Below are positions 1-64,000 of a stretch of 64,000 nucleotides of DNA, piece after piece. Numbering within the stretch: the stretch's first letter is position 1; each line of letters begins with the position of its first letter. The notes beneath the pieces are model-generated. The model saw only the letters and a program-made list of their open reading frames with translations, was not told the DNA's origin and did not search any database. Origin of the DNA: a candidate division FCPU426 bacterium (GTDB lineage: Bacteria; Oederibacteriota; Muellerivitia; Muellerivitales; Muellerivitaceae); assembly GCA_963771075.1 (NCBI GenBank), contig CAVYSE010000007.1, forward strand, positions 192,001 to 256,000, written 5' to 3'. The position numbers and the translations under genes are program-made.

Positions 1-1
1 A

Positions 2-421
2 CAACAAAACGACATGTGGCGATGGGATTTGGAATATTTGCTATTCGAGGTTCCTTCGGGGGACTCTTCGGGTCTAAGAGGGCATGGGGCCATTTCAATT
101 CCGGTTTCGAATCAATTAGGGCTGGAACATCTCGTTTTTCACCTCTCTCTTCAGGACGTGTGGAACCCCACGGAGGATTCGAGCTATGACCTGGGCGGAG
201 AACTCGACCTCGAGTTGAAGGGAAAATCGAAAGTCTGGTGTTTATTTCGCAAGCTGCAGAACGTGGATTGGCTGGGGGAACTGGGCGGGGAATGGCGCAT
301 CCTTTCTTCCGTCGGCGTTTATGCTTATCTCGACCATCGGCCGAGCGGGGACCTATCCTGGCCGGAAGAAGGCTTTTCGTCCCCCACATTCGTCGGTTTG
401 GGTTTAAGGGCTGGGTTCTAA
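2..421 (+). CDS. 3' part of a hypothetical protein, possibly an outer-membrane beta-barrel (5' end outside the window)
   Basis: Frame is open from base 2. Alternating hydrophobic strands and a C-terminal Phe (GLRAGF). Confidence 0.5.
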   Translation, partial: QQNDMWRWDLEYLLFEVPSGDSSGLRGHGAISIPVSNQLGLEHLVFHLSLQDVWNPTEDSSYDLGGELDLELKGKSKVWCLFRKLQNVDWLGELGGEWRILSSVGVYAYLDHRPSGDLSWPEEGFSSPTFVGLGLRAGF

Positions 422-468
422 GCCGTCTCTTCTTGACCCCTTCAGGAGACGGGTGGTAGTTTGACAGG

Positions 469-1404
469 GTGAAAATTTCATTCTCGCGCCTAAATCCGTA
501 CCTATTTATATTTTTGTGCCCTTTCACGGGTCTTTTTGCGCAAGGGGCTGGAACCACCGGAGCGGATCTGATGAAAGCGCCGGTCGGCGTTCGGCCAGCC
601 GCATTAGGCGGGGCCTACGCGGCCTTGGGGGATGATGTTTATGTGATTGGATATAACCCGGCGGGATTGGCGAGAATTTCGAAATATAGCCTTGGAGTGG
701 ATGATGTCCAAGGGCTCGCCGGAGTGGAAACGGATTCCCTTTCGGTAGCGGTTCCCACCCAAAATTACGGGAACATTGGGGGGCAGCTCATCTACCGCCA
801 AATGGCAACGATTCAAAACACGCTTGCGACCGATCCGCCTGTCAATGCGAGCGATTACCTTTTAACCATCGCGGATGGGCAGCAGTTTGGCGCGGTGGCG
901 ATCGGCGGGGCCCTCAAAACGCTTTATTCGCTTCTAGGTGAAAAACAAGCTTTTGTGGAAGCGGTCGATTTGGGGTTTAAAGTTCAATTATTCGAAACGG
1001 ATGTTGCGTTAGTTGCCCAAAATATCGGCCCGGCGGTGCAATATCAGCCGGGCAGCGGGGCGCAGGATCCCCTGCCCATGACCTTTCGCTTGGGTTTGGC
1101 CCGTCCCTTGATCGTCACCCCTTCCTCCACTTTTTTGGCCAGCTTGGAAGGTTTTTACGTCCAGGGGGAAGGAAACCAGGCTTCCTTGGGGGCGGAATAC
1201 TGGCATCGCAGTATTCTGGCTATCCGGGTAGGCTATCGGTTTAGCGACCCGGGAAATTTAAACGGCGGTTTTTCGGCAGGATTGGGTCTTCGGTACAACC
1301 TGGGTAAATTGGAATATGAGTTGGGGTACACTTGGCGGCCCTCCCAAATCAGCTCAACCTTTATATCCAGCACCAATTTGTTCGGTATCCTCTTCTGGTA
1401 TTGA
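469..1404 (+). CDS. PorV/PorQ-family (UPF0164-like) outer-membrane beta-barrel protein
   Basis: Signal peptide, motif GVRPAALGGAY..A.DD...YNPAGLA, LAIRVGY strand, aromatic C-terminus. Confidence 0.8.
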   Translation: MKISFSRLNPYLFIFLCPFTGLFAQGAGTTGADLMKAPVGVRPAALGGAYAALGDDVYVIGYNPAGLARISKYSLGVDDVQGLAGVETDSLSVAVPTQNYGNIGGQLIYRQMATIQNTLATDPPVNASDYLLTIADGQQFGAVAIGGALKTLYSLLGEKQAFVEAVDLGFKVQLFETDVALVAQNIGPAVQYQPGSGAQDPLPMTFRLGLARPLIVTPSSTFLASLEGFYVQGEGNQASLGAEYWHRSILAIRVGYRFSDPGNLNGGFSAGLGLRYNLGKLEYELGYTWRPSQISSTFISSTNLFGILFWY

Positions 1405-1416
1405 ACTGACAAAAGC

Positions 1417-1445
1417 TTGACAACCGTTTATCCCATGAATAAACT
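1417..1445 (+). promoter_or_regulatory. sigma70-type promoter for rplU-rpmA
   Basis: TTGACA (1417-1422), 17-nt spacer, TAAACT (1440-1445). GAGGAGG RBS before rplU. Confidence 0.65.
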
Positions 1446-1493
1446 CTGTTTTCTTTGGTTCTGGGTGAGAGCCACATTTTGAGGAGGTTTTGA

Positions 1494-1808
1494 ATGTACG
1501 CCGTCATACAAGCCGGGGGAAAACAATATCGTGTTGCCGAAGGTGACGTGATCAAGGTGAACCGTCTGGAAGGCAACCCCGGGGATGCAGTGGAATTCAG
1601 CCAAGTCCTTCTCTTAGAAGAAAATGGGAAATTGCGCGTGAAGAAGAGGGAAGTTGAAAATGCGAAAGTAAAAGGAAAAATTACCACCCATTCCCAAGGG
1701 AAAAAAATAAGGGTTTTCCGTTACACTCGCCGGAAAAACACGATGAAAACGAAGGGATCCCGTCCCAAGTTTTCATCCGTCACCATTGAGAAAATCATTC
1801 AGGTTTAG
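1494..1808 (+). CDS. rplU: 50S ribosomal protein L21
   Basis: [19 protein letters not shown]-terminus; adjacent to L27. Confidence 0.97.
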
Positions 1809-1825
1809 TTGAAAGGGAGAGGATC

Positions 1826-2086
1826 ATGGGTCAGCATAAAGCGGGTGGTTCCACCCGAAATGGCAGGGACAGCAACAGCCAGCGGCTGGGCATCAAGGCT
1901 CATGGCGGCAATTACGTAAGCGCGGGGAGTATCCTGGTTCGCCAGAGGGGACTGCGCTACAAACCGGGGCTGAACGTGGGCGTTGGCAAGGACGATACGC
2001 TTTTTGCCAAGATTTCGGGTCATGTCGCTTTTCGGGAATTCCGGGGCGGCACCAAAAAGGTTAGCATCGTTCCACAGATGGCCTGA
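1826..2086 (+). CDS. rpmA: 50S ribosomal protein L27
   Basis: [21 protein letters not shown] and [10 protein letters not shown] motifs. Confidence 0.98.
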
Positions 2087-2098
2087 GGCAACAGTCTG

Positions 2099-2130
2099 AA
2101 AAACCCCGTCCTCATGGGCGGGGTTTTTTT
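2099..2130 (+). terminator. Intrinsic terminator after rpmA
   Basis: AAAAACCCCGTCC-TCAT-GGGCGGGGTTTTTTT hairpin with U-tract. Confidence 0.8.
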
Positions 2131-2168
2131 ATTTGGGGACAAATAAATCCTATCCGGAGTCGTTTTTC

Positions 2169-3458
2169 ATGATCGTGGATGAAGCCGTCATTACCGTCGA
2201 AGCCGGGCAGGGTGGCAATGGCTGCTCCAGTTTTCGACGGGAAAAGTACATCCCTCGCGGGGGACCGGACGGGGGAAATGGCGGGAGAGGGGGAGATGTC
2301 CTGCTGGAAGCGCGGCTGGACACCCGTACCCTTGTTGATTTCATTTACCGCCCTCTCTATCGGGCCAAACACGGCGAACATGGCAAGGGCAAGAACATGC
2401 ACGGAAGGGCCGCGGACCCCGTGGTCGTTCCCGTTCCCGTTGGGACCGTGGTGTGGTCCGCGGAAAACGAATTGATCGCCGACATGAGCGAAAACGGAAA
2501 GAAATTGATCATCGCCAAAGGCGGGCGAGGCGGAAGAGGAAACACGACTTTTGCGACCGCCACCCAAAAAGCGCCCCGCTTGGCGGAAAACGGGGAGCCG
2601 GGTGAAGTCAAGGTTCTCCGGCTTGAGTTAAAACTCATCGCCGATGCCGGATTTCTGGGTTATCCAAACGCGGGTAAATCGACTTTACTTTCCAGGGTAT
2701 CCAAGGCAAGGCCCAAAATTGCCGACTATCCCTTTACCACCCTGGAGCCTCAATTGGGAGTCGTCAATTTATCGGGCAACCGTCATATGGTCCTGGCGGA
2801 TGTTCCTGGTTTGATTGAAGGCGCCAGCCAGGGGAAGGGGCTGGGAATCAAATTCCTCCGCCATTTGGAAAGAACCCGAATCCTGCTTCACTTGGTGGAT
2901 GTAACCAATATCCAGGATTTTCGTGAACTCAACCGGCAAATCAAATCCATCAACCAGGAACTTTTTAACCATAGCCCTCGTTTTAAGAAAACTCCCCAAA
3001 TCATCGTCTTTACCAAATTGGATGCGATCGCGGATCGAACCAAGCTTCACCGTTGGGCCCAAAGGTTGGAGAAAAAAAACCCTGTTTTTTTGATATCCGC
3101 CGTGTCGGGCGAGGGTTTAGAAGGGCTTATGGAGGAAACCTGGAAAAAAATCCAAAGCCCATTGCCGGTGGATGAAAAATCCGAGAATTCAGAAGTAAAA
3201 TATGAGGTGAAGCCCCGGTTCAAGATCTGGAAAGAAGATGATGGCTTTCACGTGACGGGCACTGAAGTGGAAAAGTGGGTGGTGATGACCCGGTTTGAAA
3301 GCCGTGACGCCCTGGAGCGGTTTCAGAAAATATTGGTACGATTAGGCGTGATTCATGAGCTGAATCGGCTGGGCGCAAAACCTGGGGATACGGTCTGTTT
3401 AGGCAATAAAGAATTAATTTATGAATCCGATCGGTTGGAGTCCTCGAGTGAAAAGTAA
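2169..3458 (+). CDS. obgE: GTPase ObgE/CgtA with C-terminal (DUF1967/OCT-like) domain
   Basis: Gly-rich Obg fold GGPDGGNGGRGG, G1 GYPNAGKST, YPFTT, DVPG. ATG at 2169 preferred over TTG 2133. Confidence 0.96.
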   Translation: MIVDEAVITVEAGQGGNGCSSFRREKYIPRGGPDGGNGGRGGDVLLEARLDTRTLVDFIYRPLYRAKHGEHGKGKNMHGRAADPVVVPVPVGTVVWSAENELIADMSENGKKLIIAKGGRGGRGNTTFATATQKAPRLAENGEPGEVKVLRLELKLIADAGFLGYPNAGKSTLLSRVSKARPKIADYPFTTLEPQLGVVNLSGNRHMVLADVPGLIEGASQGKGLGIKFLRHLERTRILLHLVDVTNIQDFRELNRQIKSINQELFNHSPRFKKTPQIIVFTKLDAIADRTKLHRWAQRLEKKNPVFLISAVSGEGLEGLMEETWKKIQSPLPVDEKSENSEVKYEVKPRFKIWKEDDGFHVTGTEVEKWVVMTRFESRDALERFQKILVRLGVIHELNRLGAKPGDTVCLGNKELIYESDRLESSSEK

Positions 3459-4581
3459 ACTGAGAGAAATCCCCAAACTGAAAAGAGTTGTGGTGAAAGT
3501 GGGAAGCAGTTTGTTGACCGAGGGGAAAAAGAAAGGCATTCAGAAGCCTTTTTTAAACGCTTTGGCAGGTCAAATCAGTCATCTTCAAGGGAAAGGCGTG
3601 GACGTCATCGTGGTGACGTCCGGCGCGGTTGCCTTGGGCATGCATGAATTGGGCATCCCAAAACGCCCCAAAGAGATTCCCCAATTACAGGCCCTCGCCG
3701 CGGTCGGGCAATGCAACCTCATGCAGTCCTATGAAACGACATTCAAGAAATACAAGCTTAAGGTGGCCCAAATACTTTTAACGCAGGAAGATTTATCGGA
3801 CCGGGTTCGGTATACCAATGCCCACAACACATTCATGGAATTACTCAGCCATCATATTGTTCCTGTCGTGAACGAGAATGATACGGTGGCGGTGGAAGAA
3901 ATCAAATTCGGCGATAATGACACCCTTTCCATGTTGGTCACCCATTGGACCGAATCGGATCTTTTGATTATTTTGACCGATCAGGATGGTTTTTTTGAGG
4001 AAGATCCGGGGAAAAACCCCGACGCCCAAATGATTTCCGAGGTCAAGACCTGGGACAAACGGTATGAACAAAGCGCGACCGGAAGCCAATCGGGCGTCGG
4101 GACCGGCGGGATGGCCACTAAAATCAGGGTGGCTAAAAACATGATGGTTTCAGGCGTGCCCATGGTCATTGGAAATGGAAGGGATCATGAATTCATCAAC
4201 AAGGTTTGCGCCGGAATGAATGTCGGTACCTATTTCTACCCCAGTTCCAACAAGATGAATAGCCGGAAAAGGTGGCTGGCCTGGAGCTTACGAACCAAAG
4301 GGGAAGTGGGTGTGGATGAGGGCGCCGCCAAGGCCTTAACGGAAAAAAACAGAAGTCTGCTGCCATCGGGCATCAAATCGATCGAAGGGGTTTGGAAAAA
4401 GGGTGAATTGATCAAAATTGTGAACCCCAAGGGGTTGGAAATCGCGAAAGGTTTGTGTAATTTTGATTCGGCTCAATTAAGCCAAATACTTGGTTTGAGG
4501 ACAGAGGATATCAGGGAAAAACTGGGACCTAACTCGCCCGAGGAGGCGGTCCACAAGGATAATTTGGTATCTTTGCTTTAG
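3448..4581 (+). CDS. proB: Glutamate 5-kinase with PUA domain
   Basis: VVVKVGSS, VVNENDTV, FGDND, GTGGMATK, C-terminal PUA. GTG at 3448 has a GGAG RBS. Confidence 0.96.
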   Translation: MKSKLREIPKLKRVVVKVGSSLLTEGKKKGIQKPFLNALAGQISHLQGKGVDVIVVTSGAVALGMHELGIPKRPKEIPQLQALAAVGQCNLMQSYETTFKKYKLKVAQILLTQEDLSDRVRYTNAHNTFMELLSHHIVPVVNENDTVAVEEIKFGDNDTLSMLVTHWTESDLLIILTDQDGFFEEDPGKNPDAQMISEVKTWDKRYEQSATGSQSGVGTGGMATKIRVAKNMMVSGVPMVIGNGRDHEFINKVCAGMNVGTYFYPSSNKMNSRKRWLAWSLRTKGEVGVDEGAAKALTEKNRSLLPSGIKSIEGVWKKGELIKIVNPKGLEIAKGLCNFDSAQLSQILGLRTEDIREKLGPNSPEEAVHKDNLVSLL

Positions 4582-4690
4582 AATAGGGTCAATTCCTAAT
4601 AAAATAATGGTCTTTCATGTTAAAATATTTGTCTGCCAGATTAGGCTGATACCCTGAATTTTATTTGTCGAACTCACGGAGTTAATTTAA

Positions 4691-5257
4691 GTGGCAAAAA
4701 AAAATTATTACGAAATATTTAAAATATATCCGCCCATTGACCTGCAACACTTGCAGGACACTTATAAACAGCTCATTTTTGAGCACCATCCCGATACCAA
4801 TCCAGGCAGGATGGAATGGGCGATTGAAAAGACGATGGAAATAGTTGAAGCATATAATGTATTGAGTGACCCGTTAAAACGTGAAATTTATAATTTCCAA
4901 GTGCGAAATGACATCCGCAAGGATTTGGGGGAATTTATAGGGTTAAAAAAGGGCCTTTTAAACCTCATGAAATCAAAAGATGAAACCGAGGCGGAAGGTC
5001 ATTTTCGAAAAGGGATCGAGTTTTTCGAGGATAAAGACAATTGGAATCAGGCCCAGCACGAATGGGTCACCTGTATCCGGCTTATTCCGGGGTTTATTAA
5101 CGCCCATTTCAACCTTGGAATTCTTTACGGCTATCAAGGGAATTTCAAGGATTCCATGGCTTGTTTTGAGCGGTTAATTAAATATAACGCCAATGATAGT
5201 GAAGCCAAAAAGATATTAAGTATGGCCATGGGTTACGTTTATGGCAAGAAATCGTAG
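4691..5257 (+). CDS. J-domain (DnaJ-like) protein with C-terminal TPR repeats
   Basis: NYYEIF...HHPD...EAYNVLSDP.KR..Y J-domain; AHFNLGILY TPR motif. Confidence 0.85.
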   Translation: MAKKNYYEIFKIYPPIDLQHLQDTYKQLIFEHHPDTNPGRMEWAIEKTMEIVEAYNVLSDPLKREIYNFQVRNDIRKDLGEFIGLKKGLLNLMKSKDETEAEGHFRKGIEFFEDKDNWNQAQHEWVTCIRLIPGFINAHFNLGILYGYQGNFKDSMACFERLIKYNANDSEAKKILSMAMGYVYGKKS

Positions 5258-5271
5258 GGTAAGGAAGGGTT

Positions 5272-7032
5272 ATGCCTGAACGCGTCGCTGCCGTTGCCAT
5301 TGGCATTGATTTGGGAACAACCAATTCTTGCGTCGCTTTCCTGAAAAGCGGCGAACCCACGGTTATTCCAAATTCAGACGGTTATCGGACCACTCCCTCC
5401 GTGGTCGCGTTGACCGCGCAAGGGGATTGGCTGGTGGGCTTGGACGCCAAACACCAGGCCTTTACCAACCCGCGCGGCACCGTCTCCTCCATCAAACGTT
5501 TCATTGGCCGGAAAATATCGGACGAGGACGTCAAGAAGGACCAAACCCTCGTTTCCTACGAATTAAGCGGATCGGAAAATGACGATATCCGCGTCCAGCT
5601 GGACAACAAATTAAAATCCCCCGAAGAAATTTCGGCGATCATCCTCCAAAAAATCAAACAAGACGTAGAGAAGAGATTGGGTGAGAAGGTGAACCAGGCG
5701 GTTATTACGGTTCCTGCGTATTTCAATGATTCCCAACGGCAAGCGACCAAAGACGCCGGCAAGATCGCCGGGTTTGAGGTTTTGAGGATCATCAACGAAC
5801 CGACCGCGGCGGCCCTTTCCTATGATTTTGACACGAAAAAGAACCAGAAAATTGCGGTCTATGATCTTGGCGGCGGAACGCTTGATGTGACCATTCTGGA
5901 GCTCCTGAACGGCTTGTATCGGGTTCTATCGACCTGCGGGGATACCCATTTAGGGGGAGATGATTTTGACCAGAGTGTGATGGAATGGGTCCTGGCAAAA
6001 TTTCAAACCGAGACGGGTTTGAACTTGCGGGAAGATCCGGTTGCGGTTCAAAGGCTTCGGGAAGCGTCCGAAAAAGCGAAATGCGACCTTTCCACCAACG
6101 CCCAAACGGAAATTAACCTGCCTTTTATCGCGAAAAAGGATGGGATCCCTCTCAACCTTTCCTACAGCATTACCCGGGAAGCGTTTGAGGAACTAGTGGC
6201 CCCCCTGGTCGAAAGAAGCTTTGAGCCTTGCCGTAAGGCTTTGAAAGACGCCAATTTAGCCCCGGTGGATTTAAACGAGGTGATTTTAGTCGGGGGCATG
6301 ACGCGTATGCCCAAGGTTCGTGAAAAAGTTAAAGCCTTTTTCAACCGCGAACCGAATACCAAGGTCAACCCGGATGAAGCCGTGGCTTTGGGAGCCTCCA
6401 TTCAAGCTGGGATCATTAATGGAAACGTGAAAAACGCGTTGTTGTTGGATGTGACGCCTCTATCCCTAGGGGTGGAGACCTTGGGCGGGACTTTCAGCGT
6501 GATTATTCCAAGAAATACGACTGTTCCCACGAAAATGAGCAAACTGTATTCCACGGTTAAGGACATGCAAACCTCGGTTAACGTGAAGGTTTTACAAGGC
6601 GAGTCCAAAATCGCGTCCAATAACAAAACATTGGGGTTCTTTTCGTTTCTCGGGATTCCACCCGCGGTCGCGGGAGTGGCCCAGGTTGAGGTTACCTTCG
6701 CCATCGACGCGAACGGGATCGTCAATGTAACCGCTAAAAACGTCGCTTCAGGCCAAACCCAGCAGATGAAAGTCTCCGCGACCAGCGGTTTGACCCGGGA
6801 TGAATTGGACCGGCTTATTCAAGCGGCCAAAGGGCGGGTCATTAGCTCGACTGAAATTCCCGAGGTACCCAAAGAAGCACCTGTCCCCGGTAAACCGGCC
6901 GCTGAAAAGCCGAAAAAACAGGCGGACGCGCCCGCGCCTTCGCCTAACGCGGCGCCGGTTCCCGGAGAGACGGACAATGAATTTTTGACCGGTGACATGA
7001 TCAATTCTTTTCTTAAGGACATGGGAGAGTGA
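5272..7032 (+). CDS. dnaK: Hsp70/DnaK-family chaperone paralog lacking most of the helical lid
   Basis: [29 protein letters not shown], linker [11 protein letters not shown]. Ends in a Pro/Ala-rich tail after [12 protein letters not shown]. Confidence 0.88.
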
Positions 7033-7661
7033 ACGGAATTAAAACAGTCGCCCTTTTCGGGGGCACTTTTAACCCCATCCACTTTGGACATTTGATTGTC
7101 GCGGAAGAAATAAGATCCAAATACAACATGGACAAAATCATCTTTGTCCCATCCCACCTGCCGCCGCATAAAGATCCCACGGATTTAATCGATGGGAAAA
7201 AAAGATCGATCATGCTCCACCTGGCGACGGTTGGTAATCCCTGCTTTGAGGTATCCGATTACGAGATTAATCGGGGAGGGAAGTCCTATTCCATCGATAC
7301 GGTCCGTTATTTTTCCCAGCTTTACGGCGAAGATACCCAGCTTTATTTCATCGTGGGAGCCGATCTATTGACGGAGATATCGAGCTGGAAAAACATCGAG
7401 GGGCTTTTAAAGCTGTGCCGATTTATCTCAGTGCCGAGACCCGGGTACGATACGGATAAGATTTTCAATTACAAAATGCTGGGCTCCTCGGCCGACTCCA
7501 TGGACGCGGATATTATCAATAACGTGATCATTGAAAATATTACGACTTCCGACATTAGCTCCACTTCCATTCGGCAAAAGGTACGGGAATGGAAGAGCAT
7601 CAAATATTTAGTGCCCGAACCGGTTGAGCATTACATTCACAACCAAAAATTGTATCTTTAG
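7029..7661 (+). CDS. nadD: Nicotinate-nucleotide adenylyltransferase
   Basis: FGGTFNPIHFGH, PPHK, SYSIDT, GAD, ISSTSIR motifs. Confidence 0.96.
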   Translation: MNGIKTVALFGGTFNPIHFGHLIVAEEIRSKYNMDKIIFVPSHLPPHKDPTDLIDGKKRSIMLHLATVGNPCFEVSDYEINRGGKSYSIDTVRYFSQLYGEDTQLYFIVGADLLTEISSWKNIEGLLKLCRFISVPRPGYDTDKIFNYKMLGSSADSMDADIINNVIIENITTSDISSTSIRQKVREWKSIKYLVPEPVEHYIHNQKLYL

Positions 7662-7671
7662 GATAAAACCT

Positions 7672-7941
7672 TTGAATTTAATCAATTTTATGGAAGAAGC
7701 CGTCCTGAAAACCCTCGATGAAATGTTATCCGAACCGTCTTATTCGGATTTTAAACCCTCCGAAAAAGAGAAGCTGGATGTCATGGCGATCACTTTAAAC
7801 CGGGTTCCTCCTCGTTATATTGTGTCCGATAGAGGTCATTTATTCTCCCGCGTGGAAGAACTACGCCAACAGTTTAAAACGGATTTGTTGGTGGAATTGA
7901 CACGCGCCATTGAACAGGTCAGAAAGAATCCACGGGGTTAA
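7672..7941 (+). CDS. ComFB-family (late competence development / cyclic-dinucleotide-binding) protein
   Basis: N.MEE.V ... DVMAITLNRVPPRY ... A...V..NPR signature. TTG start at 7672 after an AGGA RBS. Confidence 0.85.
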   Translation: MNLINFMEEAVLKTLDEMLSEPSYSDFKPSEKEKLDVMAITLNRVPPRYIVSDRGHLFSRVEELRQQFKTDLLVELTRAIEQVRKNPRG

Positions 7942-7942
7942 A

Positions 7943-8290
7943 TTGCAAACTGAACAAAACATCCTTTTAAAAACGATTGTTGAGGCGATAGGGAACAAAA
8001 AGGGTTTCGACATAAAAAAAATGCATGTGAAAGACCTGGTGAACTACGCGGATTATTTGATTTTATGCTCCGGAGCCTCGGACCCGCAGGTCAGGGCAAT
8101 CGCGGATGAAATAGAATCGAAGGTAAAAGAATCGACAGGCTCGCGGCCGATCTTGAACAGAAAAGACATCAATTGGTATGTGTTGGATTATATCGATGTC
8201 GTTGTTCACATTTTCAAGCCGGAATCAAGAACTTATTACGATCTTGATACTCTTTGGATCGATGCCCCGCAGGAAAAAATGAACGTTTGA
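7943..8290 (+). CDS. rsfS: Ribosome silencing factor RsfS (Iojap)
   Basis: KKGFDI, ADYLILCSG, WYVLDYIDVVVHIF, RTYYDLDTLW. Confidence 0.93.
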   Translation: MQTEQNILLKTIVEAIGNKKGFDIKKMHVKDLVNYADYLILCSGASDPQVRAIADEIESKVKESTGSRPILNRKDINWYVLDYIDVVVHIFKPESRTYYDLDTLWIDAPQEKMNV

Positions 8291-8398
8291 AAAGTGGTTT
8301 GTGGTAGAAAAAATAAATATTTCTCACCGTTCGTTTACCGCCACGACCTTAACCCACGCCTCTTACTACAGTGACCTAATTTCCTAACATGACCTTGT

Positions 8399-10159
8399 CT
8401 ATTTCCAGTTAATGACCAATACATCGTAATACTTCAGGTTTTTCACCTTCATGACTAATTGGCCGTTGGAAAAGGAAAAATCAACCTTTTGCTTTTTTGG
8501 GATATCCGGTGAAACCATTTCAACCGATGCCGGATCGGCCGGGGCGGCCAAAGTGACGGTGAAATCGGACTTAGGTAATATCCGCTTGTCGTAATTGTGG
8601 TTGATGAGGTGCAAGAGCGACCTTTTCCGCCCGGTTTGGTCCATGAGGTTGGTTTCGATTTGGCCGGCGTTGACGATCGCGCCGGTATGGGTGTCGGTAG
8701 TCTCCTTAACTAAATAAAGATCACGGTTTTCCTTATAGAACTGGGCGTACCGGGCGAGAAAATCCATCACGCCCGACTTGGTCGCGCTCGGCTCCATGTC
8801 GTAACAGACCCGCAGGTGGAAGGCGTAAAACAACCCGCAAGCGTAGGCTTCCGGCGCGTAGATCTGCCAGAAATCCTCCTTCTCATTCCTCGGCAAGGCG
8901 TAATAACGGCTGATGAAAGTCGTCGGCCAGTCAAGGAACAACACCAGGGGCACATGGCCCGCCACGGCCTGGTTGCGCTGGTAGAGCGACTTGAAGATCT
9001 TTTTCAACGATCGGGAGCCATCCAGGTGGCCGTCCCCTGTTACGGGCATGTAGTCCGCTTCCTTGCCCCCGTCGTCGTCACGGTTGTAGTTCCAGAGCCC
9101 AAACTCGTTGAAGTCCACGTAGGGGAAGAGGCCGTTGGCCGTCACCAGGATTTCCTTATGATACTTTTCCCGCGCGTACCGGCGCGTTTCCACGACCATT
9201 TGCTTCCAATACACCCGGAAGGCCTTGTCGAGGAAATCCGGGTCGTCCAGGCTCAGGCGCGAGGAGGCGGGGAAGGCCCCCCATTCCGCCGCCAGCGGGT
9301 TCGCGGAGCAATTCTTCCCGCCCCAGCCCCTGTTCCTCGGGTCCGTGGCCCAGTCGTGTGCCTGCAGGTATTTGCGGTAATTGAAATTGCGTTTCAGGTC
9401 GCTGGCTCTCACGCCGCGTTTAATCACGTTGTCCCGGGTCATCTGGAACTTTTTGATCCAGTCCGCCTCGCGGTACCGGGGGTACTTCTCCATCAGGTAC
9501 CGGTTGAAGTCGGCGATGAAATAGTCGTCAAACCCCTCGTTCGCGTTGAAGTGGTATTTGGCGTTGCCGTAATAGCCGTCCGCGTCCATCTCATCCACCA
9601 CGATGCCGTCCGCCCCCAGGTCGATCTGCATGCGGATCTTTTGCATCAAATGTTCCTGGTAATTCGGGTTCGCGACCGAGGCCCTTCGCATGTTTTTGCA
9701 GGCGAAGTTGTCGCACTCCAGGTGCGTGACGGGGTTCCCCTCCGCGTCCAATGTGGACCAGTCCTGGAATTCCTTGTCACCCGCCGCGTCGCTGGCGTAT
9801 ATCGCGGACCCGTTCAGGCCGCCCATGAAGAGGATGTGCTTTTCATGGCATTTGTTCAAAAAGCCCAGGTTGTACCGGGAGGCCGGCGTATTGTCCGTCC
9901 AACCGGCGTGCCAGCCGCGCATGACCAGGTCCGGCACGAGTTTTTCGTAAACCTGCGGGTCGTCCTCATCGGGACCGTCATGGGAAAAACCGTATACGAC
10001 GACATTGCTCATATCAAAATGGCCGGACGCGTCCCCAGTATCGTCAAATAGTGTTTTTGGGGGGGAGGATTTCCCATCGGCGGATTGCGCGAATAGGCCA
10101 ACCGCGAAGACCGGCATCAAGAGGACGCAACAAACCAGCGCGAATATATTATTTCTCAT
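8399..10159 (-). CDS. Secreted putative glycoside hydrolase (TIM-barrel-like catalytic domain plus C-terminal beta-sandwich)
   Basis: Signal peptide; S..NPNYQEHL...IDLGADGIVVDE; C-terminal LLHLINHNY...SPD...YYDVLVI. Visibly higher GC than neighbours. GH family not assignable by eye. Confidence 0.6.
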   Translation of the reverse strand: MRNNIFALVCCVLLMPVFAVGLFAQSADGKSSPPKTLFDDTGDASGHFDMSNVVVYGFSHDGPDEDDPQVYEKLVPDLVMRGWHAGWTDNTPASRYNLGFLNKCHEKHILFMGGLNGSAIYASDAAGDKEFQDWSTLDAEGNPVTHLECDNFACKNMRRASVANPNYQEHLMQKIRMQIDLGADGIVVDEMDADGYYGNAKYHFNANEGFDDYFIADFNRYLMEKYPRYREADWIKKFQMTRDNVIKRGVRASDLKRNFNYRKYLQAHDWATDPRNRGWGGKNCSANPLAAEWGAFPASSRLSLDDPDFLDKAFRVYWKQMVVETRRYAREKYHKEILVTANGLFPYVDFNEFGLWNYNRDDDGGKEADYMPVTGDGHLDGSRSLKKIFKSLYQRNQAVAGHVPLVLFLDWPTTFISRYYALPRNEKEDFWQIYAPEAYACGLFYAFHLRVCYDMEPSATKSGVMDFLARYAQFYKENRDLYLVKETTDTHTGAIVNAGQIETNLMDQTGRKRSLLHLINHNYDKRILPKSDFTVTLAAPADPASVEMVSPDIPKKQKVDFSFSNGQLVMKVKNLKYYDVLVINWK

Positions 10160-10237
10160 GAATACCTCGCAAAATTCGACTATTTATTAGACGGCAGGAA
10201 TCAGAAAGTGTCGTGAACGAAGGAAGTTCCCGCGAGC

Positions 10238-10263
10238 AAATAGGTGCCTGGCCAATATTATCC
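10238..10263 (+). repeat. Boundary motif copy A1 (AAATAGGTGCCTGGCCAATATTATCC)
   Basis: 22/26 identical to 22634-22659. Core shared with 12347-12375 and 20125-20153. Confidence 0.7.
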
Positions 10264-10319
10264 CTTTCCCCTGTCAAACCCAGTTTCCCGCCTTGGTTAA
10301 CTCAAAAATATTTAATGGG

Positions 10320-10330
10320 GGCCTGACCCC
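10320..10330 (-). repeat. Boundary motif variant B1 (GGGGTCAGGCC on the minus strand)
   Basis: 10/11 match to 12473-12483. Lies 7 bp beyond the ParB-like stop and is inverted relative to A1. Confidence 0.5.
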
Positions 10331-10337
10331 GAATTCG

Positions 10338-11945
10338 CTAGAGCCCATAGGCCAGGCCCACCACCAAGGCGATTCCCACCACGCCCTGGGCTATTTTCTT
10401 GGCGGGCTTGCCCACCACCTCCCCCAAGAGCCTCAGGGTGGCGTTCAAGGCCTTTTTCAGGTGTCGCCCAACCCAGCCGATGGACTTCTTGGCCGGGGGC
10501 CAGGTTGTATGCCAAGTCCAATGCAAGATCCGGCCAAAGAAGGCCGCCACCAAGAACAGCTTTTCCCAGAGGGTGAGGTCTTGCCTCGCTTTGATCTTGG
10601 CCCGGATGGCCTTGATCCAGGGGATGCCAGCCATGGTGCCCCAAAACACCGACTGGTCGTCGCTCTCAAGGCGACGGCCATGACCTGTCTGTGCCGATAC
10701 CATAGAGGTATCGGTGCGAGACTCACCAGGTTCTGTTTTAGATCCTGGATGGATTGTTTCTGCCGTATCGGATGGGGCTGTTTCCCCCGGCAATGGTTCG
10801 GACGGTTGGACCCCCTCGACTTTGGGGGAAGTGATTGGGGTTGGGTTGGGTTTTTCAGAATTGACAGGGGGGTGAGCTGATCGGGCACCTGGGTCCGTCT
10901 GGGTGGATTGTGTACCCATACCTTGTTTGGGTTTGGGTACACCCACGGCATGTCCCTCACCTTGCGGGTTTGGAACAGGGGCTTTTAAGGCCTTTATGAA
11001 CACCGCTACCTTCTGGGGGGTGTAATCCTCAGGCCGGTAACCGGCCTTAATCCAATTGATGTAGTTCTTGACCTGGGATTCAGTCATCTGTTCATCAATA
11101 GCCATCTGGAGGGCCTGGTAAACCTTGTCTTGGGTTTCGGAGGGGATGGGGGGGTAGGGCCATAATTTGGGAGGTTCGAGACCCTCGGCTAGGGCTTTTT
11201 GTCTTGCCCCCGGTTTATTGGTAGATTCAGGACCTAAACCGCCCAATCGAGAGAAAGCAATTTCTGAATTTCCCTTATTTTTAGTGGCCGTATTACGGCC
11301 AATCAAATTCCTCGATTTTTCGCTTAAAAGTGGTAATAACCCCAGAGCCCGACTTATCTTTTCACGGTCAAAACCTAAACGATCCTTAATGCGCCTCGTT
11401 GTTGCGTACGGATTGGCCCGGATCAGGTTTTCGATGGCCTGGTAGTCGGCAAACCAGCCCTTATCTACCTTCTCGTTATCCTTGTGGGTGTAAACCGCCG
11501 CGTCTTCATCGTTTAGGACCTTAATTACGCCCCTAATTGTCGGCCATTCAAGTTTCTCGGCCCCAAGGGTACGCAGATGCCCCCCCAAGATCTCAAAGTT
11601 GAAGTCATCCAGCTTCCAGGGCCTAATCACCTGGACCGAAGCCTCAAGCTGAGGTCCACTCTTTAGTTGAGCCGGTTCAATAGGTAAACCGGCAACCCCG
11701 AGGCTGGGGTCCGTAGGATGAAGCTGAACCCCATTCACCAGGGGCTGGGTGGGGTGGGGGCGGACCGTTATGGCATTCAAAAGGCCGTTTTCTTTCAGGT
11801 CCTCCGCCATCTTATCGATCTGTTCTTGGGTAAAGGCGGGCCCTGGATTGTAGGGGTTAGGCTTGATGTTTTTGAGGGGAATTGGTTGTTCGCCAGGGAA
11901 CAACTCAGGCAAAAGAGCTAATACATCTTCGATAGAAACGGACAC
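10338..11945 (-). CDS. ParB/Srx N-terminal-domain protein with HTH, Pro-rich linker and C-terminal hydrophobic helices (possibly truncated)
   Basis: IKPNPYNP...GLLNAITVRP...FEILGGHLR ParB motifs; HTH TTRRIKDRLGFDREKISRAL; terminal GVVGIALVVGLAYGL. Confidence 0.75.
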   Translation of the reverse strand: MSVSIEDVLALLPELFPGEQPIPLKNIKPNPYNPGPAFTQEQIDKMAEDLKENGLLNAITVRPHPTQPLVNGVQLHPTDPSLGVAGLPIEPAQLKSGPQLEASVQVIRPWKLDDFNFEILGGHLRTLGAEKLEWPTIRGVIKVLNDEDAAVYTHKDNEKVDKGWFADYQAIENLIRANPYATTRRIKDRLGFDREKISRALGLLPLLSEKSRNLIGRNTATKNKGNSEIAFSRLGGLGPESTNKPGARQKALAEGLEPPKLWPYPPIPSETQDKVYQALQMAIDEQMTESQVKNYINWIKAGYRPEDYTPQKVAVFIKALKAPVPNPQGEGHAVGVPKPKQGMGTQSTQTDPGARSAHPPVNSEKPNPTPITSPKVEGVQPSEPLPGETAPSDTAETIHPGSKTEPGESRTDTSMVSAQTGHGRRLESDDQSVFWGTMAGIPWIKAIRAKIKARQDLTLWEKLFLVAAFFGRILHWTWHTTWPPAKKSIGWVGRHLKKALNATLRLLGEVVGKPAKKIAQGVVGIALVVGLAYGL

Positions 11946-11961
11946 AGGGGACTCCTAATAC

Positions 11962-12040
11962 CAGTCGATAGCCCGCAGTCCGCAGTCGACAGCCAGCCTT
12001 TAAGGCCTAACTGCCGACCGTCGACTGTCGACCGCCGACT
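11962..12040. repeat. Inverted array of degenerate 7-bp repeats (5 x CAGTCGA-like, spacer, 5 x TCGACTG-like)
   Basis: CAGTCGA TAGCCCG CAGTCCG CAGTCGA CAGCCAG / CTAACTG CCGACCG TCGACTG TCGACCG CCGACT. Confidence 0.75.
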
Positions 12041-12346
12041 TATGGGATTCTCCCCTGGGTTGAAAATAAATCGATCCCATTTTTGAATCAATTGGAAAAA
12101 CGTCTGAAAGCGAATTTTTGGGTGGGGAACAGGCCTAAAGTGTCAAAATCGGTCAATAATGTTGCGGTTTTTCTGCCGTTTATGGTCTGCGAACTGTCTC
12201 CTGCCTCGAACCTTCAAGGTGAGAGGCGTGGTTTGGTGATCCCAATTGCCATGAGCTATTGGGGCGAACTGTAAACTGATTTCCTGAAGGGCGCCAGGGA
12301 GATTCCAGGAGTACGATGATCAATGACTCCAGGGGAATGAACGGCT

Positions 12347-12375
12347 TAAAGTGTTGAATGTTGGCCAGGCGCCTT
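12347..12375 (-). repeat. Boundary motif copy A2
   Basis: TAAAGTGTTGAATGTTGGCCAGGCGCCTT is 26/29 identical to the reverse complement of 20125-20153. Confidence 0.8.
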
Positions 12376-12472
12376 TTTTCTTCTTCGGCCGTGGGGAACC
12401 GGATAGCGATAATAAAGAAGCGGATGGAGGGAGAGACGCGGTTCAAGGCCCGGATAGATAATATAAAATAAA

Positions 12473-12483
12473 GACCTGACCCC
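12473..12483 (-). repeat. Boundary motif variant B2 (GGGGTCAGGTC on the minus strand)
   Basis: 10/11 match to B1; immediately upstream of the Fic operator region. Confidence 0.5.
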
Positions 12484-12510
12484 AATGTTCTTGGTATTTT
12501 AGAAAGTTAT

Positions 12511-12580
12511 CTTTTAATAACGTTATTGATTATTAAAGGTTGAGTCGCTATCCTTTAATAACGAATCGGCTTATTAAAGG
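12511..12580 (+). promoter_or_regulatory. Tandem palindromic operator, 2 x CYTTTAATAA-N9-TTATTAAAGG with 41-bp period
   Basis: Sites at 12511-12539 and 12552-12580, directly upstream of the Fic start. Confidence 0.75.
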
Positions 12581-12592
12581 ATGGGTTTAAGG

Positions 12593-14101
12593 ATGAAAAG
12601 AAGCACCGGGTATTACGAAACATGCAGTACGGCGGGTGAAAGCTTCAAGGCTTTCATTCCATCGCCCCTTCCCCCCACCCCCCCTCTTGAGTGGACCCCC
12701 AAGCTCCATAGTCTCATGGAAAAGGCAAACCAAGCCGTAGGTCGATTGGATGGCTTGAGCCATTCATTACCTGATGTATCGATTTTTCTATATTCCTACA
12801 TTCGAAAGGAGGCCATCCTTTCCAGCCAGATCGAAGGTACACAATCCTCATTTTCGGATCTTCTTAAGTTTGAGGACAAAGAAACCCCCGGAGTTCCCTT
12901 GGATGATGTTCAAGAGGTTTCCAACTACGTCGCGGCCATGAATCATGGATTGAAAAGATTAAAGGACGGGTTTCCCCTGTCCCTACGCTTGATAAAAGAG
13001 ATTCATGAAATCCTTCTGACCAAAGGCAGGGGTAGCACAAAGATGCCCGGTGAATTTCGCCGGTCCCAAAATTGGGTCGGCGGTAGCCGCCCAGGAAACG
13101 CTTCTTATGTTCCTCCCCCTCCCAATGCAGTGCTAGCCTGTTTAGGGGACTTGGAAAAATTCCTGCATCAGCCCAAAGAGAGCGTGCCCGTATTGGTAAA
13201 AGCGGCACTCAGTCATGTCCAATTTGAAACAATCCATCCCTTTTTAGATGGAAACGGAAGGTTAGGTCGTTTACTCATCACCCTCTTGTTATGTGTCGAA
13301 GAGGTTTTGACAGAGCCTATCCTATATCTCAGTCTTTACTTCAAGACCCATCGAACCGAGTACTACGAAAGGCTCAGCGCGGTTCGGGCTAAAGGAGATT
13401 GGGAAGGTTGGTTGGAATTTTTCCTAAAGGGGGTTTCAGATACGGCTGAAACGGCCTCGGAAAGCGCACGACAAATCCTTCGGTTATTTGACAAGGACCA
13501 AGCCTCGATTGCAAAGTTAGGGCGAGCGTCAGAGTCCGCATTACGAGTGCATCATTTCATGCGGAAAAGACCGCTTGTCTCAATTGCGACAATAGCAGAA
13601 GGTTTAAAAATGACATTCCCTACCGTAAACACTTCATTAAAGCATCTTGTTAACCTGGACATTGTCGAAGAATCGACCGGCAGGAAGAGAAGCCGACTTT
13701 TTACATACACAGCTTTTCTTGAAATATTGAACAAAGGGACCGAACCAATTCTCTTTTCCGATTTTGGAAATATTCAAACAAAGCTTGAACCTGTCTTTTT
13801 CCATTTAGGAAAAAGGTTTAAATCGATGAAGTTTCCAATTTCAAAGCAAGATTATCGTTGGCACATCGACAGCATGAGCGACACTTTAGTACTCTGGGTC
13901 GATCAAAAGAATGGTTTGCAAACTTCTAAACAACCAATTGAAATTGAATATAGTTTTTTGATGGATGGAGGGTTTCTGACAGAAAACGGAATTTATCTAA
14001 AAGGAATTGAAGTGGCTTTCGACCGTTGGATTCCGCTCATAAAAGCATTTAAAAACAAAAAAATAACTTCGTCTTCAAAACCAAAGAAAAAAAATGCCTA
14101 A
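12593..14101 (+). CDS. Fic-family protein (N-terminal Fic_N, Fic domain, HTH) with an extra C-terminal segment of about 115 aa
   Basis: EAILSSQIEGTQ, PGEFRRSQNWVG, catalytic HPFLDGNGRLGR, wHTH-like region. Alternative ATG at 12581. Confidence 0.92.
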   Translation: MKRSTGYYETCSTAGESFKAFIPSPLPPTPPLEWTPKLHSLMEKANQAVGRLDGLSHSLPDVSIFLYSYIRKEAILSSQIEGTQSSFSDLLKFEDKETPGVPLDDVQEVSNYVAAMNHGLKRLKDGFPLSLRLIKEIHEILLTKGRGSTKMPGEFRRSQNWVGGSRPGNASYVPPPPNAVLACLGDLEKFLHQPKESVPVLVKAALSHVQFETIHPFLDGNGRLGRLLITLLLCVEEVLTEPILYLSLYFKTHRTEYYERLSAVRAKGDWEGWLEFFLKGVSDTAETASESARQILRLFDKDQASIAKLGRASESALRVHHFMRKRPLVSIATIAEGLKMTFPTVNTSLKHLVNLDIVEESTGRKRSRLFTYTAFLEILNKGTEPILFSDFGNIQTKLEPVFFHLGKRFKSMKFPISKQDYRWHIDSMSDTLVLWVDQKNGLQTSKQPIEIEYSFLMDGGFLTENGIYLKGIEVAFDRWIPLIKAFKNKKITSSSKPKKKNA

Positions 14102-15264
14102 TTATGATTTTAAATCCCTCTCAGACTACGAATTTGAGTTATTGGTCAGAGACCTTCTTCAGGAATATTTAAAGTTACCATTAGAAAACTTTACTCGCGG
14201 GCGCGATAAAGGAATCGATCTAAGATACAGTCGAAATAAGAAAAACAACATAATAGTCCAATGCAAACATTACAGTAGCTTTCCAAAATTAATTCATCAT
14301 CTTAAAAAAGAAGAAATTGATAAAGTCCGATTGTTAAATCCCGGACGTTATATCTTCGCAACCTCTTTAGGTTTAACCCCGTCAAACAAAGATGACATAG
14401 CGAATATTTTTCATCCCTACATTAAAAACTTTGATGATATTTTGGGCAACTCAGCATTAAATAAATTGTTGGGAATGTATTCCGATGTTGAAGAAAATAA
14501 TTTTAAACTTTGGCTTACTAGTAAAGCGGTTCTGGATAGAGTTCTAAAAAGTGATATTTTCGACAGAAGTAATATTGAAATAGAAAAAATTAAAACCAAA
14601 TTAAAACTCTACGTTCCCAATAAAAGTCTTCCCAAAGCCCAAAAAATACTTAAAAAATATCATTATTGCATTATTGCGGGCTTACCCGGAATTGGCAAAA
14701 CCACCTTGGCTCAAATCTTACTTATCAAATATTTGAAAAAAAAGTACAAGGTTGTAAAAGTATCCAAAAATATTGATCAAGCTTGGTCGGTCGTTAATTC
14801 TTCGGAAAAAATTATTTTTTATTACGATGATTTCCTCGGAACTTCTATCTTGGAAAATAAATTGAGCAAAAACGAGGATCGCGGGATTCTTGATCTAATC
14901 GATCACGTGAAAAGATCCAAAAACAAAAGATTTCTTCTCACCACAAGAGAATACATACTCAGTCGTTCAAAAGAGATTTACGAGAGTTTTGCCAATTCGG
15001 ATTTTGATAATAATAAATGTATTGTCGACCTGAGTGACTACACTTATTTCATTAGAGCAAATATATTTTATAACCACATTCTTTTTTCTAATGTTCCTGC
15101 GGAATTCAAAAAGTCAATTTTGAAGAATGATAATTATTTAAAAGTTATTAAGCATGAGAATTACAACCCTCGAATAATTGAATGGGTTACTGATTTTGAT
15201 CGGATAAAAAAAATTCCCGGAATAAACCCTAACAATTACTTCGAAAATGTGATGCATACTTTAT

Positions 15265-15824
15265 CAAAACTGCCAGAAAACCCCAGGCTTTTAAGCCTGG
15301 GGATGAATGGCTGCCCGGAGGGCCGACTGATTTTGTCGGTCCGCAGGCCAGGGGTTATGGCATGCTCTGGTGATGGGAAACTATTGGACTGGAGCACATA
15401 CCAAGCACCGACTGTTGTATCACTTGGTTTGGATACCCAAGTATAGGAAACGAATTCTACTGGGCAAAGTGGTTGTTCGCTTAGACGAACTATTTCGTGA
15501 AGCAGCCCACGTCAACCGGTGGGTAATTCGTGAGTTGAATATTCAACGGGACCATGTCCATATGCTGATTCAAGTTGAACCAAGGGTGAGCGTGGCAAAA
15601 GTAGTACAAGTTTTGAAAGGTGGGACGAGTATCAAAATAAGGCGGGAGTTTCCAGAACTGGAAGAGTTTTTGTGGGGTGATAGTTTTTGGGCGGACGGCT
15701 ACTTTGCGGAAAGTATTGGGACGGTGCAAGAAGAAATGATTCGTAAGTATATCCGCGAGCAACAGCGTGACCAGAGTATGCCGAAGGGCAGAAACCCCGG
15801 GCTTTAGCCCGGGGAGAGCTTCAT
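15265..15824 (+). mobile_element. IS200/IS605-family element carrying tnpA only (560 bp)
   Basis: Subterminal hairpins CCCCAGGCTT-TT-AAGCCTGGGG (15281-15302) and CCCCGGGCT-TT-AGCCCGGGG (15795-15814). Inserted 3' of TTTAT, ends in TTCAT, no target duplication. Junction is ambiguous by 1 nt. Confidence 0.92.
15373..15807 (+). CDS. tnpA: Y1 HUH transposase (IS200-like TnpA)
   Basis: YHLVWIPKYRK, DHVHM (HUH), LKGGTS, FWADGYF, catalytic YIREQ. Confidence 0.95.
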   Translation: MGNYWTGAHTKHRLLYHLVWIPKYRKRILLGKVVVRLDELFREAAHVNRWVIRELNIQRDHVHMLIQVEPRVSVAKVVQVLKGGTSIKIRREFPELEEFLWGDSFWADGYFAESIGTVQEEMIRKYIREQQRDQSMPKGRNPGL

Positions 15825-16997
15825 TGCATCCCCATGAAATTTGGAAACATCCTTTTGAGCAAATTTCCAGGGCTTCCAGAAATTTATTAATAACCTTGAC
15901 CACACTGCCCACTGAAGTTTATTTGGAAGATTTAGAAAATGCATTTTCCAAGTTCCATTTCAATCAGTCAAAAAAACATAGTTTTTCTACTTCCGATGAA
16001 GACTTTAATAAATCCCTCAAAGAACTTGAGGGTAATTTTATTAAAACATCAAAATATGATTCGGGAATAGTTGTTAAATTTTTTAATCCTTCTATCAATG
16101 ATTTTTTGGATAACTTTATAATTAGTCATAAAGCAACATATCTTTCATTGCTTGAGTCGTCTTTATTTTTTGAACAGATTGAAAAATTAATTTCTCTTTC
16201 TTTCACAAAAAACCCCTCCCTTTTCATTTATATCCAGACAACTTTCAACGCTTTCATCGGCGCAATAAATGAAACCATATTTTCAAAAGGTTGCAGATTG
16301 ATAAACGTTCGTTATTACAATAACAAAATGGATCTCAGACGCTATTCCGAGCCCTTAGAAGGAAGGTTGCTTTTCTTGTTACGTATGTTGCATGAAAAAA
16401 TAAACAGAGAGAATACAGAGCTATATTTATCTAATTTTCAAGAATGGACATGGAAATTAGTCGATGGTATTTCTATCGAAAAATATTCCAGACCAATATT
16501 AATTGGTCTGCTTAATTACATAAATAAAATTAAATTCGACTCCAAATTGAAGGATATTCTTTTTTACGAATCCAAAAAATATTTAAAACGTTTGGTCAAA
16601 GAAAGTCCTGAGATTGAATACTTTGAATTATTTTCTGAATTTGAAAAGAATTTTCCGGAGTACTTATCTCAAGAAGAACGCAAAGAATTGATTGGCAATT
16701 TTGAATCTTATTATGAACTAAATATTGAAAATTGGTTGCAAGGGGATAGCAGCGATCAAATGATGGATACCGCATCTAACTTGGAAAAAATAACAGAAAA
16801 TTTAAAAGTCACCCCGGACTATAGAATATCCGCTTTGGAAGAAGCGGCAGAAAAGATTATGAACGAAACATCCGAAGTGGAAGAAGAAAATGTTTCTATT
16901 TCAAAAGAGGCCGTTTCAAAAATAGAAGACGACGAAAAAATTAAAAATCTCTTCGACACATTAAATCTTCCTTCCTCAAAATAAGAGAAAAGATCAT

Positions 16998-17249
16998 ATG
17001 TCTAAAAAATCAAAACCAAATCCCAAAAATCTCGTTATAACCTATGCCAACCTCTGCCAAAGATTAACCTCTATCAATTCCCTACTTCCCGACCTAGAGA
17101 AGGTAATGCCTAAACTAAGGGAATACTTCAAGTGGACCAGGGAAAACTATAACCAAATGGACGCAGAAGCCAAGCGGACGGTCGGCGCGATTCCCCATTT
17201 GGAAGTGGAACTTTGGGTAGCCAAAATCTTTAATGAAAATATTAAATAA
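16998..17249 (+). CDS. Small hypothetical protein (83 aa)
   Basis: ATG 13 nt after the STAND gene stop, same strand; no recognisable motif. Confidence 0.55.
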   Translation: MSKKSKPNPKNLVITYANLCQRLTSINSLLPDLEKVMPKLREYFKWTRENYNQMDAEAKRTVGAIPHLEVELWVAKIFNENIK

Positions 17250-17260
17250 GCACCGAAGTC

Positions 17261-17605
17261 CTACTTAACCCGCATCAATGTCGAATGCTCCACAATCCAC
17301 TCATCCAACAACTGCTTAGGTATTAGGATCATGCGCCGCTTGTTTTCACTTTTAACCACCAGTTTGACGGCGGGAAAGTGGGTTTCCGGTTGGGTGTGTA
17401 TCCAGTCATAAACGGTTGAGGCAGGAATGCCGTATAGCCTTTCAATGTCGTTTGGGCGAAGAAGTATTGGGTTTTCACCCCGCAGTCCAAAAACAACATC
17501 ATGCGAAACAGGCTTTTCCCCAAATGGGAGGGTGTAAGTTGCCTGAATGGGTACATCTTCCGGGATTGAATTAGTAGTTCCTTTTTTCAAATGGATTCCT
17601 TTCAA
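17261..17605 (-). CDS. Excisionase/AlpA-like helix-turn-helix protein
   Basis: LLRPNDIERLYGIPASTVYDWI...FPAVKL...ILIPKQLLDEWI. Confidence 0.7.
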   Translation of the reverse strand: MKGIHLKKGTTNSIPEDVPIQATYTLPFGEKPVSHDVVFGLRGENPILLRPNDIERLYGIPASTVYDWIHTQPETHFPAVKLVVKSENKRRMILIPKQLLDEWIVEHSTLMRVK

Positions 17606-17858
17606 AGTATCTTTTTGGGGGGAAAGCCTCCCCCCTGGCCTCGGCTACCTTCGGTGATCCTCGACACACCCCTTTCCCCTGGGGCTTTGCCCCAAGCCTT
17701 TTTTACCGCACGTAAGAAATGACTGAAAGTTGGGCATTAATAACTCATAATTGGATTGAGTGGTGGGGAAAGGTCACTTTATTTCCAAGACATCTTGAGT
17801 GAAGCCTTGCCAAAGCCCCTTATTTTATTTATTTCCTTTTGAAAGTTGAGAGCGCTCA

Positions 17859-18107
17859 ATGGATAAAAATCAAAGAGTTGTGCTTTTTTCAACGTATATA
17901 TTGGTTCTCTTTGGAATTCTTTATTTTAATACCAAGCAATTTATACCTTCTGAGCAACACGAAGTAATTATCCTTTCTTCATTATTGATGCTTTCATTTA
18001 CCGTTTTATTTTTGGAGCATTTTTTTACACGACCGACAGATGTTTTGGCTTCCACAATCTCAATTTTGCTATTACTTGCCCCCATAAAAGCGCAACTGAG
18101 TAAATTT
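17859..18107 (+). pseudogene. N-terminal fragment of a multi-pass membrane protein, truncated by IS256
   Basis: Three hydrophobic segments and LEHFFTRPTDVLA; frame runs into the IS end at 18108. Confidence 0.7.
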
Positions 18108-19465
18108 GCCCGCGTCAAGAATTTGGGTGTAAATTTCCACGGGCGCCTGGATCAAGCAGCTTGAGCTTCTGTCTCCTTTCTTGAGGTGTGGACTTTAAGT
18201 CTATTCCATCTTTGTTGTTGGGCATCTGCCACTGCCCAAACCAATTTGGTTAATTCCAATTCATTTTGCATCATCCCCGCCGGCCTCAGCCTTCTCCTCA
18301 GCTCCAGATTGAACCTTTCTATGAGATTGCTGGAACGGGTGATGAGCCAGAACTTAGGGTCTTCCCGAAAAAATTGGGTGTAGGAGTCAAATTTTTCTGC
18401 CGTCATCTCCACGGCTTTGGGATAGGTCTTGGACCACCTGGCTTTGAGGCTTCCCAAGGCCACCAAGGCTTCTTCTCGGCTCTTGGCCCAATACACCGCC
18501 TTGAAATCCGCCATGAAGGCCTTTTGGTCCTTCCAGGCTACCCGGAAACGGACGTTCTTCATCTTGTGTACGACGCAAAGCTGGTGGGTTACTCCCAAGC
18601 GTTTTTCGACCGCCGCGATAATCCCGGCATGGGCGTCGGACACCACCATCCTCAAACTTTTCCTGTCCAAGCCTCGGTTCAACAGGTCTTCCAGCATGGC
18701 TTCCCAAGAAGCCTCGCTCTCCCGGTCTCCCACTAAGTACCCGAGAAAATGCCGTTTCAGGTTTCCGTCCACCCCGATAGCCACCAGTAAGGCTTGTTTT
18801 ACCCCTGTCTCCTGACGCCTGACCGTTAGGTAAAGCGCATCCAGGTACAGGTATCGGATCCCTTCGGGTAAGGGCCGCTTTTCCCATTCCCGCAACGTGG
18901 GTTCCAAGGCATTGGTCATCTGGCTAATGTGGCTGGCCGACCATTTCGTTCCAAAGGCCTCGTTCATCCCTGCCGCTACCGACCGGGTAGAAGCCCCTTT
19001 CAGCCAGAAATTCATTCCCAGATAACTCATCAGGGCTTGGCTGCCTTCCCTCAAGGCCTTCAAAGTCTCGGAAACGAACCCTTTGCCCTTCCTCAAAACA
19101 GGCTTTCTCAATGCCAACCGGCCTAGAAATCCAGGCACGAAAACCTGTTTGAAACCATTACGGTAACGAGGTTTTTCCTGCCTTTCGTAGGGTTGACTAC
19201 CTAAGAACTCGTCCCGTTCCTTCTCCAACTGGGCATTGAAGGCCTCGGATAGCTGTTGGTTGAGAGCCTCCCCGACCCATTGGCCGATCTCCCGGCTCCC
19301 GACCGCCGACTTGACCATGGCTTGGGTTTTCTCCCTTGCCAAGGCCTGCAAGGCTAGGTGTATATTCTTCATGGGCGTAACGTCCTTTCACTAAAAGGAT
19401 ATGGTGTCCTGAACAAACACCATGTTACGCCCGCTTCCTTTTACACCCTCCTAATTTACGCGGCC
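18108..19465 (-). mobile_element. IS256-family insertion sequence (1358 bp)
   Basis: Imperfect terminal IRs GCCCGCGTCAAGAATTTGGGTGTAAA and (revcomp) GGCCGCGTAAATTAGGAGGGTGTAAA. No flanking direct repeat (GTAAATTT vs GACTGTTT). Confidence 0.88.
18152..19372 (-). CDS. IS256/Mutator-family DDE transposase
   Basis: YRNG, YLYLDA, VVSDAHAG, QLCVVHK, RSSNLIERFNLELRRR. Confidence 0.95.
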   Translation of the reverse strand: MKNIHLALQALAREKTQAMVKSAVGSREIGQWVGEALNQQLSEAFNAQLEKERDEFLGSQPYERQEKPRYRNGFKQVFVPGFLGRLALRKPVLRKGKGFVSETLKALREGSQALMSYLGMNFWLKGASTRSVAAGMNEAFGTKWSASHISQMTNALEPTLREWEKRPLPEGIRYLYLDALYLTVRRQETGVKQALLVAIGVDGNLKRHFLGYLVGDRESEASWEAMLEDLLNRGLDRKSLRMVVSDAHAGIIAAVEKRLGVTHQLCVVHKMKNVRFRVAWKDQKAFMADFKAVYWAKSREEALVALGSLKARWSKTYPKAVEMTAEKFDSYTQFFREDPKFWLITRSSNLIERFNLELRRRLRPAGMMQNELELTKLVWAVADAQQQRWNRLKVHTSRKETEAQAA

Positions 19466-20116
19466 GACTGTTTTGGGCAAAGAATGAAGGTAACACAAGA
19501 TAAAATTTTTATGGTTTGTGACTATCGAAACGAGGTTATTTATATTGACAAAAATTTAACTTCTGCAAAAAAAATTCCAATCCCAAATGATTTTAAGGCG
19601 TCACAATCAAAATTTGAGGATGGGGTTATTTATAGAAATGAATTTGATAAACGGCCCGGTGAAAGAGAATATGTGTTTGATGAGGACGAATATAAGAAAG
19701 CGGGAAAACCAGAAAAGTGGAAAAAATTAAAATCAAAAATCGATTATGTTAAGAGATTCACACCTCAAGGTGAAATCCTCTATTTAAAAAAAGCAAGTGG
19801 AGAATTAACGAAAATTTGGGAATCGGACGGTTCGCCCGCACTTAATATATTAAGGATCAGCGATGAAACGATACGTGAAGTTTATTTCAACATATCACTG
19901 TATTCAGCCGATCATAATAATATTGGAAATTCCATTCTTTTGAAAGTTAGCCCTGAAGGAACGATATTAACACAAATGATTTTTCAGCCGGATGATGTGG
20001 TTGATACTTATGGCGGAGCTCGGACGATCCCATTGGATGTGGATAAAAACGGGAACATCTACCGGATGAGGACAAATAAAGATGGCGTTTTGATTGATAA
20101 GTGGTCTGAACAATAA
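19466..20116 (+). pseudogene. C-terminal fragment of an unrelated (beta-propeller-like) protein with its 5' end removed at IS256
   Basis: Open AT-rich frame starting exactly at the IS end; ends DVDKNGNIYRM..DGVLIDKW. Confidence 0.6.
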
Positions 20117-20124
20117 TAGGAACC

Positions 20125-20153
20125 AAGGGGCCTGGCCAACATTTAACACGTTA
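20125..20153 (+). repeat. Boundary motif copy A3
   Basis: AAGGGGCCTGGCCAACATTTAACACGTTA, inverted partner (26/29) of 12347-12375; begins 8 bp after the upstream stop. Confidence 0.8.
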
Positions 20154-20587
20154 GGACTTTCCACCCTCCAACGAATTAAATTGAAAGATTAAAACCTATT
20201 CAGGCGGGTGCCCTATGACATTCAAACCAAACCAGGAAGTTTACTCCACGAAAGTTTGGTGGATCGGCCGGGTGATTTATTTGCCTGTTGCGGTCACTGA
20301 TGAAATCGCACCGCCAAACCTTACCCCCCCGACTTGACCAACACCTATAGGGAATACCAAGTTAGTCCTTAGCCCCGTGAGCCCCTGTCAAATTGGCCGT
20401 ACGCCCCCCTTTTTGAGGTTAAATTCTTACAAATCCATCCGATTTACCTGTTTGTGCTCGTTTTTTGAGTGAATTAACTCCGTTGAAAAACCAATGTTAA
20501 ATTTTATTGATTGCCCCCTGTCTATTTTAGGAAAAAATGATAATGATTGCGTTTAACCAAAGGGAATAACGTTAAAGGGGGGGGCGA

Positions 20588-21640
20588 ATGACTGATTTCG
20601 TTTTGGGTTCATCCCTCCAGCCCCTTGATGACCTGGAACAGCTTCAGGTTCAAAAGACCCTACTAATACAGGAACGTATTCCCACCGACCGGTGTGACCG
20701 GATCATTCGCCTGACGGAGAACTTGTTTCGGGTGCCTCTCGCCTTGATCTACCTGACCGATGAAAACCGGGTTTGGTACAAATCCAACGCGGGTTTGGCG
20801 CTGATGGATTTATCCCATGAAATGGCCTTTTGTGCCGAAATGATCCACCACCCCGGGACGCTGGTTGTTTCAGACCTGCGGCGGGACGCCCGTTTCATGA
20901 ATGTTCCCATGATGAAGGCGGAAAGGCCCTTTTGTTTTTTCGCGGGCGTACCCGTGAACACCGGTAACGGGGAACGGTTGGGAACCCTCTGCCTGTTGGA
21001 TACCCAGCCGAGGGCTTTTTCCCGGGAAGACCAGGTGAGCCTGGAAGACCTGGCCGCCCTCGTGGAGATCGAGTTGGGGGCGGAAAGGGTCAACCAGCTT
21101 CAGTTCAAACTGCTCCTGGAAATAGGCCAACTGCGTTCCCAGGCACTGGTGGATTCCCTGACCCGCCTCTGGAACCGGGGCGCGGTGCTGGAAATCCTGG
21201 AAATGGAACGGGGCCGGGCGAAACGCAAGGGCCATTCGTTGGGCGTGGTGATCGCCGACCTGGATTTTTTCAAGAACGTGAACGACCAATACGGCCACCC
21301 CATAGGGGACGCGGTTTTGCTTGAAACCGCGGTGCGGATCCGCAAGAACCTTAGGGATTCGGATTGCGCCGGCCGCTACGGCGGGGAAGAGTTTCTGGTG
21401 ATCCTTCCGGAAGTTGACCTGGCCCAGGCCCGGGTGATCGCCGAGCGAATCCGGGGTTCCGTGGAGGATGCCCCCTTTATCACGGCCCGGGGGCCACTGA
21501 GGGTAACCCTGAGCCTGGGGTTGGGTGTGTGGCCACCGGGGGAAGAACTGACACTTGCGACCCTGATCGCCGAGGTGGATAAGGCCCTTTACCGCGCCAA
21601 GGCGGAAGGCCGCAACCGGGTCTGCGTTTTTACGGATTGA
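20588..21640 (+). CDS. GAF-GGDEF diguanylate cyclase
   Basis: GAF (FFAGVP..GTLCLLD), DSLTRLWNR, DLDFFKNVND.YGH, I-site RDSD, active site GGEEF. Confidence 0.95.
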   Translation: MTDFVLGSSLQPLDDLEQLQVQKTLLIQERIPTDRCDRIIRLTENLFRVPLALIYLTDENRVWYKSNAGLALMDLSHEMAFCAEMIHHPGTLVVSDLRRDARFMNVPMMKAERPFCFFAGVPVNTGNGERLGTLCLLDTQPRAFSREDQVSLEDLAALVEIELGAERVNQLQFKLLLEIGQLRSQALVDSLTRLWNRGAVLEILEMERGRAKRKGHSLGVVIADLDFFKNVNDQYGHPIGDAVLLETAVRIRKNLRDSDCAGRYGGEEFLVILPEVDLAQARVIAERIRGSVEDAPFITARGPLRVTLSLGLGVWPPGEELTLATLIAEVDKALYRAKAEGRNRVCVFTD

Positions 21641-21818
21641 TCCTTTGAATTTTCCGGTGCCGGTCATTCACTTGGGCTCCTAAATGACAAGATTGTCCGG
21701 GGCTGATCCGCTTCTACGATTATGTGCGTAAAAAGATACCTGGCTGGAGTTCCCCCGAAAAAATGGACACCTAAGATATGTCGAACGGCGTTAGAACCTC
21801 TTCCATCCAGGCGCCTAT

Positions 21819-22520
21819 TCATCCCAGCAGGTCAAAGAATAGAAAATGCGCGTCCTTTCCAACATTCACTTCAGGTGATTCCTCTTGCGACAACGCCACC
21901 CCATCCCCGGGAGAAATCTTGTGGGGGCCGATCGAAAGCTCGCCTGAAGCCAATTGAAGCCAACCCTTGCGGTCTTTTGGCAAAGGCAATTTCACCTTTT
22001 CGCCCGCTTTCACTTTCGCCAAGTAGAAAAGTACATCCTGGTTGAAGGTGATGGAACCTTCCTTCCCGTTTGGGGAAGCGGCCAGGAAGAGCTTGCCTGA
22101 GGCGAGTCCCTTTGAAAAATCCTTCTGGGCATAGCTTGGTTTCAGGCCCTCTTTTTCAGGCAGGATCCAAATTTGGAAGAAATGGGTTTCTTCCTCTTTT
22201 AAATGGTTGAATTCTGAATGCCGTACGCCCGTCCCGGCGCTCATGCGTTGCACTTCTCCGGGAAAAATAGTGGCGGCCGTACCCATGGAATCCTTGTGGT
22301 CCAGGGCGCCGCATAGGACATAGGAGATGATCTCCATATCCCGGTGGCCGTGTGTCCCAAAACCCGTCCCGCCTTGGATGCGGTCTTCGTTGATAACCCG
22401 CAAATCGCCGAATCCCATTTGGGCTTCATCGTGGTAATCGCCGAATGAGAAGGTGTGTTGGGAATGGAGCCACCCCAGGTCGCTGAAGCCCCGTGCCCCT
22501 GATTTGCGGAGAGTCATCAT
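21819..22520 (-). CDS. Pirin-family bicupin (YhhW-like)
   Basis: WLHSQHTFSF, GFGTHGHRDMEI, HKDSMG, MSAGTGVRHSE. Confidence 0.95.
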   Translation of the reverse strand: MMTLRKSGARGFSDLGWLHSQHTFSFGDYHDEAQMGFGDLRVINEDRIQGGTGFGTHGHRDMEIISYVLCGALDHKDSMGTAATIFPGEVQRMSAGTGVRHSEFNHLKEEETHFFQIWILPEKEGLKPSYAQKDFSKGLASGKLFLAASPNGKEGSITFNQDVLFYLAKVKAGEKVKLPLPKDRKGWLQLASGELSIGPHKISPGDGVALSQEESPEVNVGKDAHFLFFDLLG

Positions 22521-22633
22521 GGTTACTTCCTTTCCATCCAGGGATTAAGTCGGGCTTTATCCTAGGAAAAGATGGGTGAGAAAGTCAGGGGGGCGGGGGA
22601 AAAACTCGGTGTACAAAGCGTATATGGGATAGA

Positions 22634-22659
22634 AAATGGGTGGCTGGCCACTATTGTCC
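22634..22659 (+). repeat. Boundary motif copy A4 (AAATGGGTGGCTGGCCACTATTGTCC)
   Basis: 22/26 identical to 10238-10263. Confidence 0.7.
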
Positions 22660-23194
22660 ACTTTGCAAATGAACAAAATCATTAAACCCTCATCCCAATG
22701 GCCAATAACCATTTGTTAGGAACAACCACCTGTTGAGTCTTCGCCTCAAGGGCGACAAAAACCATCGAAACATGGTTCTCGACCAGAAACCTCAAGCCGG
22801 CCCCAAACTTTTTATAATTCCTAACTAATAACTTTTTGCTACCGCATTGAATATTAACCTCGTCCATTTTTTGGTCAAAACGTCCATAAACTGAACTTTT
22901 TCCTAAAAATACAGTTCAAAAAATTGATGATTTACCACAAAAAGTGTTGAATTATTGGCACATGCTTTGCACAGAAATATAAATAACTCTGCTTTTACTT
23001 GGAAAAATCTAAAAAGAGCTATAATTCCACAAGGTTAATCGGTTGCCTGTTTAACGATTAAACAGCAATTTTTGGAGTTGTTTTTGGAATTACCTGTAAA
23101 AACTTTTTGTTTATCTAAAGCTGAAAAGCCTGAACACCTACATTCAAATCAAAATGAAAGTAGTGGTTATATTTGTTTGCCCTGCCATGATTTT

Positions 23195-26100
23195 TTGAGC
23201 CATCGAAGAAAATATTTCACTAGATGTTTAGTTATTGGTCTTTTGGTTATTGGTTTTCTAACAACCATTGTGGAACAAGTCTTTGCTCAGTCTTGCCCAA
23301 GCTGGGCTCTTGTAGGAAGCGCTCTTTCGGGTCCCGATGGGGCTGTCACCCTAACTTCCCCGACAGGTGGACAAAGTGGAGCCTGTTGGAACACGGTACC
23401 TCTCAATTTGAGCCAGCCATTTACGTTGGCGTATAACGTCAATGTTGGGGCAACAGGGGGCGCGGATGGTGTCGCGCTAGTACATTCAAAATGATCCTAG
23501 GGGTCTTTCCGCTATAAGTGGTAATGGCACTGGTTGTGGAGCTTGTTTAGGTTACTCCGGTGTTCTACCGATCAATCCCTCGGTCGCTTTTACTTTAAAC
23601 ACCTATGCCACAAGTTATGGCAATGGACATCTGGGGGTTGATGAAAACGGAGCGGGCGCCGCTGGCCCGGCAAATTCGGGTTGTGGTTTTGTTACGGGTG
23701 TTACCTGTCCCTTTGTCTTCACGCAAAGTGTGTTCACAAACCCCAATCGAGGAATGACCTTAGTTTGGTCGTCGGGACCCGCTAGCCAATTATCATTAAC
23801 CTACGATGATCCAACCGGTACTCCCGCGACACGGACAATGGTTTATACACGAGATCTTGTTAATGATATTTTTAGCGGCGTAAGCACTGTCTATTACGGG
23901 TTCACCGCGGCCACGGGCGCTTCTTACAATATCCAGTACATTGCGCCAATCGGAAGTTGTAATTCACCAACACCTACCCCTGTTTGTTCATCACCTCAAA
24001 ATTCCGGTTTAACTACCGCGGGTACTTTTACGAACGGTCCCAATGAGAACAACCGTCAGGATGGGACTTTATATACATTCGCGAGCGGCATGACGGTTAC
24101 ATCTATGTCGGTTAATTTATCAACCGCCACCGCCGCGACAGGTATTTTGGGTATTTATTCGAACGTGGGGGGAGTACCTACAGATCTTCTTCTTCAAAGC
24201 CAAGCGTTGGCTGTGACCGCGGGATGGAATACCTTGGCTGTTCCTCCTACCGCGCTGCCGGCCGGGAGCTACTGGCTGGAGTTTACGTTTTCGGGAACAA
24301 CAGCTCAAGTTTCTTACAATACCGGAACGGCAGGTACGGAATATTCCGAGAGTATTCCGGGGGGGCCGTATGGAGATTTACAGGATCCTTATACCACGAA
24401 TGGATCGGCTGAGGCGGCGGGGACAAACAATTACGCCATCTATGCCACTGGATGCATCGGTACCGTTCCAACATGGACCCCCACGCCAACGCTCACGCCT
24501 TATACAACCTGTCCTGACGCATTTAGTGTTGCCGCAAGCGGTAATAATACCGGGACCACAACCGCTACCACGAACGTAGCGTTGACTATTCCCGCGGCCG
24601 CGTCCAACCCTCTTTTGGTTGTCCAAATCGCTGTGGAGAATGCAACAGCAACCATTACAACGGCTACATACAACGGGGTAGCTTTAACCCTCGCTCAAAA
24701 ATACGTCAGTATTAACGGCAACGAGTATTTCACCTATTATCTGCCAAGTTCACTAATTACGGGTTTAGGTACGGCGCACAATATAACTATTACAACCAGC
24801 GCGAGAGTTAATACCTCCATTGGAGCGATGGTCTTTACCGGAATGGATCCTAATAATCCGCTGGGTTTGGCAACTCATGCGGAACTGACAACCGCCACTG
24901 CCGCGCCGGTTCTTAATATTACAACAAGCCAACAAAACTCAATTATTGTTAATCTTTTGCACGCCTATAGCGCCGTGACAATGCCGCCAGGCCTTGGCAC
25001 AGGTCAAACCAATGAATGGTCTTTTGCGGCCGCGGGTTTTCCTTCGGAAGGGAACTATAAGATTTCCACGACGGTTGCGACTTATCCAATCAGCTACACA
25101 TTAAGCGCCGCTTCCTTGGTGGATATGCAATCGATTGAATTTTATGCCGCAAATTGCAATCCAACGCCAACCGTGACACCCACACCTACAATTACCAGAA
25201 CTTTCACCAGTACTTCTACTGTTACTCTGACGCCAACGGTCACGCTGACGCCGACCATCACGAAAACCAACACAATAACGTCGACTTTCACGCTGACTCC
25301 GACTATTACCAACACTTATACGCTAACCCCCACGATTACACTGACTCGAACTATCACCAGCACCAATACGCTAACACCCACAATTACGTTGACACCGACT
25401 ATCACCAACACCAACACACTGACGCCAACGATCACATTGACACCGACCATTACCAGCACCAATACGTTGACACCGACGATTACACTGACTCGAACAATCA
25501 CTAACACCAATACACTGACGCCTACGATTACATTGACTCCGACTATTACCACCACCAACACGCTGACGCCCACGATTACGCTGACTCGAACTATCACCAG
25601 CACCAATACGCTAACACCCACAATTACGTTGACACCGACTATCACCAACACCAACACACTGACGCCAACGATTACGCTGACATTTACCCTTACGCCGACG
25701 ATCACGCTGACCCCAACGGTGACAATCACATTTACCAACACCATTACCCTTACACCCACAGTCACGAACACTTACACGAACACAATTACCCTTACCCCGA
25801 CAGTGACAAACACTTACACGAACACGATCACCCTTACCCCGACTGTAACCAATACCTATACCAATACGATTACTCTCACTCCTACGGTGACGAACACCTA
25901 TACCAACACTATTACGCTTACGCCGACAGTAACCAGTACCTATACCTACACTATTACCCTTACACCGACCGTCACGAACACTTACACGAACACGATCACC
26001 CTTACCCCGACTGTAACCAATACCTATACCAATACGATTACTCTCACTCCTACGGTGACGAACACCTATACCAACACTATTACGCTTACGCCGACAATAA

Positions 26101-29100
26101 CCAGTACCTATACCTACACTATTACCCTTACACCGACCTTCACGAACACTTACACGAACACGATCACCCTTACCCCGACTGTAACCAATACCTATACCAA
26201 TACGATTACTCTTACTCCTACGGTGACGAACACCTATACCAACACCATTACGCTTACTCCAACAGTGACCAATACCTACACCAATACCATCACCCTTACG
26301 CCCACGGTCACGAACACCTACACCAATACGATTACTCTTACCCCGACGGTGACAGACACCTATACAAACACAATCACCCTCACGCCCACAGTCACGAACA
26401 CATACACCAACACCATTACGTTGACGCCCACCGTGACGGACACTTACACAAATACCATTACCCTCACACCCACAGTCACCAATACCTACACCAATACGAT
26501 TACTCTCACTCCTACAGTAACGAACACATATACCAACACCATTACGCTTACTCCAACTGTCACGAATACTTACACAAACACGATCACCCTCACGCCCACA
26601 GTCACGAACACCTACACCAACACCATTACGTTGACGCCCACTGTGACGGACACTTATACAAATACCATTACGCTTACGCCGACAGTCACTGATACCTACA
26701 CCAATACGATTACGCTCACACCTACGGTCACGAACACTTACACGGATACCATCACCCTCACGCCCACGGTCACAAACACCTTTACCAACACCATTACGCT
26801 TACGCCGACAGTCACAGATACCTACACCAATACGATTACTCTCACACCTACGGTCACGAACACTTACACCAACACCATTACATTGACCCCCACAGTTACA
26901 GACACTTACACCAATACTATTACCCTTACTCCAACAGTGACCAATACCTACACCAACACCATTACTCTTACTCCAACAGTAACGAACACTTACACGAATA
27001 CAATTACCCTTACCCCGACGGTGACAAACACCTATACGAATACCATCACCCTCACGCCTACGGTGACGAACACTTACACAAACACAATCACCCTTACCCC
27101 AACAGTGACCAATACCTACACGAATACCATTACCCTCACCCCGACTGTAACAAACACCAATACCAACACCATTACCTTGACGCCGACAGTGACCAATACC
27201 TACACGAATACGATTACTCTCACACCTACGGTAACGAACACTTACACGAACACGATCACCTTAACCCCGACTGTGACAGACACCTACACCAATACCATTA
27301 CTCTCACTCCTACAGTAACGAACACTTACACGAACACGATCACCTTAACCCCGACTGTCACCAATACTTACACCAACACCATCACCCTTACGCCTACTGT
27401 GACCAATACCTACACGAATACCATCACCCTCACGCCCACAGTCACGAACACCTACACCAATACGATTACTTTAACGCCGACAGTAACGAACACTTACACG
27501 AACACGATCACCCTCACCCCGACTGTAACAAACACCAATACCAACACCATTACCCTGACGCCGACAGTGACCAATACCTACACGAATACGATTACTCTCA
27601 CACCTACGGTAACGAACACTTACACGAACACGATCACCCTCACCCCGACTGTGACAAACACCTATACCAACACCATTACGCTTACGCCTACGGTGACCAA
27701 TACCTACACCAATACGATTACGCTTACTCCAACAGTGACCAATACCTACACGAATACCATCACCCTCACCCCGACAGTGACAGACACCTACACCAACACC
27801 ATTACGCTTACGCCTACCGTGACGGAAACTTACACGAATACCATTACACTCACGCCCACAGTCACAAATACCTACACCAACACCATTACGCTTACGCCTA
27901 CGGTGACCAATACCTACACCAATACGATTACGCTTACTCCAACAGTGACCAATACCTACACGAATACCATCACCCTCACCCCGACGGCGACAAACACCTA
28001 TACCAACACCATTACCCTCACTCCTACGGTGACGAACACTTACACGGATACAATTACGCTTACCCCGACAGTCACTAACACCTACACCAATACAATTACT
28101 CTCACTCCTACGGTTACGAATACCTATACGAATACCATCACCCTCACGCCCACAGTTACGAATTCCTACACGAATACTATTATCTCACACCTACGGTAAC
28201 GAACACTTACACGAATACAATTACCCTTACCCCCACAGTGACAGACACCTACACCAACACCATTACGTTGACGCCCACCGTGACGGATACTTACACGAAC
28301 ACGATCACCTTAACCCCGACTGTCACCAATACTTACACCAACACCATTACCCTGACGCCGACAGTGACCAATACCTACACGAATACGATTACTCTCACAC
28401 CTACGGTAACGAACACTTACACGAACACGATCACCCTCACCCCGACTGTGACGGACACCTACACCAATACCATTACTCTCACTCCTACGGTAACGAACAC
28501 TTACACGAACACGATCACCTTAACCCCGACTGTCACCAATACTTACACCAACACCATTACCCTGACGCCGACAGTGACCAATACCTACACCAATACGATT
28601 ACTCTCACACCTACGGTAACGAACACTTACACGAACACGATCACCCTCACCCCGACTGTAACAAACACCAATACCAACACCATTACCCTGACGCCGACAG
28701 TGACCAATACCTACACGAATACGATTACTCTCACACCTACGGTAACGAACACTTACACGAACACGATCACCCTCACCCCGACTGTGACAGACACCTACAC
28801 CAATACCATTACTCTCACTCCTACGGTAACGAACACTTACACCAACACGATCACCTTAACCCCGACTGTCACAAATACTTACACCAACACCATCACCCTT
28901 ACGCCTACGGTGACCAATACTTACACGAATACGATTACTCTCACACCTACGGTAACGAACACTTACACGAACACGATCACCCTCACCCCGACTGTGACAA
29001 ACACCTATACCAACACCATTACGCTTACGCCTACGGTGACCAATACCTACACCAATACGATTACGCTTACTCCCACAGTGACCAATACCTACACGAATAC

Positions 29101-31945
29101 CATCACCCTCACCCCGACTGTCACCAATACTTACACCAACACCATTACCCTGACGCCGACAGTCACCAATACCTACACGAATACGATTACTCTCACACCT
29201 ACGGTCACGAACACCTACACGAACACGATCACCTTCACCCCGACTGTGACAAACACCTATACCAACACCATTACGCTTACGCCTACGGTGACCAATACCT
29301 ACACCAATACGATTACGCTTACTCCAACAGTGACCAATACCTACACGAATACCATCACCCTCACCCCGACGGTGACAGACACCTACACCAACACCATTAC
29401 GCTTACGCCTACCGTGACGGAAACTTACACGAATACCATTACACTCACGCCCACAGTCACAAATACCTACACCAACACCATTACGCTTACGCCTACGGTG
29501 ACCAATACCTACACCAATACGATTACGCTTACTCCAACAGTGACCAATACCTACACGAATACCATCACCCTCACCCCGACTGTGACAAACACCTATACCA
29601 ACACCATTACGCTTACGCCTACGGTGACCAATACCTACACCAATACAATTACGCTTACCCCGACAGTCACTAACACCTACACCAATACAATTACTCTCAC
29701 TCCTACGGTTACGAATACCTATACGAATACCATCACCCTCACGCCCACAGTTACGAATTCCTACACGAATACGATTACTCTCACACCTACGGTAACGAAC
29801 ACTTACACGAATACAATTACCCTTACCCCCACGGTGACAGACACCTACACCAACACCATTACGTTGACGCCCACCGTGACGGATACTTACACCGAACACG
29901 ATCACCTTAACCCCGACTGTCACCAATACTTACACCAACACCATCACCCTCACACCCACAGTCACGGATACCTACACCAATACGATTACTCTCACTCCTA
30001 CGGTAACGAACACATACACCAGCACCATTACGTTGACACCCACTGTGACGGATACTTACACGAACACGATCACCTTAACCCCGACTGTCACCGATACTTA
30101 CACCAACACCATCACCCTCACACCCACAGTCACGGATACCTACACCAATACGATTACTCTCACTCCTACGGTAACGAACACATACACCAGACCATTACGT
30201 TGACGCCCACTGTGAGGGACACTTACACAAATACCATTACGCTTACGCCGACAGTCACTGATACCTATACCAACACGATCACATTGACACCGACCATTAC
30301 GTTGACACCCACTATTACGGACACTTACACCAATACTATTACCTTACGCCAACGATAACGCTGACACCACACCGTACGGATACCTATACCGACACGATCA
30401 CATTGACACCGACGATCACGTTGACACCCACAGTCACGGACACCTACACCAATACCATTACCCTTACGCCAACGATAACCCTGACCCCGACAGTTACGGA
30501 TACCATATACCAACACGATCACATTAACACCAACCATTACGCTGACACCCACTGTGACGGACATTACACGGATACCATTACCCTTACCGCCAACGATCAC
30601 GCTGACACCCACTGTGACGGACACTTACACGGATACCATTACCCTTACGCCAACGATAACCCTGACCCCGACAGTCACGGATACCTATACCGACACGATC
30701 ACATTAACACCGACGATTACGTTGACACCCACTGTGACAGACACCTACACCAATACCATTACCCTTACGCCGACGATTACACTGACACCGACAGTCACGG
30801 ATACCTATACCAACACGATCACATTGACGCCAACGATCACGCTGACACCCACTGTGACTGACACATCTACCAATACCAACACAATTACACAGACAGTCAC
30901 GGACACGTACACCAACACGATCACACTGACTCCGACGATAACGGGAACCAGTACTGTCACCGTTACGCCAACGTTCACGAATACGATTACCGATACCCTA
31001 ACTTTCACACCTACTATCACCGACACTTTTACAAACACAATTACGCTGACACAAACGATTACAAACACTTACACTCAAACACTCACGACTACGGCCACGA
31101 CAACAAACACGATGACGATCACACCAAGTATTACCAGTTCTAATACCTATGCGAATACTTACACATCAACGCCCACGAATACACCCACTTCCACGCTCAC
31201 ATTAACCACCATACCCACGTCCACATTCTCCGTGACGAACACCCCAACCATAACCTTAACCGTGACCAAGACTATGACGCTTACGGTTACTCTTACCTCG
31301 ACAATAACTTCTATACCGGTGGCTACCGCGACACCTTCTTGTGGTCAGCAGGTGGTGAATGTATTTGATGACCGGGGGGAATTGGTGGCTTCCTTGTGTG
31401 GGAACATTACTTTCCCCAGTGGAAGCACCTATTCCGCCAGCCTTTCTAGTTACGTGCCCAACCCATCGGGCCTTGGAGGAGCCATCACCATTTACCTCAA
31501 TGACCAAATAGTCGCGGTCTGGAACGGCATTGGCCCCAACGGACAACTGGTCCCTAATGGTTATTATCATTTCACCATTATCGAGAGCACTTCAGACGGT
31601 AATAAAGTGATTTTGGCACGAGATGCTTTCATTGATGACCAGTTAGGTTCTGCAGGTTTACAGCTTTCCGCATGGCCTAACCTGGCTCATGTTGGCGACA
31701 CCATTACGATTCTTGGTACTTTCTCTGGAACTCCCCCGGACTCACAAAGTAGAATAAAAATCTATGACATCGCCGGAGAATTGTTGAAATCCCTTACTTT
31801 AACTAATGGTACGACATCCTGGAATCTGACCAACCTGGCTGGCCAACCCGTGGGGAACGGACTTTATTTTGCCGTGTTTACCGGTAATGACCCGGGTTCA
31901 GGAAATCCAGTTATTAAAGCGGTGAAAATCATGGTAATTCATTGA
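23195..31945 (+). CDS. Giant secreted surface protein (about 2,900 aa): signal peptide, L-type-lectin-like domain, beta-sandwich domains, Thr-X repeat stalk, C-terminal FlgD-Ig/T9SS-CTD-like domains; frameshifted in this sequence
   Basis: ORFs 23072-23494, 23730-28199, 28238-30358 and 30554-31945 are collinear. GADGVALV/IQNDP lectin motif is split by one extra base near 23483. YYGFTAATG; C-terminal IKIYDIAGELLK...W..TN..G..V.NGLYF. Start codon uncertain. Confidence 0.8.
25161..31335 (+). repeat. Coding tandem repeat, core unit 42 bp (TITLTPTVTNTYTN), roughly 105-110 copies, flanked by 16-aa and 20-aa variants
   Basis: Directly visible in DNA and translation; synonymous third-position variation between units. 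Confidence 0.97.
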
Positions 31946-31980
31946 ATCAAGAAAGGCCGGAATTGTATTACCGTTCAAAG

Positions 31981-33411
31981 ATGAATATGTACAAAGTATT
32001 TCTCGGATCAATGTTGATATTGGCGATGAACTATACTTTCGCGTCCTTCACCTGGGCTCAATCAACGCAGGGGGGCGGCCTCTTTGACCGGGGTGGGGAA
32101 CAGGGTATTGGGACCCGAGCGATGGGGTTAGCGGGCGCTTTTGTAGCAATTGCCGATGATCCAACAGCCGCCTATTGGAATCCCGCGGGGTTGGCCCAAC
32201 TCACTCAACCTGAAGTCCTCGGCATGTATGGATCCTATTTCAATGACAAGGACCGTAATTTGTATTTTTCATTCACGACCACCCTGAAAAAAGACATACA
32301 TATAGGTATCAGTACGAACAACCTCTTTTATTCGGATATTCCCGGCGCTCACGAGGATCAATACACAGCTTCATTAGCTATCCCTTTGGATCCCCAGGCA
32401 AACCATCGCTGGTTTGGTGGATTGAACGTACGGTACTTGTTCGCGGACACCGGTTCGGGCGGCGGGGGAACGGTTGAGGGTGTGGCGGTAGACTTAGGAT
32501 TACTCTTTAAACAACCCCTGGAAAACAACATGCAGTTAAACACCGGTCTTGCCCTCACCGATCTCACCACCAATATTCGGTTTGACCAGACGGGTGTGGA
32601 ACAAGCCATCCCCTCGATTCTCACCCCGGGCGCGGCCTTCTATTTTGATCCTAACACTCTTTTGTCGGTGGACGTCCCGTGGACGCTTGATAACGACGTT
32701 GTGTTGAATGAACAAAATTTGCGTATACGTTCCGGCATTGAGCATTGGTTCTTGGACGGCCGGCTGGGCCTTCGCGGGGGTTTCACCAGTTTCATCACAC
32801 TGCCGGGTGATTTCACCATGGGCGCAAGCTATCGAAACCAACAATGGAGCATTGAGTACGCCTTTATGACACATTCGGATAACCTTGGAAATAGTCATCG
32901 GTTGTCCGTCGCCTGGGACTTCGAGGGCTCCGGCGGTCCACCCCAGCCAAAGCCTTACATCGTTGAGTCTTTTGTGGGGGATGAGAAGATTTACCTGAAA
33001 TGGGACATTCCCAAAGGAAGCCAAACGGATGGCTATTACGTATATTTACGCACCGACAATGACGAGGATTTCCATCGCGCCAAACAACAACCCCTCTCAA
33101 GCAATTATTGCCTTTTGCGCGGAGCCCAAAATGGGATTCGTTATCACTTGTTTATCCGGTCCGTGGTTGGGGGGCAGGAAAAATACCGATGCGACGAATG
33201 GGTAACTACCCCGAGACCCATGTCCGATGAGGCAAGACATTTTTACGAGGCGGGTCTCCAGTCTTTTAACGCGAACGATTTGCCTTCCGCTCTCTTTTCC
33301 GCGCGAAAAGCAGAGGAGGCTGATCCTAATAACTATGAGATCAAAGATCTTTTGAGAAAATTGGAAACAACACACCATGAAGGTTTGGTTCCGCAGGGGG
33401 AAGAAAATTGA
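31981..33411 (+). CDS. PorV/PorQ-like barrel fused to fibronectin-III-like and TPR-like domains
   Basis: GTRAMGLAGAFVAIADDPTAAYWNPAGLAQL, LGNSHRLS, GDEKIYLKW..GYYVY, C-terminal helical repeat. ORF is open from 31942. Confidence 0.8.
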   Translation: MNMYKVFLGSMLILAMNYTFASFTWAQSTQGGGLFDRGGEQGIGTRAMGLAGAFVAIADDPTAAYWNPAGLAQLTQPEVLGMYGSYFNDKDRNLYFSFTTTLKKDIHIGISTNNLFYSDIPGAHEDQYTASLAIPLDPQANHRWFGGLNVRYLFADTGSGGGGTVEGVAVDLGLLFKQPLENNMQLNTGLALTDLTTNIRFDQTGVEQAIPSILTPGAAFYFDPNTLLSVDVPWTLDNDVVLNEQNLRIRSGIEHWFLDGRLGLRGGFTSFITLPGDFTMGASYRNQQWSIEYAFMTHSDNLGNSHRLSVAWDFEGSGGPPQPKPYIVESFVGDEKIYLKWDIPKGSQTDGYYVYLRTDNDEDFHRAKQQPLSSNYCLLRGAQNGIRYHLFIRSVVGGQEKYRCDEWVTTPRPMSDEARHFYEAGLQSFNANDLPSALFSARKAEEADPNNYEIKDLLRKLETTHHEGLVPQGEEN

Positions 33412-34085
33412 CCCGTCCTTTATATATTGTCTTTTTTTTGACGCTCGCCTTTCTTTCTCAGGGCTTGTTCGCTCAGCCCAATCCCGCGCCTGTACAAACA
33501 CCTTCTTCGGTCGATGAGGCGGAAACGCTTTATCGATCAGCCCTCAAAAGCTACCTGGACGGTGATTACGACAAGGCCATAATTTGCACTGCCCAATCCC
33601 TCGAAAAAGACCCGAATTTTGAAAAGTCCAAAAATCTTTTGACTCTTTTATCCGCTGAAAAGGAAAACGAAGGAAAGACGGTTATTTGGCTCGCGGGCAA
33701 GCAGACCGCCCCGATCCAGATGGTTCCTCCAGCCAGCGCCCTGGCCCCTCTACCTTCTTCCCCTCCGCTTTCTTCGGCCGATTTATCCCGTCTTCAAGCA
33801 GAAATCAATTCGGCGCGTGCACAGGAGGATAACCATAACCGGTTACAAACTCTACGCGCAAATCAATTGGCGGGGCAATTTGAAGTCATGCACGACATGA
33901 TGAGCATCAACAATGAGGGCCAATATCAGGAACTGCGTACCTCTCAAGTGCAGCTAAACCAGCAACTTCAGAAAATCGAACGGGGGCGTTGGGGCGGTCT
34001 CTTTTGGTTTTTTTTGGTTTCTTTCGCCAGCCTGGGCCTATCCGTAGTTTCCTTGTTAACCCACCGTAAGAAAAGAAGGGTTTAA
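33408..34085 (+). CDS. Secreted TPR and coiled-coil protein with C-terminal membrane anchor
   Basis: Signal peptide, AETLYRSALKSYLDGDY..SLEKDP, terminal TM helix followed by RKKRR. Confidence 0.65.
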   Translation: MTRPLYIVFFLTLAFLSQGLFAQPNPAPVQTPSSVDEAETLYRSALKSYLDGDYDKAIICTAQSLEKDPNFEKSKNLLTLLSAEKENEGKTVIWLAGKQTAPIQMVPPASALAPLPSSPPLSSADLSRLQAEINSARAQEDNHNRLQTLRANQLAGQFEVMHDMMSINNEGQYQELRTSQVQLNQQLQKIERGRWGGLFWFFLVSFASLGLSVVSLLTHRKKRRV

Positions 34086-34100
34086 AGACTCGCCTAAAAC

Positions 34101-35515
<1,415 letters not shown>

Positions 35516-35574
35516 TATAACCTTTTTCTTTATAGAATTTCCCCTTATACTTAGCGCCTTTACGGGGTTTCGGT

Positions 35575-35647
35575 GAGTCGTTAGCTCAGTTGGTAGAGCA
35601 CCACACTTTTAATGTGGGTGTCCCGGGTTCGATTCCCGGACGACTCA
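35575..35647 (+). tRNA. tRNA-Lys (anticodon TTT); CCA not encoded
   Basis: Acceptor GAGTCGT/ACGACTC, D-arm GCTC..GAGC, anticodon arm CCACA-CTTTTAA-TGTGG, T-loop TTCGATT; followed by A-CCG. Confidence 0.96.
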
Positions 35648-35764
35648 CCGAGGCCCCGTTCAGGAATTTCCCCTTTTTACATACACCCTAACTCACAATA
35701 AAATTGTAGTGGGACCTAGCGCCCCGGGTTTATGGTTCAATGATGATGCGTCGGGAGGGCCAAA

Positions 35765-37144
35765 ATGGATCTCGTTCTTTTCATCGGGGGTTTGATCTCG
35801 GGCCTGGCTATGGGCGGTTTGGCTGTTTATTGGCTCCACCAATCCAAATCCGGCGCCTCTACGGCGGCCCTCCAGGAGCGACTGGCGGGCAAAGAAATCT
35901 TCATTCATGACCTGCAATCCCGGCTGGTAGAGGCTGAAAAGAGATCCCAGTCCTTAAATGGGGAATTGACTGACCTTAAAACCGCCCATGCCGGGCGGGA
36001 GGCGGCCTACCAGGAAGCCCGTAAAAACCTTGAGGAAAGGCTTGCCGCCTTCGAAAGTGCCCGCGAAAAGATGGAGTCGGCCTTCCAAGCCCTCTCCGGC
36101 GAGGCATTGAAAAGCAACAACCAGGCCTTTTTGGAGCTGGCGCAGGCTCACCTGGCCCAGTTCCAGGAAAACGCGAAAAGCGATTTGGAAAAACGTCAGG
36201 AAGCAATCGACCAGATGGTCCAGCCGGTCCGAGAATCCCTTAACAAATTCGACGAGAAGATCCAAAGCCTCGAAAATTCCCGCATTGGGGCCTACTCGGA
36301 GCTCAAGGAGCAGGTCCGAAACCTCATGGAGACGGGTTCCAAACTCCGGGAAGAAACCGGGAACTTGGTGAAGGCCCTGCGCCAGCCCCAGGGCCGGGGA
36401 AGATGGGGTGAAATCCAGCTCAAGCGGGTCGTGGAAATGGCCGGTATGGTCGGCCATTGCGACTTTGTTGAGCAGGAAAGCTCCGAGGACGAGGAGGGTC
36501 GGTCTCTCCGGCCCGATATGCTCATCCGCCTCCCGGGTGAAAGGGTCGTGGTGGTCGACTCAAAAGCCCCTCTGATGGCCTATCTCGAGGCCGCCGAGGC
36601 GAAGACGGATGAGGAGCGGGACGCTTTTCTCAAGGACCACGCCCGCCAAATCCGCACCCACCTGGGCAAACTGGGGAAGAAAGCCTATTGGGAACAATTC
36701 GACCCCGCCCCCGAGTTCGTTGTGATGTTTTTGCCAGGGGAGGATTTTTTCAGTTCCGCCCTCGTCCAAGACCCCTCCCTCATTGAGGCGGGGGTGGATA
36801 ACAAGGTTATTTTGGCCACCCCGACCACCTTGATCGCCCTCTTGAAGGCCGTCTCCTACGGCTGGCGGCAGGAACAATTGAGCCAAAACGCGAAAAAAAT
36901 CAGCGAGATGGGCAAGGAACTCTACAAACGGCTGGTGGATATGACCGGTCACCTGGCGGATATGGGCAACCAATTGAAAAAAGCGGTGGAATCTTATAAT
37001 AAGGGAATCGGTTCCTTTGAAAAACGGGTGATGGTATCGGCCCGGGAGTTCAAGGAATTGGGTATCGGGGATACGGTCAAGGAACTAGAGGATCTTTCGC
37101 CGGTGGATCTCCCACCTCGGGAAATCCAGACCGGCCTTCTCTAG
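35765..37144 (+). CDS. rmuC: DNA recombination protein RmuC
   Basis: N-terminal TM and coiled coil; GRWGEIQL, RPDMLIRLP, VVDSKAP, FVVMFLPGE, ATPTTLIALL. Confidence 0.95.
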   Translation: MDLVLFIGGLISGLAMGGLAVYWLHQSKSGASTAALQERLAGKEIFIHDLQSRLVEAEKRSQSLNGELTDLKTAHAGREAAYQEARKNLEERLAAFESAREKMESAFQALSGEALKSNNQAFLELAQAHLAQFQENAKSDLEKRQEAIDQMVQPVRESLNKFDEKIQSLENSRIGAYSELKEQVRNLMETGSKLREETGNLVKALRQPQGRGRWGEIQLKRVVEMAGMVGHCDFVEQESSEDEEGRSLRPDMLIRLPGERVVVVDSKAPLMAYLEAAEAKTDEERDAFLKDHARQIRTHLGKLGKKAYWEQFDPAPEFVVMFLPGEDFFSSALVQDPSLIEAGVDNKVILATPTTLIALLKAVSYGWRQEQLSQNAKKISEMGKELYKRLVDMTGHLADMGNQLKKAVESYNKGIGSFEKRVMVSAREFKELGIGDTVKELEDLSPVDLPPREIQTGLL

Positions 37145-37173
37145 GCTAAATTCATTGATGAGGATCGTTCGTT

Positions 37174-37323
37174 ATGGAAATGAAGAAATATAAAATCAAA
37201 ATAGAGAAAACCAAGAAAATCCGTGGCGTTTGGGCGATTAAGCCAATTACTCGGATCAAACCCAACAAAAGACAATCGAGGCTGACCCGTTTAAAAGAAA
37301 GGGAAAAGAGGGAAGAACTATGA
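37174..37323 (+). CDS. Small basic protein (49 aa), possibly ArfA/BrfA-like; not in the ORF track
   Basis: GAGGA RBS; MEMKKYKIKIEKTKKIRGVWAIKPITRIKPNKRQSRL...; stop overlaps the next start (ATGA). Confidence 0.6.
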   Translation: MEMKKYKIKIEKTKKIRGVWAIKPITRIKPNKRQSRLTRLKEREKREEL

Positions 37324-37619
37324 ATCAAGCGAATCCAAAGTTGAAAATCACTTTAGGCCTGGTCCTTCCACTTCTGTTGACCATGCTCTTGGCCTGCCCG
37401 GTCGGCCCTATTTACGGGAAGGATAAGGATGAAAACCCCAAGGCCAAACATTCCTCCGCCTCCAAAAAGAAAAAAGGCAAGCAGAACAAGGGCTTGACGG
37501 TCAAGGTCGAAAAGGACCCTCAAACCGGGCCCATGGAAGATGTCTCCAATTTAACAGAAGTTTCTCAGGCACCTGGACAGGATGAGGGAGCGGGCAAATC
37601 CAAGAAGAGCAAGAAATAA
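37320..37619 (+). CDS. Small secreted or membrane Lys-rich hypothetical protein
   Basis: Hydrophobic N-terminus ending LLAC; low-complexity basic remainder. Confidence 0.55.
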   Translation: MNQANPKLKITLGLVLPLLLTMLLACPVGPIYGKDKDENPKAKHSSASKKKKGKQNKGLTVKVEKDPQTGPMEDVSNLTEVSQAPGQDEGAGKSKKSKK

Positions 37620-38105
37620 TCGGATGGATGATGAAATTCGAATCGAGCTAGTCATGCACTGTTCTGAAGTTGTCAAAATAAATCAATTAAGCAAAGTGTT
37701 CACGAAGGCAAAGCCTTAAATCCGTTTTTGGTTCGACTTTGTCCTATGCGAGGGAGTTCACTCTAATACTCCCGGGTACTAAACACCGTAAAACGATTTG
37801 AGGTTACCTGTATCACAGCGTTTTACTTTTAAGCAGGTGAACAAAAGTTTGATTCCTATGAGACTATGGTTAATAGTCGCCCCGAAAATGGTAATCGGTC
37901 GACGGATATTCCCCGGTAAAGGGTTTTGACTCTCCCGTTTTCGAATAACTAGGGATCCATTTCCGATAATAGTGCGCAGGCCAAAAATTAAAATTGAATA
38001 ACATGAGCCGTATTCAATTGCCCATGGATAGCTTCTTTGGAATTGCCTTTGAAACCCCATGTAGCTTGCCTAAAATAGTCAAATGAAACTTGAAAAGGCC
38101 CCCGT

Positions 38106-41105
38106 TTGAATTTACCGCGCCGATTCATTCCAGTAATGGAAGAGGCCCTCATGAAAGCGGTTGAGGGTTTGGGCGAAGGTGTATTTGTATTTAACTCGGA
38201 CAAAGTTTTTTATTCAAACGACGTTTTTACCGACCTTAGCGGTTACACTTCCGACGAATTAACCCATCTTAGTTCATTGATCGATCTTTTTCCTGAGAAC
38301 ATCCAAGGCGCCCTGTTTGAAGGCCCCTCTGAGCGAGATTCGGATGTGGGATTTCCTAGACAACGAATCACTAAGCTGAAACAAAAAAGCGGATTGATTA
38401 AAACGGTCGGCTTGTCTTTAAGCTTTTTCCAAGAGGGCGGGGAGAAACAGGGCCTGGGTGTGGTTATGGACTTTACCCAGTTCAAAATGGCCCAGGAGGA
38501 ATTGAGAACCAGCCAGGACCGTCTTCGCGCCATCGTTCATTCCGCCCCGATCATTATTTTTGTTTTGGATGCCAACGGCAATTTCACCTTTTCCGATGGG
38601 AGTGGCTTGAAAAAGCTGAATTTGCAGCCAGGTCAAGTCGTTGGACAATCCGCACTGGAAATGTATCGCGAATATCCGAATTTGATCCAAAGCATCCGGC
38701 GAGCGCTCAAAGGTGAGAGTTTTGTCTCCACGGAAAACCTGGGAGACCTTTGGTTTCAGACCCAGTACAATCCGATTATTGATACCAAAGGAAAAATAAC
38801 CGGTGTTACGGGAGTATCGGTGGATGTTACCGAACACCAAAAAATGGAGTTAGCTCTCCGTCAAAGCGTGGAGTTCGAGAAGCTGATTACAAATCTTTCT
38901 TCCCAATTCATAAACCTTCCCTGGGAACGAATCGACGATGGAATTCAAAATAGTTTAAGCTCCATTTCCCGATTTATAGGCGCGGACCGTTCCATGTTAT
39001 TCCACACCAAAGGCGATCGTGTGGATTCCCCTTCATTTATTTGGTCCTCCTCCCCTGAAACGGCAGGGGCGGTCTGGGACGCCAATACCTTTTTGTCCGA
39101 CTTTCCATGGTTCTCGGAGAAGATTCACCGACATGAGATTATTTATATCGAACAACCCGATCTTTTGCCGCCTCAGGCGGGGCCGGAACGAAGATTCATG
39201 ATCCGCAGGGGAGTGATTTCCCTCGTCGTGATTCCCATTATCGCGGGTGGACACTTGTTGGGCCTTTTATCTTTTTCCACGACCCGGATCCTTAAGCGGT
39301 GGACGGAGGAGGATATCAATCTTTTCAAGATTACCGGAGAAATGTTGACCAGTGCCTTGGAGAGAAAGAATGCCGAATTAACCATCCGGGGAAGTGAAGA
39401 AAAATTCCGCGAATTGTTCAACAACGCGAATGACGCAATTTTCCTTTTTACCATTTCTTCCGAAGGAGAACCGGGCAAGTATGTTGAAGTCAATGATCTG
39501 GCCTGCCTCAAAACGGGTTTTGCCCGTGAAGAACTTCTCCAAATGACACCCTTTGATTTGGCGATTCCTGAAGATATGAATGAAATGCCTAAACTATTCA
39601 AAAGACTAGTGGATCAGGGACACGTCACTTACGAGAAAGCCCACCTCTCCAAGGAAAACCACAAGGTTCCTTTTGAAGTGAACTCCCACCTTTTCAATTG
39701 GAACGGCCAAAAGATGGCTCAATCCATCGCCCGGGATGTTTCCGACCGAAAGAAGGCGGAAGAAACGATCCGACGTCAGGCTTATTACGACGTCCTGACG
39801 GGTCTTCCCAACCGCACTTTGTTTAAGGACCGCCTGGAACAGGCTATGAAAACAGCACATAGAAACCGACAGTCTCTTTGCGTAATGGTGTTAGACCTGG
39901 ACCGGTTTAAAACCATCAACGAGACTTTGGGACATCATATCGGGGACAAATTACTCATGAGTGTCTCGGACCGCCTTTTGAGTATCCTGGCGGACAATGG
40001 CACCATCGCCCGTTTTGGAGGGGACGAGTTTACGCTTCTCCTGCCCCTAGTCGGTAAGCAGGAAGAAGCCACTCAACAGGCCCAACGAATCATCGAGACA
40101 TTGGCCACTCCCTTTAACCTAAATGGTCACGACTTGCACGTGACCACCAGTATTGGGATCGCCTTTTTCCCAACCGATGGGGAGAATCCCGAAGTCCTTC
40201 TTAAAAACGCCGAAACTGCCATGTATCGTGCCAAGGAACAGGGAAGAAATAATTTTCAACTCTATGCTTCGGTGATGAATGTCAGCGCATTCAAGCAATT
40301 GCTTATGGAAAATAGCCTGCGCCGCGCTCTGGAAAAAGAAGAGTTTGTTGTTTATTTGCAACCCCAAATCGATCTCGCGACACGCCATATGATTGGCGCG
40401 GAAGCGCTGGTGCGCTGGCAACATCCTGATTTGGGTTTGGTTTTCCCGACGGAGTTTATTGGCCTAGCCGAGGAAACCGGTTTAATTGTTCCAATCGGGG
40501 ACTGGGTATTGGAAAGAGTCTGCAAACTGGGGAAACAATGGGAGGAAAAAGGTTTTGGGCGTATTTGCATTTCGGTCAATCTCTCCGCACGCCAGTTTCA
40601 ACAGAAAAATCTGGTTACGAGGATAGCCCAAATATTGGAAAACACGGGGTTGGATCCAGAATCCCTTGGGTTGGAAATAACCGAAAGTATTGCGATGAAA
40701 AACGCCGATTTCACCATATCCGCCATGAATGTTTTCAAAAATATGGGGATACATCTCTCCCTGGATGATTTCGGGACGGGTTATTCCTCGCTCAGCTACT
40801 TGAAACGGTTCCCCTTGGAAACACTCAAAATTGACCGTTCTTTTGTAAGGGACATTACCACCGACCCCAATGATGCCGCTATTGTCCATGCGGTCATTGC
40901 CTTGGCTCATTCTCTCAAGCTGAAGGTCGTGGCCGAAGGCGTGGAAACCGAAGGACAATTGAGTTTTTTGAAAACCCACGGTTGCGACCAGGTCCAGGGT
41001 TATTATTTCAGCCATCCGCTATCGGAGGAAAATTTCATTCAAGTCCTGAAAGAATTTCCGCCAGCCGTAAACCCCAAATCGCCGAATCGTCCCAAAACGA
41101 TTTGA
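38106..41105 (+). CDS. PAS-PAS-GAF-PAS-GGDEF-EAL c-di-GMP signalling protein
   Basis: DVLTGLPNR, RFGGDEF, EALVRW, LEITES, DDFGTGYSS, VAEGVE. Start may be ATG 38136. Confidence 0.95.
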   Translation: MNLPRRFIPVMEEALMKAVEGLGEGVFVFNSDKVFYSNDVFTDLSGYTSDELTHLSSLIDLFPENIQGALFEGPSERDSDVGFPRQRITKLKQKSGLIKTVGLSLSFFQEGGEKQGLGVVMDFTQFKMAQEELRTSQDRLRAIVHSAPIIIFVLDANGNFTFSDGSGLKKLNLQPGQVVGQSALEMYREYPNLIQSIRRALKGESFVSTENLGDLWFQTQYNPIIDTKGKITGVTGVSVDVTEHQKMELALRQSVEFEKLITNLSSQFINLPWERIDDGIQNSLSSISRFIGADRSMLFHTKGDRVDSPSFIWSSSPETAGAVWDANTFLSDFPWFSEKIHRHEIIYIEQPDLLPPQAGPERRFMIRRGVISLVVIPIIAGGHLLGLLSFSTTRILKRWTEEDINLFKITGEMLTSALERKNAELTIRGSEEKFRELFNNANDAIFLFTISSEGEPGKYVEVNDLACLKTGFAREELLQMTPFDLAIPEDMNEMPKLFKRLVDQGHVTYEKAHLSKENHKVPFEVNSHLFNWNGQKMAQSIARDVSDRKKAEETIRRQAYYDVLTGLPNRTLFKDRLEQAMKTAHRNRQSLCVMVLDLDRFKTINETLGHHIGDKLLMSVSDRLLSILADNGTIARFGGDEFTLLLPLVGKQEEATQQAQRIIETLATPFNLNGHDLHVTTSIGIAFFPTDGENPEVLLKNAETAMYRAKEQGRNNFQLYASVMNVSAFKQLLMENSLRRALEKEEFVVYLQPQIDLATRHMIGAEALVRWQHPDLGLVFPTEFIGLAEETGLIVPIGDWVLERVCKLGKQWEEKGFGRICISVNLSARQFQQKNLVTRIAQILENTGLDPESLGLEITESIAMKNADFTISAMNVFKNMGIHLSLDDFGTGYSSLSYLKRFPLETLKIDRSFVRDITTDPNDAAIVHAVIALAHSLKLKVVAEGVETEGQLSFLKTHGCDQVQGYYFSHPLSEENFIQVLKEFPPAVNPKSPNRPKTI

Positions 41106-41195
41106 ATTTGGAATCGCGTAAAATCAACCTCTTTTACCCCGTTTGTTGACCGTCCGATACCTACCTAGATCCACTGACTTCGTTATAATTCAACC

Positions 41196-43136
41196 ATGAA
41201 ATCGGACCTTCCTTTTAATTTACCCGATCCCAATGCCATATCCCAAAAGCTTCAACGACCTCGCCCTTGGTTGTATGTCCTGTTTGCCTGTTTTTGTCTT
41301 CTCACCCTATACGGGACACGCCTCATAAATGATTCGGATTTGGGATTTCATTTAAAAAGCGGGCAGTGGATATTGGAAAACCATTGGGTACCGGAAAATA
41401 ACACATTTACCTTCACCGTTCCGGACCATACCTACCTTGACATCGAGTGGTTATACCAGGTTCAACTTTATTTGGTTTATCTTTTGGGGAGCTACAAGCT
41501 GATATCCCTGCTCCATATCGGGTTCATTCTGGCCGCTTTTTTAATCCTTTTTAAAAGATTGAAGATGACCGGAGCGTCATTCGGAATATGCGTCGCCCTT
41601 TTGGTAATTGCAGTTATGGCTTCCGAAACGCGATGCCGAGTTCGGCCGGAGGTGCTTAGCTGGGTGCTATTGGGAATGACCCTATGGGTATTGGATGAAA
41701 GGATGAGCGGGGGGAAGGATCGGCTTTTTTGGTTGCCTTTGATTCAATGGGTTTGGGTCAACACCGAAGGGCTGTTCCCGTTGGGACCGGGATTGATGGC
41801 GGTTTTCTGGGGTTCCAGCTTGGTCCATAATAAAAAAAATGACCAAAAGCTTTTGAAATACCTGGGTTGGTCAATGGCCGCTTGCCTTGCCAACCCCTAT
41901 TTCATACGAGGTTTCTTATTCCCCTTGACTTTATTGGAAAAAATGAGGTTTACGAGTTCCAATATTTTCAAATATACCGTCAGCGAATTTAATCCGCCTT
42001 GGTCCCTTTCCTACCCTGGCCAATGGTTTCCTCCCACTTATCTTGTAATGTATAAGGTTTTTTGTTTTTTTCTTTTAGCGGTCCTTCTTTTGACCCATCG
42101 GAAACGAAAATTCCACGAATGGACACTTTCGATCATCTTTTTCCTTTTATCCGTTTCTGCCATGCGCAACATATCCCTCTTTGTATTGGTTTGTGCGCCG
42201 ATCGCGGCTTCCGGCTGCGCCAACCTTTACTCGGGAAAAATTATAAAATTCAGTGAATCCTGGTGGGGAAAAGTGGCCGTACCCAGTTTAATCCTGTTGA
42301 TGCTCCTGGGCTTTTCTCTCCGGGTCGTGACCAATGCCCACTATATCTCGGACCAATTAAACGACCGCTTTGGTTTGGGCCTGGATAGGGCATCGCGTCC
42401 GGATCAAGCCTGCGAATTCCTGATCCGCAATCAACTAAACGGGAAGATTCTGAATACCTTAGATGAGGGGGATTGGCTGGATTGGAGAGGCCCCCAAAAG
42501 TCCTTCATCGATGGGCGGTTGGAAGCCATGGGGGAGAATTTTTTTACGGAATATATAAAATCTTTAGACCCTGGAGGGCTCCCGCGATTGGTCCAAAAGT
42601 ACAAACCCGATATCCTATTGTTCAATCCGCTCCACGCACAGCAATGGGTTCTTGAACTTCGATCGATGTTGGAATGGCGCATGGTTTATGCCGATGGACA
42701 GGCTGCCATTTACCTTCGGAAGGGTTATGGGGACCCAATCCCCGATTTGGATTATGCTTCTTTGCTGTCAAACAACGGCATCGACCGGTCCATCTTGGGG
42801 GATATGCCCGGTATCTTGAAAATATCTCCCGCTCCCGCCTGGCTTTTGTTTCTAGGCGATTTTATCCAGACTTCCCATTACCCGGACGGTATCCAGAACC
42901 TGGGCGTTTTTTGCGCCCAAAGCGGCCATTATCAGGAGGCCGGTTGCTTTTTCCTGGAAACGATCAAGCTTACCCAAGGCCGGTATTTTGCCCCCTATTT
43001 CAACTTAGGGAGCCTTCTTTGTACATTAGACCCAAAATCCGAAGCGGGACTTTATTGTATGCGGAGGGTTTTGAGGGATCGACCGGATAACCGTTTCGCC
43101 CGGCAAATGGTGGAGGGCAATTCGAGTTTCCCTTGA
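41196..43136 (+). CDS. Polytopic membrane protein, putative GT-C-like glycosyltransferase, with C-terminal TPR-like helices
   Basis: D.DLGFHLKSGQWI, EWLYQ, RVRPE, W.NTEG.F, ANPY, FIDGR motifs; many TM segments. Confidence 0.6.
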   Translation: MKSDLPFNLPDPNAISQKLQRPRPWLYVLFACFCLLTLYGTRLINDSDLGFHLKSGQWILENHWVPENNTFTFTVPDHTYLDIEWLYQVQLYLVYLLGSYKLISLLHIGFILAAFLILFKRLKMTGASFGICVALLVIAVMASETRCRVRPEVLSWVLLGMTLWVLDERMSGGKDRLFWLPLIQWVWVNTEGLFPLGPGLMAVFWGSSLVHNKKNDQKLLKYLGWSMAACLANPYFIRGFLFPLTLLEKMRFTSSNIFKYTVSEFNPPWSLSYPGQWFPPTYLVMYKVFCFFLLAVLLLTHRKRKFHEWTLSIIFFLLSVSAMRNISLFVLVCAPIAASGCANLYSGKIIKFSESWWGKVAVPSLILLMLLGFSLRVVTNAHYISDQLNDRFGLGLDRASRPDQACEFLIRNQLNGKILNTLDEGDWLDWRGPQKSFIDGRLEAMGENFFTEYIKSLDPGGLPRLVQKYKPDILLFNPLHAQQWVLELRSMLEWRMVYADGQAAIYLRKGYGDPIPDLDYASLLSNNGIDRSILGDMPGILKISPAPAWLLFLGDFIQTSHYPDGIQNLGVFCAQSGHYQEAGCFFLETIKLTQGRYFAPYFNLGSLLCTLDPKSEAGLYCMRRVLRDRPDNRFARQMVEGNSSFP

Positions 43137-43598
43137 TCAGATTCTTTTGCGGTTTTTCAAGGCGCGCTCGACATCCCTCTCGGCCTCTTTTTCCCTCAGC
43201 TTATGGCGTTTATCCACCACGTTTTTCCCTTTGGCCAGGGCCAACTGCACCTTGACCTTGCCTCCCTTGAAATACAGCTTTAGGGGAATCAGGGTCAGCC
43301 CCTTCTCGTGTATCCGGGCGGCGAAACGCTTGATCTGTTCCCGGTTTAGGAGCAGTTTGCGGATTCGAGTGGGGTCCGGGTTGTATCGGTTGCCTTGGGC
43401 GTAAGGCGAGATGTGCATGCCGTAAAGGAAAATCTCGTCCTTTTCCACACGGGCGAAACTATCCTGAAGGTTTGCTTTTCCAAGTCGGATTGACTTCACC
43501 TCGCAACCAGCCAGGGCAATACCTGCTTCCAGGCTTTCCATCACGAAGTAATCGAAATGGGCCTTACGATTAAGGAGGGAAGGAGCACGCTCAGGCAC
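43137..43598 (-). CDS. smpB: SsrA-binding protein
   Basis: NRKAHFDY, EAGIALAGCEVKSIR, RIRKLLL, KGK...DKR. Confidence 0.97.
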   Translation of the reverse strand: MPERAPSLLNRKAHFDYFVMESLEAGIALAGCEVKSIRLGKANLQDSFARVEKDEIFLYGMHISPYAQGNRYNPDPTRIRKLLLNREQIKRFAARIHEKGLTLIPLKLYFKGGKVKVQLALAKGKNVVDKRHKLREKEAERDVERALKNRKRI

Positions 43599-45954
43599 GG
43601 CTAGGCTCCAGAATCATCCGCTGGAAGATGCGGTCAATGCTGTTGATCTTGACGATCATGCTGTCACCCAGACGTAAATGCGATCCGTTTTGGGTGGAAA
43701 GACAAAGGCCTTGGGCGTCGAAACGGTATCCATCCCCTAGCTTTTCCAAGAGCAAAAAGCCCTCGACGCCGAAAGGTTGAATTTCCAGATAAGCCCCGTA
43801 GGCCGTCACATGGCGGAAAACGCCAGTAAAAGTAAGTCCCACTTTATCTTCCATGAATCGTAATTGAAGCAGTTTCTGGCATTCGCGTTCCGCCTTTTCC
43901 GCCGCCCTTTCCTGCAGGCTGCAGTGGGAAGCCTGCAAGAGCATCCCCTCGGCCTTCGCCATTCCGCCCGGATCATTCAAGGCCTTTTTGAGGGACCGGT
44001 GCACGACCAAGTCAGGATAACGACGGATGGGAGAGGTGAAATGGCAGTAGGAATCGAGACCCAGGCCGAAATGGCCCAGGTTTTGTGTGGAATAAACCGC
44101 TAATTTAAGCGACCGGAGGGAAAGGGTGGAGACCACCGGTTCCAAGGGCTCCCCCTTCACGGAGGTCAAGAGGTCTTGAAATCCCTTGGGGGTCGAGAGG
44201 TCCAAATGCTTGTGGGGAATGTGGTAAGCCTTTAAAAAGGCGACCAGTTCCTCCAGGTCCATCGGCGAGGGGGGCTCGTGGATCCGATACATGGCGGGTA
44301 TTTTCTTTTCCCACAAAAAGGTAGCCACCGCCTCGTTGGCGGAGACCATGAAGTCCTCGATCATCTTGTGGGTCTCCAGCCTTTCCAGCCGGATCACCCC
44401 GGCAACTCGGCCTTCGGCGTCCATGACTGCTTTTACCTCAGGAAAGTTAAAGTCCAATGCGCCCTTATGACTGCGCTGCTTGCGGATCAAACGGGAAAGA
44501 TCACGCATCTCAAAGAGCATGGGATTCAAATGGGAGTATTTTTTTTCGATTTCGGGGGAAGCGGATCCGTCCAAGACCATTTGCACTTCTTTATAGATGC
44601 CCCTTCGGGAGCTTTGGATGACGCTTGGCGCGAAGTGGGTCTTGATGACTTGTCCTTGGGAGTCGTATTCCATGAAAGCGCTGAGGGTCAGGCGGGGAAC
44701 GGCCTCCCGCAAGGAACAGAGGCCGTCCGATAGGCCGTGGGGAAGCATGGGCAAAACTCGGTCGGCCAGGTAAAGGCTGGTGGCGCGGGATCGGGCTTCC
44801 TTATCCAGGGGGCTATCCGGCGTGACGTAATGGGAAACGTCGGCGATGTGGACACCAAGCCTCCAATGTCCGGTTTGGGTTTTTTCAAGAGAAATGGCGT
44901 CATCGAAATCCTTTGCATCGGCCCCATCGATGGTCAGCAGGGGCAATCGACGCAGGTCCAAGCGTCCCTGGTAGTCCCTTTCCTCCGGGTCCGCCGGAAA
45001 GCGGTGGGCTTCGGTTTCGACTGTTTTGGGGAAATGATCAGGCCATTGGTGTTTGCGTATCACCGACTTGATCTCGACCCCCGGATCGCTGGCGAAACCC
45101 AGAATCTCGATAATCTTGCCCCGGATCGCGTGTTGGGGGGGCCATTGCGTGATCTCCAGGAGCGCCTTTTGGCCGATCTCGGTTTTCATGGCGGTCGGTT
45201 CGATCGCGACCTCGGACGGGAGTTTTTGGTCGTCGGGCTTCAGGATCAACCGGCCATTTGATTTTGATAGGAGGCCAACCACAGTCCGGTTCTTGCGTTC
45301 GACCATCTCAATGAAACGCGCGTTGAATCGCTCCGGTTTACGGGGGTCGGGGAAGATCTCCGCACGGACCTTATCGCCGTTGAGGATGTTCCGCATCTCA
45401 TTCGGCGGAAGAAAGGCGTCCGGGGAGCCATCTTCGGGGACGAAGAAACCAAAACCTTTTTCATGGGCCTGGACCGTACCGACCATCCCTCGTCCTCCCT
45501 TGGTTTGAGTTGGACGGGGATGACCGGGGGTGGAATGGGGGATGTTTTTTTTCGAAGAATTTTGACCCGAAAGGCCTTTGAAACCAGGGGAAGGGAAGCG
45601 GTTGGGTGAAGGAATGATCTTTCCCCTGCCGTCGCGTCCAAAATGCTTTTTGGGGCGCCTGCCTTTTGATGGGTGGTGGTCCCCATTCCCGCCTTTAGTG
45701 GCTGGAGTGTCGGTAGAGTATGATCCCGTGGGGGTTTTCCATCGGGCTTCTTCCGGTTGCGACTTGGTATTCTTCCCAAAAGACGAGAAAAAACGTTTCA
45801 GGGCTCCCTCTTTTTTGGGGACGGTATCTTTGCTGTGCGGGTTTTGGACCGCGTGAGGCCTGGTGGTCTTGTAAGAATGGGGGGGTTGAGGGTCTTTGTA
45901 ATGCCGTTTGTGTTTGTTTTCCGAAAAATGATGTTGATGCTTTTTTTTTGCCAA
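43591..45954 (-). CDS. rnr: Ribonuclease R with a long basic disordered N-terminus
   Basis: CSD GFGFFVP, TIDGADAKDFDDA, HIADVSHYV, HFTSPIRRYPDL, S1 domain. TTG 45954 with AAGGA RBS (ORF open to 46017). Confidence 0.93.
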   Translation of the reverse strand: MAKKKHQHHFSENKHKRHYKDPQPPHSYKTTRPHAVQNPHSKDTVPKKEGALKRFFSSFGKNTKSQPEEARWKTPTGSYSTDTPATKGGNGDHHPSKGRRPKKHFGRDGRGKIIPSPNRFPSPGFKGLSGQNSSKKNIPHSTPGHPRPTQTKGGRGMVGTVQAHEKGFGFFVPEDGSPDAFLPPNEMRNILNGDKVRAEIFPDPRKPERFNARFIEMVERKNRTVVGLLSKSNGRLILKPDDQKLPSEVAIEPTAMKTEIGQKALLEITQWPPQHAIRGKIIEILGFASDPGVEIKSVIRKHQWPDHFPKTVETEAHRFPADPEERDYQGRLDLRRLPLLTIDGADAKDFDDAISLEKTQTGHWRLGVHIADVSHYVTPDSPLDKEARSRATSLYLADRVLPMLPHGLSDGLCSLREAVPRLTLSAFMEYDSQGQVIKTHFAPSVIQSSRRGIYKEVQMVLDGSASPEIEKKYSHLNPMLFEMRDLSRLIRKQRSHKGALDFNFPEVKAVMDAEGRVAGVIRLERLETHKMIEDFMVSANEAVATFLWEKKIPAMYRIHEPPSPMDLEELVAFLKAYHIPHKHLDLSTPKGFQDLLTSVKGEPLEPVVSTLSLRSLKLAVYSTQNLGHFGLGLDSYCHFTSPIRRYPDLVVHRSLKKALNDPGGMAKAEGMLLQASHCSLQERAAEKAERECQKLLQLRFMEDKVGLTFTGVFRHVTAYGAYLEIQPFGVEGFLLLEKLGDGYRFDAQGLCLSTQNGSHLRLGDSMIVKINSIDRIFQRMILEPSRA

Positions 45955-46076
45955 CTGTTTTTCCTTTTTAGATTGCGCAACCAATGGAGAAATTCGGGAG
46001 AAGTGAGGAAGGTTCAAGAAGACTTGAATAAACGCTCGTAAGACTCAAAAGCCCCTAAATCGCGAATGACCATCGC

Positions 46077-46106
46077 TTGACAGTGATTTTAATACTAATT
46101 TATACT
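46077..46106 (+). promoter_or_regulatory. sigma70-type promoter for tRNA-Leu
   Basis: TTGACA-18 nt-TATACT followed by a GC-rich discriminator. Confidence 0.6.
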
Positions 46107-46164
46107 ACGCCCCCTCGTTAGACAAGTCCTTCTGGGTCGCCGCCTGATTTACTTCGGTTCACGT

Positions 46165-46251
46165 GCGGAAGTGGCGAAACTGGCAGACGCACTAGCTTCA
46201 GGTGCTAGCGGGGGCAACCTCATGGGGGTTCAACTCCCCCCTTCCGCACCA
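46165..46251 (+). tRNA. tRNA-Leu (anticodon CAG)
   Basis: Acceptor GCGGAAG/CTTCCGC, anticodon arm CTAGC-TTCAGGT-GCTAG, long variable arm, T-loop TTCAACT, encoded CCA. Confidence 0.96.
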
Positions 46252-46275
46252 CTTTTTTCTCCCGGGATCCCAACC

Positions 46276-48852
46276 ATGCCTAAAGCCGACCCAACTTTCG
46301 AGGCCGGTCTATTCCAATTTCTACTCCCCAATGGCGCTCTCTTAATCGTGAAAGAAGTCCCGACCACCCCCGTGGTATCCCTCAATTTGTGGGTGGACGC
46401 AGGTTCGGTCGATGAGAAACCGGATGAGCGAGGGATGGCGCACCTCATCGAGCACATGATTTTCAAGGGAACGGCCAAGCGGGGCGTGGGCCAGATCTCC
46501 CGGGAAGTCGAGGCCGCGGGAGGCTACCTGAACGCCTTCACGAGTTTTGAGCATACTTGTTTTTATGTCGTCCTTCCCGCCGACCAGGTCCGAAAGGCCA
46601 TGGATGTGGAATTCGACGCCTTTTTCCATTCCACTTTCGACGCTGGGGAATTGGAAAAGGAAAAGGAGGTGGTGTTCGAGGAAATGCGCATGCGGCAGGA
46701 CGATCCCTGGAGCTGGTCCTGGGAACTACTCTTTAAGAACCTGTTTAGGAAGAACCCTTACCATTGGCCCGTGATCGGGGATCCTAAGATCTTGAAATCG
46801 GTACCACGCGTAAAATTGCTCGCTTATTACCGCCGGCATTACACCCCTCGTAATACCGTCATCGTCATCGTGGGGAACGTGAATGCGAGAGAAATTCGGG
46901 CCTGGGTCCAAATGGGATTCGGTACCGCCAAGTCCGGAAAGCCACCCAAAAGGATTTTCAGGGACGACACCGAACCTAAACAATTGAAAATCGTTGCTTC
47001 CCGTGGGGAGATTCGTCAAACCTATCTCTCGCTTGGTTTTCCCACCGTGAACCAGGACCATCCGGACGGCCCGGCCCTTGAAATATTGGATTCTGTTTTG
47101 GGTGACGGCCATGCCAGTCGGCTGAATCTCTCCATCAAGGAGCGTACCCGTTCCGCCGACGAGGTGGGAAGCGATCATTTCATGGGTAAGTTCGGCGGGG
47201 CCATTACGTTTCAGGGGCTCACGGATAAAATCCGGAGCGAACGTTTCCTCGAGGATCTCATGGAGGCGATCCGAACCCTCGTCGATCGGGGGGTGGGTCT
47301 GGATGAATTGCAAAAGGTCAAGACCAAGGTTCGCGCCTCCAAGATATTCGAGAAGCAAAACGTGGACGGGCAAGCTAAATCCCTTGGCTATTGGCAATTG
47401 GCGGGCGGTTTGTATAAAGAGGAGCAATACCTGAGCGCCCTGGAAAGGGTTACCTCCACCGACTTGCAGAAAGTGGCGAAGCAATATTTAAAGCCTTCCC
47501 GCGCGACTTTGGTGGTTTATCAACCCAAGGGCCAAACCTTCCCTTTGACTGAACCGGCCTGCCAAAAGCTGTTGGAAAACAGTTTGGGTTCGGAACCCGT
47601 TAAGGTGAAAACAGGTGGAAATAATAAAGCTATCATTGAAAAAGTCGCGATGCCGGGCGGGTGCACTCTTTATATGAAACGCCGTCCGGAACTTCCCCTC
47701 GTTTCTTTGGGCGCTTTTTTCAAGGGTGGATTCGTTTCGGAAGGTGAGAAAAACCAGGGCCTCACCCATCTCATGACACGATGCCTTACCAAAGGAACTG
47801 ATCAAAGGGACTTTGAGGAATTTAGTACCCGGATCGAAAGCCTGGCCGCCCATATCGACCCTTTCATGGAAAAGGATTACTGGGGCATCACCCTGGATTG
47901 CCTTGAAAACCGATTTTCCGAGTCTTTCCCTCTCATGATGGAAGCCCTTCTTCAGCCCGCCTTCTCAAGGGATGAAGTCGAGAAGGAAAAGAAAATCCAG
48001 ATGGCGGCCTTGAAAAGGCAAAAGGATGACCCGGGCGAGTTCGCCCTTTTGAAATCCGATCTTTTAACATTTAAGGGAAGCCCCTATGGGCACGAATCCA
48101 TGGGCGACATGAAGACCATCCCGAAATTCAATAACCGGATCCTTCGCAGATGGCACCAGGGCTTTTTAAACCAAAACAACCTGACCTGGGTCGCGGTGGG
48201 TGATTTCAAGAAGGACGAATTGATTCGAACGTTGGCTGAACAAACCGCACGATTCCAAACGGTTCGCCCAAAAACTGCCAAAGCGGGTAAGGCGGCTTCC
48301 TGGGGTGGGGGTCACTTTCGGGAAGCCTTGAAAAGCCAGCAAAGCCACCTGGTCCTTGGAATGCGCGCTCCCAGCTACCTTTCCCCGGATTACATCGCGT
48401 TCCGGGTTTTGAACACCCTGCTGGGTGGGATGGGCGGGGAGCTTTTTTCCGAGTTGAGGGATAAAAGAAGCCTGGCCTATAGCGTCCACGCTTCTCATGA
48501 CGCGGCCCTTCGCGAGGGAATCTTCCAGATCTACATTGGCTGCGCGCCTGCCAAGGTGAAAGCCGCCAAGGAGGGCCTGCTTCAGGTGATCACGGATTTC
48601 GCCCATCAAACGCCCTCTCAGGTGGATCTGGATAGAGCCAAGACCTATCTCATCGGTCTTTATCAAATGAATCAGCAATCCAACCGTTCGCAAGTATATT
48701 CTTACGGACGGTACGCCCTTTCGTGTATGGCACTCCCGCTGATGGACCAGCTTCCCCAAAGGGTGAGGAGTGTGACATCAGCGCAAGTGCAAACGGCCGC
48801 TAAAAAATATTTGCTGGATCCGCGTCAAACCTGGGTGGAAGTGGGGCCCTAA
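46276..48852 (+). CDS. M16-family (pitrilysin/PqqL-like) zinc peptidase, two-module
   Basis: AHLIEHMIFKGT (HxxEH), NAFTS, inactive second half, ELRDKRSLAY. ATG at 46276 downstream of the tRNA. Confidence 0.93.
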   Translation: MPKADPTFEAGLFQFLLPNGALLIVKEVPTTPVVSLNLWVDAGSVDEKPDERGMAHLIEHMIFKGTAKRGVGQISREVEAAGGYLNAFTSFEHTCFYVVLPADQVRKAMDVEFDAFFHSTFDAGELEKEKEVVFEEMRMRQDDPWSWSWELLFKNLFRKNPYHWPVIGDPKILKSVPRVKLLAYYRRHYTPRNTVIVIVGNVNAREIRAWVQMGFGTAKSGKPPKRIFRDDTEPKQLKIVASRGEIRQTYLSLGFPTVNQDHPDGPALEILDSVLGDGHASRLNLSIKERTRSADEVGSDHFMGKFGGAITFQGLTDKIRSERFLEDLMEAIRTLVDRGVGLDELQKVKTKVRASKIFEKQNVDGQAKSLGYWQLAGGLYKEEQYLSALERVTSTDLQKVAKQYLKPSRATLVVYQPKGQTFPLTEPACQKLLENSLGSEPVKVKTGGNNKAIIEKVAMPGGCTLYMKRRPELPLVSLGAFFKGGFVSEGEKNQGLTHLMTRCLTKGTDQRDFEEFSTRIESLAAHIDPFMEKDYWGITLDCLENRFSESFPLMMEALLQPAFSRDEVEKEKKIQMAALKRQKDDPGEFALLKSDLLTFKGSPYGHESMGDMKTIPKFNNRILRRWHQGFLNQNNLTWVAVGDFKKDELIRTLAEQTARFQTVRPKTAKAGKAASWGGGHFREALKSQQSHLVLGMRAPSYLSPDYIAFRVLNTLLGGMGGELFSELRDKRSLAYSVHASHDAALREGIFQIYIGCAPAKVKAAKEGLLQVITDFAHQTPSQVDLDRAKTYLIGLYQMNQQSNRSQVYSYGRYALSCMALPLMDQLPQRVRSVTSAQVQTAAKKYLLDPRQTWVEVGP

Positions 48853-48922
48853 TCCGAACCTGTTTAGCTCATACCATTTTTGGGGTGGGATGAACCCAAA
48901 AATAATTTGAAGGAGATTTAGA

Positions 48923-49225
48923 ATGTTCGTTTTGAGAGCTTTTTTGGATACATTGGGAGGGCTAGCTAACACCATTATTGGGTTGTTGGAATTGATCATC
49001 GTGATCCGGGTTATCCTTTCCTGGGCCAACGCCGATCCCTATAACAGCTTTGTTCGGATCATTTTTAAAATAGCCGATCCTATATTGAAACCATTTCAAA
49101 GGTTGGTGCCGGCCTGGCGTTTAGGTGGCCTTGACCTTTCCCCCATTTTCGCCTTTTTTTGCCTTGAATTTATCAAGCGCATTATTGATTACGGACTTGC
49201 CTATCTGAGCTCAATGGCTCAATAA
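48923..49225 (+). CDS. yggT: YggT-family membrane protein
   Basis: IRVILSW...DPYN...DPILKPF...LDLSPI. Confidence 0.92.
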   Translation: MFVLRAFLDTLGGLANTIIGLLELIIVIRVILSWANADPYNSFVRIIFKIADPILKPFQRLVPAWRLGGLDLSPIFAFFCLEFIKRIIDYGLAYLSSMAQ

Positions 49226-49272
49226 AGGCCTTTAGAAACCGCATTCTTTAGCCTATATTAAATTAGACGTTT

Positions 49273-51732
49273 ATGATTAAAACTTATCCAAAACTCCCTT
49301 TCGACTCCCTGCCAACCCCTACTCCAAGGGGTATTAAGCTTTTATTTGTCCTAACCTTTACCTTCTATTGGTTCTGTTTGAACCATTCTTCCGCGGTGGA
49401 TTTGAACATCGCCCAGGACGCCTACGGTTTGGGCATGGGTGGGGCCGTGGCGGCTATTGCGGCAGGCACCCAGGCGGTCCCTTACAATCCCGCCGGGATC
49501 GCCCGTGCGAACCTTCCCTCGGTGCAGGGGGGAATGGGATTTTGGCCGGGCCCCAGCAATTTCGACCTGTCCCTCGGGGGCCTTTATCCTCTGAATGACG
49601 GTACGGTCTTTGGTTTTAACCTCTATTCGGATTTTCCACAAGATTCGAGTTCTTGCGCCGCCTATGTCGGGTCCTTCGCCTTTCCGCTCGACGCGTCCCG
49701 GGATTTCCTCTTTGGGATGACACTAAAATATATGGCTCTGGGACAGGATCTTTTTGGGACGCAGATCAATGGAAGGGGTTTGGGGTTCGACATGGGTTTG
49801 AGCTACGACCTGCGCGATCCCAAAGGTACCCGGGCTTCCTTTGCCTTGGTGATCCAAAACGTAGATACCCAACTGCGTTTTGACGACGATTCGGAAGAAA
49901 CCATGCCCCGAAGCTTCACCCTTGGCGCCTCCTACCAGGAAATCCAGGATACCCGCCTGGAAATGGACTATCTCTTTTATGATCAGGTTCTGGAAACCAC
50001 CGGCCAAGGCGACCGCTTGCGAATCGGGGCGGAACGTTTATTCCAGGATAAAAATATTTCCGTGCGGGCCGGATTCGACGGCCTCATCAACTCGGATGGG
50101 ATATTCACCCTGGGGGCGGGTTACCAACCCGTGCCCCATTATGAATTCGATTACGCGCTCCAATTGCCGGTTAACGGCGGTCCGGTGGGGAACTACCTGA
50201 ATTTCATCTACCGGTTCGAGACGGGCGCTCCTGAAAAAAAACTTCCGGTCGCGGCTTCGACTCCCTTCATCCCCACGCCCTCCGGTGCCGCCTCCGCCGA
50301 TATCGACTTGAGCCGGAGCGTGGTTCCCATCGAGGGAAACCCAACCGGCAGTCCCGTGGTCGAAATCCCCGTGGTGATTCCCCCCGCCACTGGAACGCCC
50401 AAGCGTCCATTGACGATCCGGGTGAACCCAGTTGCCTTTTCCCCATCAGCCCGCCCCAAAGCAGTGACGATCACCTTCCCAGGGGATCAATCTCCCGACA
50501 TCAGACGGTGGGTTTTATCAGTGGAAACACAGGACAAGAAATCCATTCGCACCTTCAGCGGAACCGGACCGCTGCCCCCCTTCCTGGGCTGGGAAGGATT
50601 GGATGATGAAGCCCATCAAGTTCCCGATGGGCTTTACCAACTCCACCTTCGCACCATCGACCCTAACGGGAGCTTGTTGTCCGACGACCTGCAGTCGGTT
50701 TCCGTTGTTGCGCCCCGTGCCCGTTTCGGGATCCAAACCGATTCCCCCTTTCTTTCCTTCCGCAAGGGCGCACACCGTTCTTCGTTTACGTTCAAGGTCA
50801 ACCCGGGTGGACCCCGCCAGGTCGCCCATTGGAATTTCGAGGTCAGCGAGGCATTTACCAATAGGGTTGTTTATCAGGCACAAGGGTTGAATGTCCTTCC
50901 CGAGAGCCTCAAATGGAACGGCAAAAACACCGGAAAGGAACCGGTGCCTGACGGAACTTACGTTTGTTTTTTGAGCGCAGAGGACAAGTCTGGAACCCCT
51001 TTGAAATCTGCCGCGCTCCAAGTAATGGTTCAAACCGCCCCGCCTGTCGTTGACCTGAAGGCGCCCGGCCACTTTATCGATCCCACCCAACCCATCCATT
51101 TGAATCTCGATCTCAACGCGGCAGATCCCGTCGGAATCAAAAGCTGGACATTGCTCCTGGAGGACTCGGACTTGGAACAACCTCTGAAGGTCTTCAAGGG
51201 AGACGGCCCGCCACCGGATTCGGTCGCTTGGGACGGTTTGGACGACTCGGCCCAGCCCATTCCCGCCGGTTCTTTCCTGATCGCCACCCTCCATGCGGTG
51301 GATAAGGCCGGAAACGACGGCGAATCATTGCCCTTTTCACTGCAGTGGGACGTGAAGGGGGCGGGGGAGGGTGGAAGCCTTTCCCTGAACCTCACAACCG
51401 TTTATTTCGACCCCCAGGGCGTGGAGCTGAACGAGGCCGGAACAAAAGAGATCGAGACAGCCGCCGCTTCCATCAAGCCCTACCTGAAGAAGAGCCTGCT
51501 GGTGGTTCGGGGCTTTTGCGCGGGAAGCGAGACGGGTGACCTGGTGGAGCTTTCGCATGACCGGGCGCGTAAGGTGGCCGATTGGATGACCCAAAAACTC
51601 CAACTCCCCGAGGGGTCGGTCTATGCGGTAGGGATGGGCGACCAATCGCCTTTGGCAGGGAACAGTTTAACGCCGGTTCCAGACGAGAAAAGGAGGGAAG
51701 CGGTATTGACCGTGATAACCTCATCTCCCTGA
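49273..51732 (+). CDS. PorV-like barrel with three FlgD-Ig-like repeats and a C-terminal OmpA-like domain
   Basis: GMGGA..A.....YNPAGIA; repeated G.G..P....W.G.D..G..VPDG.Y; VYFDP...LSHDRARKV...GMGDQSP...RR. Confidence 0.75.
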   Translation: MIKTYPKLPFDSLPTPTPRGIKLLFVLTFTFYWFCLNHSSAVDLNIAQDAYGLGMGGAVAAIAAGTQAVPYNPAGIARANLPSVQGGMGFWPGPSNFDLSLGGLYPLNDGTVFGFNLYSDFPQDSSSCAAYVGSFAFPLDASRDFLFGMTLKYMALGQDLFGTQINGRGLGFDMGLSYDLRDPKGTRASFALVIQNVDTQLRFDDDSEETMPRSFTLGASYQEIQDTRLEMDYLFYDQVLETTGQGDRLRIGAERLFQDKNISVRAGFDGLINSDGIFTLGAGYQPVPHYEFDYALQLPVNGGPVGNYLNFIYRFETGAPEKKLPVAASTPFIPTPSGAASADIDLSRSVVPIEGNPTGSPVVEIPVVIPPATGTPKRPLTIRVNPVAFSPSARPKAVTITFPGDQSPDIRRWVLSVETQDKKSIRTFSGTGPLPPFLGWEGLDDEAHQVPDGLYQLHLRTIDPNGSLLSDDLQSVSVVAPRARFGIQTDSPFLSFRKGAHRSSFTFKVNPGGPRQVAHWNFEVSEAFTNRVVYQAQGLNVLPESLKWNGKNTGKEPVPDGTYVCFLSAEDKSGTPLKSAALQVMVQTAPPVVDLKAPGHFIDPTQPIHLNLDLNAADPVGIKSWTLLLEDSDLEQPLKVFKGDGPPPDSVAWDGLDDSAQPIPAGSFLIATLHAVDKAGNDGESLPFSLQWDVKGAGEGGSLSLNLTTVYFDPQGVELNEAGTKEIETAAASIKPYLKKSLLVVRGFCAGSETGDLVELSHDRARKVADWMTQKLQLPEGSVYAVGMGDQSPLAGNSLTPVPDEKRREAVLTVITSSP

Positions 51733-51796
51733 TTGACCCAATGCCTCGCGGATTTGATAAAATAAAGTGTCTTACATCCCATTCCTAAAAGACCGC

Positions 51797-53110
51797 ATGA
51801 GAAACCTCATCCTCATTTTTATCGTTGCCGGAGTCCTTTTCGGCCTAAGCCAATACGCCTTCCTGGAAAGCCGCCAAAGTGTGGAAGATCGCACGACCAC
51901 CCGTGTGACCCTCTGGAATGTTCCTTCCAAATCACTCCCGATGGACCGTCAGTTGTGGGATGAAGAAGTGGCCAATTTTGAGGCAGAAAATAAAAATATC
52001 CGCATCGAGGGTTTTGAGCGGGAATACCAGCCCGAGGAGTTCATCACCGTCATGTCGGGGGGAAAGGGACCGGACCTGGTAAAAGTTTGGGTGGGGGCCA
52101 TCCAGACCCTGGCCACCATGGGTTTTCTCCAGCCGGTGGACGCTTACCTGCAAGGGTGGAACCAGCGGGATTTCATCAAATCGGTCCTTTGGGATAGCGT
52201 TAGCGTAGGGGGGAAGACCTACGGAATCCCCTGCGACAGCAACTTTTTATTTCTCCTTTACCGGAAAGACCTCTTCAAAACCGCTGGCTTGAACCCCGAT
52301 AACCCGCCCGAGACCTGGGATCAACTCACCGCCGATGCCCGGGCCCTGACCCACCGCCGGGATGGGGTTTACGGCCTGGGGCTAGTTCCCAAAACTTGGT
52401 ATTTCCAGGATTTCGTTTGGCAAGCGGGCGGAGAACTGGTTCGTACTGAAAATGGAAAGAACTTCGCGGCATTTGACGGGCCTGCCGCAGTCAAGGCGCT
52501 CCAATATTGGAAAGACCTGCGTTTTAAGTACAACGTCCTTCAACCCGACATACTCATGGGTGAGGCCGAGCTTCTCCACCTTTTCGCCCTGGGCAAGGTT
52601 GGCATGATGTTCGGCGTCGCTAACGATCTGCCTTCCCTCCTCGCCCGGTACAAAATGGATCCCGACGCGTTCGGCATCGCACCCCTTCCTGCGGGTCCTT
52701 CCGGAAGGGCCGCCCATCTTAGCGGTGAGGTTTTCGTCCTCAATGCCACCGCCAGCGAGGAAAACAAACAGGCGGCCTGGAAGTGGGTGCAGTTCGACCT
52801 TTCTCCTATCACCCAGCTTTGGAAATGGAACCGAATGCATGAGCTGAAAATGCCTATCTTTCCAAGTGCTTTTTCCTCGGCCACGGACGTCATGAACCTG
52901 CCCGATTTCAAGATGGTCAAGGACGCGCTTGATTCGGCAAAGGTGGAACCCCATGTGCCGGGTTGGCCCCAGGTCCGGGACATGCTGGATGATGACCCGC
53001 TCCAAAGCATATTACTGGACCCGGACGCGGACCCTCAGCTCCTCCTGACTTCTTTTGCGAAAGAAGCCGACCAGCGGTTCCTTTCGGCTTCCCCGGCGGC
53101 GAATAAATGA
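51797..53110 (+). CDS. Carbohydrate ABC transporter substrate-binding protein
   Basis: GKGPDL, GKTYGIP, LLYRKDLF..AGL...PPETWD, AAWKWV. Confidence 0.9.
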   Translation: MRNLILIFIVAGVLFGLSQYAFLESRQSVEDRTTTRVTLWNVPSKSLPMDRQLWDEEVANFEAENKNIRIEGFEREYQPEEFITVMSGGKGPDLVKVWVGAIQTLATMGFLQPVDAYLQGWNQRDFIKSVLWDSVSVGGKTYGIPCDSNFLFLLYRKDLFKTAGLNPDNPPETWDQLTADARALTHRRDGVYGLGLVPKTWYFQDFVWQAGGELVRTENGKNFAAFDGPAAVKALQYWKDLRFKYNVLQPDILMGEAELLHLFALGKVGMMFGVANDLPSLLARYKMDPDAFGIAPLPAGPSGRAAHLSGEVFVLNATASEENKQAAWKWVQFDLSPITQLWKWNRMHELKMPIFPSAFSSATDVMNLPDFKMVKDALDSAKVEPHVPGWPQVRDMLDDDPLQSILLDPDADPQLLLTSFAKEADQRFLSASPAANK

Positions 53111-53255
53111 TAATGCAACGCCAATATTCACCAGGGGGGCAAAGGGACAGGGGAAAATTCAGCCATACGGCGGACAGTTCGTTAATTTTAATCTTCGTCG
53201 CCGTGACTTCGAATCACCACAGTGAAACTTCCGCCTGTTTAGAAGGGGGACGGAA

Positions 53256-54524
53256 TTGGTAGAAAAAAATTATAAGCCTTTTTCCATTTACGACGACGAC
53301 AAGGACAAGGAACCCCCTCCCCTTATGCCGCCCGCTCCGCCCGAGGAATCCGGTTTAAACTTGGAAATTGTGGACAACGGAGAGGATGTTTTTACCGAGA
53401 ATATCAACGCTCAATTAGGGAGGGCCCAATCCTCATCCGTTCAACCGGCTGAGACCGGCCCCGCCTCGGCCAATCTGGCGAACGCACCTTTCCTGCAGGG
53501 CGAGCACCGGGAAAGCTTGGAGGACCGTACCAAGGACTTGATTCAGCAAAGGCAAAAGGCGGGGAAGCTCCGCGACCGACGCAAAACCGCCTCCATATTC
53601 GACAAACCCATCGAGCCCGATAAGGCCATCAAGCCCGGTCATTCGGCTTGGAGCCCCTTCGGCTTCCGGGCCCAGGCCTATTGGTTCTTGCTTCCCGCGA
53701 TGGTTTTTTTCGTACTTTTCTACGCCCTCCCCCTCTATCGCGGATTCCAGATCAGCCTGACCCATTTCAGCCCCCTCGGCGCCAGCGTGCCAGTTGGGTG
53801 GGACAACTATACCCGGGCCTTCAATGACCCTCTTTTCGGCCAGACCATGATGAACGCGGCCGCCTTTACCGCCCTGTCCCTCGCCTTCGGTTTCTGGCCC
53901 CCTATTCTCCTTTCGGTCTTCCTGAACGAATTGACTATCGGAAAGAACTTTTTGAAATTCCTCTACCTTCTCCCTTTCATCTTGCCCGCCGTTCCCGCGG
54001 CTAACCTTTGGCGGTGGATCTTTGACGAGGGGTATGGGGTCCTGAACGCGCTCCTCCAAAGGGCTACAGGCCAGCCCGACTTGCAGATTGGGTGGCTGAC
54101 CGATCCCCGCTGGGCACTGCTATCGATCGTGCTGATGTTCGTCTGGAAGAATACCGGCTGGTTCATGATGATCTACCTGGCTTCCCTTCAGAACATGCCG
54201 GACGAGCTTTACGAGGCGGCGGAAATCGACGGCGCCGGTCCCTGGCACAAGTTCTTCAGTGTCACATTGCCTTATTTAAGGCCCGTGATGGGCATCCTGC
54301 TTATCATTCAGGTATTGACCACATTTCAGGTTTTCACTGAGGTCTTCGTCATGACACGGGGCGGGCCCATGCATGCTACGGAAGTGATCGGGACCTACAT
54401 TTACAAGACCGCTTTTGGCGCCATGGACTTGGGATACGCTAGCGCCATGGCCATGTTGATGTTCGCCGTGCTGTTCCTTTTCTCGATGGTGCGTTTACTC
54501 CAAGTCCGTTCGACGGTGAGGTAA
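53256..54524 (+). CDS. Carbohydrate ABC permease (MalF/UgpA-like) with an N-terminal cytoplasmic extension of about 135 aa
   Basis: VGWDNY, EAA loop ELYEAAEIDGA, TRGGP, GYASAMA. Confidence 0.9.
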   Translation: MVEKNYKPFSIYDDDKDKEPPPLMPPAPPEESGLNLEIVDNGEDVFTENINAQLGRAQSSSVQPAETGPASANLANAPFLQGEHRESLEDRTKDLIQQRQKAGKLRDRRKTASIFDKPIEPDKAIKPGHSAWSPFGFRAQAYWFLLPAMVFFVLFYALPLYRGFQISLTHFSPLGASVPVGWDNYTRAFNDPLFGQTMMNAAAFTALSLAFGFWPPILLSVFLNELTIGKNFLKFLYLLPFILPAVPAANLWRWIFDEGYGVLNALLQRATGQPDLQIGWLTDPRWALLSIVLMFVWKNTGWFMMIYLASLQNMPDELYEAAEIDGAGPWHKFFSVTLPYLRPVMGILLIIQVLTTFQVFTEVFVMTRGGPMHATEVIGTYIYKTAFGAMDLGYASAMAMLMFAVLFLFSMVRLLQVRSTVR

Positions 54525-54526
54525 CC

Positions 54527-55456
54527 ATGGCCAAGAAAAAAACTGGCAGGACGGCCGATATCCCGACCGGGGCGGGTCGCGGACTTTTTTCACGCACTGA
54601 ACGAAAGAGCGTCCAAGCCAAGCTTTTTCTCTTTTTCGCCTTTCTAGCACTGGCGGTGGGTGCCTTAGTGACCATCGCTCCCCTGGCCTGGATGCTGTTG
54701 GGATGTTTTCGAACCCCCAGCGAGCTCTATTCCATTCCCCTTCCCTTAAAAGTGCAGGACATCAGCAACGATAATTTCAACGAGGCGCTTCGCCTGATCC
54801 CCTTCGGCCGCTACCTGGTCAACAGCCTGATCCTTTGCGGAGGAACGGTCGCCGGCCAACTGGTAATCTGTTCCTTGGCGGCCTATTCGCTTTCCAAGCT
54901 CCGGGTTCGGTTTGGAGGCGGCATCCTTCTCCTGTTCCTGACCAGCCTGATGGTGCCTTTCGAGGTCTTGATTATTCCTCTCTACCTGATCATGAAAAAC
55001 TTCCCCATGGGCGCGGGTACGGGTGGTTGGAACCTGTTGAACAGCTACTGGGCTTTGATCCTGCCGGGTGTTTTCAGCGCTTTCGCAATCCTTGTGATGA
55101 AGGACTTTTTTGACGGCATTCCCAACGAGATCGTCTACGCCGCTCGTATCGACGGTTGCACTGAAAGCGGAGTATTCTTTAAATTCATCCTACCCATGAG
55201 TTGGCCCATCCTGGCCATCCTGGCGGTCTTCGGATTCGTGACGGCCTGGAACGGTTTCTTCTGGCCCCTGATCGTGCTGAACAACCCCGATTATTACCCT
55301 CTCATGCTGGGCGTACAAAAACTGGTGGACGCGGGTGAACCTTGGAACGTTGTGGTCGCCTCCCTGACGATGGCCACCGTCCCCTCCATCCTGCTCCTTG
55401 TTTTTTTCCAAAGGGTACTCATCCGGGGCATCGCCTATACTGGTATATACGGGTGA
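54527..55456 (+). CDS. Carbohydrate ABC permease (MalG/UgpE-like)
   Basis: NSL, LAAYSLSKL, IPNEIVYAARIDG, WNGFFWPLI. Confidence 0.92.
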   Translation: MAKKKTGRTADIPTGAGRGLFSRTERKSVQAKLFLFFAFLALAVGALVTIAPLAWMLLGCFRTPSELYSIPLPLKVQDISNDNFNEALRLIPFGRYLVNSLILCGGTVAGQLVICSLAAYSLSKLRVRFGGGILLLFLTSLMVPFEVLIIPLYLIMKNFPMGAGTGGWNLLNSYWALILPGVFSAFAILVMKDFFDGIPNEIVYAARIDGCTESGVFFKFILPMSWPILAILAVFGFVTAWNGFFWPLIVLNNPDYYPLMLGVQKLVDAGEPWNVVVASLTMATVPSILLLVFFQRVLIRGIAYTGIYG

Positions 55457-56031
55457 GACTCGACGGCAAAAGCCTGGGTCAAATTCGCTCCTGGGTCCAC
55501 GCGAGGGTGAGTACTAGGCGTTTTGGCCACATCATGGGCGTGGAAAATACCGCCGTGGCGTTGGGAATGCGATACGACCTTCGGGAAAATGCCATAAGGG
55601 CCGCCGCGCTTTTCCACGATTGCGCCAAGGAAATGACTCGGCCCCAAATGAGGGCCCTTTTCCGCAAAGGGCCTTTTTCATTGGATAGGGACGAGAAAAA
55701 AATTCCCTCCCTCTGGCATCCGGTCGCAGGCGCAAACCTGGCTTATCATTCTTGGGGTTGCAGGGACAAGGGCATCCTGGACGCGATAAGGTGCCATACC
55801 GTCGGAAGTCCCTCGATGGGACCCTTGGCCCAAGCCCTCTTTATAGCCGATTTCATCGAGCCGGGCCGAAACTTTAAAGGCGTGGATATGGCCCGCACCG
55901 CCGCCCATGCAGGACTTGTGGAAGGTGTAAGGGAAAAAACGATCCAGACCCTGTTCTACTTATTATCTGCAGGGCGAAAGATCCATCCGCGCCTACTGGA
56001 TACGCTAAACGTGTTTATGGATAAGAGATGA
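55453..56031 (+). CDS. yqeK: HD-domain Ap4A hydrolase YqeK
   Basis: RFGHIMGV, AALFHDCAK, WHPVAGA, AIRCHTVG, IADFIEPGR. GTG overlaps the permease stop. Confidence 0.9.
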   Translation: MRLDGKSLGQIRSWVHARVSTRRFGHIMGVENTAVALGMRYDLRENAIRAAALFHDCAKEMTRPQMRALFRKGPFSLDRDEKKIPSLWHPVAGANLAYHSWGCRDKGILDAIRCHTVGSPSMGPLAQALFIADFIEPGRNFKGVDMARTAAHAGLVEGVREKTIQTLFYLLSAGRKIHPRLLDTLNVFMDKR

Positions 56032-56169
56032 ATTCTACAACAATACACCGAACGATAGATTTTCATCCTATTGTTTTTTTGATATTTCAGCCCAATGGTG
56101 CTCTTTGTTTTGCTTTCTTCATGGCCAAGATTTAATTGTTGGTGTGTTAGGAAGTATGGTGTGGACTAG

Positions 56170-56280
56170 GATCTAAAAGATTTCCTCAAATCGACCCGAA
56201 TCATTGATTGGGAAAATCCCAAGGTGAAGGCCAAAGCGGTGGAGCTAGCTAGCGGCTGCGCCGAAGGAGAAGAAAAAGCT
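56170..56280 (+). pseudogene. Remnant resembling the N-terminus of a transglutaminase-like protein
   Basis: DLKDFLKSTRIIDWENPKVKAKAVELASGC, preceded by an in-frame TAG and in frame with the downstream TPR gene. Family resemblance from memory. Confidence 0.45.
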
Positions 56281-56790
56281 ATGTATCCCAAGTTATCGTG
56301 GTCACGGATTAAAACCTATGGATTTCCCATCGTCCTGGCAGTCCTGATCGCGGTTATCACCCTTGAGGCAGGTGCCTTCCTAGCTTACCGGTCATTCCCG
56401 GTCCAAAAGATACAGGATGAATACGATTTGGCACAGGAAGCCTATAATTTTTATCAAATGCACCGCTACGCAGACTCGGTCGATTTCTTCGAAAGGGCTT
56501 CCAAGGAAAAATCTTCCTCGGAGGAAATCTGGTTCGACTTGGGGAATGCCTATTACCAACAAGGGCAGTTTGACCAAGCCTGTGAAGCTTATCGAAAAGC
56601 GCTCGAATTGAAACCTGGAGACGAGGATGCCCTGGTTAATTTTCAACTGGCCACCAAACATGGGATCGAGGTTTTAAAATGGGGCAAAAAAACCGCATTT
56701 AAAGAGGAGGTTCTACCTCCTCCCGGCCAAACCAAGCGGGGCTTTTGGAAGTCGCTGTTTCAAAAAATGAATGATTTCTTGCGCCAGTGA
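56281..56790 (+). CDS. Membrane-anchored TPR protein
   Basis: N-terminal TM; IWFDLGNAYYQQGQFDQACEAYRKALELKP. Confidence 0.85.
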   Translation: MYPKLSWSRIKTYGFPIVLAVLIAVITLEAGAFLAYRSFPVQKIQDEYDLAQEAYNFYQMHRYADSVDFFERASKEKSSSEEIWFDLGNAYYQQGQFDQACEAYRKALELKPGDEDALVNFQLATKHGIEVLKWGKKTAFKEEVLPPPGQTKRGFWKSLFQKMNDFLRQ

Positions 56791-56808
56791 TCCAAATCGG
56801 AGGACGGG

Positions 56809-57516
56809 TTGACTGACCACGAAGAGTTGAAAATGATGTTATCGGAAAAGCAAGTCTTTATCTTTGACCTGTTCCATACCCTCACCTCCATCGAGTCCAC
56901 CCATCCTTTCCCTTTAAGTACCGCGGATGACCTCGGTGTGAGCAGGGAAAAATGGAATGAACAGTTATTGGAAAGATCAAAAGATCGGCTCATGGGAAAG
57001 TTAAAAGACTCATACATATTTATCCGGCAAATGGCGCTTGCCATCGACCCGGCCTTATCCGAAGAAATAATTCGGCAAGCTACGCAAAACCGCGTTTCTA
57101 GGTTTCGATATTCCTTGGTTCATGTTTCCGGCCAAGTTCTTGGAATTCTTAAAAAACTAAGGGCTAGGGGTAAAAAATTAGGCTTATTGAGCAACGCTGA
57201 CTTTTCGGAAATAGCCGGATGGATAGAATCGCCACTCTCAACCTGTTTTGACAGCGTGGTTTTCTCTTGCGAAGTAGGTTGTGTAAAGCCAGAGAGGGAA
57301 ATTTACGGAATCAGCCTGGAACAACTTTCCGCCCCGCCCGAAGTAGCGGTTTTTATCGGGGATGGGGGCAACGGGGAACTGGAAGGGGCGAAAGCAGTGG
57401 GCCTTACGACCGTTTTTATGTCAGGCCTTATCCGGCCCTTGTGGCCGGACAGTATTGAGCCAAGGAAGCGCTTGGCAGATTTTTCAATTGAGAGCTTGGA
57501 AGAATTGATGCCTTGA
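56809..57516 (+). CDS. HAD-superfamily hydrolase
   Basis: IFDLFHTL, LLSNA, KPEREIY, FIGDGG..ELEGA..VGL. Confidence 0.9.
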   Translation: MTDHEELKMMLSEKQVFIFDLFHTLTSIESTHPFPLSTADDLGVSREKWNEQLLERSKDRLMGKLKDSYIFIRQMALAIDPALSEEIIRQATQNRVSRFRYSLVHVSGQVLGILKKLRARGKKLGLLSNADFSEIAGWIESPLSTCFDSVVFSCEVGCVKPEREIYGISLEQLSAPPEVAVFIGDGGNGELEGAKAVGLTTVFMSGLIRPLWPDSIEPRKRLADFSIESLEELMP

Positions 57517-57525
57517 AACGGAAGA

Positions 57526-57696
57526 TCAGGCTTTGAGGTCCAATTTCCGTCCGACCTTCTCCTCAACGGGAGGCGCGGTGGAGGCCAACAATTCATCCTG
57601 CTGATGGGTGGCGGCATTCATGACCCGCGTTTCGACCGTGGCCTGGGGAGTGGGAAGGGCGGGGGTCAAAGTGGCGGGGGGTATCTTGTATTCCAT
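57526..57696 (-). CDS. Small protein (56 aa), YjfB-like putative motility protein; not in the ORF track
   Basis: AGGAG RBS; MEYKIPP...VMNAATHQQDELLAS...VGRKLDLKA with a terminal G..LD..A motif. Confidence 0.55.
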   Translation of the reverse strand: MEYKIPPATLTPALPTPQATVETRVMNAATHQQDELLASTAPPVEEKVGRKLDLKA

Positions 57697-57883
57697 GGGA
57701 ACTCCTGTTGAACGGGTTTTCCTACGACCAGTTTATTATACCCCTTTTTTAGCCATTATCTTTCACCGGGCCTGCCACGAAGGGAAACAAGCGGAATTCG
57801 GGCCCGCTTATCAAAGGACCGGCCTGCTTGGTATGCTATTCGGGAAGTCGTTTCACAAAAACCTAGAATTTTGAGGTTTGAAC

Positions 57884-58567
57884 ATGCCATCAACAAGGAA
57901 AAGCGGCGAACAGGCGGGGAAGAAAAATATTTTTTCCGCGAGACTCATCGTCCTCCTGTTGGTCGTATTCGGGTTCGGTCTGTTCAACGGAGTGGGGATT
58001 GTCTACATGATCAATGAATATGAGAAGGAACCCGCGACGATTGACGCCCAGGTCAAAGAAACGGATATCAAGAAATTGATGGACAACGCCAGCAACGCAT
58101 TTCATTACCAAAGGGATATCCAGAAAACCCTGGACCTTTACCGCCGGGTGCTGCAACTGGACCCGGACAACTATGACGCGAACATGTATATCAGCACCCT
58201 CTATTCGGAAGCTTTGAACCCGCCCGACTATGGTGCGGCGATCTACCATACTAGCCGGGCCCTGAGGATCAAAAAGGATTACATGAGCCTGATGAGTTAC
58301 GGGGGTTTGATGTGGAAGAATCTGGATTACGTTGGGGCCGAGCAGGTGTTCCGGGACTGCGTCCAGTTGGAACCCGGCCAGTTCCTCGCCTGGGGCCAGT
58401 TGGCCGTGATGCTGGAAAAACAGGGAAAGACCGTGGAGGCATTGGCCGATTATAAAAAGGCGGATGAGTTATGCCAGGACGCTAAAGTGAAACCCGAGCT
58501 TGAGGTATCGATTAAATCGTTGACGGGGAAAAAGCAGGTCAAACTCTATAAGATCCAGATACATTAG
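57884..58567 (+). CDS. Membrane-anchored TPR protein
   Basis: One TM then TPRs (YRRVLQLDPDN, AWGQLAVMLEKQGK..EALADYKKA). Confidence 0.85.
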   Translation: MPSTRKSGEQAGKKNIFSARLIVLLLVVFGFGLFNGVGIVYMINEYEKEPATIDAQVKETDIKKLMDNASNAFHYQRDIQKTLDLYRRVLQLDPDNYDANMYISTLYSEALNPPDYGAAIYHTSRALRIKKDYMSLMSYGGLMWKNLDYVGAEQVFRDCVQLEPGQFLAWGQLAVMLEKQGKTVEALADYKKADELCQDAKVKPELEVSIKSLTGKKQVKLYKIQIH

Positions 58568-58568
58568 T

Positions 58569-58589
58569 CCGCCGGGAAATATCCGGCGG
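58569..58589. terminator. GC hairpin between convergent genes
   Basis: CCGCCGG-GAAATAT-CCGGCGG; no strong U-tract. Confidence 0.4.
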
Positions 58590-58597
58590 TTCCGTCC

Positions 58598-59260
58598 TTA
58601 GCCCAAAAGCGAGGTTAGCTTTTCAAAATCCTTGAGGCTCAAAATCTTCTTGGCCAAAGCCTTGACTTCCTCGAAGGTTTCCGGTGGAGCGTTTTTTTTC
58701 AGTTTTTTCAGGAATTCCAAACGCTCCAAGTTACTCAAGCTTGGCAGCATATAACTGAGCATCATGCCAAGGTCTTGGGGGGCGATCCGGTTAATCATGT
58801 TGGTGAACTCGGCGTCGATCTTGGCGTCCGTGAAATGGCGGTAAATGGCCTGGGTGACCTCTCCCTCCTCCCGGTCCATATGGTGCAGGTAATCGGAAAG
58901 GTACCGGTTATAGGCCCGGTAAAATTCATAGCCCGCATTGGTCATGTTGGGGCTGGCGGTGACTTCGAGCCATTGTTTTTCCAATATGTCCAATTCAAAA
59001 TCCAAACGGTGATGGTCCTCGACCGATTTCTGGACGGCCTGGGGTTCCATATCCTTGAGCATAGGGAACTGGATCAAATCCTCATTGTCGGCGTGTTCCC
59101 GCATAAATCGAACGATCTGGGTGAACTCGAGGTTGGCGCTTCGGACATCTGACTCATCAGTCCAATCCAGCCTACTGAGGTGGATGGACAGGTCCATCAG
59201 CCCTTTTCGAATGGCTTTGTGGACACTAATGAATATTTCCATGCGTTGATCGGATTCCAT
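58598..59260 (-). CDS. Hemerythrin-like (HHE cation-binding) protein
   Basis: VHKAIR, EHADNED, EDHHRL, YLHHMDREE. Confidence 0.88.
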   Translation of the reverse strand: MESDQRMEIFISVHKAIRKGLMDLSIHLSRLDWTDESDVRSANLEFTQIVRFMREHADNEDLIQFPMLKDMEPQAVQKSVEDHHRLDFELDILEKQWLEVTASPNMTNAGYEFYRAYNRYLSDYLHHMDREEGEVTQAIYRHFTDAKIDAEFTNMINRIAPQDLGMMLSYMLPSLSNLERLEFLKKLKKNAPPETFEEVKALAKKILSLKDFEKLTSLLG

Positions 59261-59482
59261 AATGAACTCCCCTTTAAAAAAGCGACTCTCTAAACTTTGA
59301 CAAAGTCAAAAACCGACCGTATTTATAATAAGCTTTTGCGGTTAAATCCAAGATAGGAAATAGAAAAAAGTGGTAAAAAATTGCCTGTATCAATGGGTTT
59401 CCAGTTCATATCCGGTGAAAAATGACGTTAGTATAGGTGCCTATTCCTTACCACACCCACCATCCCCTCCAGATAGGGAAAT

Positions 59483-61402
59483 ATGAGCCTGGATTCACTA
59501 AATAGCGCCATTACCGGCCTCGAATCGGACAGTGCCTGGCTTGACGTGATTGGTAATAACATCGCTAACGTGAATACCACGGCCTTTAAATCGAGTCGTA
59601 CGGAATTTGCCACCCAGCTATCTTTGGCCCTATACCCAGGCACCTCGGATTCCCCCCTGACTGGCAAAGGCGGCGCCGACTCCATGGAAATTGGAACCGG
59701 CACCCGGCTGGAATCCATACAAACGGATTTCACCCAAGGGGTCATTCAAAGTACCGGGAGTTCCCTTGATGTGGCCATCGATGGAATTGGATTTTTGACC
59801 GTCAAACAAGGCAACCAAGTTTTTTTCACTCGTGCCGGGGTACTCTCCCTGGACAGCCAGGGTTATTTAGTAGACTCGAACGGGGCCTATGTGCAGGGCT
59901 ACAACGCCTTGGAACAGTATACCGATACCGTGATCAATACGCCTGTGGACGGGGGTTACGCCCAGATCACTGATGGCCAATTAGCCCTGGATAACTCGAA
60001 CCTATCCGTAACGCAAAATATCCGCCTTGACCCGCAGATGACCATTCCGCCGAAAGCCACCACCCTGGTTAACTTCACCGGAAATTTGGATTCCTTTCAG
60101 CAACCCAATGTATTGGCCATCTACAACAATTCTGGGCCGGTCCTGCCCGTAGGGCTTATGCTCAGCCCCCCCCAAATTCCAGCGCCTGCCGGAATCGATA
60201 CTTCCAGGATGACCACCGTAAACTTGCCGGGAGGGGGATTTGCCCTCAAGCAAGTCAATGACCTGTCCACACCTAATTACAATCCCAAACCGGTCGCCGA
60301 ACCAATCATCAACGGAATCATTCCCCTCACGGATGTAGTGATGAACGACAGCGGCAATTACGCCTGGGAACAGAATCCCCCAATTTCCCCGGCGGCCCAG
60401 GCCACCGAGACGGTCTATGATTCCACGGGCAACCCGCGGCAGATCACGGTCCTTTTTTACCAGGTGAACGACCTGGGTAACGCGGGCATCAACCCCGCCC
60501 CTGGGCCGAACCAGGTGTGTTACGCATGGTACGCCTTCGATACCACGGGAGGCCAGGCCATCAACACCGCGCACCTGCTGGGTGGAACGGCCATCCAGGA
60601 AGGGGACATGGAGAACAACCCCAATCCCTTCGCGGTTCAAGGATACGATCACGGGCTCCCCTTCTCGGGTTGGGCGGGAGATTTTATCTGGTTTAACACG
60701 GATGGGTCTCTCGCCTCCAGCGGAGGCATCGAGGGACCTCCCTCTCCGCCTGGAACGCCGAACATCATGGATGTCCCCACTGTTTTTTTACCCGCCTATA
60801 ACCCCGACTGGCCACCCCTTTCGCCCCTCCCCAGCGAAGGGGCGGAGATCACGGCGGTCCAGTTGAATTTCGGAACTTATGGAATTATTGGGGTGGGACA
60901 AAGGAACGGACTCCACAGCGACGCGGAAGGGAGCTACAAGATCGTCAATGGGGTCAACACCTATGTGCCACATAACGACGTCCAGGCGGCTTCCCAAAAC
61001 GGTTACGGCGATGGGCTGTTACAATCCATGGATTTTCAAACGGACGGAACTTTGATCGGTACTTTTTCCAACGGCCAAACGGCTCCCCTGGCCCAATTGG
61101 CCTTGTCTAGTCCCGTCAATTCCGGGGGCCTTGTCCAGGCGGGGAACAATTATTTCACGGTCGCCGCAAATACAGGTCCCATCACGACCGGACTGGCGGG
61201 CACCAACGGCTTTGGACTGGTGCGAGGCGGGTCCTTGGAAAACTCCAACGTGAACCTGACCGTGGAGATGACCAACATGATCGTGGCCCAAAGAGGGTTC
61301 GACAGCAACGCCTGGGTGATATCGGCGGTCGAAGGTGTTTTGCTGGAGCTGGATGGCCTCGGGCTTGAAGAGGGCCCGGAAGGCTTCAAAACAAAAATAT
61401 GA
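59483..61402 (+). CDS. flgE: Flagellar hook FlgE-family protein with a large central insertion (orphan)
   Basis: LDVIGNNIANVNTTAFKSSR, DVAIDG.GF, FTRAG, VYDSTG, GSLENSNVNLTVEMTNMIVAQRGF. Confidence 0.85.
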   Translation: MSLDSLNSAITGLESDSAWLDVIGNNIANVNTTAFKSSRTEFATQLSLALYPGTSDSPLTGKGGADSMEIGTGTRLESIQTDFTQGVIQSTGSSLDVAIDGIGFLTVKQGNQVFFTRAGVLSLDSQGYLVDSNGAYVQGYNALEQYTDTVINTPVDGGYAQITDGQLALDNSNLSVTQNIRLDPQMTIPPKATTLVNFTGNLDSFQQPNVLAIYNNSGPVLPVGLMLSPPQIPAPAGIDTSRMTTVNLPGGGFALKQVNDLSTPNYNPKPVAEPIINGIIPLTDVVMNDSGNYAWEQNPPISPAAQATETVYDSTGNPRQITVLFYQVNDLGNAGINPAPGPNQVCYAWYAFDTTGGQAINTAHLLGGTAIQEGDMENNPNPFAVQGYDHGLPFSGWAGDFIWFNTDGSLASSGGIEGPPSPPGTPNIMDVPTVFLPAYNPDWPPLSPLPSEGAEITAVQLNFGTYGIIGVGQRNGLHSDAEGSYKIVNGVNTYVPHNDVQAASQNGYGDGLLQSMDFQTDGTLIGTFSNGQTAPLAQLALSSPVNSGGLVQAGNNYFTVAANTGPITTGLAGTNGFGLVRGGSLENSNVNLTVEMTNMIVAQRGFDSNAWVISAVEGVLLELDGLGLEEGPEGFKTKI

Positions 61403-61706
61403 GCCATGGTCGAAATACCAAAAGTTGAAAGGCCTCGCGATTTGTAGCCTTGTACGGCCGAGGATAACTTTGTAAAAAGGTTCATATCGTGGTTGATAAG
61501 GACTTTCTGCCTTAAAAGATTTCATAAGCAGTCCGGCCTTATGGGTTTTCGCGAAAGATTTGACGGTAACCACTTACCCAAATAGGGAAATGCAAAGAGT
61601 TGAAAAAATGTCCATGAACATGTGTTCCATCACATTTCCGGCAATCATCTGATATTAAGATGCTAATTATTGAAGGTTATCATCAATCCAAGGGGAACGG
61701 TCATTC

Positions 61707-62255
61707 ATGCAGCCTGTTTTCGGGAAAACCATCCAAGACCAGTTTTATTACGAGTTCGCCAAGCTTCTTTCCAAGGCCCATTTCAATAGCGAAATCCATT
61801 TTGATTACGTAAAGGAAAAATATCTTGCCCTTTCGAAGGGCCAGATCCACATGGCCCTGTCACTCCTGGAAAAAGAGGGGGTATCGGAACTGCCCATGGT
61901 TTGCGCTTTTTGCGGCTCAAAGAGGGACCTGCAAACCAGTTATTTAATTCCCCTCGCCAAAGGAGGATGGGATTCCCCCGACAACCAGGTCTTATCTTGT
62001 AAGGCGTGTTTTACCTCCCGCGAAAATCGGGGTATCTTTGAGTGGTTAGGCTTGAAGAAAAAGGAAACCCTTCATCCTTTGGTCGCTGGGAAATATCTCA
62101 TCGAGCTTTTCGTTTATAACAAAGCAAAGGGTACCCTTCATGTGGATTCCGAGAACCTTCCAAGTTTATGTGGTATTTGCAAAAAAGGTTATGTATGCAA
62201 AGAGGCCGTCACCTCGGGGGAACTAACCGCTTTCTGCCTTGAGAGTATTATTTAG
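61707..62255 (+). CDS. Degenerate HNH-like Zn-binding protein
   Basis: CAFCG...SYLIPLAKGG.D..DN....CKAC; second Cys cluster CGICKKGYVC...C. Confidence 0.7.
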   Translation: MQPVFGKTIQDQFYYEFAKLLSKAHFNSEIHFDYVKEKYLALSKGQIHMALSLLEKEGVSELPMVCAFCGSKRDLQTSYLIPLAKGGWDSPDNQVLSCKACFTSRENRGIFEWLGLKKKETLHPLVAGKYLIELFVYNKAKGTLHVDSENLPSLCGICKKGYVCKEAVTSGELTAFCLESII

Positions 62256-62432
62256 GTCGGCAGTCCGTTTTTTTAAATAAAAAATAATATCCTTGAAAAA
62301 TAACTGGACCTGATTTTCCCGTGCAAACGCCATGATTTCCGACAAATAAAAATGTAAATAAATGTAAAAATCCGAAACAAGTTACATGAAGTGAGGTAGA
62401 ATTTAATCAACGAGATAAAATGGGAGCAGTAC

Positions 62433-64000
62433 GTGAATTCGTTACTGAAGTTCCTGAAAACGTTATCATGTTTTCATGAGCGTCGATTGTTGGTTAATTT
62501 TAACGACAATCGAAGCGCAAAAATATTTATTACTTCACTTATTATCGGAATTCTACCGGTAACGTATTCTTACGCCCAAGTTCTTGGTTCGGCCGTCATT
62601 TGTTCCAGTTCACCCACCACCTATACATCCATCGCGACTACCTACGGGCCCCTATCCCCGGGTACGGGCAATTGCGGTTTTCCGAGTGGGACCTACGATC
62701 CGAATTATTACGCCGCCATCATCAGCGCTGATTACCAGAACGGTATGGCCTGCGGGGCTTGCATCGACGCGTTGGATATAACGACGGGCGGTTCCGTCAC
62801 GGTCATGGTGGTGGACAACTGTCCGAGTTGTTCCACCGCAAACCAACTGGATTTGGGCCCCACTGCCTGGAACACATTGACGGGAAATGCTCCAGCGGGT
62901 ATCGCAAATATCGACTGGCATTTCATCCAGTGTCCTTTGAGCATGATGACCGGGGACCCCTCCGGTGACATCATGTATGAATGGAAGTCAGGTTGCAGCG
63001 CAAGTTACGATCCCATCCAGTTTTTGGACATGAATATTCCCATCACGTCTGTCAGTGTCTCCTCTACCTCCAATGGCACCTACACGGCTCTTACATTGGG
63101 TGCGAACGGCGTGGGTGGGGATGAGTATTGGGGACTCACCAGCGGTGGCCTGAACGGAAACTCCGGAGGGCCATTTTATTTCGACGTAACGAACGCCTGT
63201 GGGCAATCCACAACCATTGGACCTTTGAGCGTGGGTTCCTGCGGAACGACCTATACGACCACCAACCAATTTAATGGGACCGGGCCCACCAACACTCCCG
63301 GACCCCATACCGCGACCCCCACCATCACCCAAACACCTGCCCCCATGCAGCCCGTGACGGTCAGCGGGATTACCTTCACCAATTGCGGCGCGAGCCAACC
63401 GAGCGCCTATTCCCAACAGCAAAGTTTAGTGGCCCAGGGTACCGGGTTAGATTACACCATGGTCTCTGCCCAGTGCGGCCAACCCTTGAACGTAACTCTT
63501 CCCGCAGGATCAACAGCCGTCACGGCCTTCCTATATGTGGAATACAACAACGGTGGTGCTGATGTTGCTCCTAATACGACTCAAATCACGATCAATGGAA
63601 ACGGGACAGGCACTGGAACAAATACGGGTGCGGTTTCCTATGTCGGATGGACCCAGACCTGGTACAGCATTCGTTATGGAATTAGTCCCGGTTCCCTTAA
63701 CACGGGCGCCAATACCGTTAACACCTCCGCCGTCGGCGATTCATGCCAGGGATTGGGGCTGATGGTGCTTTACAAAAATCCGGCGGAAACCTCCAATAAT
63801 GTCGTGGCCATCTCGGATGGGGAGAGCGCATGGCATTTTGAAGAAAACGGCCAAATAGCATATGGTTATCCCCCCTATGACACCAACTTGAATTGGACCT
63901 GCCTGGGCATGAGTTGCGGTTCCTACTCGACGCGTTTTTCCGCTCTTGGCGGCGCCCAGGAGTGTACCGGCAGTACCAATGGATTCATGGACCAGATCGA
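62433..64000 (+). CDS. Secreted bacterial expansin (EXLX-like) fused via a Thr/Pro linker to a further beta-sandwich domain; partial, runs off the window, not in the ORF track
   Basis: Frame 3 read as open from GTG 62433 (GGGAG RBS) for as far as I translated it. Signal peptide, GNCGF..YYAAI..DYQNGMACGACI..VTVMVVDNCPSC..LDLG..IDWHFIQCP, then a CBM63-like domain. Confidence 0.85.
   Translation, partial: MNSLLKFLKTLSCFHERRLLVNFNDNRSAKIFITSLIIGILPVTYSYAQVLGSAVICSSSPTTYTSIATTYGPLSPGTGNCGFPSGTYDPNYYAAIISADYQNGMACGACIDALDITTGGSVTVMVVDNCPSCSTANQLDLGPTAWNTLTGNAPAGIANIDWHFIQCPLSMMTGDPSGDIMYEWKSGCSASYDPIQFLDMNIPITSVSVSSTSNGTYTALTLGANGVGGDEYWGLTSGGLNGNSGGPFYFDVTNACGQSTTIGPLSVGSCGTTYTTTNQFNGTGPTNTPGPHTATPTITQTPAPMQPVTVSGITFTNCGASQPSAYSQQQSLVAQGTGLDYTMVSAQCGQPLNVTLPAGSTAVTAFLYVEYNNGGADVAPNTTQITINGNGTGTGTNTGAVSYVGWTQTWYSIRYGISPGSLNTGANTVNTSAVGDSCQGLGLMVLYKNPAETSNNVVAISDGESAWHFEENGQIAYGYPPYDTNLNWTCLGMSCGSYSTRFSALGGAQECTGSTNGFMDQI

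Follow-up and report, generated by a model that had tools for sequence, protein, structure and literature searches.

Between rsfS and an adhesin gene, the 64-kb stretch of DNA analysed here (the window) carries a 14-kb insert of unrelated modules separated by copies of a short motif, which raises the question of what these motifs are and how the insert was put together. The adhesin gene follows rsfS directly in four relatives (G002, G003, G014 and G018), all of which lack the insert, and in G004 the same gap holds an independent insert composed of a ParB-like gene, ORF6N and a GGTGCCTGGCC end. A sequence-only reading had proposed a cassette array resembling an integron. Judged by sequence, we identify the six motifs as orphan 26-bp terminal inverted repeats (TIRs) of TIRtrons (TIRYT, RAYT subclass 2.1), and we regard the locus as bearing new footprints of a known element, not as an integron-like cassette system.

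Features of the rsfS-adhesin interval (window positions; the first G of each end is given)
Feature	Position	Strand	Basis
rsfS, left anchor	7910..8290	+	Pfam RsfS
DNA 82% alike to the stretch just inside the TIR at C1:110394	8313..8362	+	
Secreted glycoside-hydrolase-like (GH) gene, 586 aa	8399..10159	-	
TIR end, T7 variant (T at position 7), GGTGCCTGGCC; first G 10243	10243..10268	+	matrix 13.2
Mini-element, 88 bp, between two inward-reading ends	10243..10330	.	
Canonical TIR end, GGGGTCAGGCC; first G 10330	10305..10330	-	matrix 30.7
ParB_N + membrane-segment gene, cut off at 10339	10339..11945	-	paralogue comparison
TIR-headed cargo module (ParB)	10339..12382	-	likeness to C1:180851-182961
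TIR end, T7 variant, GGCGCCTGGCC, reads into ParB-like module; first G 12373	12348..12373	-	matrix 20.7
TIRYT gene remnant (last 27 codons) + right TIR 12458-12483 (read on -; first G 12483)	12384..12483	+	matrix 31.7, translation
Fic gene	12581..14101	+	SoFic model over residues 21-384
Restriction-endonuclease + nSTAND3 defence candidate (PDC-S73), interrupted by IS200-type element	14094..16984	+	
IS200-type Y1 element	15260..15825	+	three identical copies in genome
HTH_17 gene	17261..17605	-	profile match
IS256-family (Mutator) element	18109..19465	-	five further copies
TIR end, T7 variant, GGGGCCTGGCC, just past orf252 stop codons; first G 20127	20127..20152	+	matrix 24.3
GAF-GGDEF diguanylate cyclase (DGC)	20588..21640	+	
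Pirin	21819..22520	-	
TIR end, T7 variant, GGTGGCTGGCC, last one before adhesin promoter region; first G 22639	22639..22664	+	matrix 14.2

The sharp GC contrast that had been remarked between neighbouring modules is real, the values running from 0.31 to 0.59 (GH, 0.56; ParB, 0.54; Fic, 0.47; nSTAND3, 0.32/0.31; orf252, 0.35; DGC, 0.59; pirin, 0.53) against 0.53 for the whole genome. The window indeed encodes no integrase, as had been stated, although IS200-type and IS256-type copies are present; the gene pieces on either side of the latter do not read through. On the left, the stretch just past rsfS is possibly a decayed boundary, the TIR itself not being recognisable there, and on the right the adhesin promoter region is conserved from about 23012. 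A Pfam search returned no match for the GH gene, for which GH66/GHL10 are leads only.

The motif sites were scored with a 26-position matrix. Its training set comprised 30 different strings from next to TIRYT genes in other genomes and included one or two that are not true ends. The six copies, namely the four strong ones and two variants of the sequence-only reading, occupy ranks 1-6 in the window, the next-best site scoring 9.6, and all are intergenic or lie at a gene break; a shuffled genome yielded no site at ≥18 and 38 at ≥13.2. By comparison, the 10-mer core proposed earlier finds four of the six and occurs 112 times in the genome. Four weaker candidates (8369-8382, 12125-12135, 17765-17775 and 20393-20405) fail, with scores of -3.9, 2.1, 1.7 and -4.2 that correspond to 14-109 chance sites per 15 kb; the 12125 stretch is a piece of a conserved ParB-gene leader that occurs without any junction at C19:86872-86943. 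The core GGGG(A/T)(C/G)A(C/G) fits 10330 and 12483, and the four T7 variants differ from it at 2-4 of the first 8 positions. That GG faces the cargo follows from its place at the outer end of an element. Each of four modules had been described as enclosed by an inverted pair; because the weak sites fail, this holds only for the Fic/defence block (12483 to 20127), whose two ends are of different subfamilies. A single strong copy faces the GH gene with its GG (10243), the ParB gene likewise has one (10330), with 12373 reading into it instead, and DGC+pirin has one (22639), with 20127 reading into the block instead.

The suggestion that the motifs are terminal repeats of the TnpA-REP/RAYT type, to be sought around a RAYT-like Y1 gene elsewhere, proved sound. 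The genome contains 17 TIRYT-type Y1 hits outside the window, 12 of them full-length open frames; inverted TIRs of five families flank these genes, and 12458-12483 is the right end of one TIRYT family. The enzyme would act in trans, as had been supposed. The proteins match Y1_Tnp (1.8e-12) with a C-terminal Bac_DnaA_C (3.6e-9) and conserve H-x-H and Y119, and passages of PMC6006769 give this domain pair as the subclass 2.1 signature. Scattered over the genome are 85 strong ends, 21 at TIRYT genes and 64 orphans. Copies within a family are 98.6-99.8% alike in most pairs (90% in three pairs with one decayed copy; 74% for the TIR3 pair by ungapped comparison), and TIRtron activity in this genome appears to be recent. 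The inner half of the repeat is DnaA-box-like, with 16 of 48 distinct ends at ≤2 mismatches from TTWTNCACA compared with 10% of shuffled ones. Neighbouring genes point away from the ends in 35 cases and towards them in 34, at scattered distances; with no orientation or distance rule and no excess of promoter-like sites, an outward promoter or a transcription-factor site at fixed promoter positions was rejected. The window IS200 gene was also discarded as a partner of the motif, since the C-terminal domain is missing from it and none of its three copies is flanked by the motif. Likeness to Xer/dif and attC was also considered and was dropped once the TIR identity had been established.

Do the modules break at these ends? 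Among 157 loosely defined ends, 39 have flank homology that ends within 80 nt, and 12 of these share the end too. Of the remaining 27, 23 break 4-15 nt outside the first G, compared with 11 of 51 breaks at 3000 random sites (Fisher p 1e-7). As the sequence-only reading had supposed, module breaks lie at the motifs; breaks at 5-13 nt also occur at loci of G001, G014, G018 and G040. In the window, all 11 paralogous stretches continue past base 10339, where the ParB-like gene stops, joined to the 10330 end by an 8-nt spacer (10331-10338), and 10 nt separate the 12373 end from the broken TIRYT gene, whose remnant is 93-97% identical to TIRYT 3' ends of a family with intact copies. The 88-bp mini-element resembles the 83-423-bp internal-deletion derivatives found elsewhere in the genome. 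A spacer always beginning with G, as expected of a C-ended donor strand, was rejected (14 of 23 junctions, p 0.17). Target duplications were not seen: across 21 elements, direct repeats were not in excess (the shared word averaged 4.1, versus 4.4 in mismatched pairs). Flanks rejoining elsewhere in the genome were found for none of 27 end pairs (17 with a flank traceable to the junction), in a test blind to clean insertions in unique DNA; according to passages of PMC11708052, non-matching flanks can also arise via later deletions or recombination between copies. Of ten junction duplications found among 156 ends, seven end directly after GGGGTCA. On the lower strand this point corresponds to CC^TGA, which the relevant section of PMC3333891 gives as the type I cut motif of E. 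coli TnpA-REP. T at position 7, present in four of the six window ends, abolishes the lower-strand C^T.

Cargo has also been copied from the ends. The ParB module equals C1:180851-182961 at 2018 of 2044 aligned bases (98.7%), the likeness beginning 9 nt outside the TIR; it has a single original end and is the sole window module with a traceable second copy. An ORF6N piece of 611 bp is shared by C11 and C27 (98%, starting 6 nt outside the end), and a ParB piece of 1113 bp by C3 and C11 (92%). In G014, a 2553-bp copy (97.9%) of an unbroken C6 stretch lies on C7, flanked by two TIRtrons that point the same way; the cuts fall 7 nt from either end and interrupt a response-regulator gene. Being 2% diverged from its source, the copy could have originated in another strain. 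G040 carries a 4.26-kb transposase-free unit between inward ends that is missing at that site in G042. Reciprocal breaks in ParB paralogues, at window 10339 and C3:103815, are one base apart and could represent one split or a hot spot, the halves matching different paralogues best. As the motifs are TIRtron ends and breaks lie just outside such ends genome-wide, we consider it likely that the 14-kb insert is a mosaic assembled piecemeal, its joints made end by end by TIRYT enzymes encoded elsewhere that sometimes carried genes along. Source copies of the GH, Fic/defence and DGC+pirin modules were searched for and not found; hence, for these we only infer arrival by TIRYT.

Alternatively, TIRtrons could have inserted as ordinary IS in a tolerant accessory region, with later deletions and homologous recombination leaving orphan ends as passive debris among genes that came otherwise. 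Such debris would fit the clustering of ends (a second end lies within 5 kb of 73% of orphans, versus 16% at random), the IS200, IS256 and IS110 copies occupying the same regions, and the GH and pirin homologues found elsewhere without ends, such as the GH homologue in G001 (80% identical, no TIR motif within 1.5 kb). We regard this as improbable, because random decay would not place 23 of 27 breaks 4-15 nt outside GG, cut a 2.55-kb chromosomal piece 7 nt from the end on both sides, or begin a 98.7% duplication 9 nt outside an end.

An integron-like platform behind rsfS, with paired sites defining excisable, shufflable cassettes, as in the sequence-only reading, would account for the independent insert in the same gap of G004 and for a Fic/defence block between two ends facing it. 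Like integrons and CALINs, the locus has unrelated accessory genes between short conserved sites and an enzyme that is not adjacent, and the predicted absence of IntI extends genome-wide (best TIGR02249 score 41.8 bits, cut-off 265; genome 96.7% complete). We nevertheless judge the platform very unlikely: one of four modules is paired, by two subfamilies; the sites are 26-bp non-hairpin element ends present throughout the genome, not locus-specific; and comparable mosaics occur at many loci with no orientation or spacing rule. Three + and three - ends, a ParB-like gene cut inside, breaks at variable distance and multi-gene blocks go against a same-direction, one-site-per-gene rule, and neither circular cassettes nor any reordering or excision were observed.

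The T7 ends deserve separate mention. Ends of this type (GGTGCCTGG, GGCGCCTGG, GGGGCCTGG) frame no TIRYT gene either in this genome (0 of 21 TIRYT-gene ends, versus 16 of 64 orphans) or in relatives (0 of 17 within about 1.5 kb), where 7 of 17 have a ParB-like family gene within that distance. Within this genome, 15 of 23 ParB-family loci have an end within 1.5 kb (expected 1.5, maximum 6) and eight have none; several relatives carry ParB-like genes at varied loci with no recognisable end. These counts would suit a separate non-autonomous element around the membrane-anchored ParB-like gene, moved by another enzyme and merely targeted by TIRYT ends, but we give this slightly less credence still, since T7 and TIRYT ends have positions 8-26 and the 9-10-nt outer break in common and the ends before ParB-like genes are of several subfamilies at differing distances. 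A phage origin of the ParB-like gene was unsupported, viral contigs giving three weak domain matches only.

How might TIRYT enzymes have joined single ends? We propose that TIRYT would use its C-terminal helix-turn-helix, of DnaA type, to contact the inner half of the repeat, and that its HUH/Y1 core would introduce a nick into the lower strand, at CC^TGACCCC. From the free 3' end, host synthesis would then proceed across the repeat and into 5-15 nt of flank. If this end rejoined in place, the observed tandem duplications would result; if it joined a distant site, a new junction with that spacer would form, and the adjacent DNA would be deleted, duplicated or captured. Only tentatively do we extend this to TIRYTs at large: they would be active HUH enzymes taking up host genes and spreading them through a nick-extend-join reaction at single ends (nick CC^TGA, 5-15-nt flank, no target duplication). 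On this tentative view, T7 repeats would be the dedicated cargo ends of an element family that lacks a transposase, most often carries a membrane-anchored ParB-like gene and recurs in the rsfS-adhesin gap across genera. If true, this would be a gene-capture route independent of DDE, tyrosine and serine recombinases and driven by a family regarded as largely domesticated.

IS26 uses a DDE transposase, cuts at the repeat tip and duplicates 8 bp, whereas the enzyme here is of the HUH type, with the joint placed 4-15 nt beyond the repeat and no sign of a duplication. The outcome is still closer to IS26 cointegration and adjacent deletion than to integron recombination: same-direction element-cargo-element arrays (G014, G018, G002 and G000:C21, the last in the genome studied here), non-matching flanks and captured neighbouring DNA recall the IS26/IS6 cointegrates and translocatable units described in parts of PMC8477213. 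Cargo copied from elsewhere and lying between two like elements, the layout of a composite or pseudo-compound transposon, occurs in G014; in the window, the one module with a traceable second copy, ParB, has a single original end.

TIRtrons (Di Nocera et al. 2013, PMC3733652) correspond to TnpA-REP subclass 2.1 (Quentin et al. 2018, PMC6006769) and, by the equivalence given in bioRxiv 10.1101/2020.03.09.984088, to RAYT group 1 (Bertels et al. 2017, PMC5581495). In both these and our elements, a RAYT-like Y1 gene whose product has a DnaA-type HTH at the C terminus lies between inverted repeats that open with GGGG(T/C)CAG, and orphan repeats are dispersed. The accessible text of these accounts describes no movement, breakpoints, spacer, cargo or cut site, whereas our elements are numerous and recently copied, breaks are found at their ends, and cargo has been copied; the accessible part of Quentin et al. 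compared the GGGG core only, not the inner half. The E. coli REPtron (Ton-Hoang et al. 2012, PMC3333891, in part) has an HUH/Y1 core too, which our proteins match weakly (4ER8, E 0.03), and the cut predicted here falls within its CC^TGA. In contrast to that system, our repeats are linear and inverted, with no GTAG hairpin REPs, the protein has an extra HTH, and the elements are multi-copy and mobile, not domesticated; being neither palindromic nor GTAG-tagged, the ends are not REP/REPINs of RAYT groups 2 and 3. Subclass 2.1 is the second largest TnpA-REP-like group (14.9% of strains; passages of PMC6006769), and RAYTs are generally read as domesticated (passages of PMC5581495). The literature found gave no activity, cut site or product for subclass 2.1, no TIRYT biochemistry and, with few subscription journals included, nothing on how TIRYTs move or capture cargo. 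The T7 variant is not described in the accessible text on TIRtrons (the Fig. 9 sequences of Di Nocera et al. lay outside the comparison). If we are right, TIRtrons assemble accessory islands that can include defence genes, and escape IS annotation that relies on target duplications; strand cut position, joint distance outside the repeat, flank exchange and chromosomal gene capture are testable footprints.

Scans of collections that may omit near genomes gave no match for T7 ends (genomes and viruses; one scan missed a known site), for the 20127 and rsfS ends (metagenome patterns) or for the nSTAND3 gene (genomes). Logan contigs from four runs of three studies were also compared with the region. 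Depth is nearly nil over 12510-14313 and 16116-17317. Since none of the contigs connects the two sides, the low depth cannot be taken to show that those strains lack the Fic/defence block. The rsfS side, GH, ParB, DGC, pirin and adhesin are covered at high likeness, and among the 24 of 178 loose ends listed, contigs do span the rsfS-GH, 10243 and 22639 junctions.

The boundary motifs and the RAYT-like genes of the genome under study (G000) are TIRtron ends and TIRYT genes, as described in PMC3733652, and belong to subclass 2.1 of PMC6006769; the element type is already known. We identified 20 Y1_Tnp matches in G000, three of them IS200 copies and 17 RAYT-like. As the sequence-only reading had supposed in invoking RAYT-type terminal repeats, the RAYT-like genes are framed by inverted repeats, of five families with starts GGGGTCAG, GGGGCCAG or AGGGTCAG; their proteins carry a C-terminal Bac_DnaA_C domain, and the repeat's inner half moderately resembles a DnaA box. 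A matrix trained on gene-flanking ends of G000 strongly recovered four window sites, and a second, trained on ends of relatives only, ranked the six best of the ten proposed motif copies first to sixth across the 64 kb and did not support the four weak copies.

The GG of the motif is the outer tip of a TIRtron; therefore, where GG faces cargo, that cargo is flanking DNA to which an end has been joined. The 12373 and 20127 ends additionally have cargo on their inner side, into which they read. Each module had been thought to be enclosed by facing strong copies, which holds for the Fic/defence block and for no other window module. A regulatory site was ruled out for the motifs. The system is not an integron, to which the sequence-only reading had likened it: IntI is absent, the ends are in mixed orientations and the breaks fall inside genes. 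The original observation is confirmed in part, and its interpretation is likewise partly supported.

The window covers G000 C7:192001-256000. From rsfS to the adhesin gene, the insert carries a glycoside hydrolase (GH)-like gene, ParB_N, Fic, a restriction-endonuclease/nSTAND3 gene interrupted by an IS200-type element, two small genes, an IS256-type element flanked on both sides by gene pieces, a diguanylate cyclase (DGC) and pirin. We compared this locus in ten relatives, with one fetched stretch falling on the wrong side of it. The adhesin gene directly adjoins rsfS in G002, G003, G014 and G018 and is separated from it by a single other gene in G008 and G012; G006 and G015 lack an adhesin at this place, and G004 has its own insert at rsfS, in which a ParB-like gene and an ORF6N gene are accompanied by a GGTGCCTGGCC end. 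The region is therefore accessory, as the earlier reading had it. Between DGC and pirin, a 40-bp stretch (window 21739-21780) is matched in at least seven relatives and resembles what we take to be an IS3-family end; the two genes may thus have arrived separately.

Features of the rsfS-adhesin locus and copies of the IS110-like element
Feature	Position	Remark
rsfS	window 7910-8290	left border of insert
Two-ended remnant, 88 bp	window 10243-10330	resembles others of 83-423 bp
Hairpin-rich dispersed repeat	window 12184-12270	about a dozen copies, including a tandem set of four at C18:50682-50946
TIRYT gene 3' tip and its right repeat	window 12384-12483	
GC-rich repeat	window 17610-17700	six further genome copies; IS256 ends or TIR ends cut several of these
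orf252 piece	window 19466-20116	25% homologues at C6, C21 and C23, each close to TIR ends or ParB-like genes
Adhesin-gene promoter region	window, conserved from about 23012	right border of insert
Very long threonine-rich repeat adhesin	window 23730-31945	several frames, marked excess of C over G; assembly errors may account for the frame breaks
IS110-like copies (G000)	C3:101385, C11:540935, C18:92149/281545/283119, C19:78948, C21:10486, C26:76311, C28:111083	

DNA breaks lie a short distance outside the ends. The ParB-like gene breaks off at window 10339, a distance of 8 nt beyond the 10330 end, at a base past which all 11 paralogous stretches run on, and a TIRYT fragment is broken 10 nt outside the 12373 end. 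Across G000, flank homology ended within 80 nt at 39 of 157 loosely defined ends, chance matches included; the end itself was common to both copies in 12 of these, and 23 of the remaining 27 had breaks 4-15 nt outside the first G, versus 11 of 51 random sites. The same distances recur at fetched loci of G001, G014, G018 and G040. Copies of one end have 5-10 A-rich outer bases in common (nested in G018), as if part of the donor flank traveled with the end. Flanks rejoined elsewhere in the genome for 0 of 27 end pairs, though 17 had a flank traceable to the junction, in a test in which some pairs share an end and to which insertions into unique DNA are invisible. None of 21 elements showed a target duplication, and many ends stand at the head of partial tandem duplications. 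In two fetched stretches, L055 (G012) and L069 (G010), the two ends of one TIRtron have 15 or 6 outer bases in common, inverted, as though one end had received a copy of the other's flank. The TIR ends at window 10339 and C3:103815 break ParB-like paralogues one base apart and keep opposite halves, which could mean a single gene split in two or a hot spot for targeting.

Cargo moves. The window ParB module (10339-12382) and C1:180851-182961 agree at 2018 of 2044 aligned bases, the likeness beginning 9 nt outside the end; two shorter pieces, 611 bp of ORF6N (C11/C27) and 1113 bp of ParB (C3/C11), behave in the same way. In G014, two same-direction TIRtrons enclose 2553 bp of DNA that is cut 7 nt from each end and copies, at 97.9% identity, a stretch that is unbroken on a different contig; the cut passes through a response-regulator gene. 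In G040, a 4.26-kb unit without a transposase lies between inward ends with T at position 7 (T7 ends) and is absent from that site in G042; it encodes a member of the ParB-like gene's membrane protein family, without ParB_N. An end lies within 1.5 kb at 15 of the 23 ParB-like loci of G000 (random placement gave 1.5, at most 6), these loci being matches of eight ParB-like family queries and probably including chromosomal parB. As evidence against cargo movement, none of 20 intervals between outward-facing ends had a whole copy elsewhere in G000, nor did we find there a second copy of the GH, Fic/defence or DGC+pirin modules; in relatives, no ends were found near GH and pirin homologues and, in several of them, none near ParB-like genes.

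The membrane-anchored ParB-like family is multi-copy, with loci differing per relative (L014:1440-4326 and L023 in G004; L011:820-4878 in G002), and its frequent neighbors are ORF6N, toxin-antitoxin or SDR+TetR genes. Arrays of TIRtron, cargo and TIRtron in the same direction, the copies being 2.5-5 kb apart, occur in L081 (G018:C64), L082 (G002:C12) and G000 C21:73012-77530. In G040, the 3' end of a cytochrome c assembly gene is also present as an 81% copy (L145:5235-5441) that breaks off 8 nt outside a T7 end; the whole gene lies 6 kb away.

A short tandem duplication stands at the junction of 10 of 156 distinct ends; in seven of the ten, the duplication ends precisely after GGGGTCA, and in one it ends one base further on. 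The lower strand at this stop reads CC^TGA, a sequence that E. coli TnpA-REP has as its type I cut motif (PMC3333891). In the likely scheme, every chemical step of which we infer, the HTH would bind the inner half of the repeat, a nick would be made at CC^TGACCCC, and the free 3' end would be extended through 5-15 nt of flank. Rejoining in place would yield a duplication, joining to a distant site a new joint with a spacer, and repeated single-end events could produce deletions, duplications and element-cargo-element arrays. Such arrays would be akin to those of IS26 (PMC8477213), and such deletions to IS-adjacent deletions (PMC11708052). The spacer was tested for a constant first base, with a negative result.

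In the literature searched, we found no description of breakpoints, spacer, cut site or capture for TIRYTs. T7 repeats may already appear in figures or supplements of the 2013 and 2018 TIRtron papers (PMC3733652, PMC6006769), beyond the text available. Group 1 has the highest duplication rate among true RAYTs, 6.3% (PMC5581495). A role of subclass 2.1 in lanthipeptide diversification was proposed, a claim later softened, in a study that did not find the inverted repeats (bioRxiv 10.1101/2020.03.09.984088).

A difficulty for the proposed scheme is that all four copies initially regarded as strong have T at position 7 and no lower-strand C^T. T7 ends account for 0 of 21 ends flanking a TIRYT gene in G000, versus 16 of 64 orphan ends (TIRs without the gene), and none of 17 T7 ends in relatives flanks such a gene; T7 ends nevertheless have the same outer break distance.

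An element that we take, from its protein, to be IS110-like has nine copies in G000, all directly after CCTGA and eight in recognizable TIRtron repeats. It appears to target TIRtron ends; on the far side, CCCC or CTCC is present in 6.
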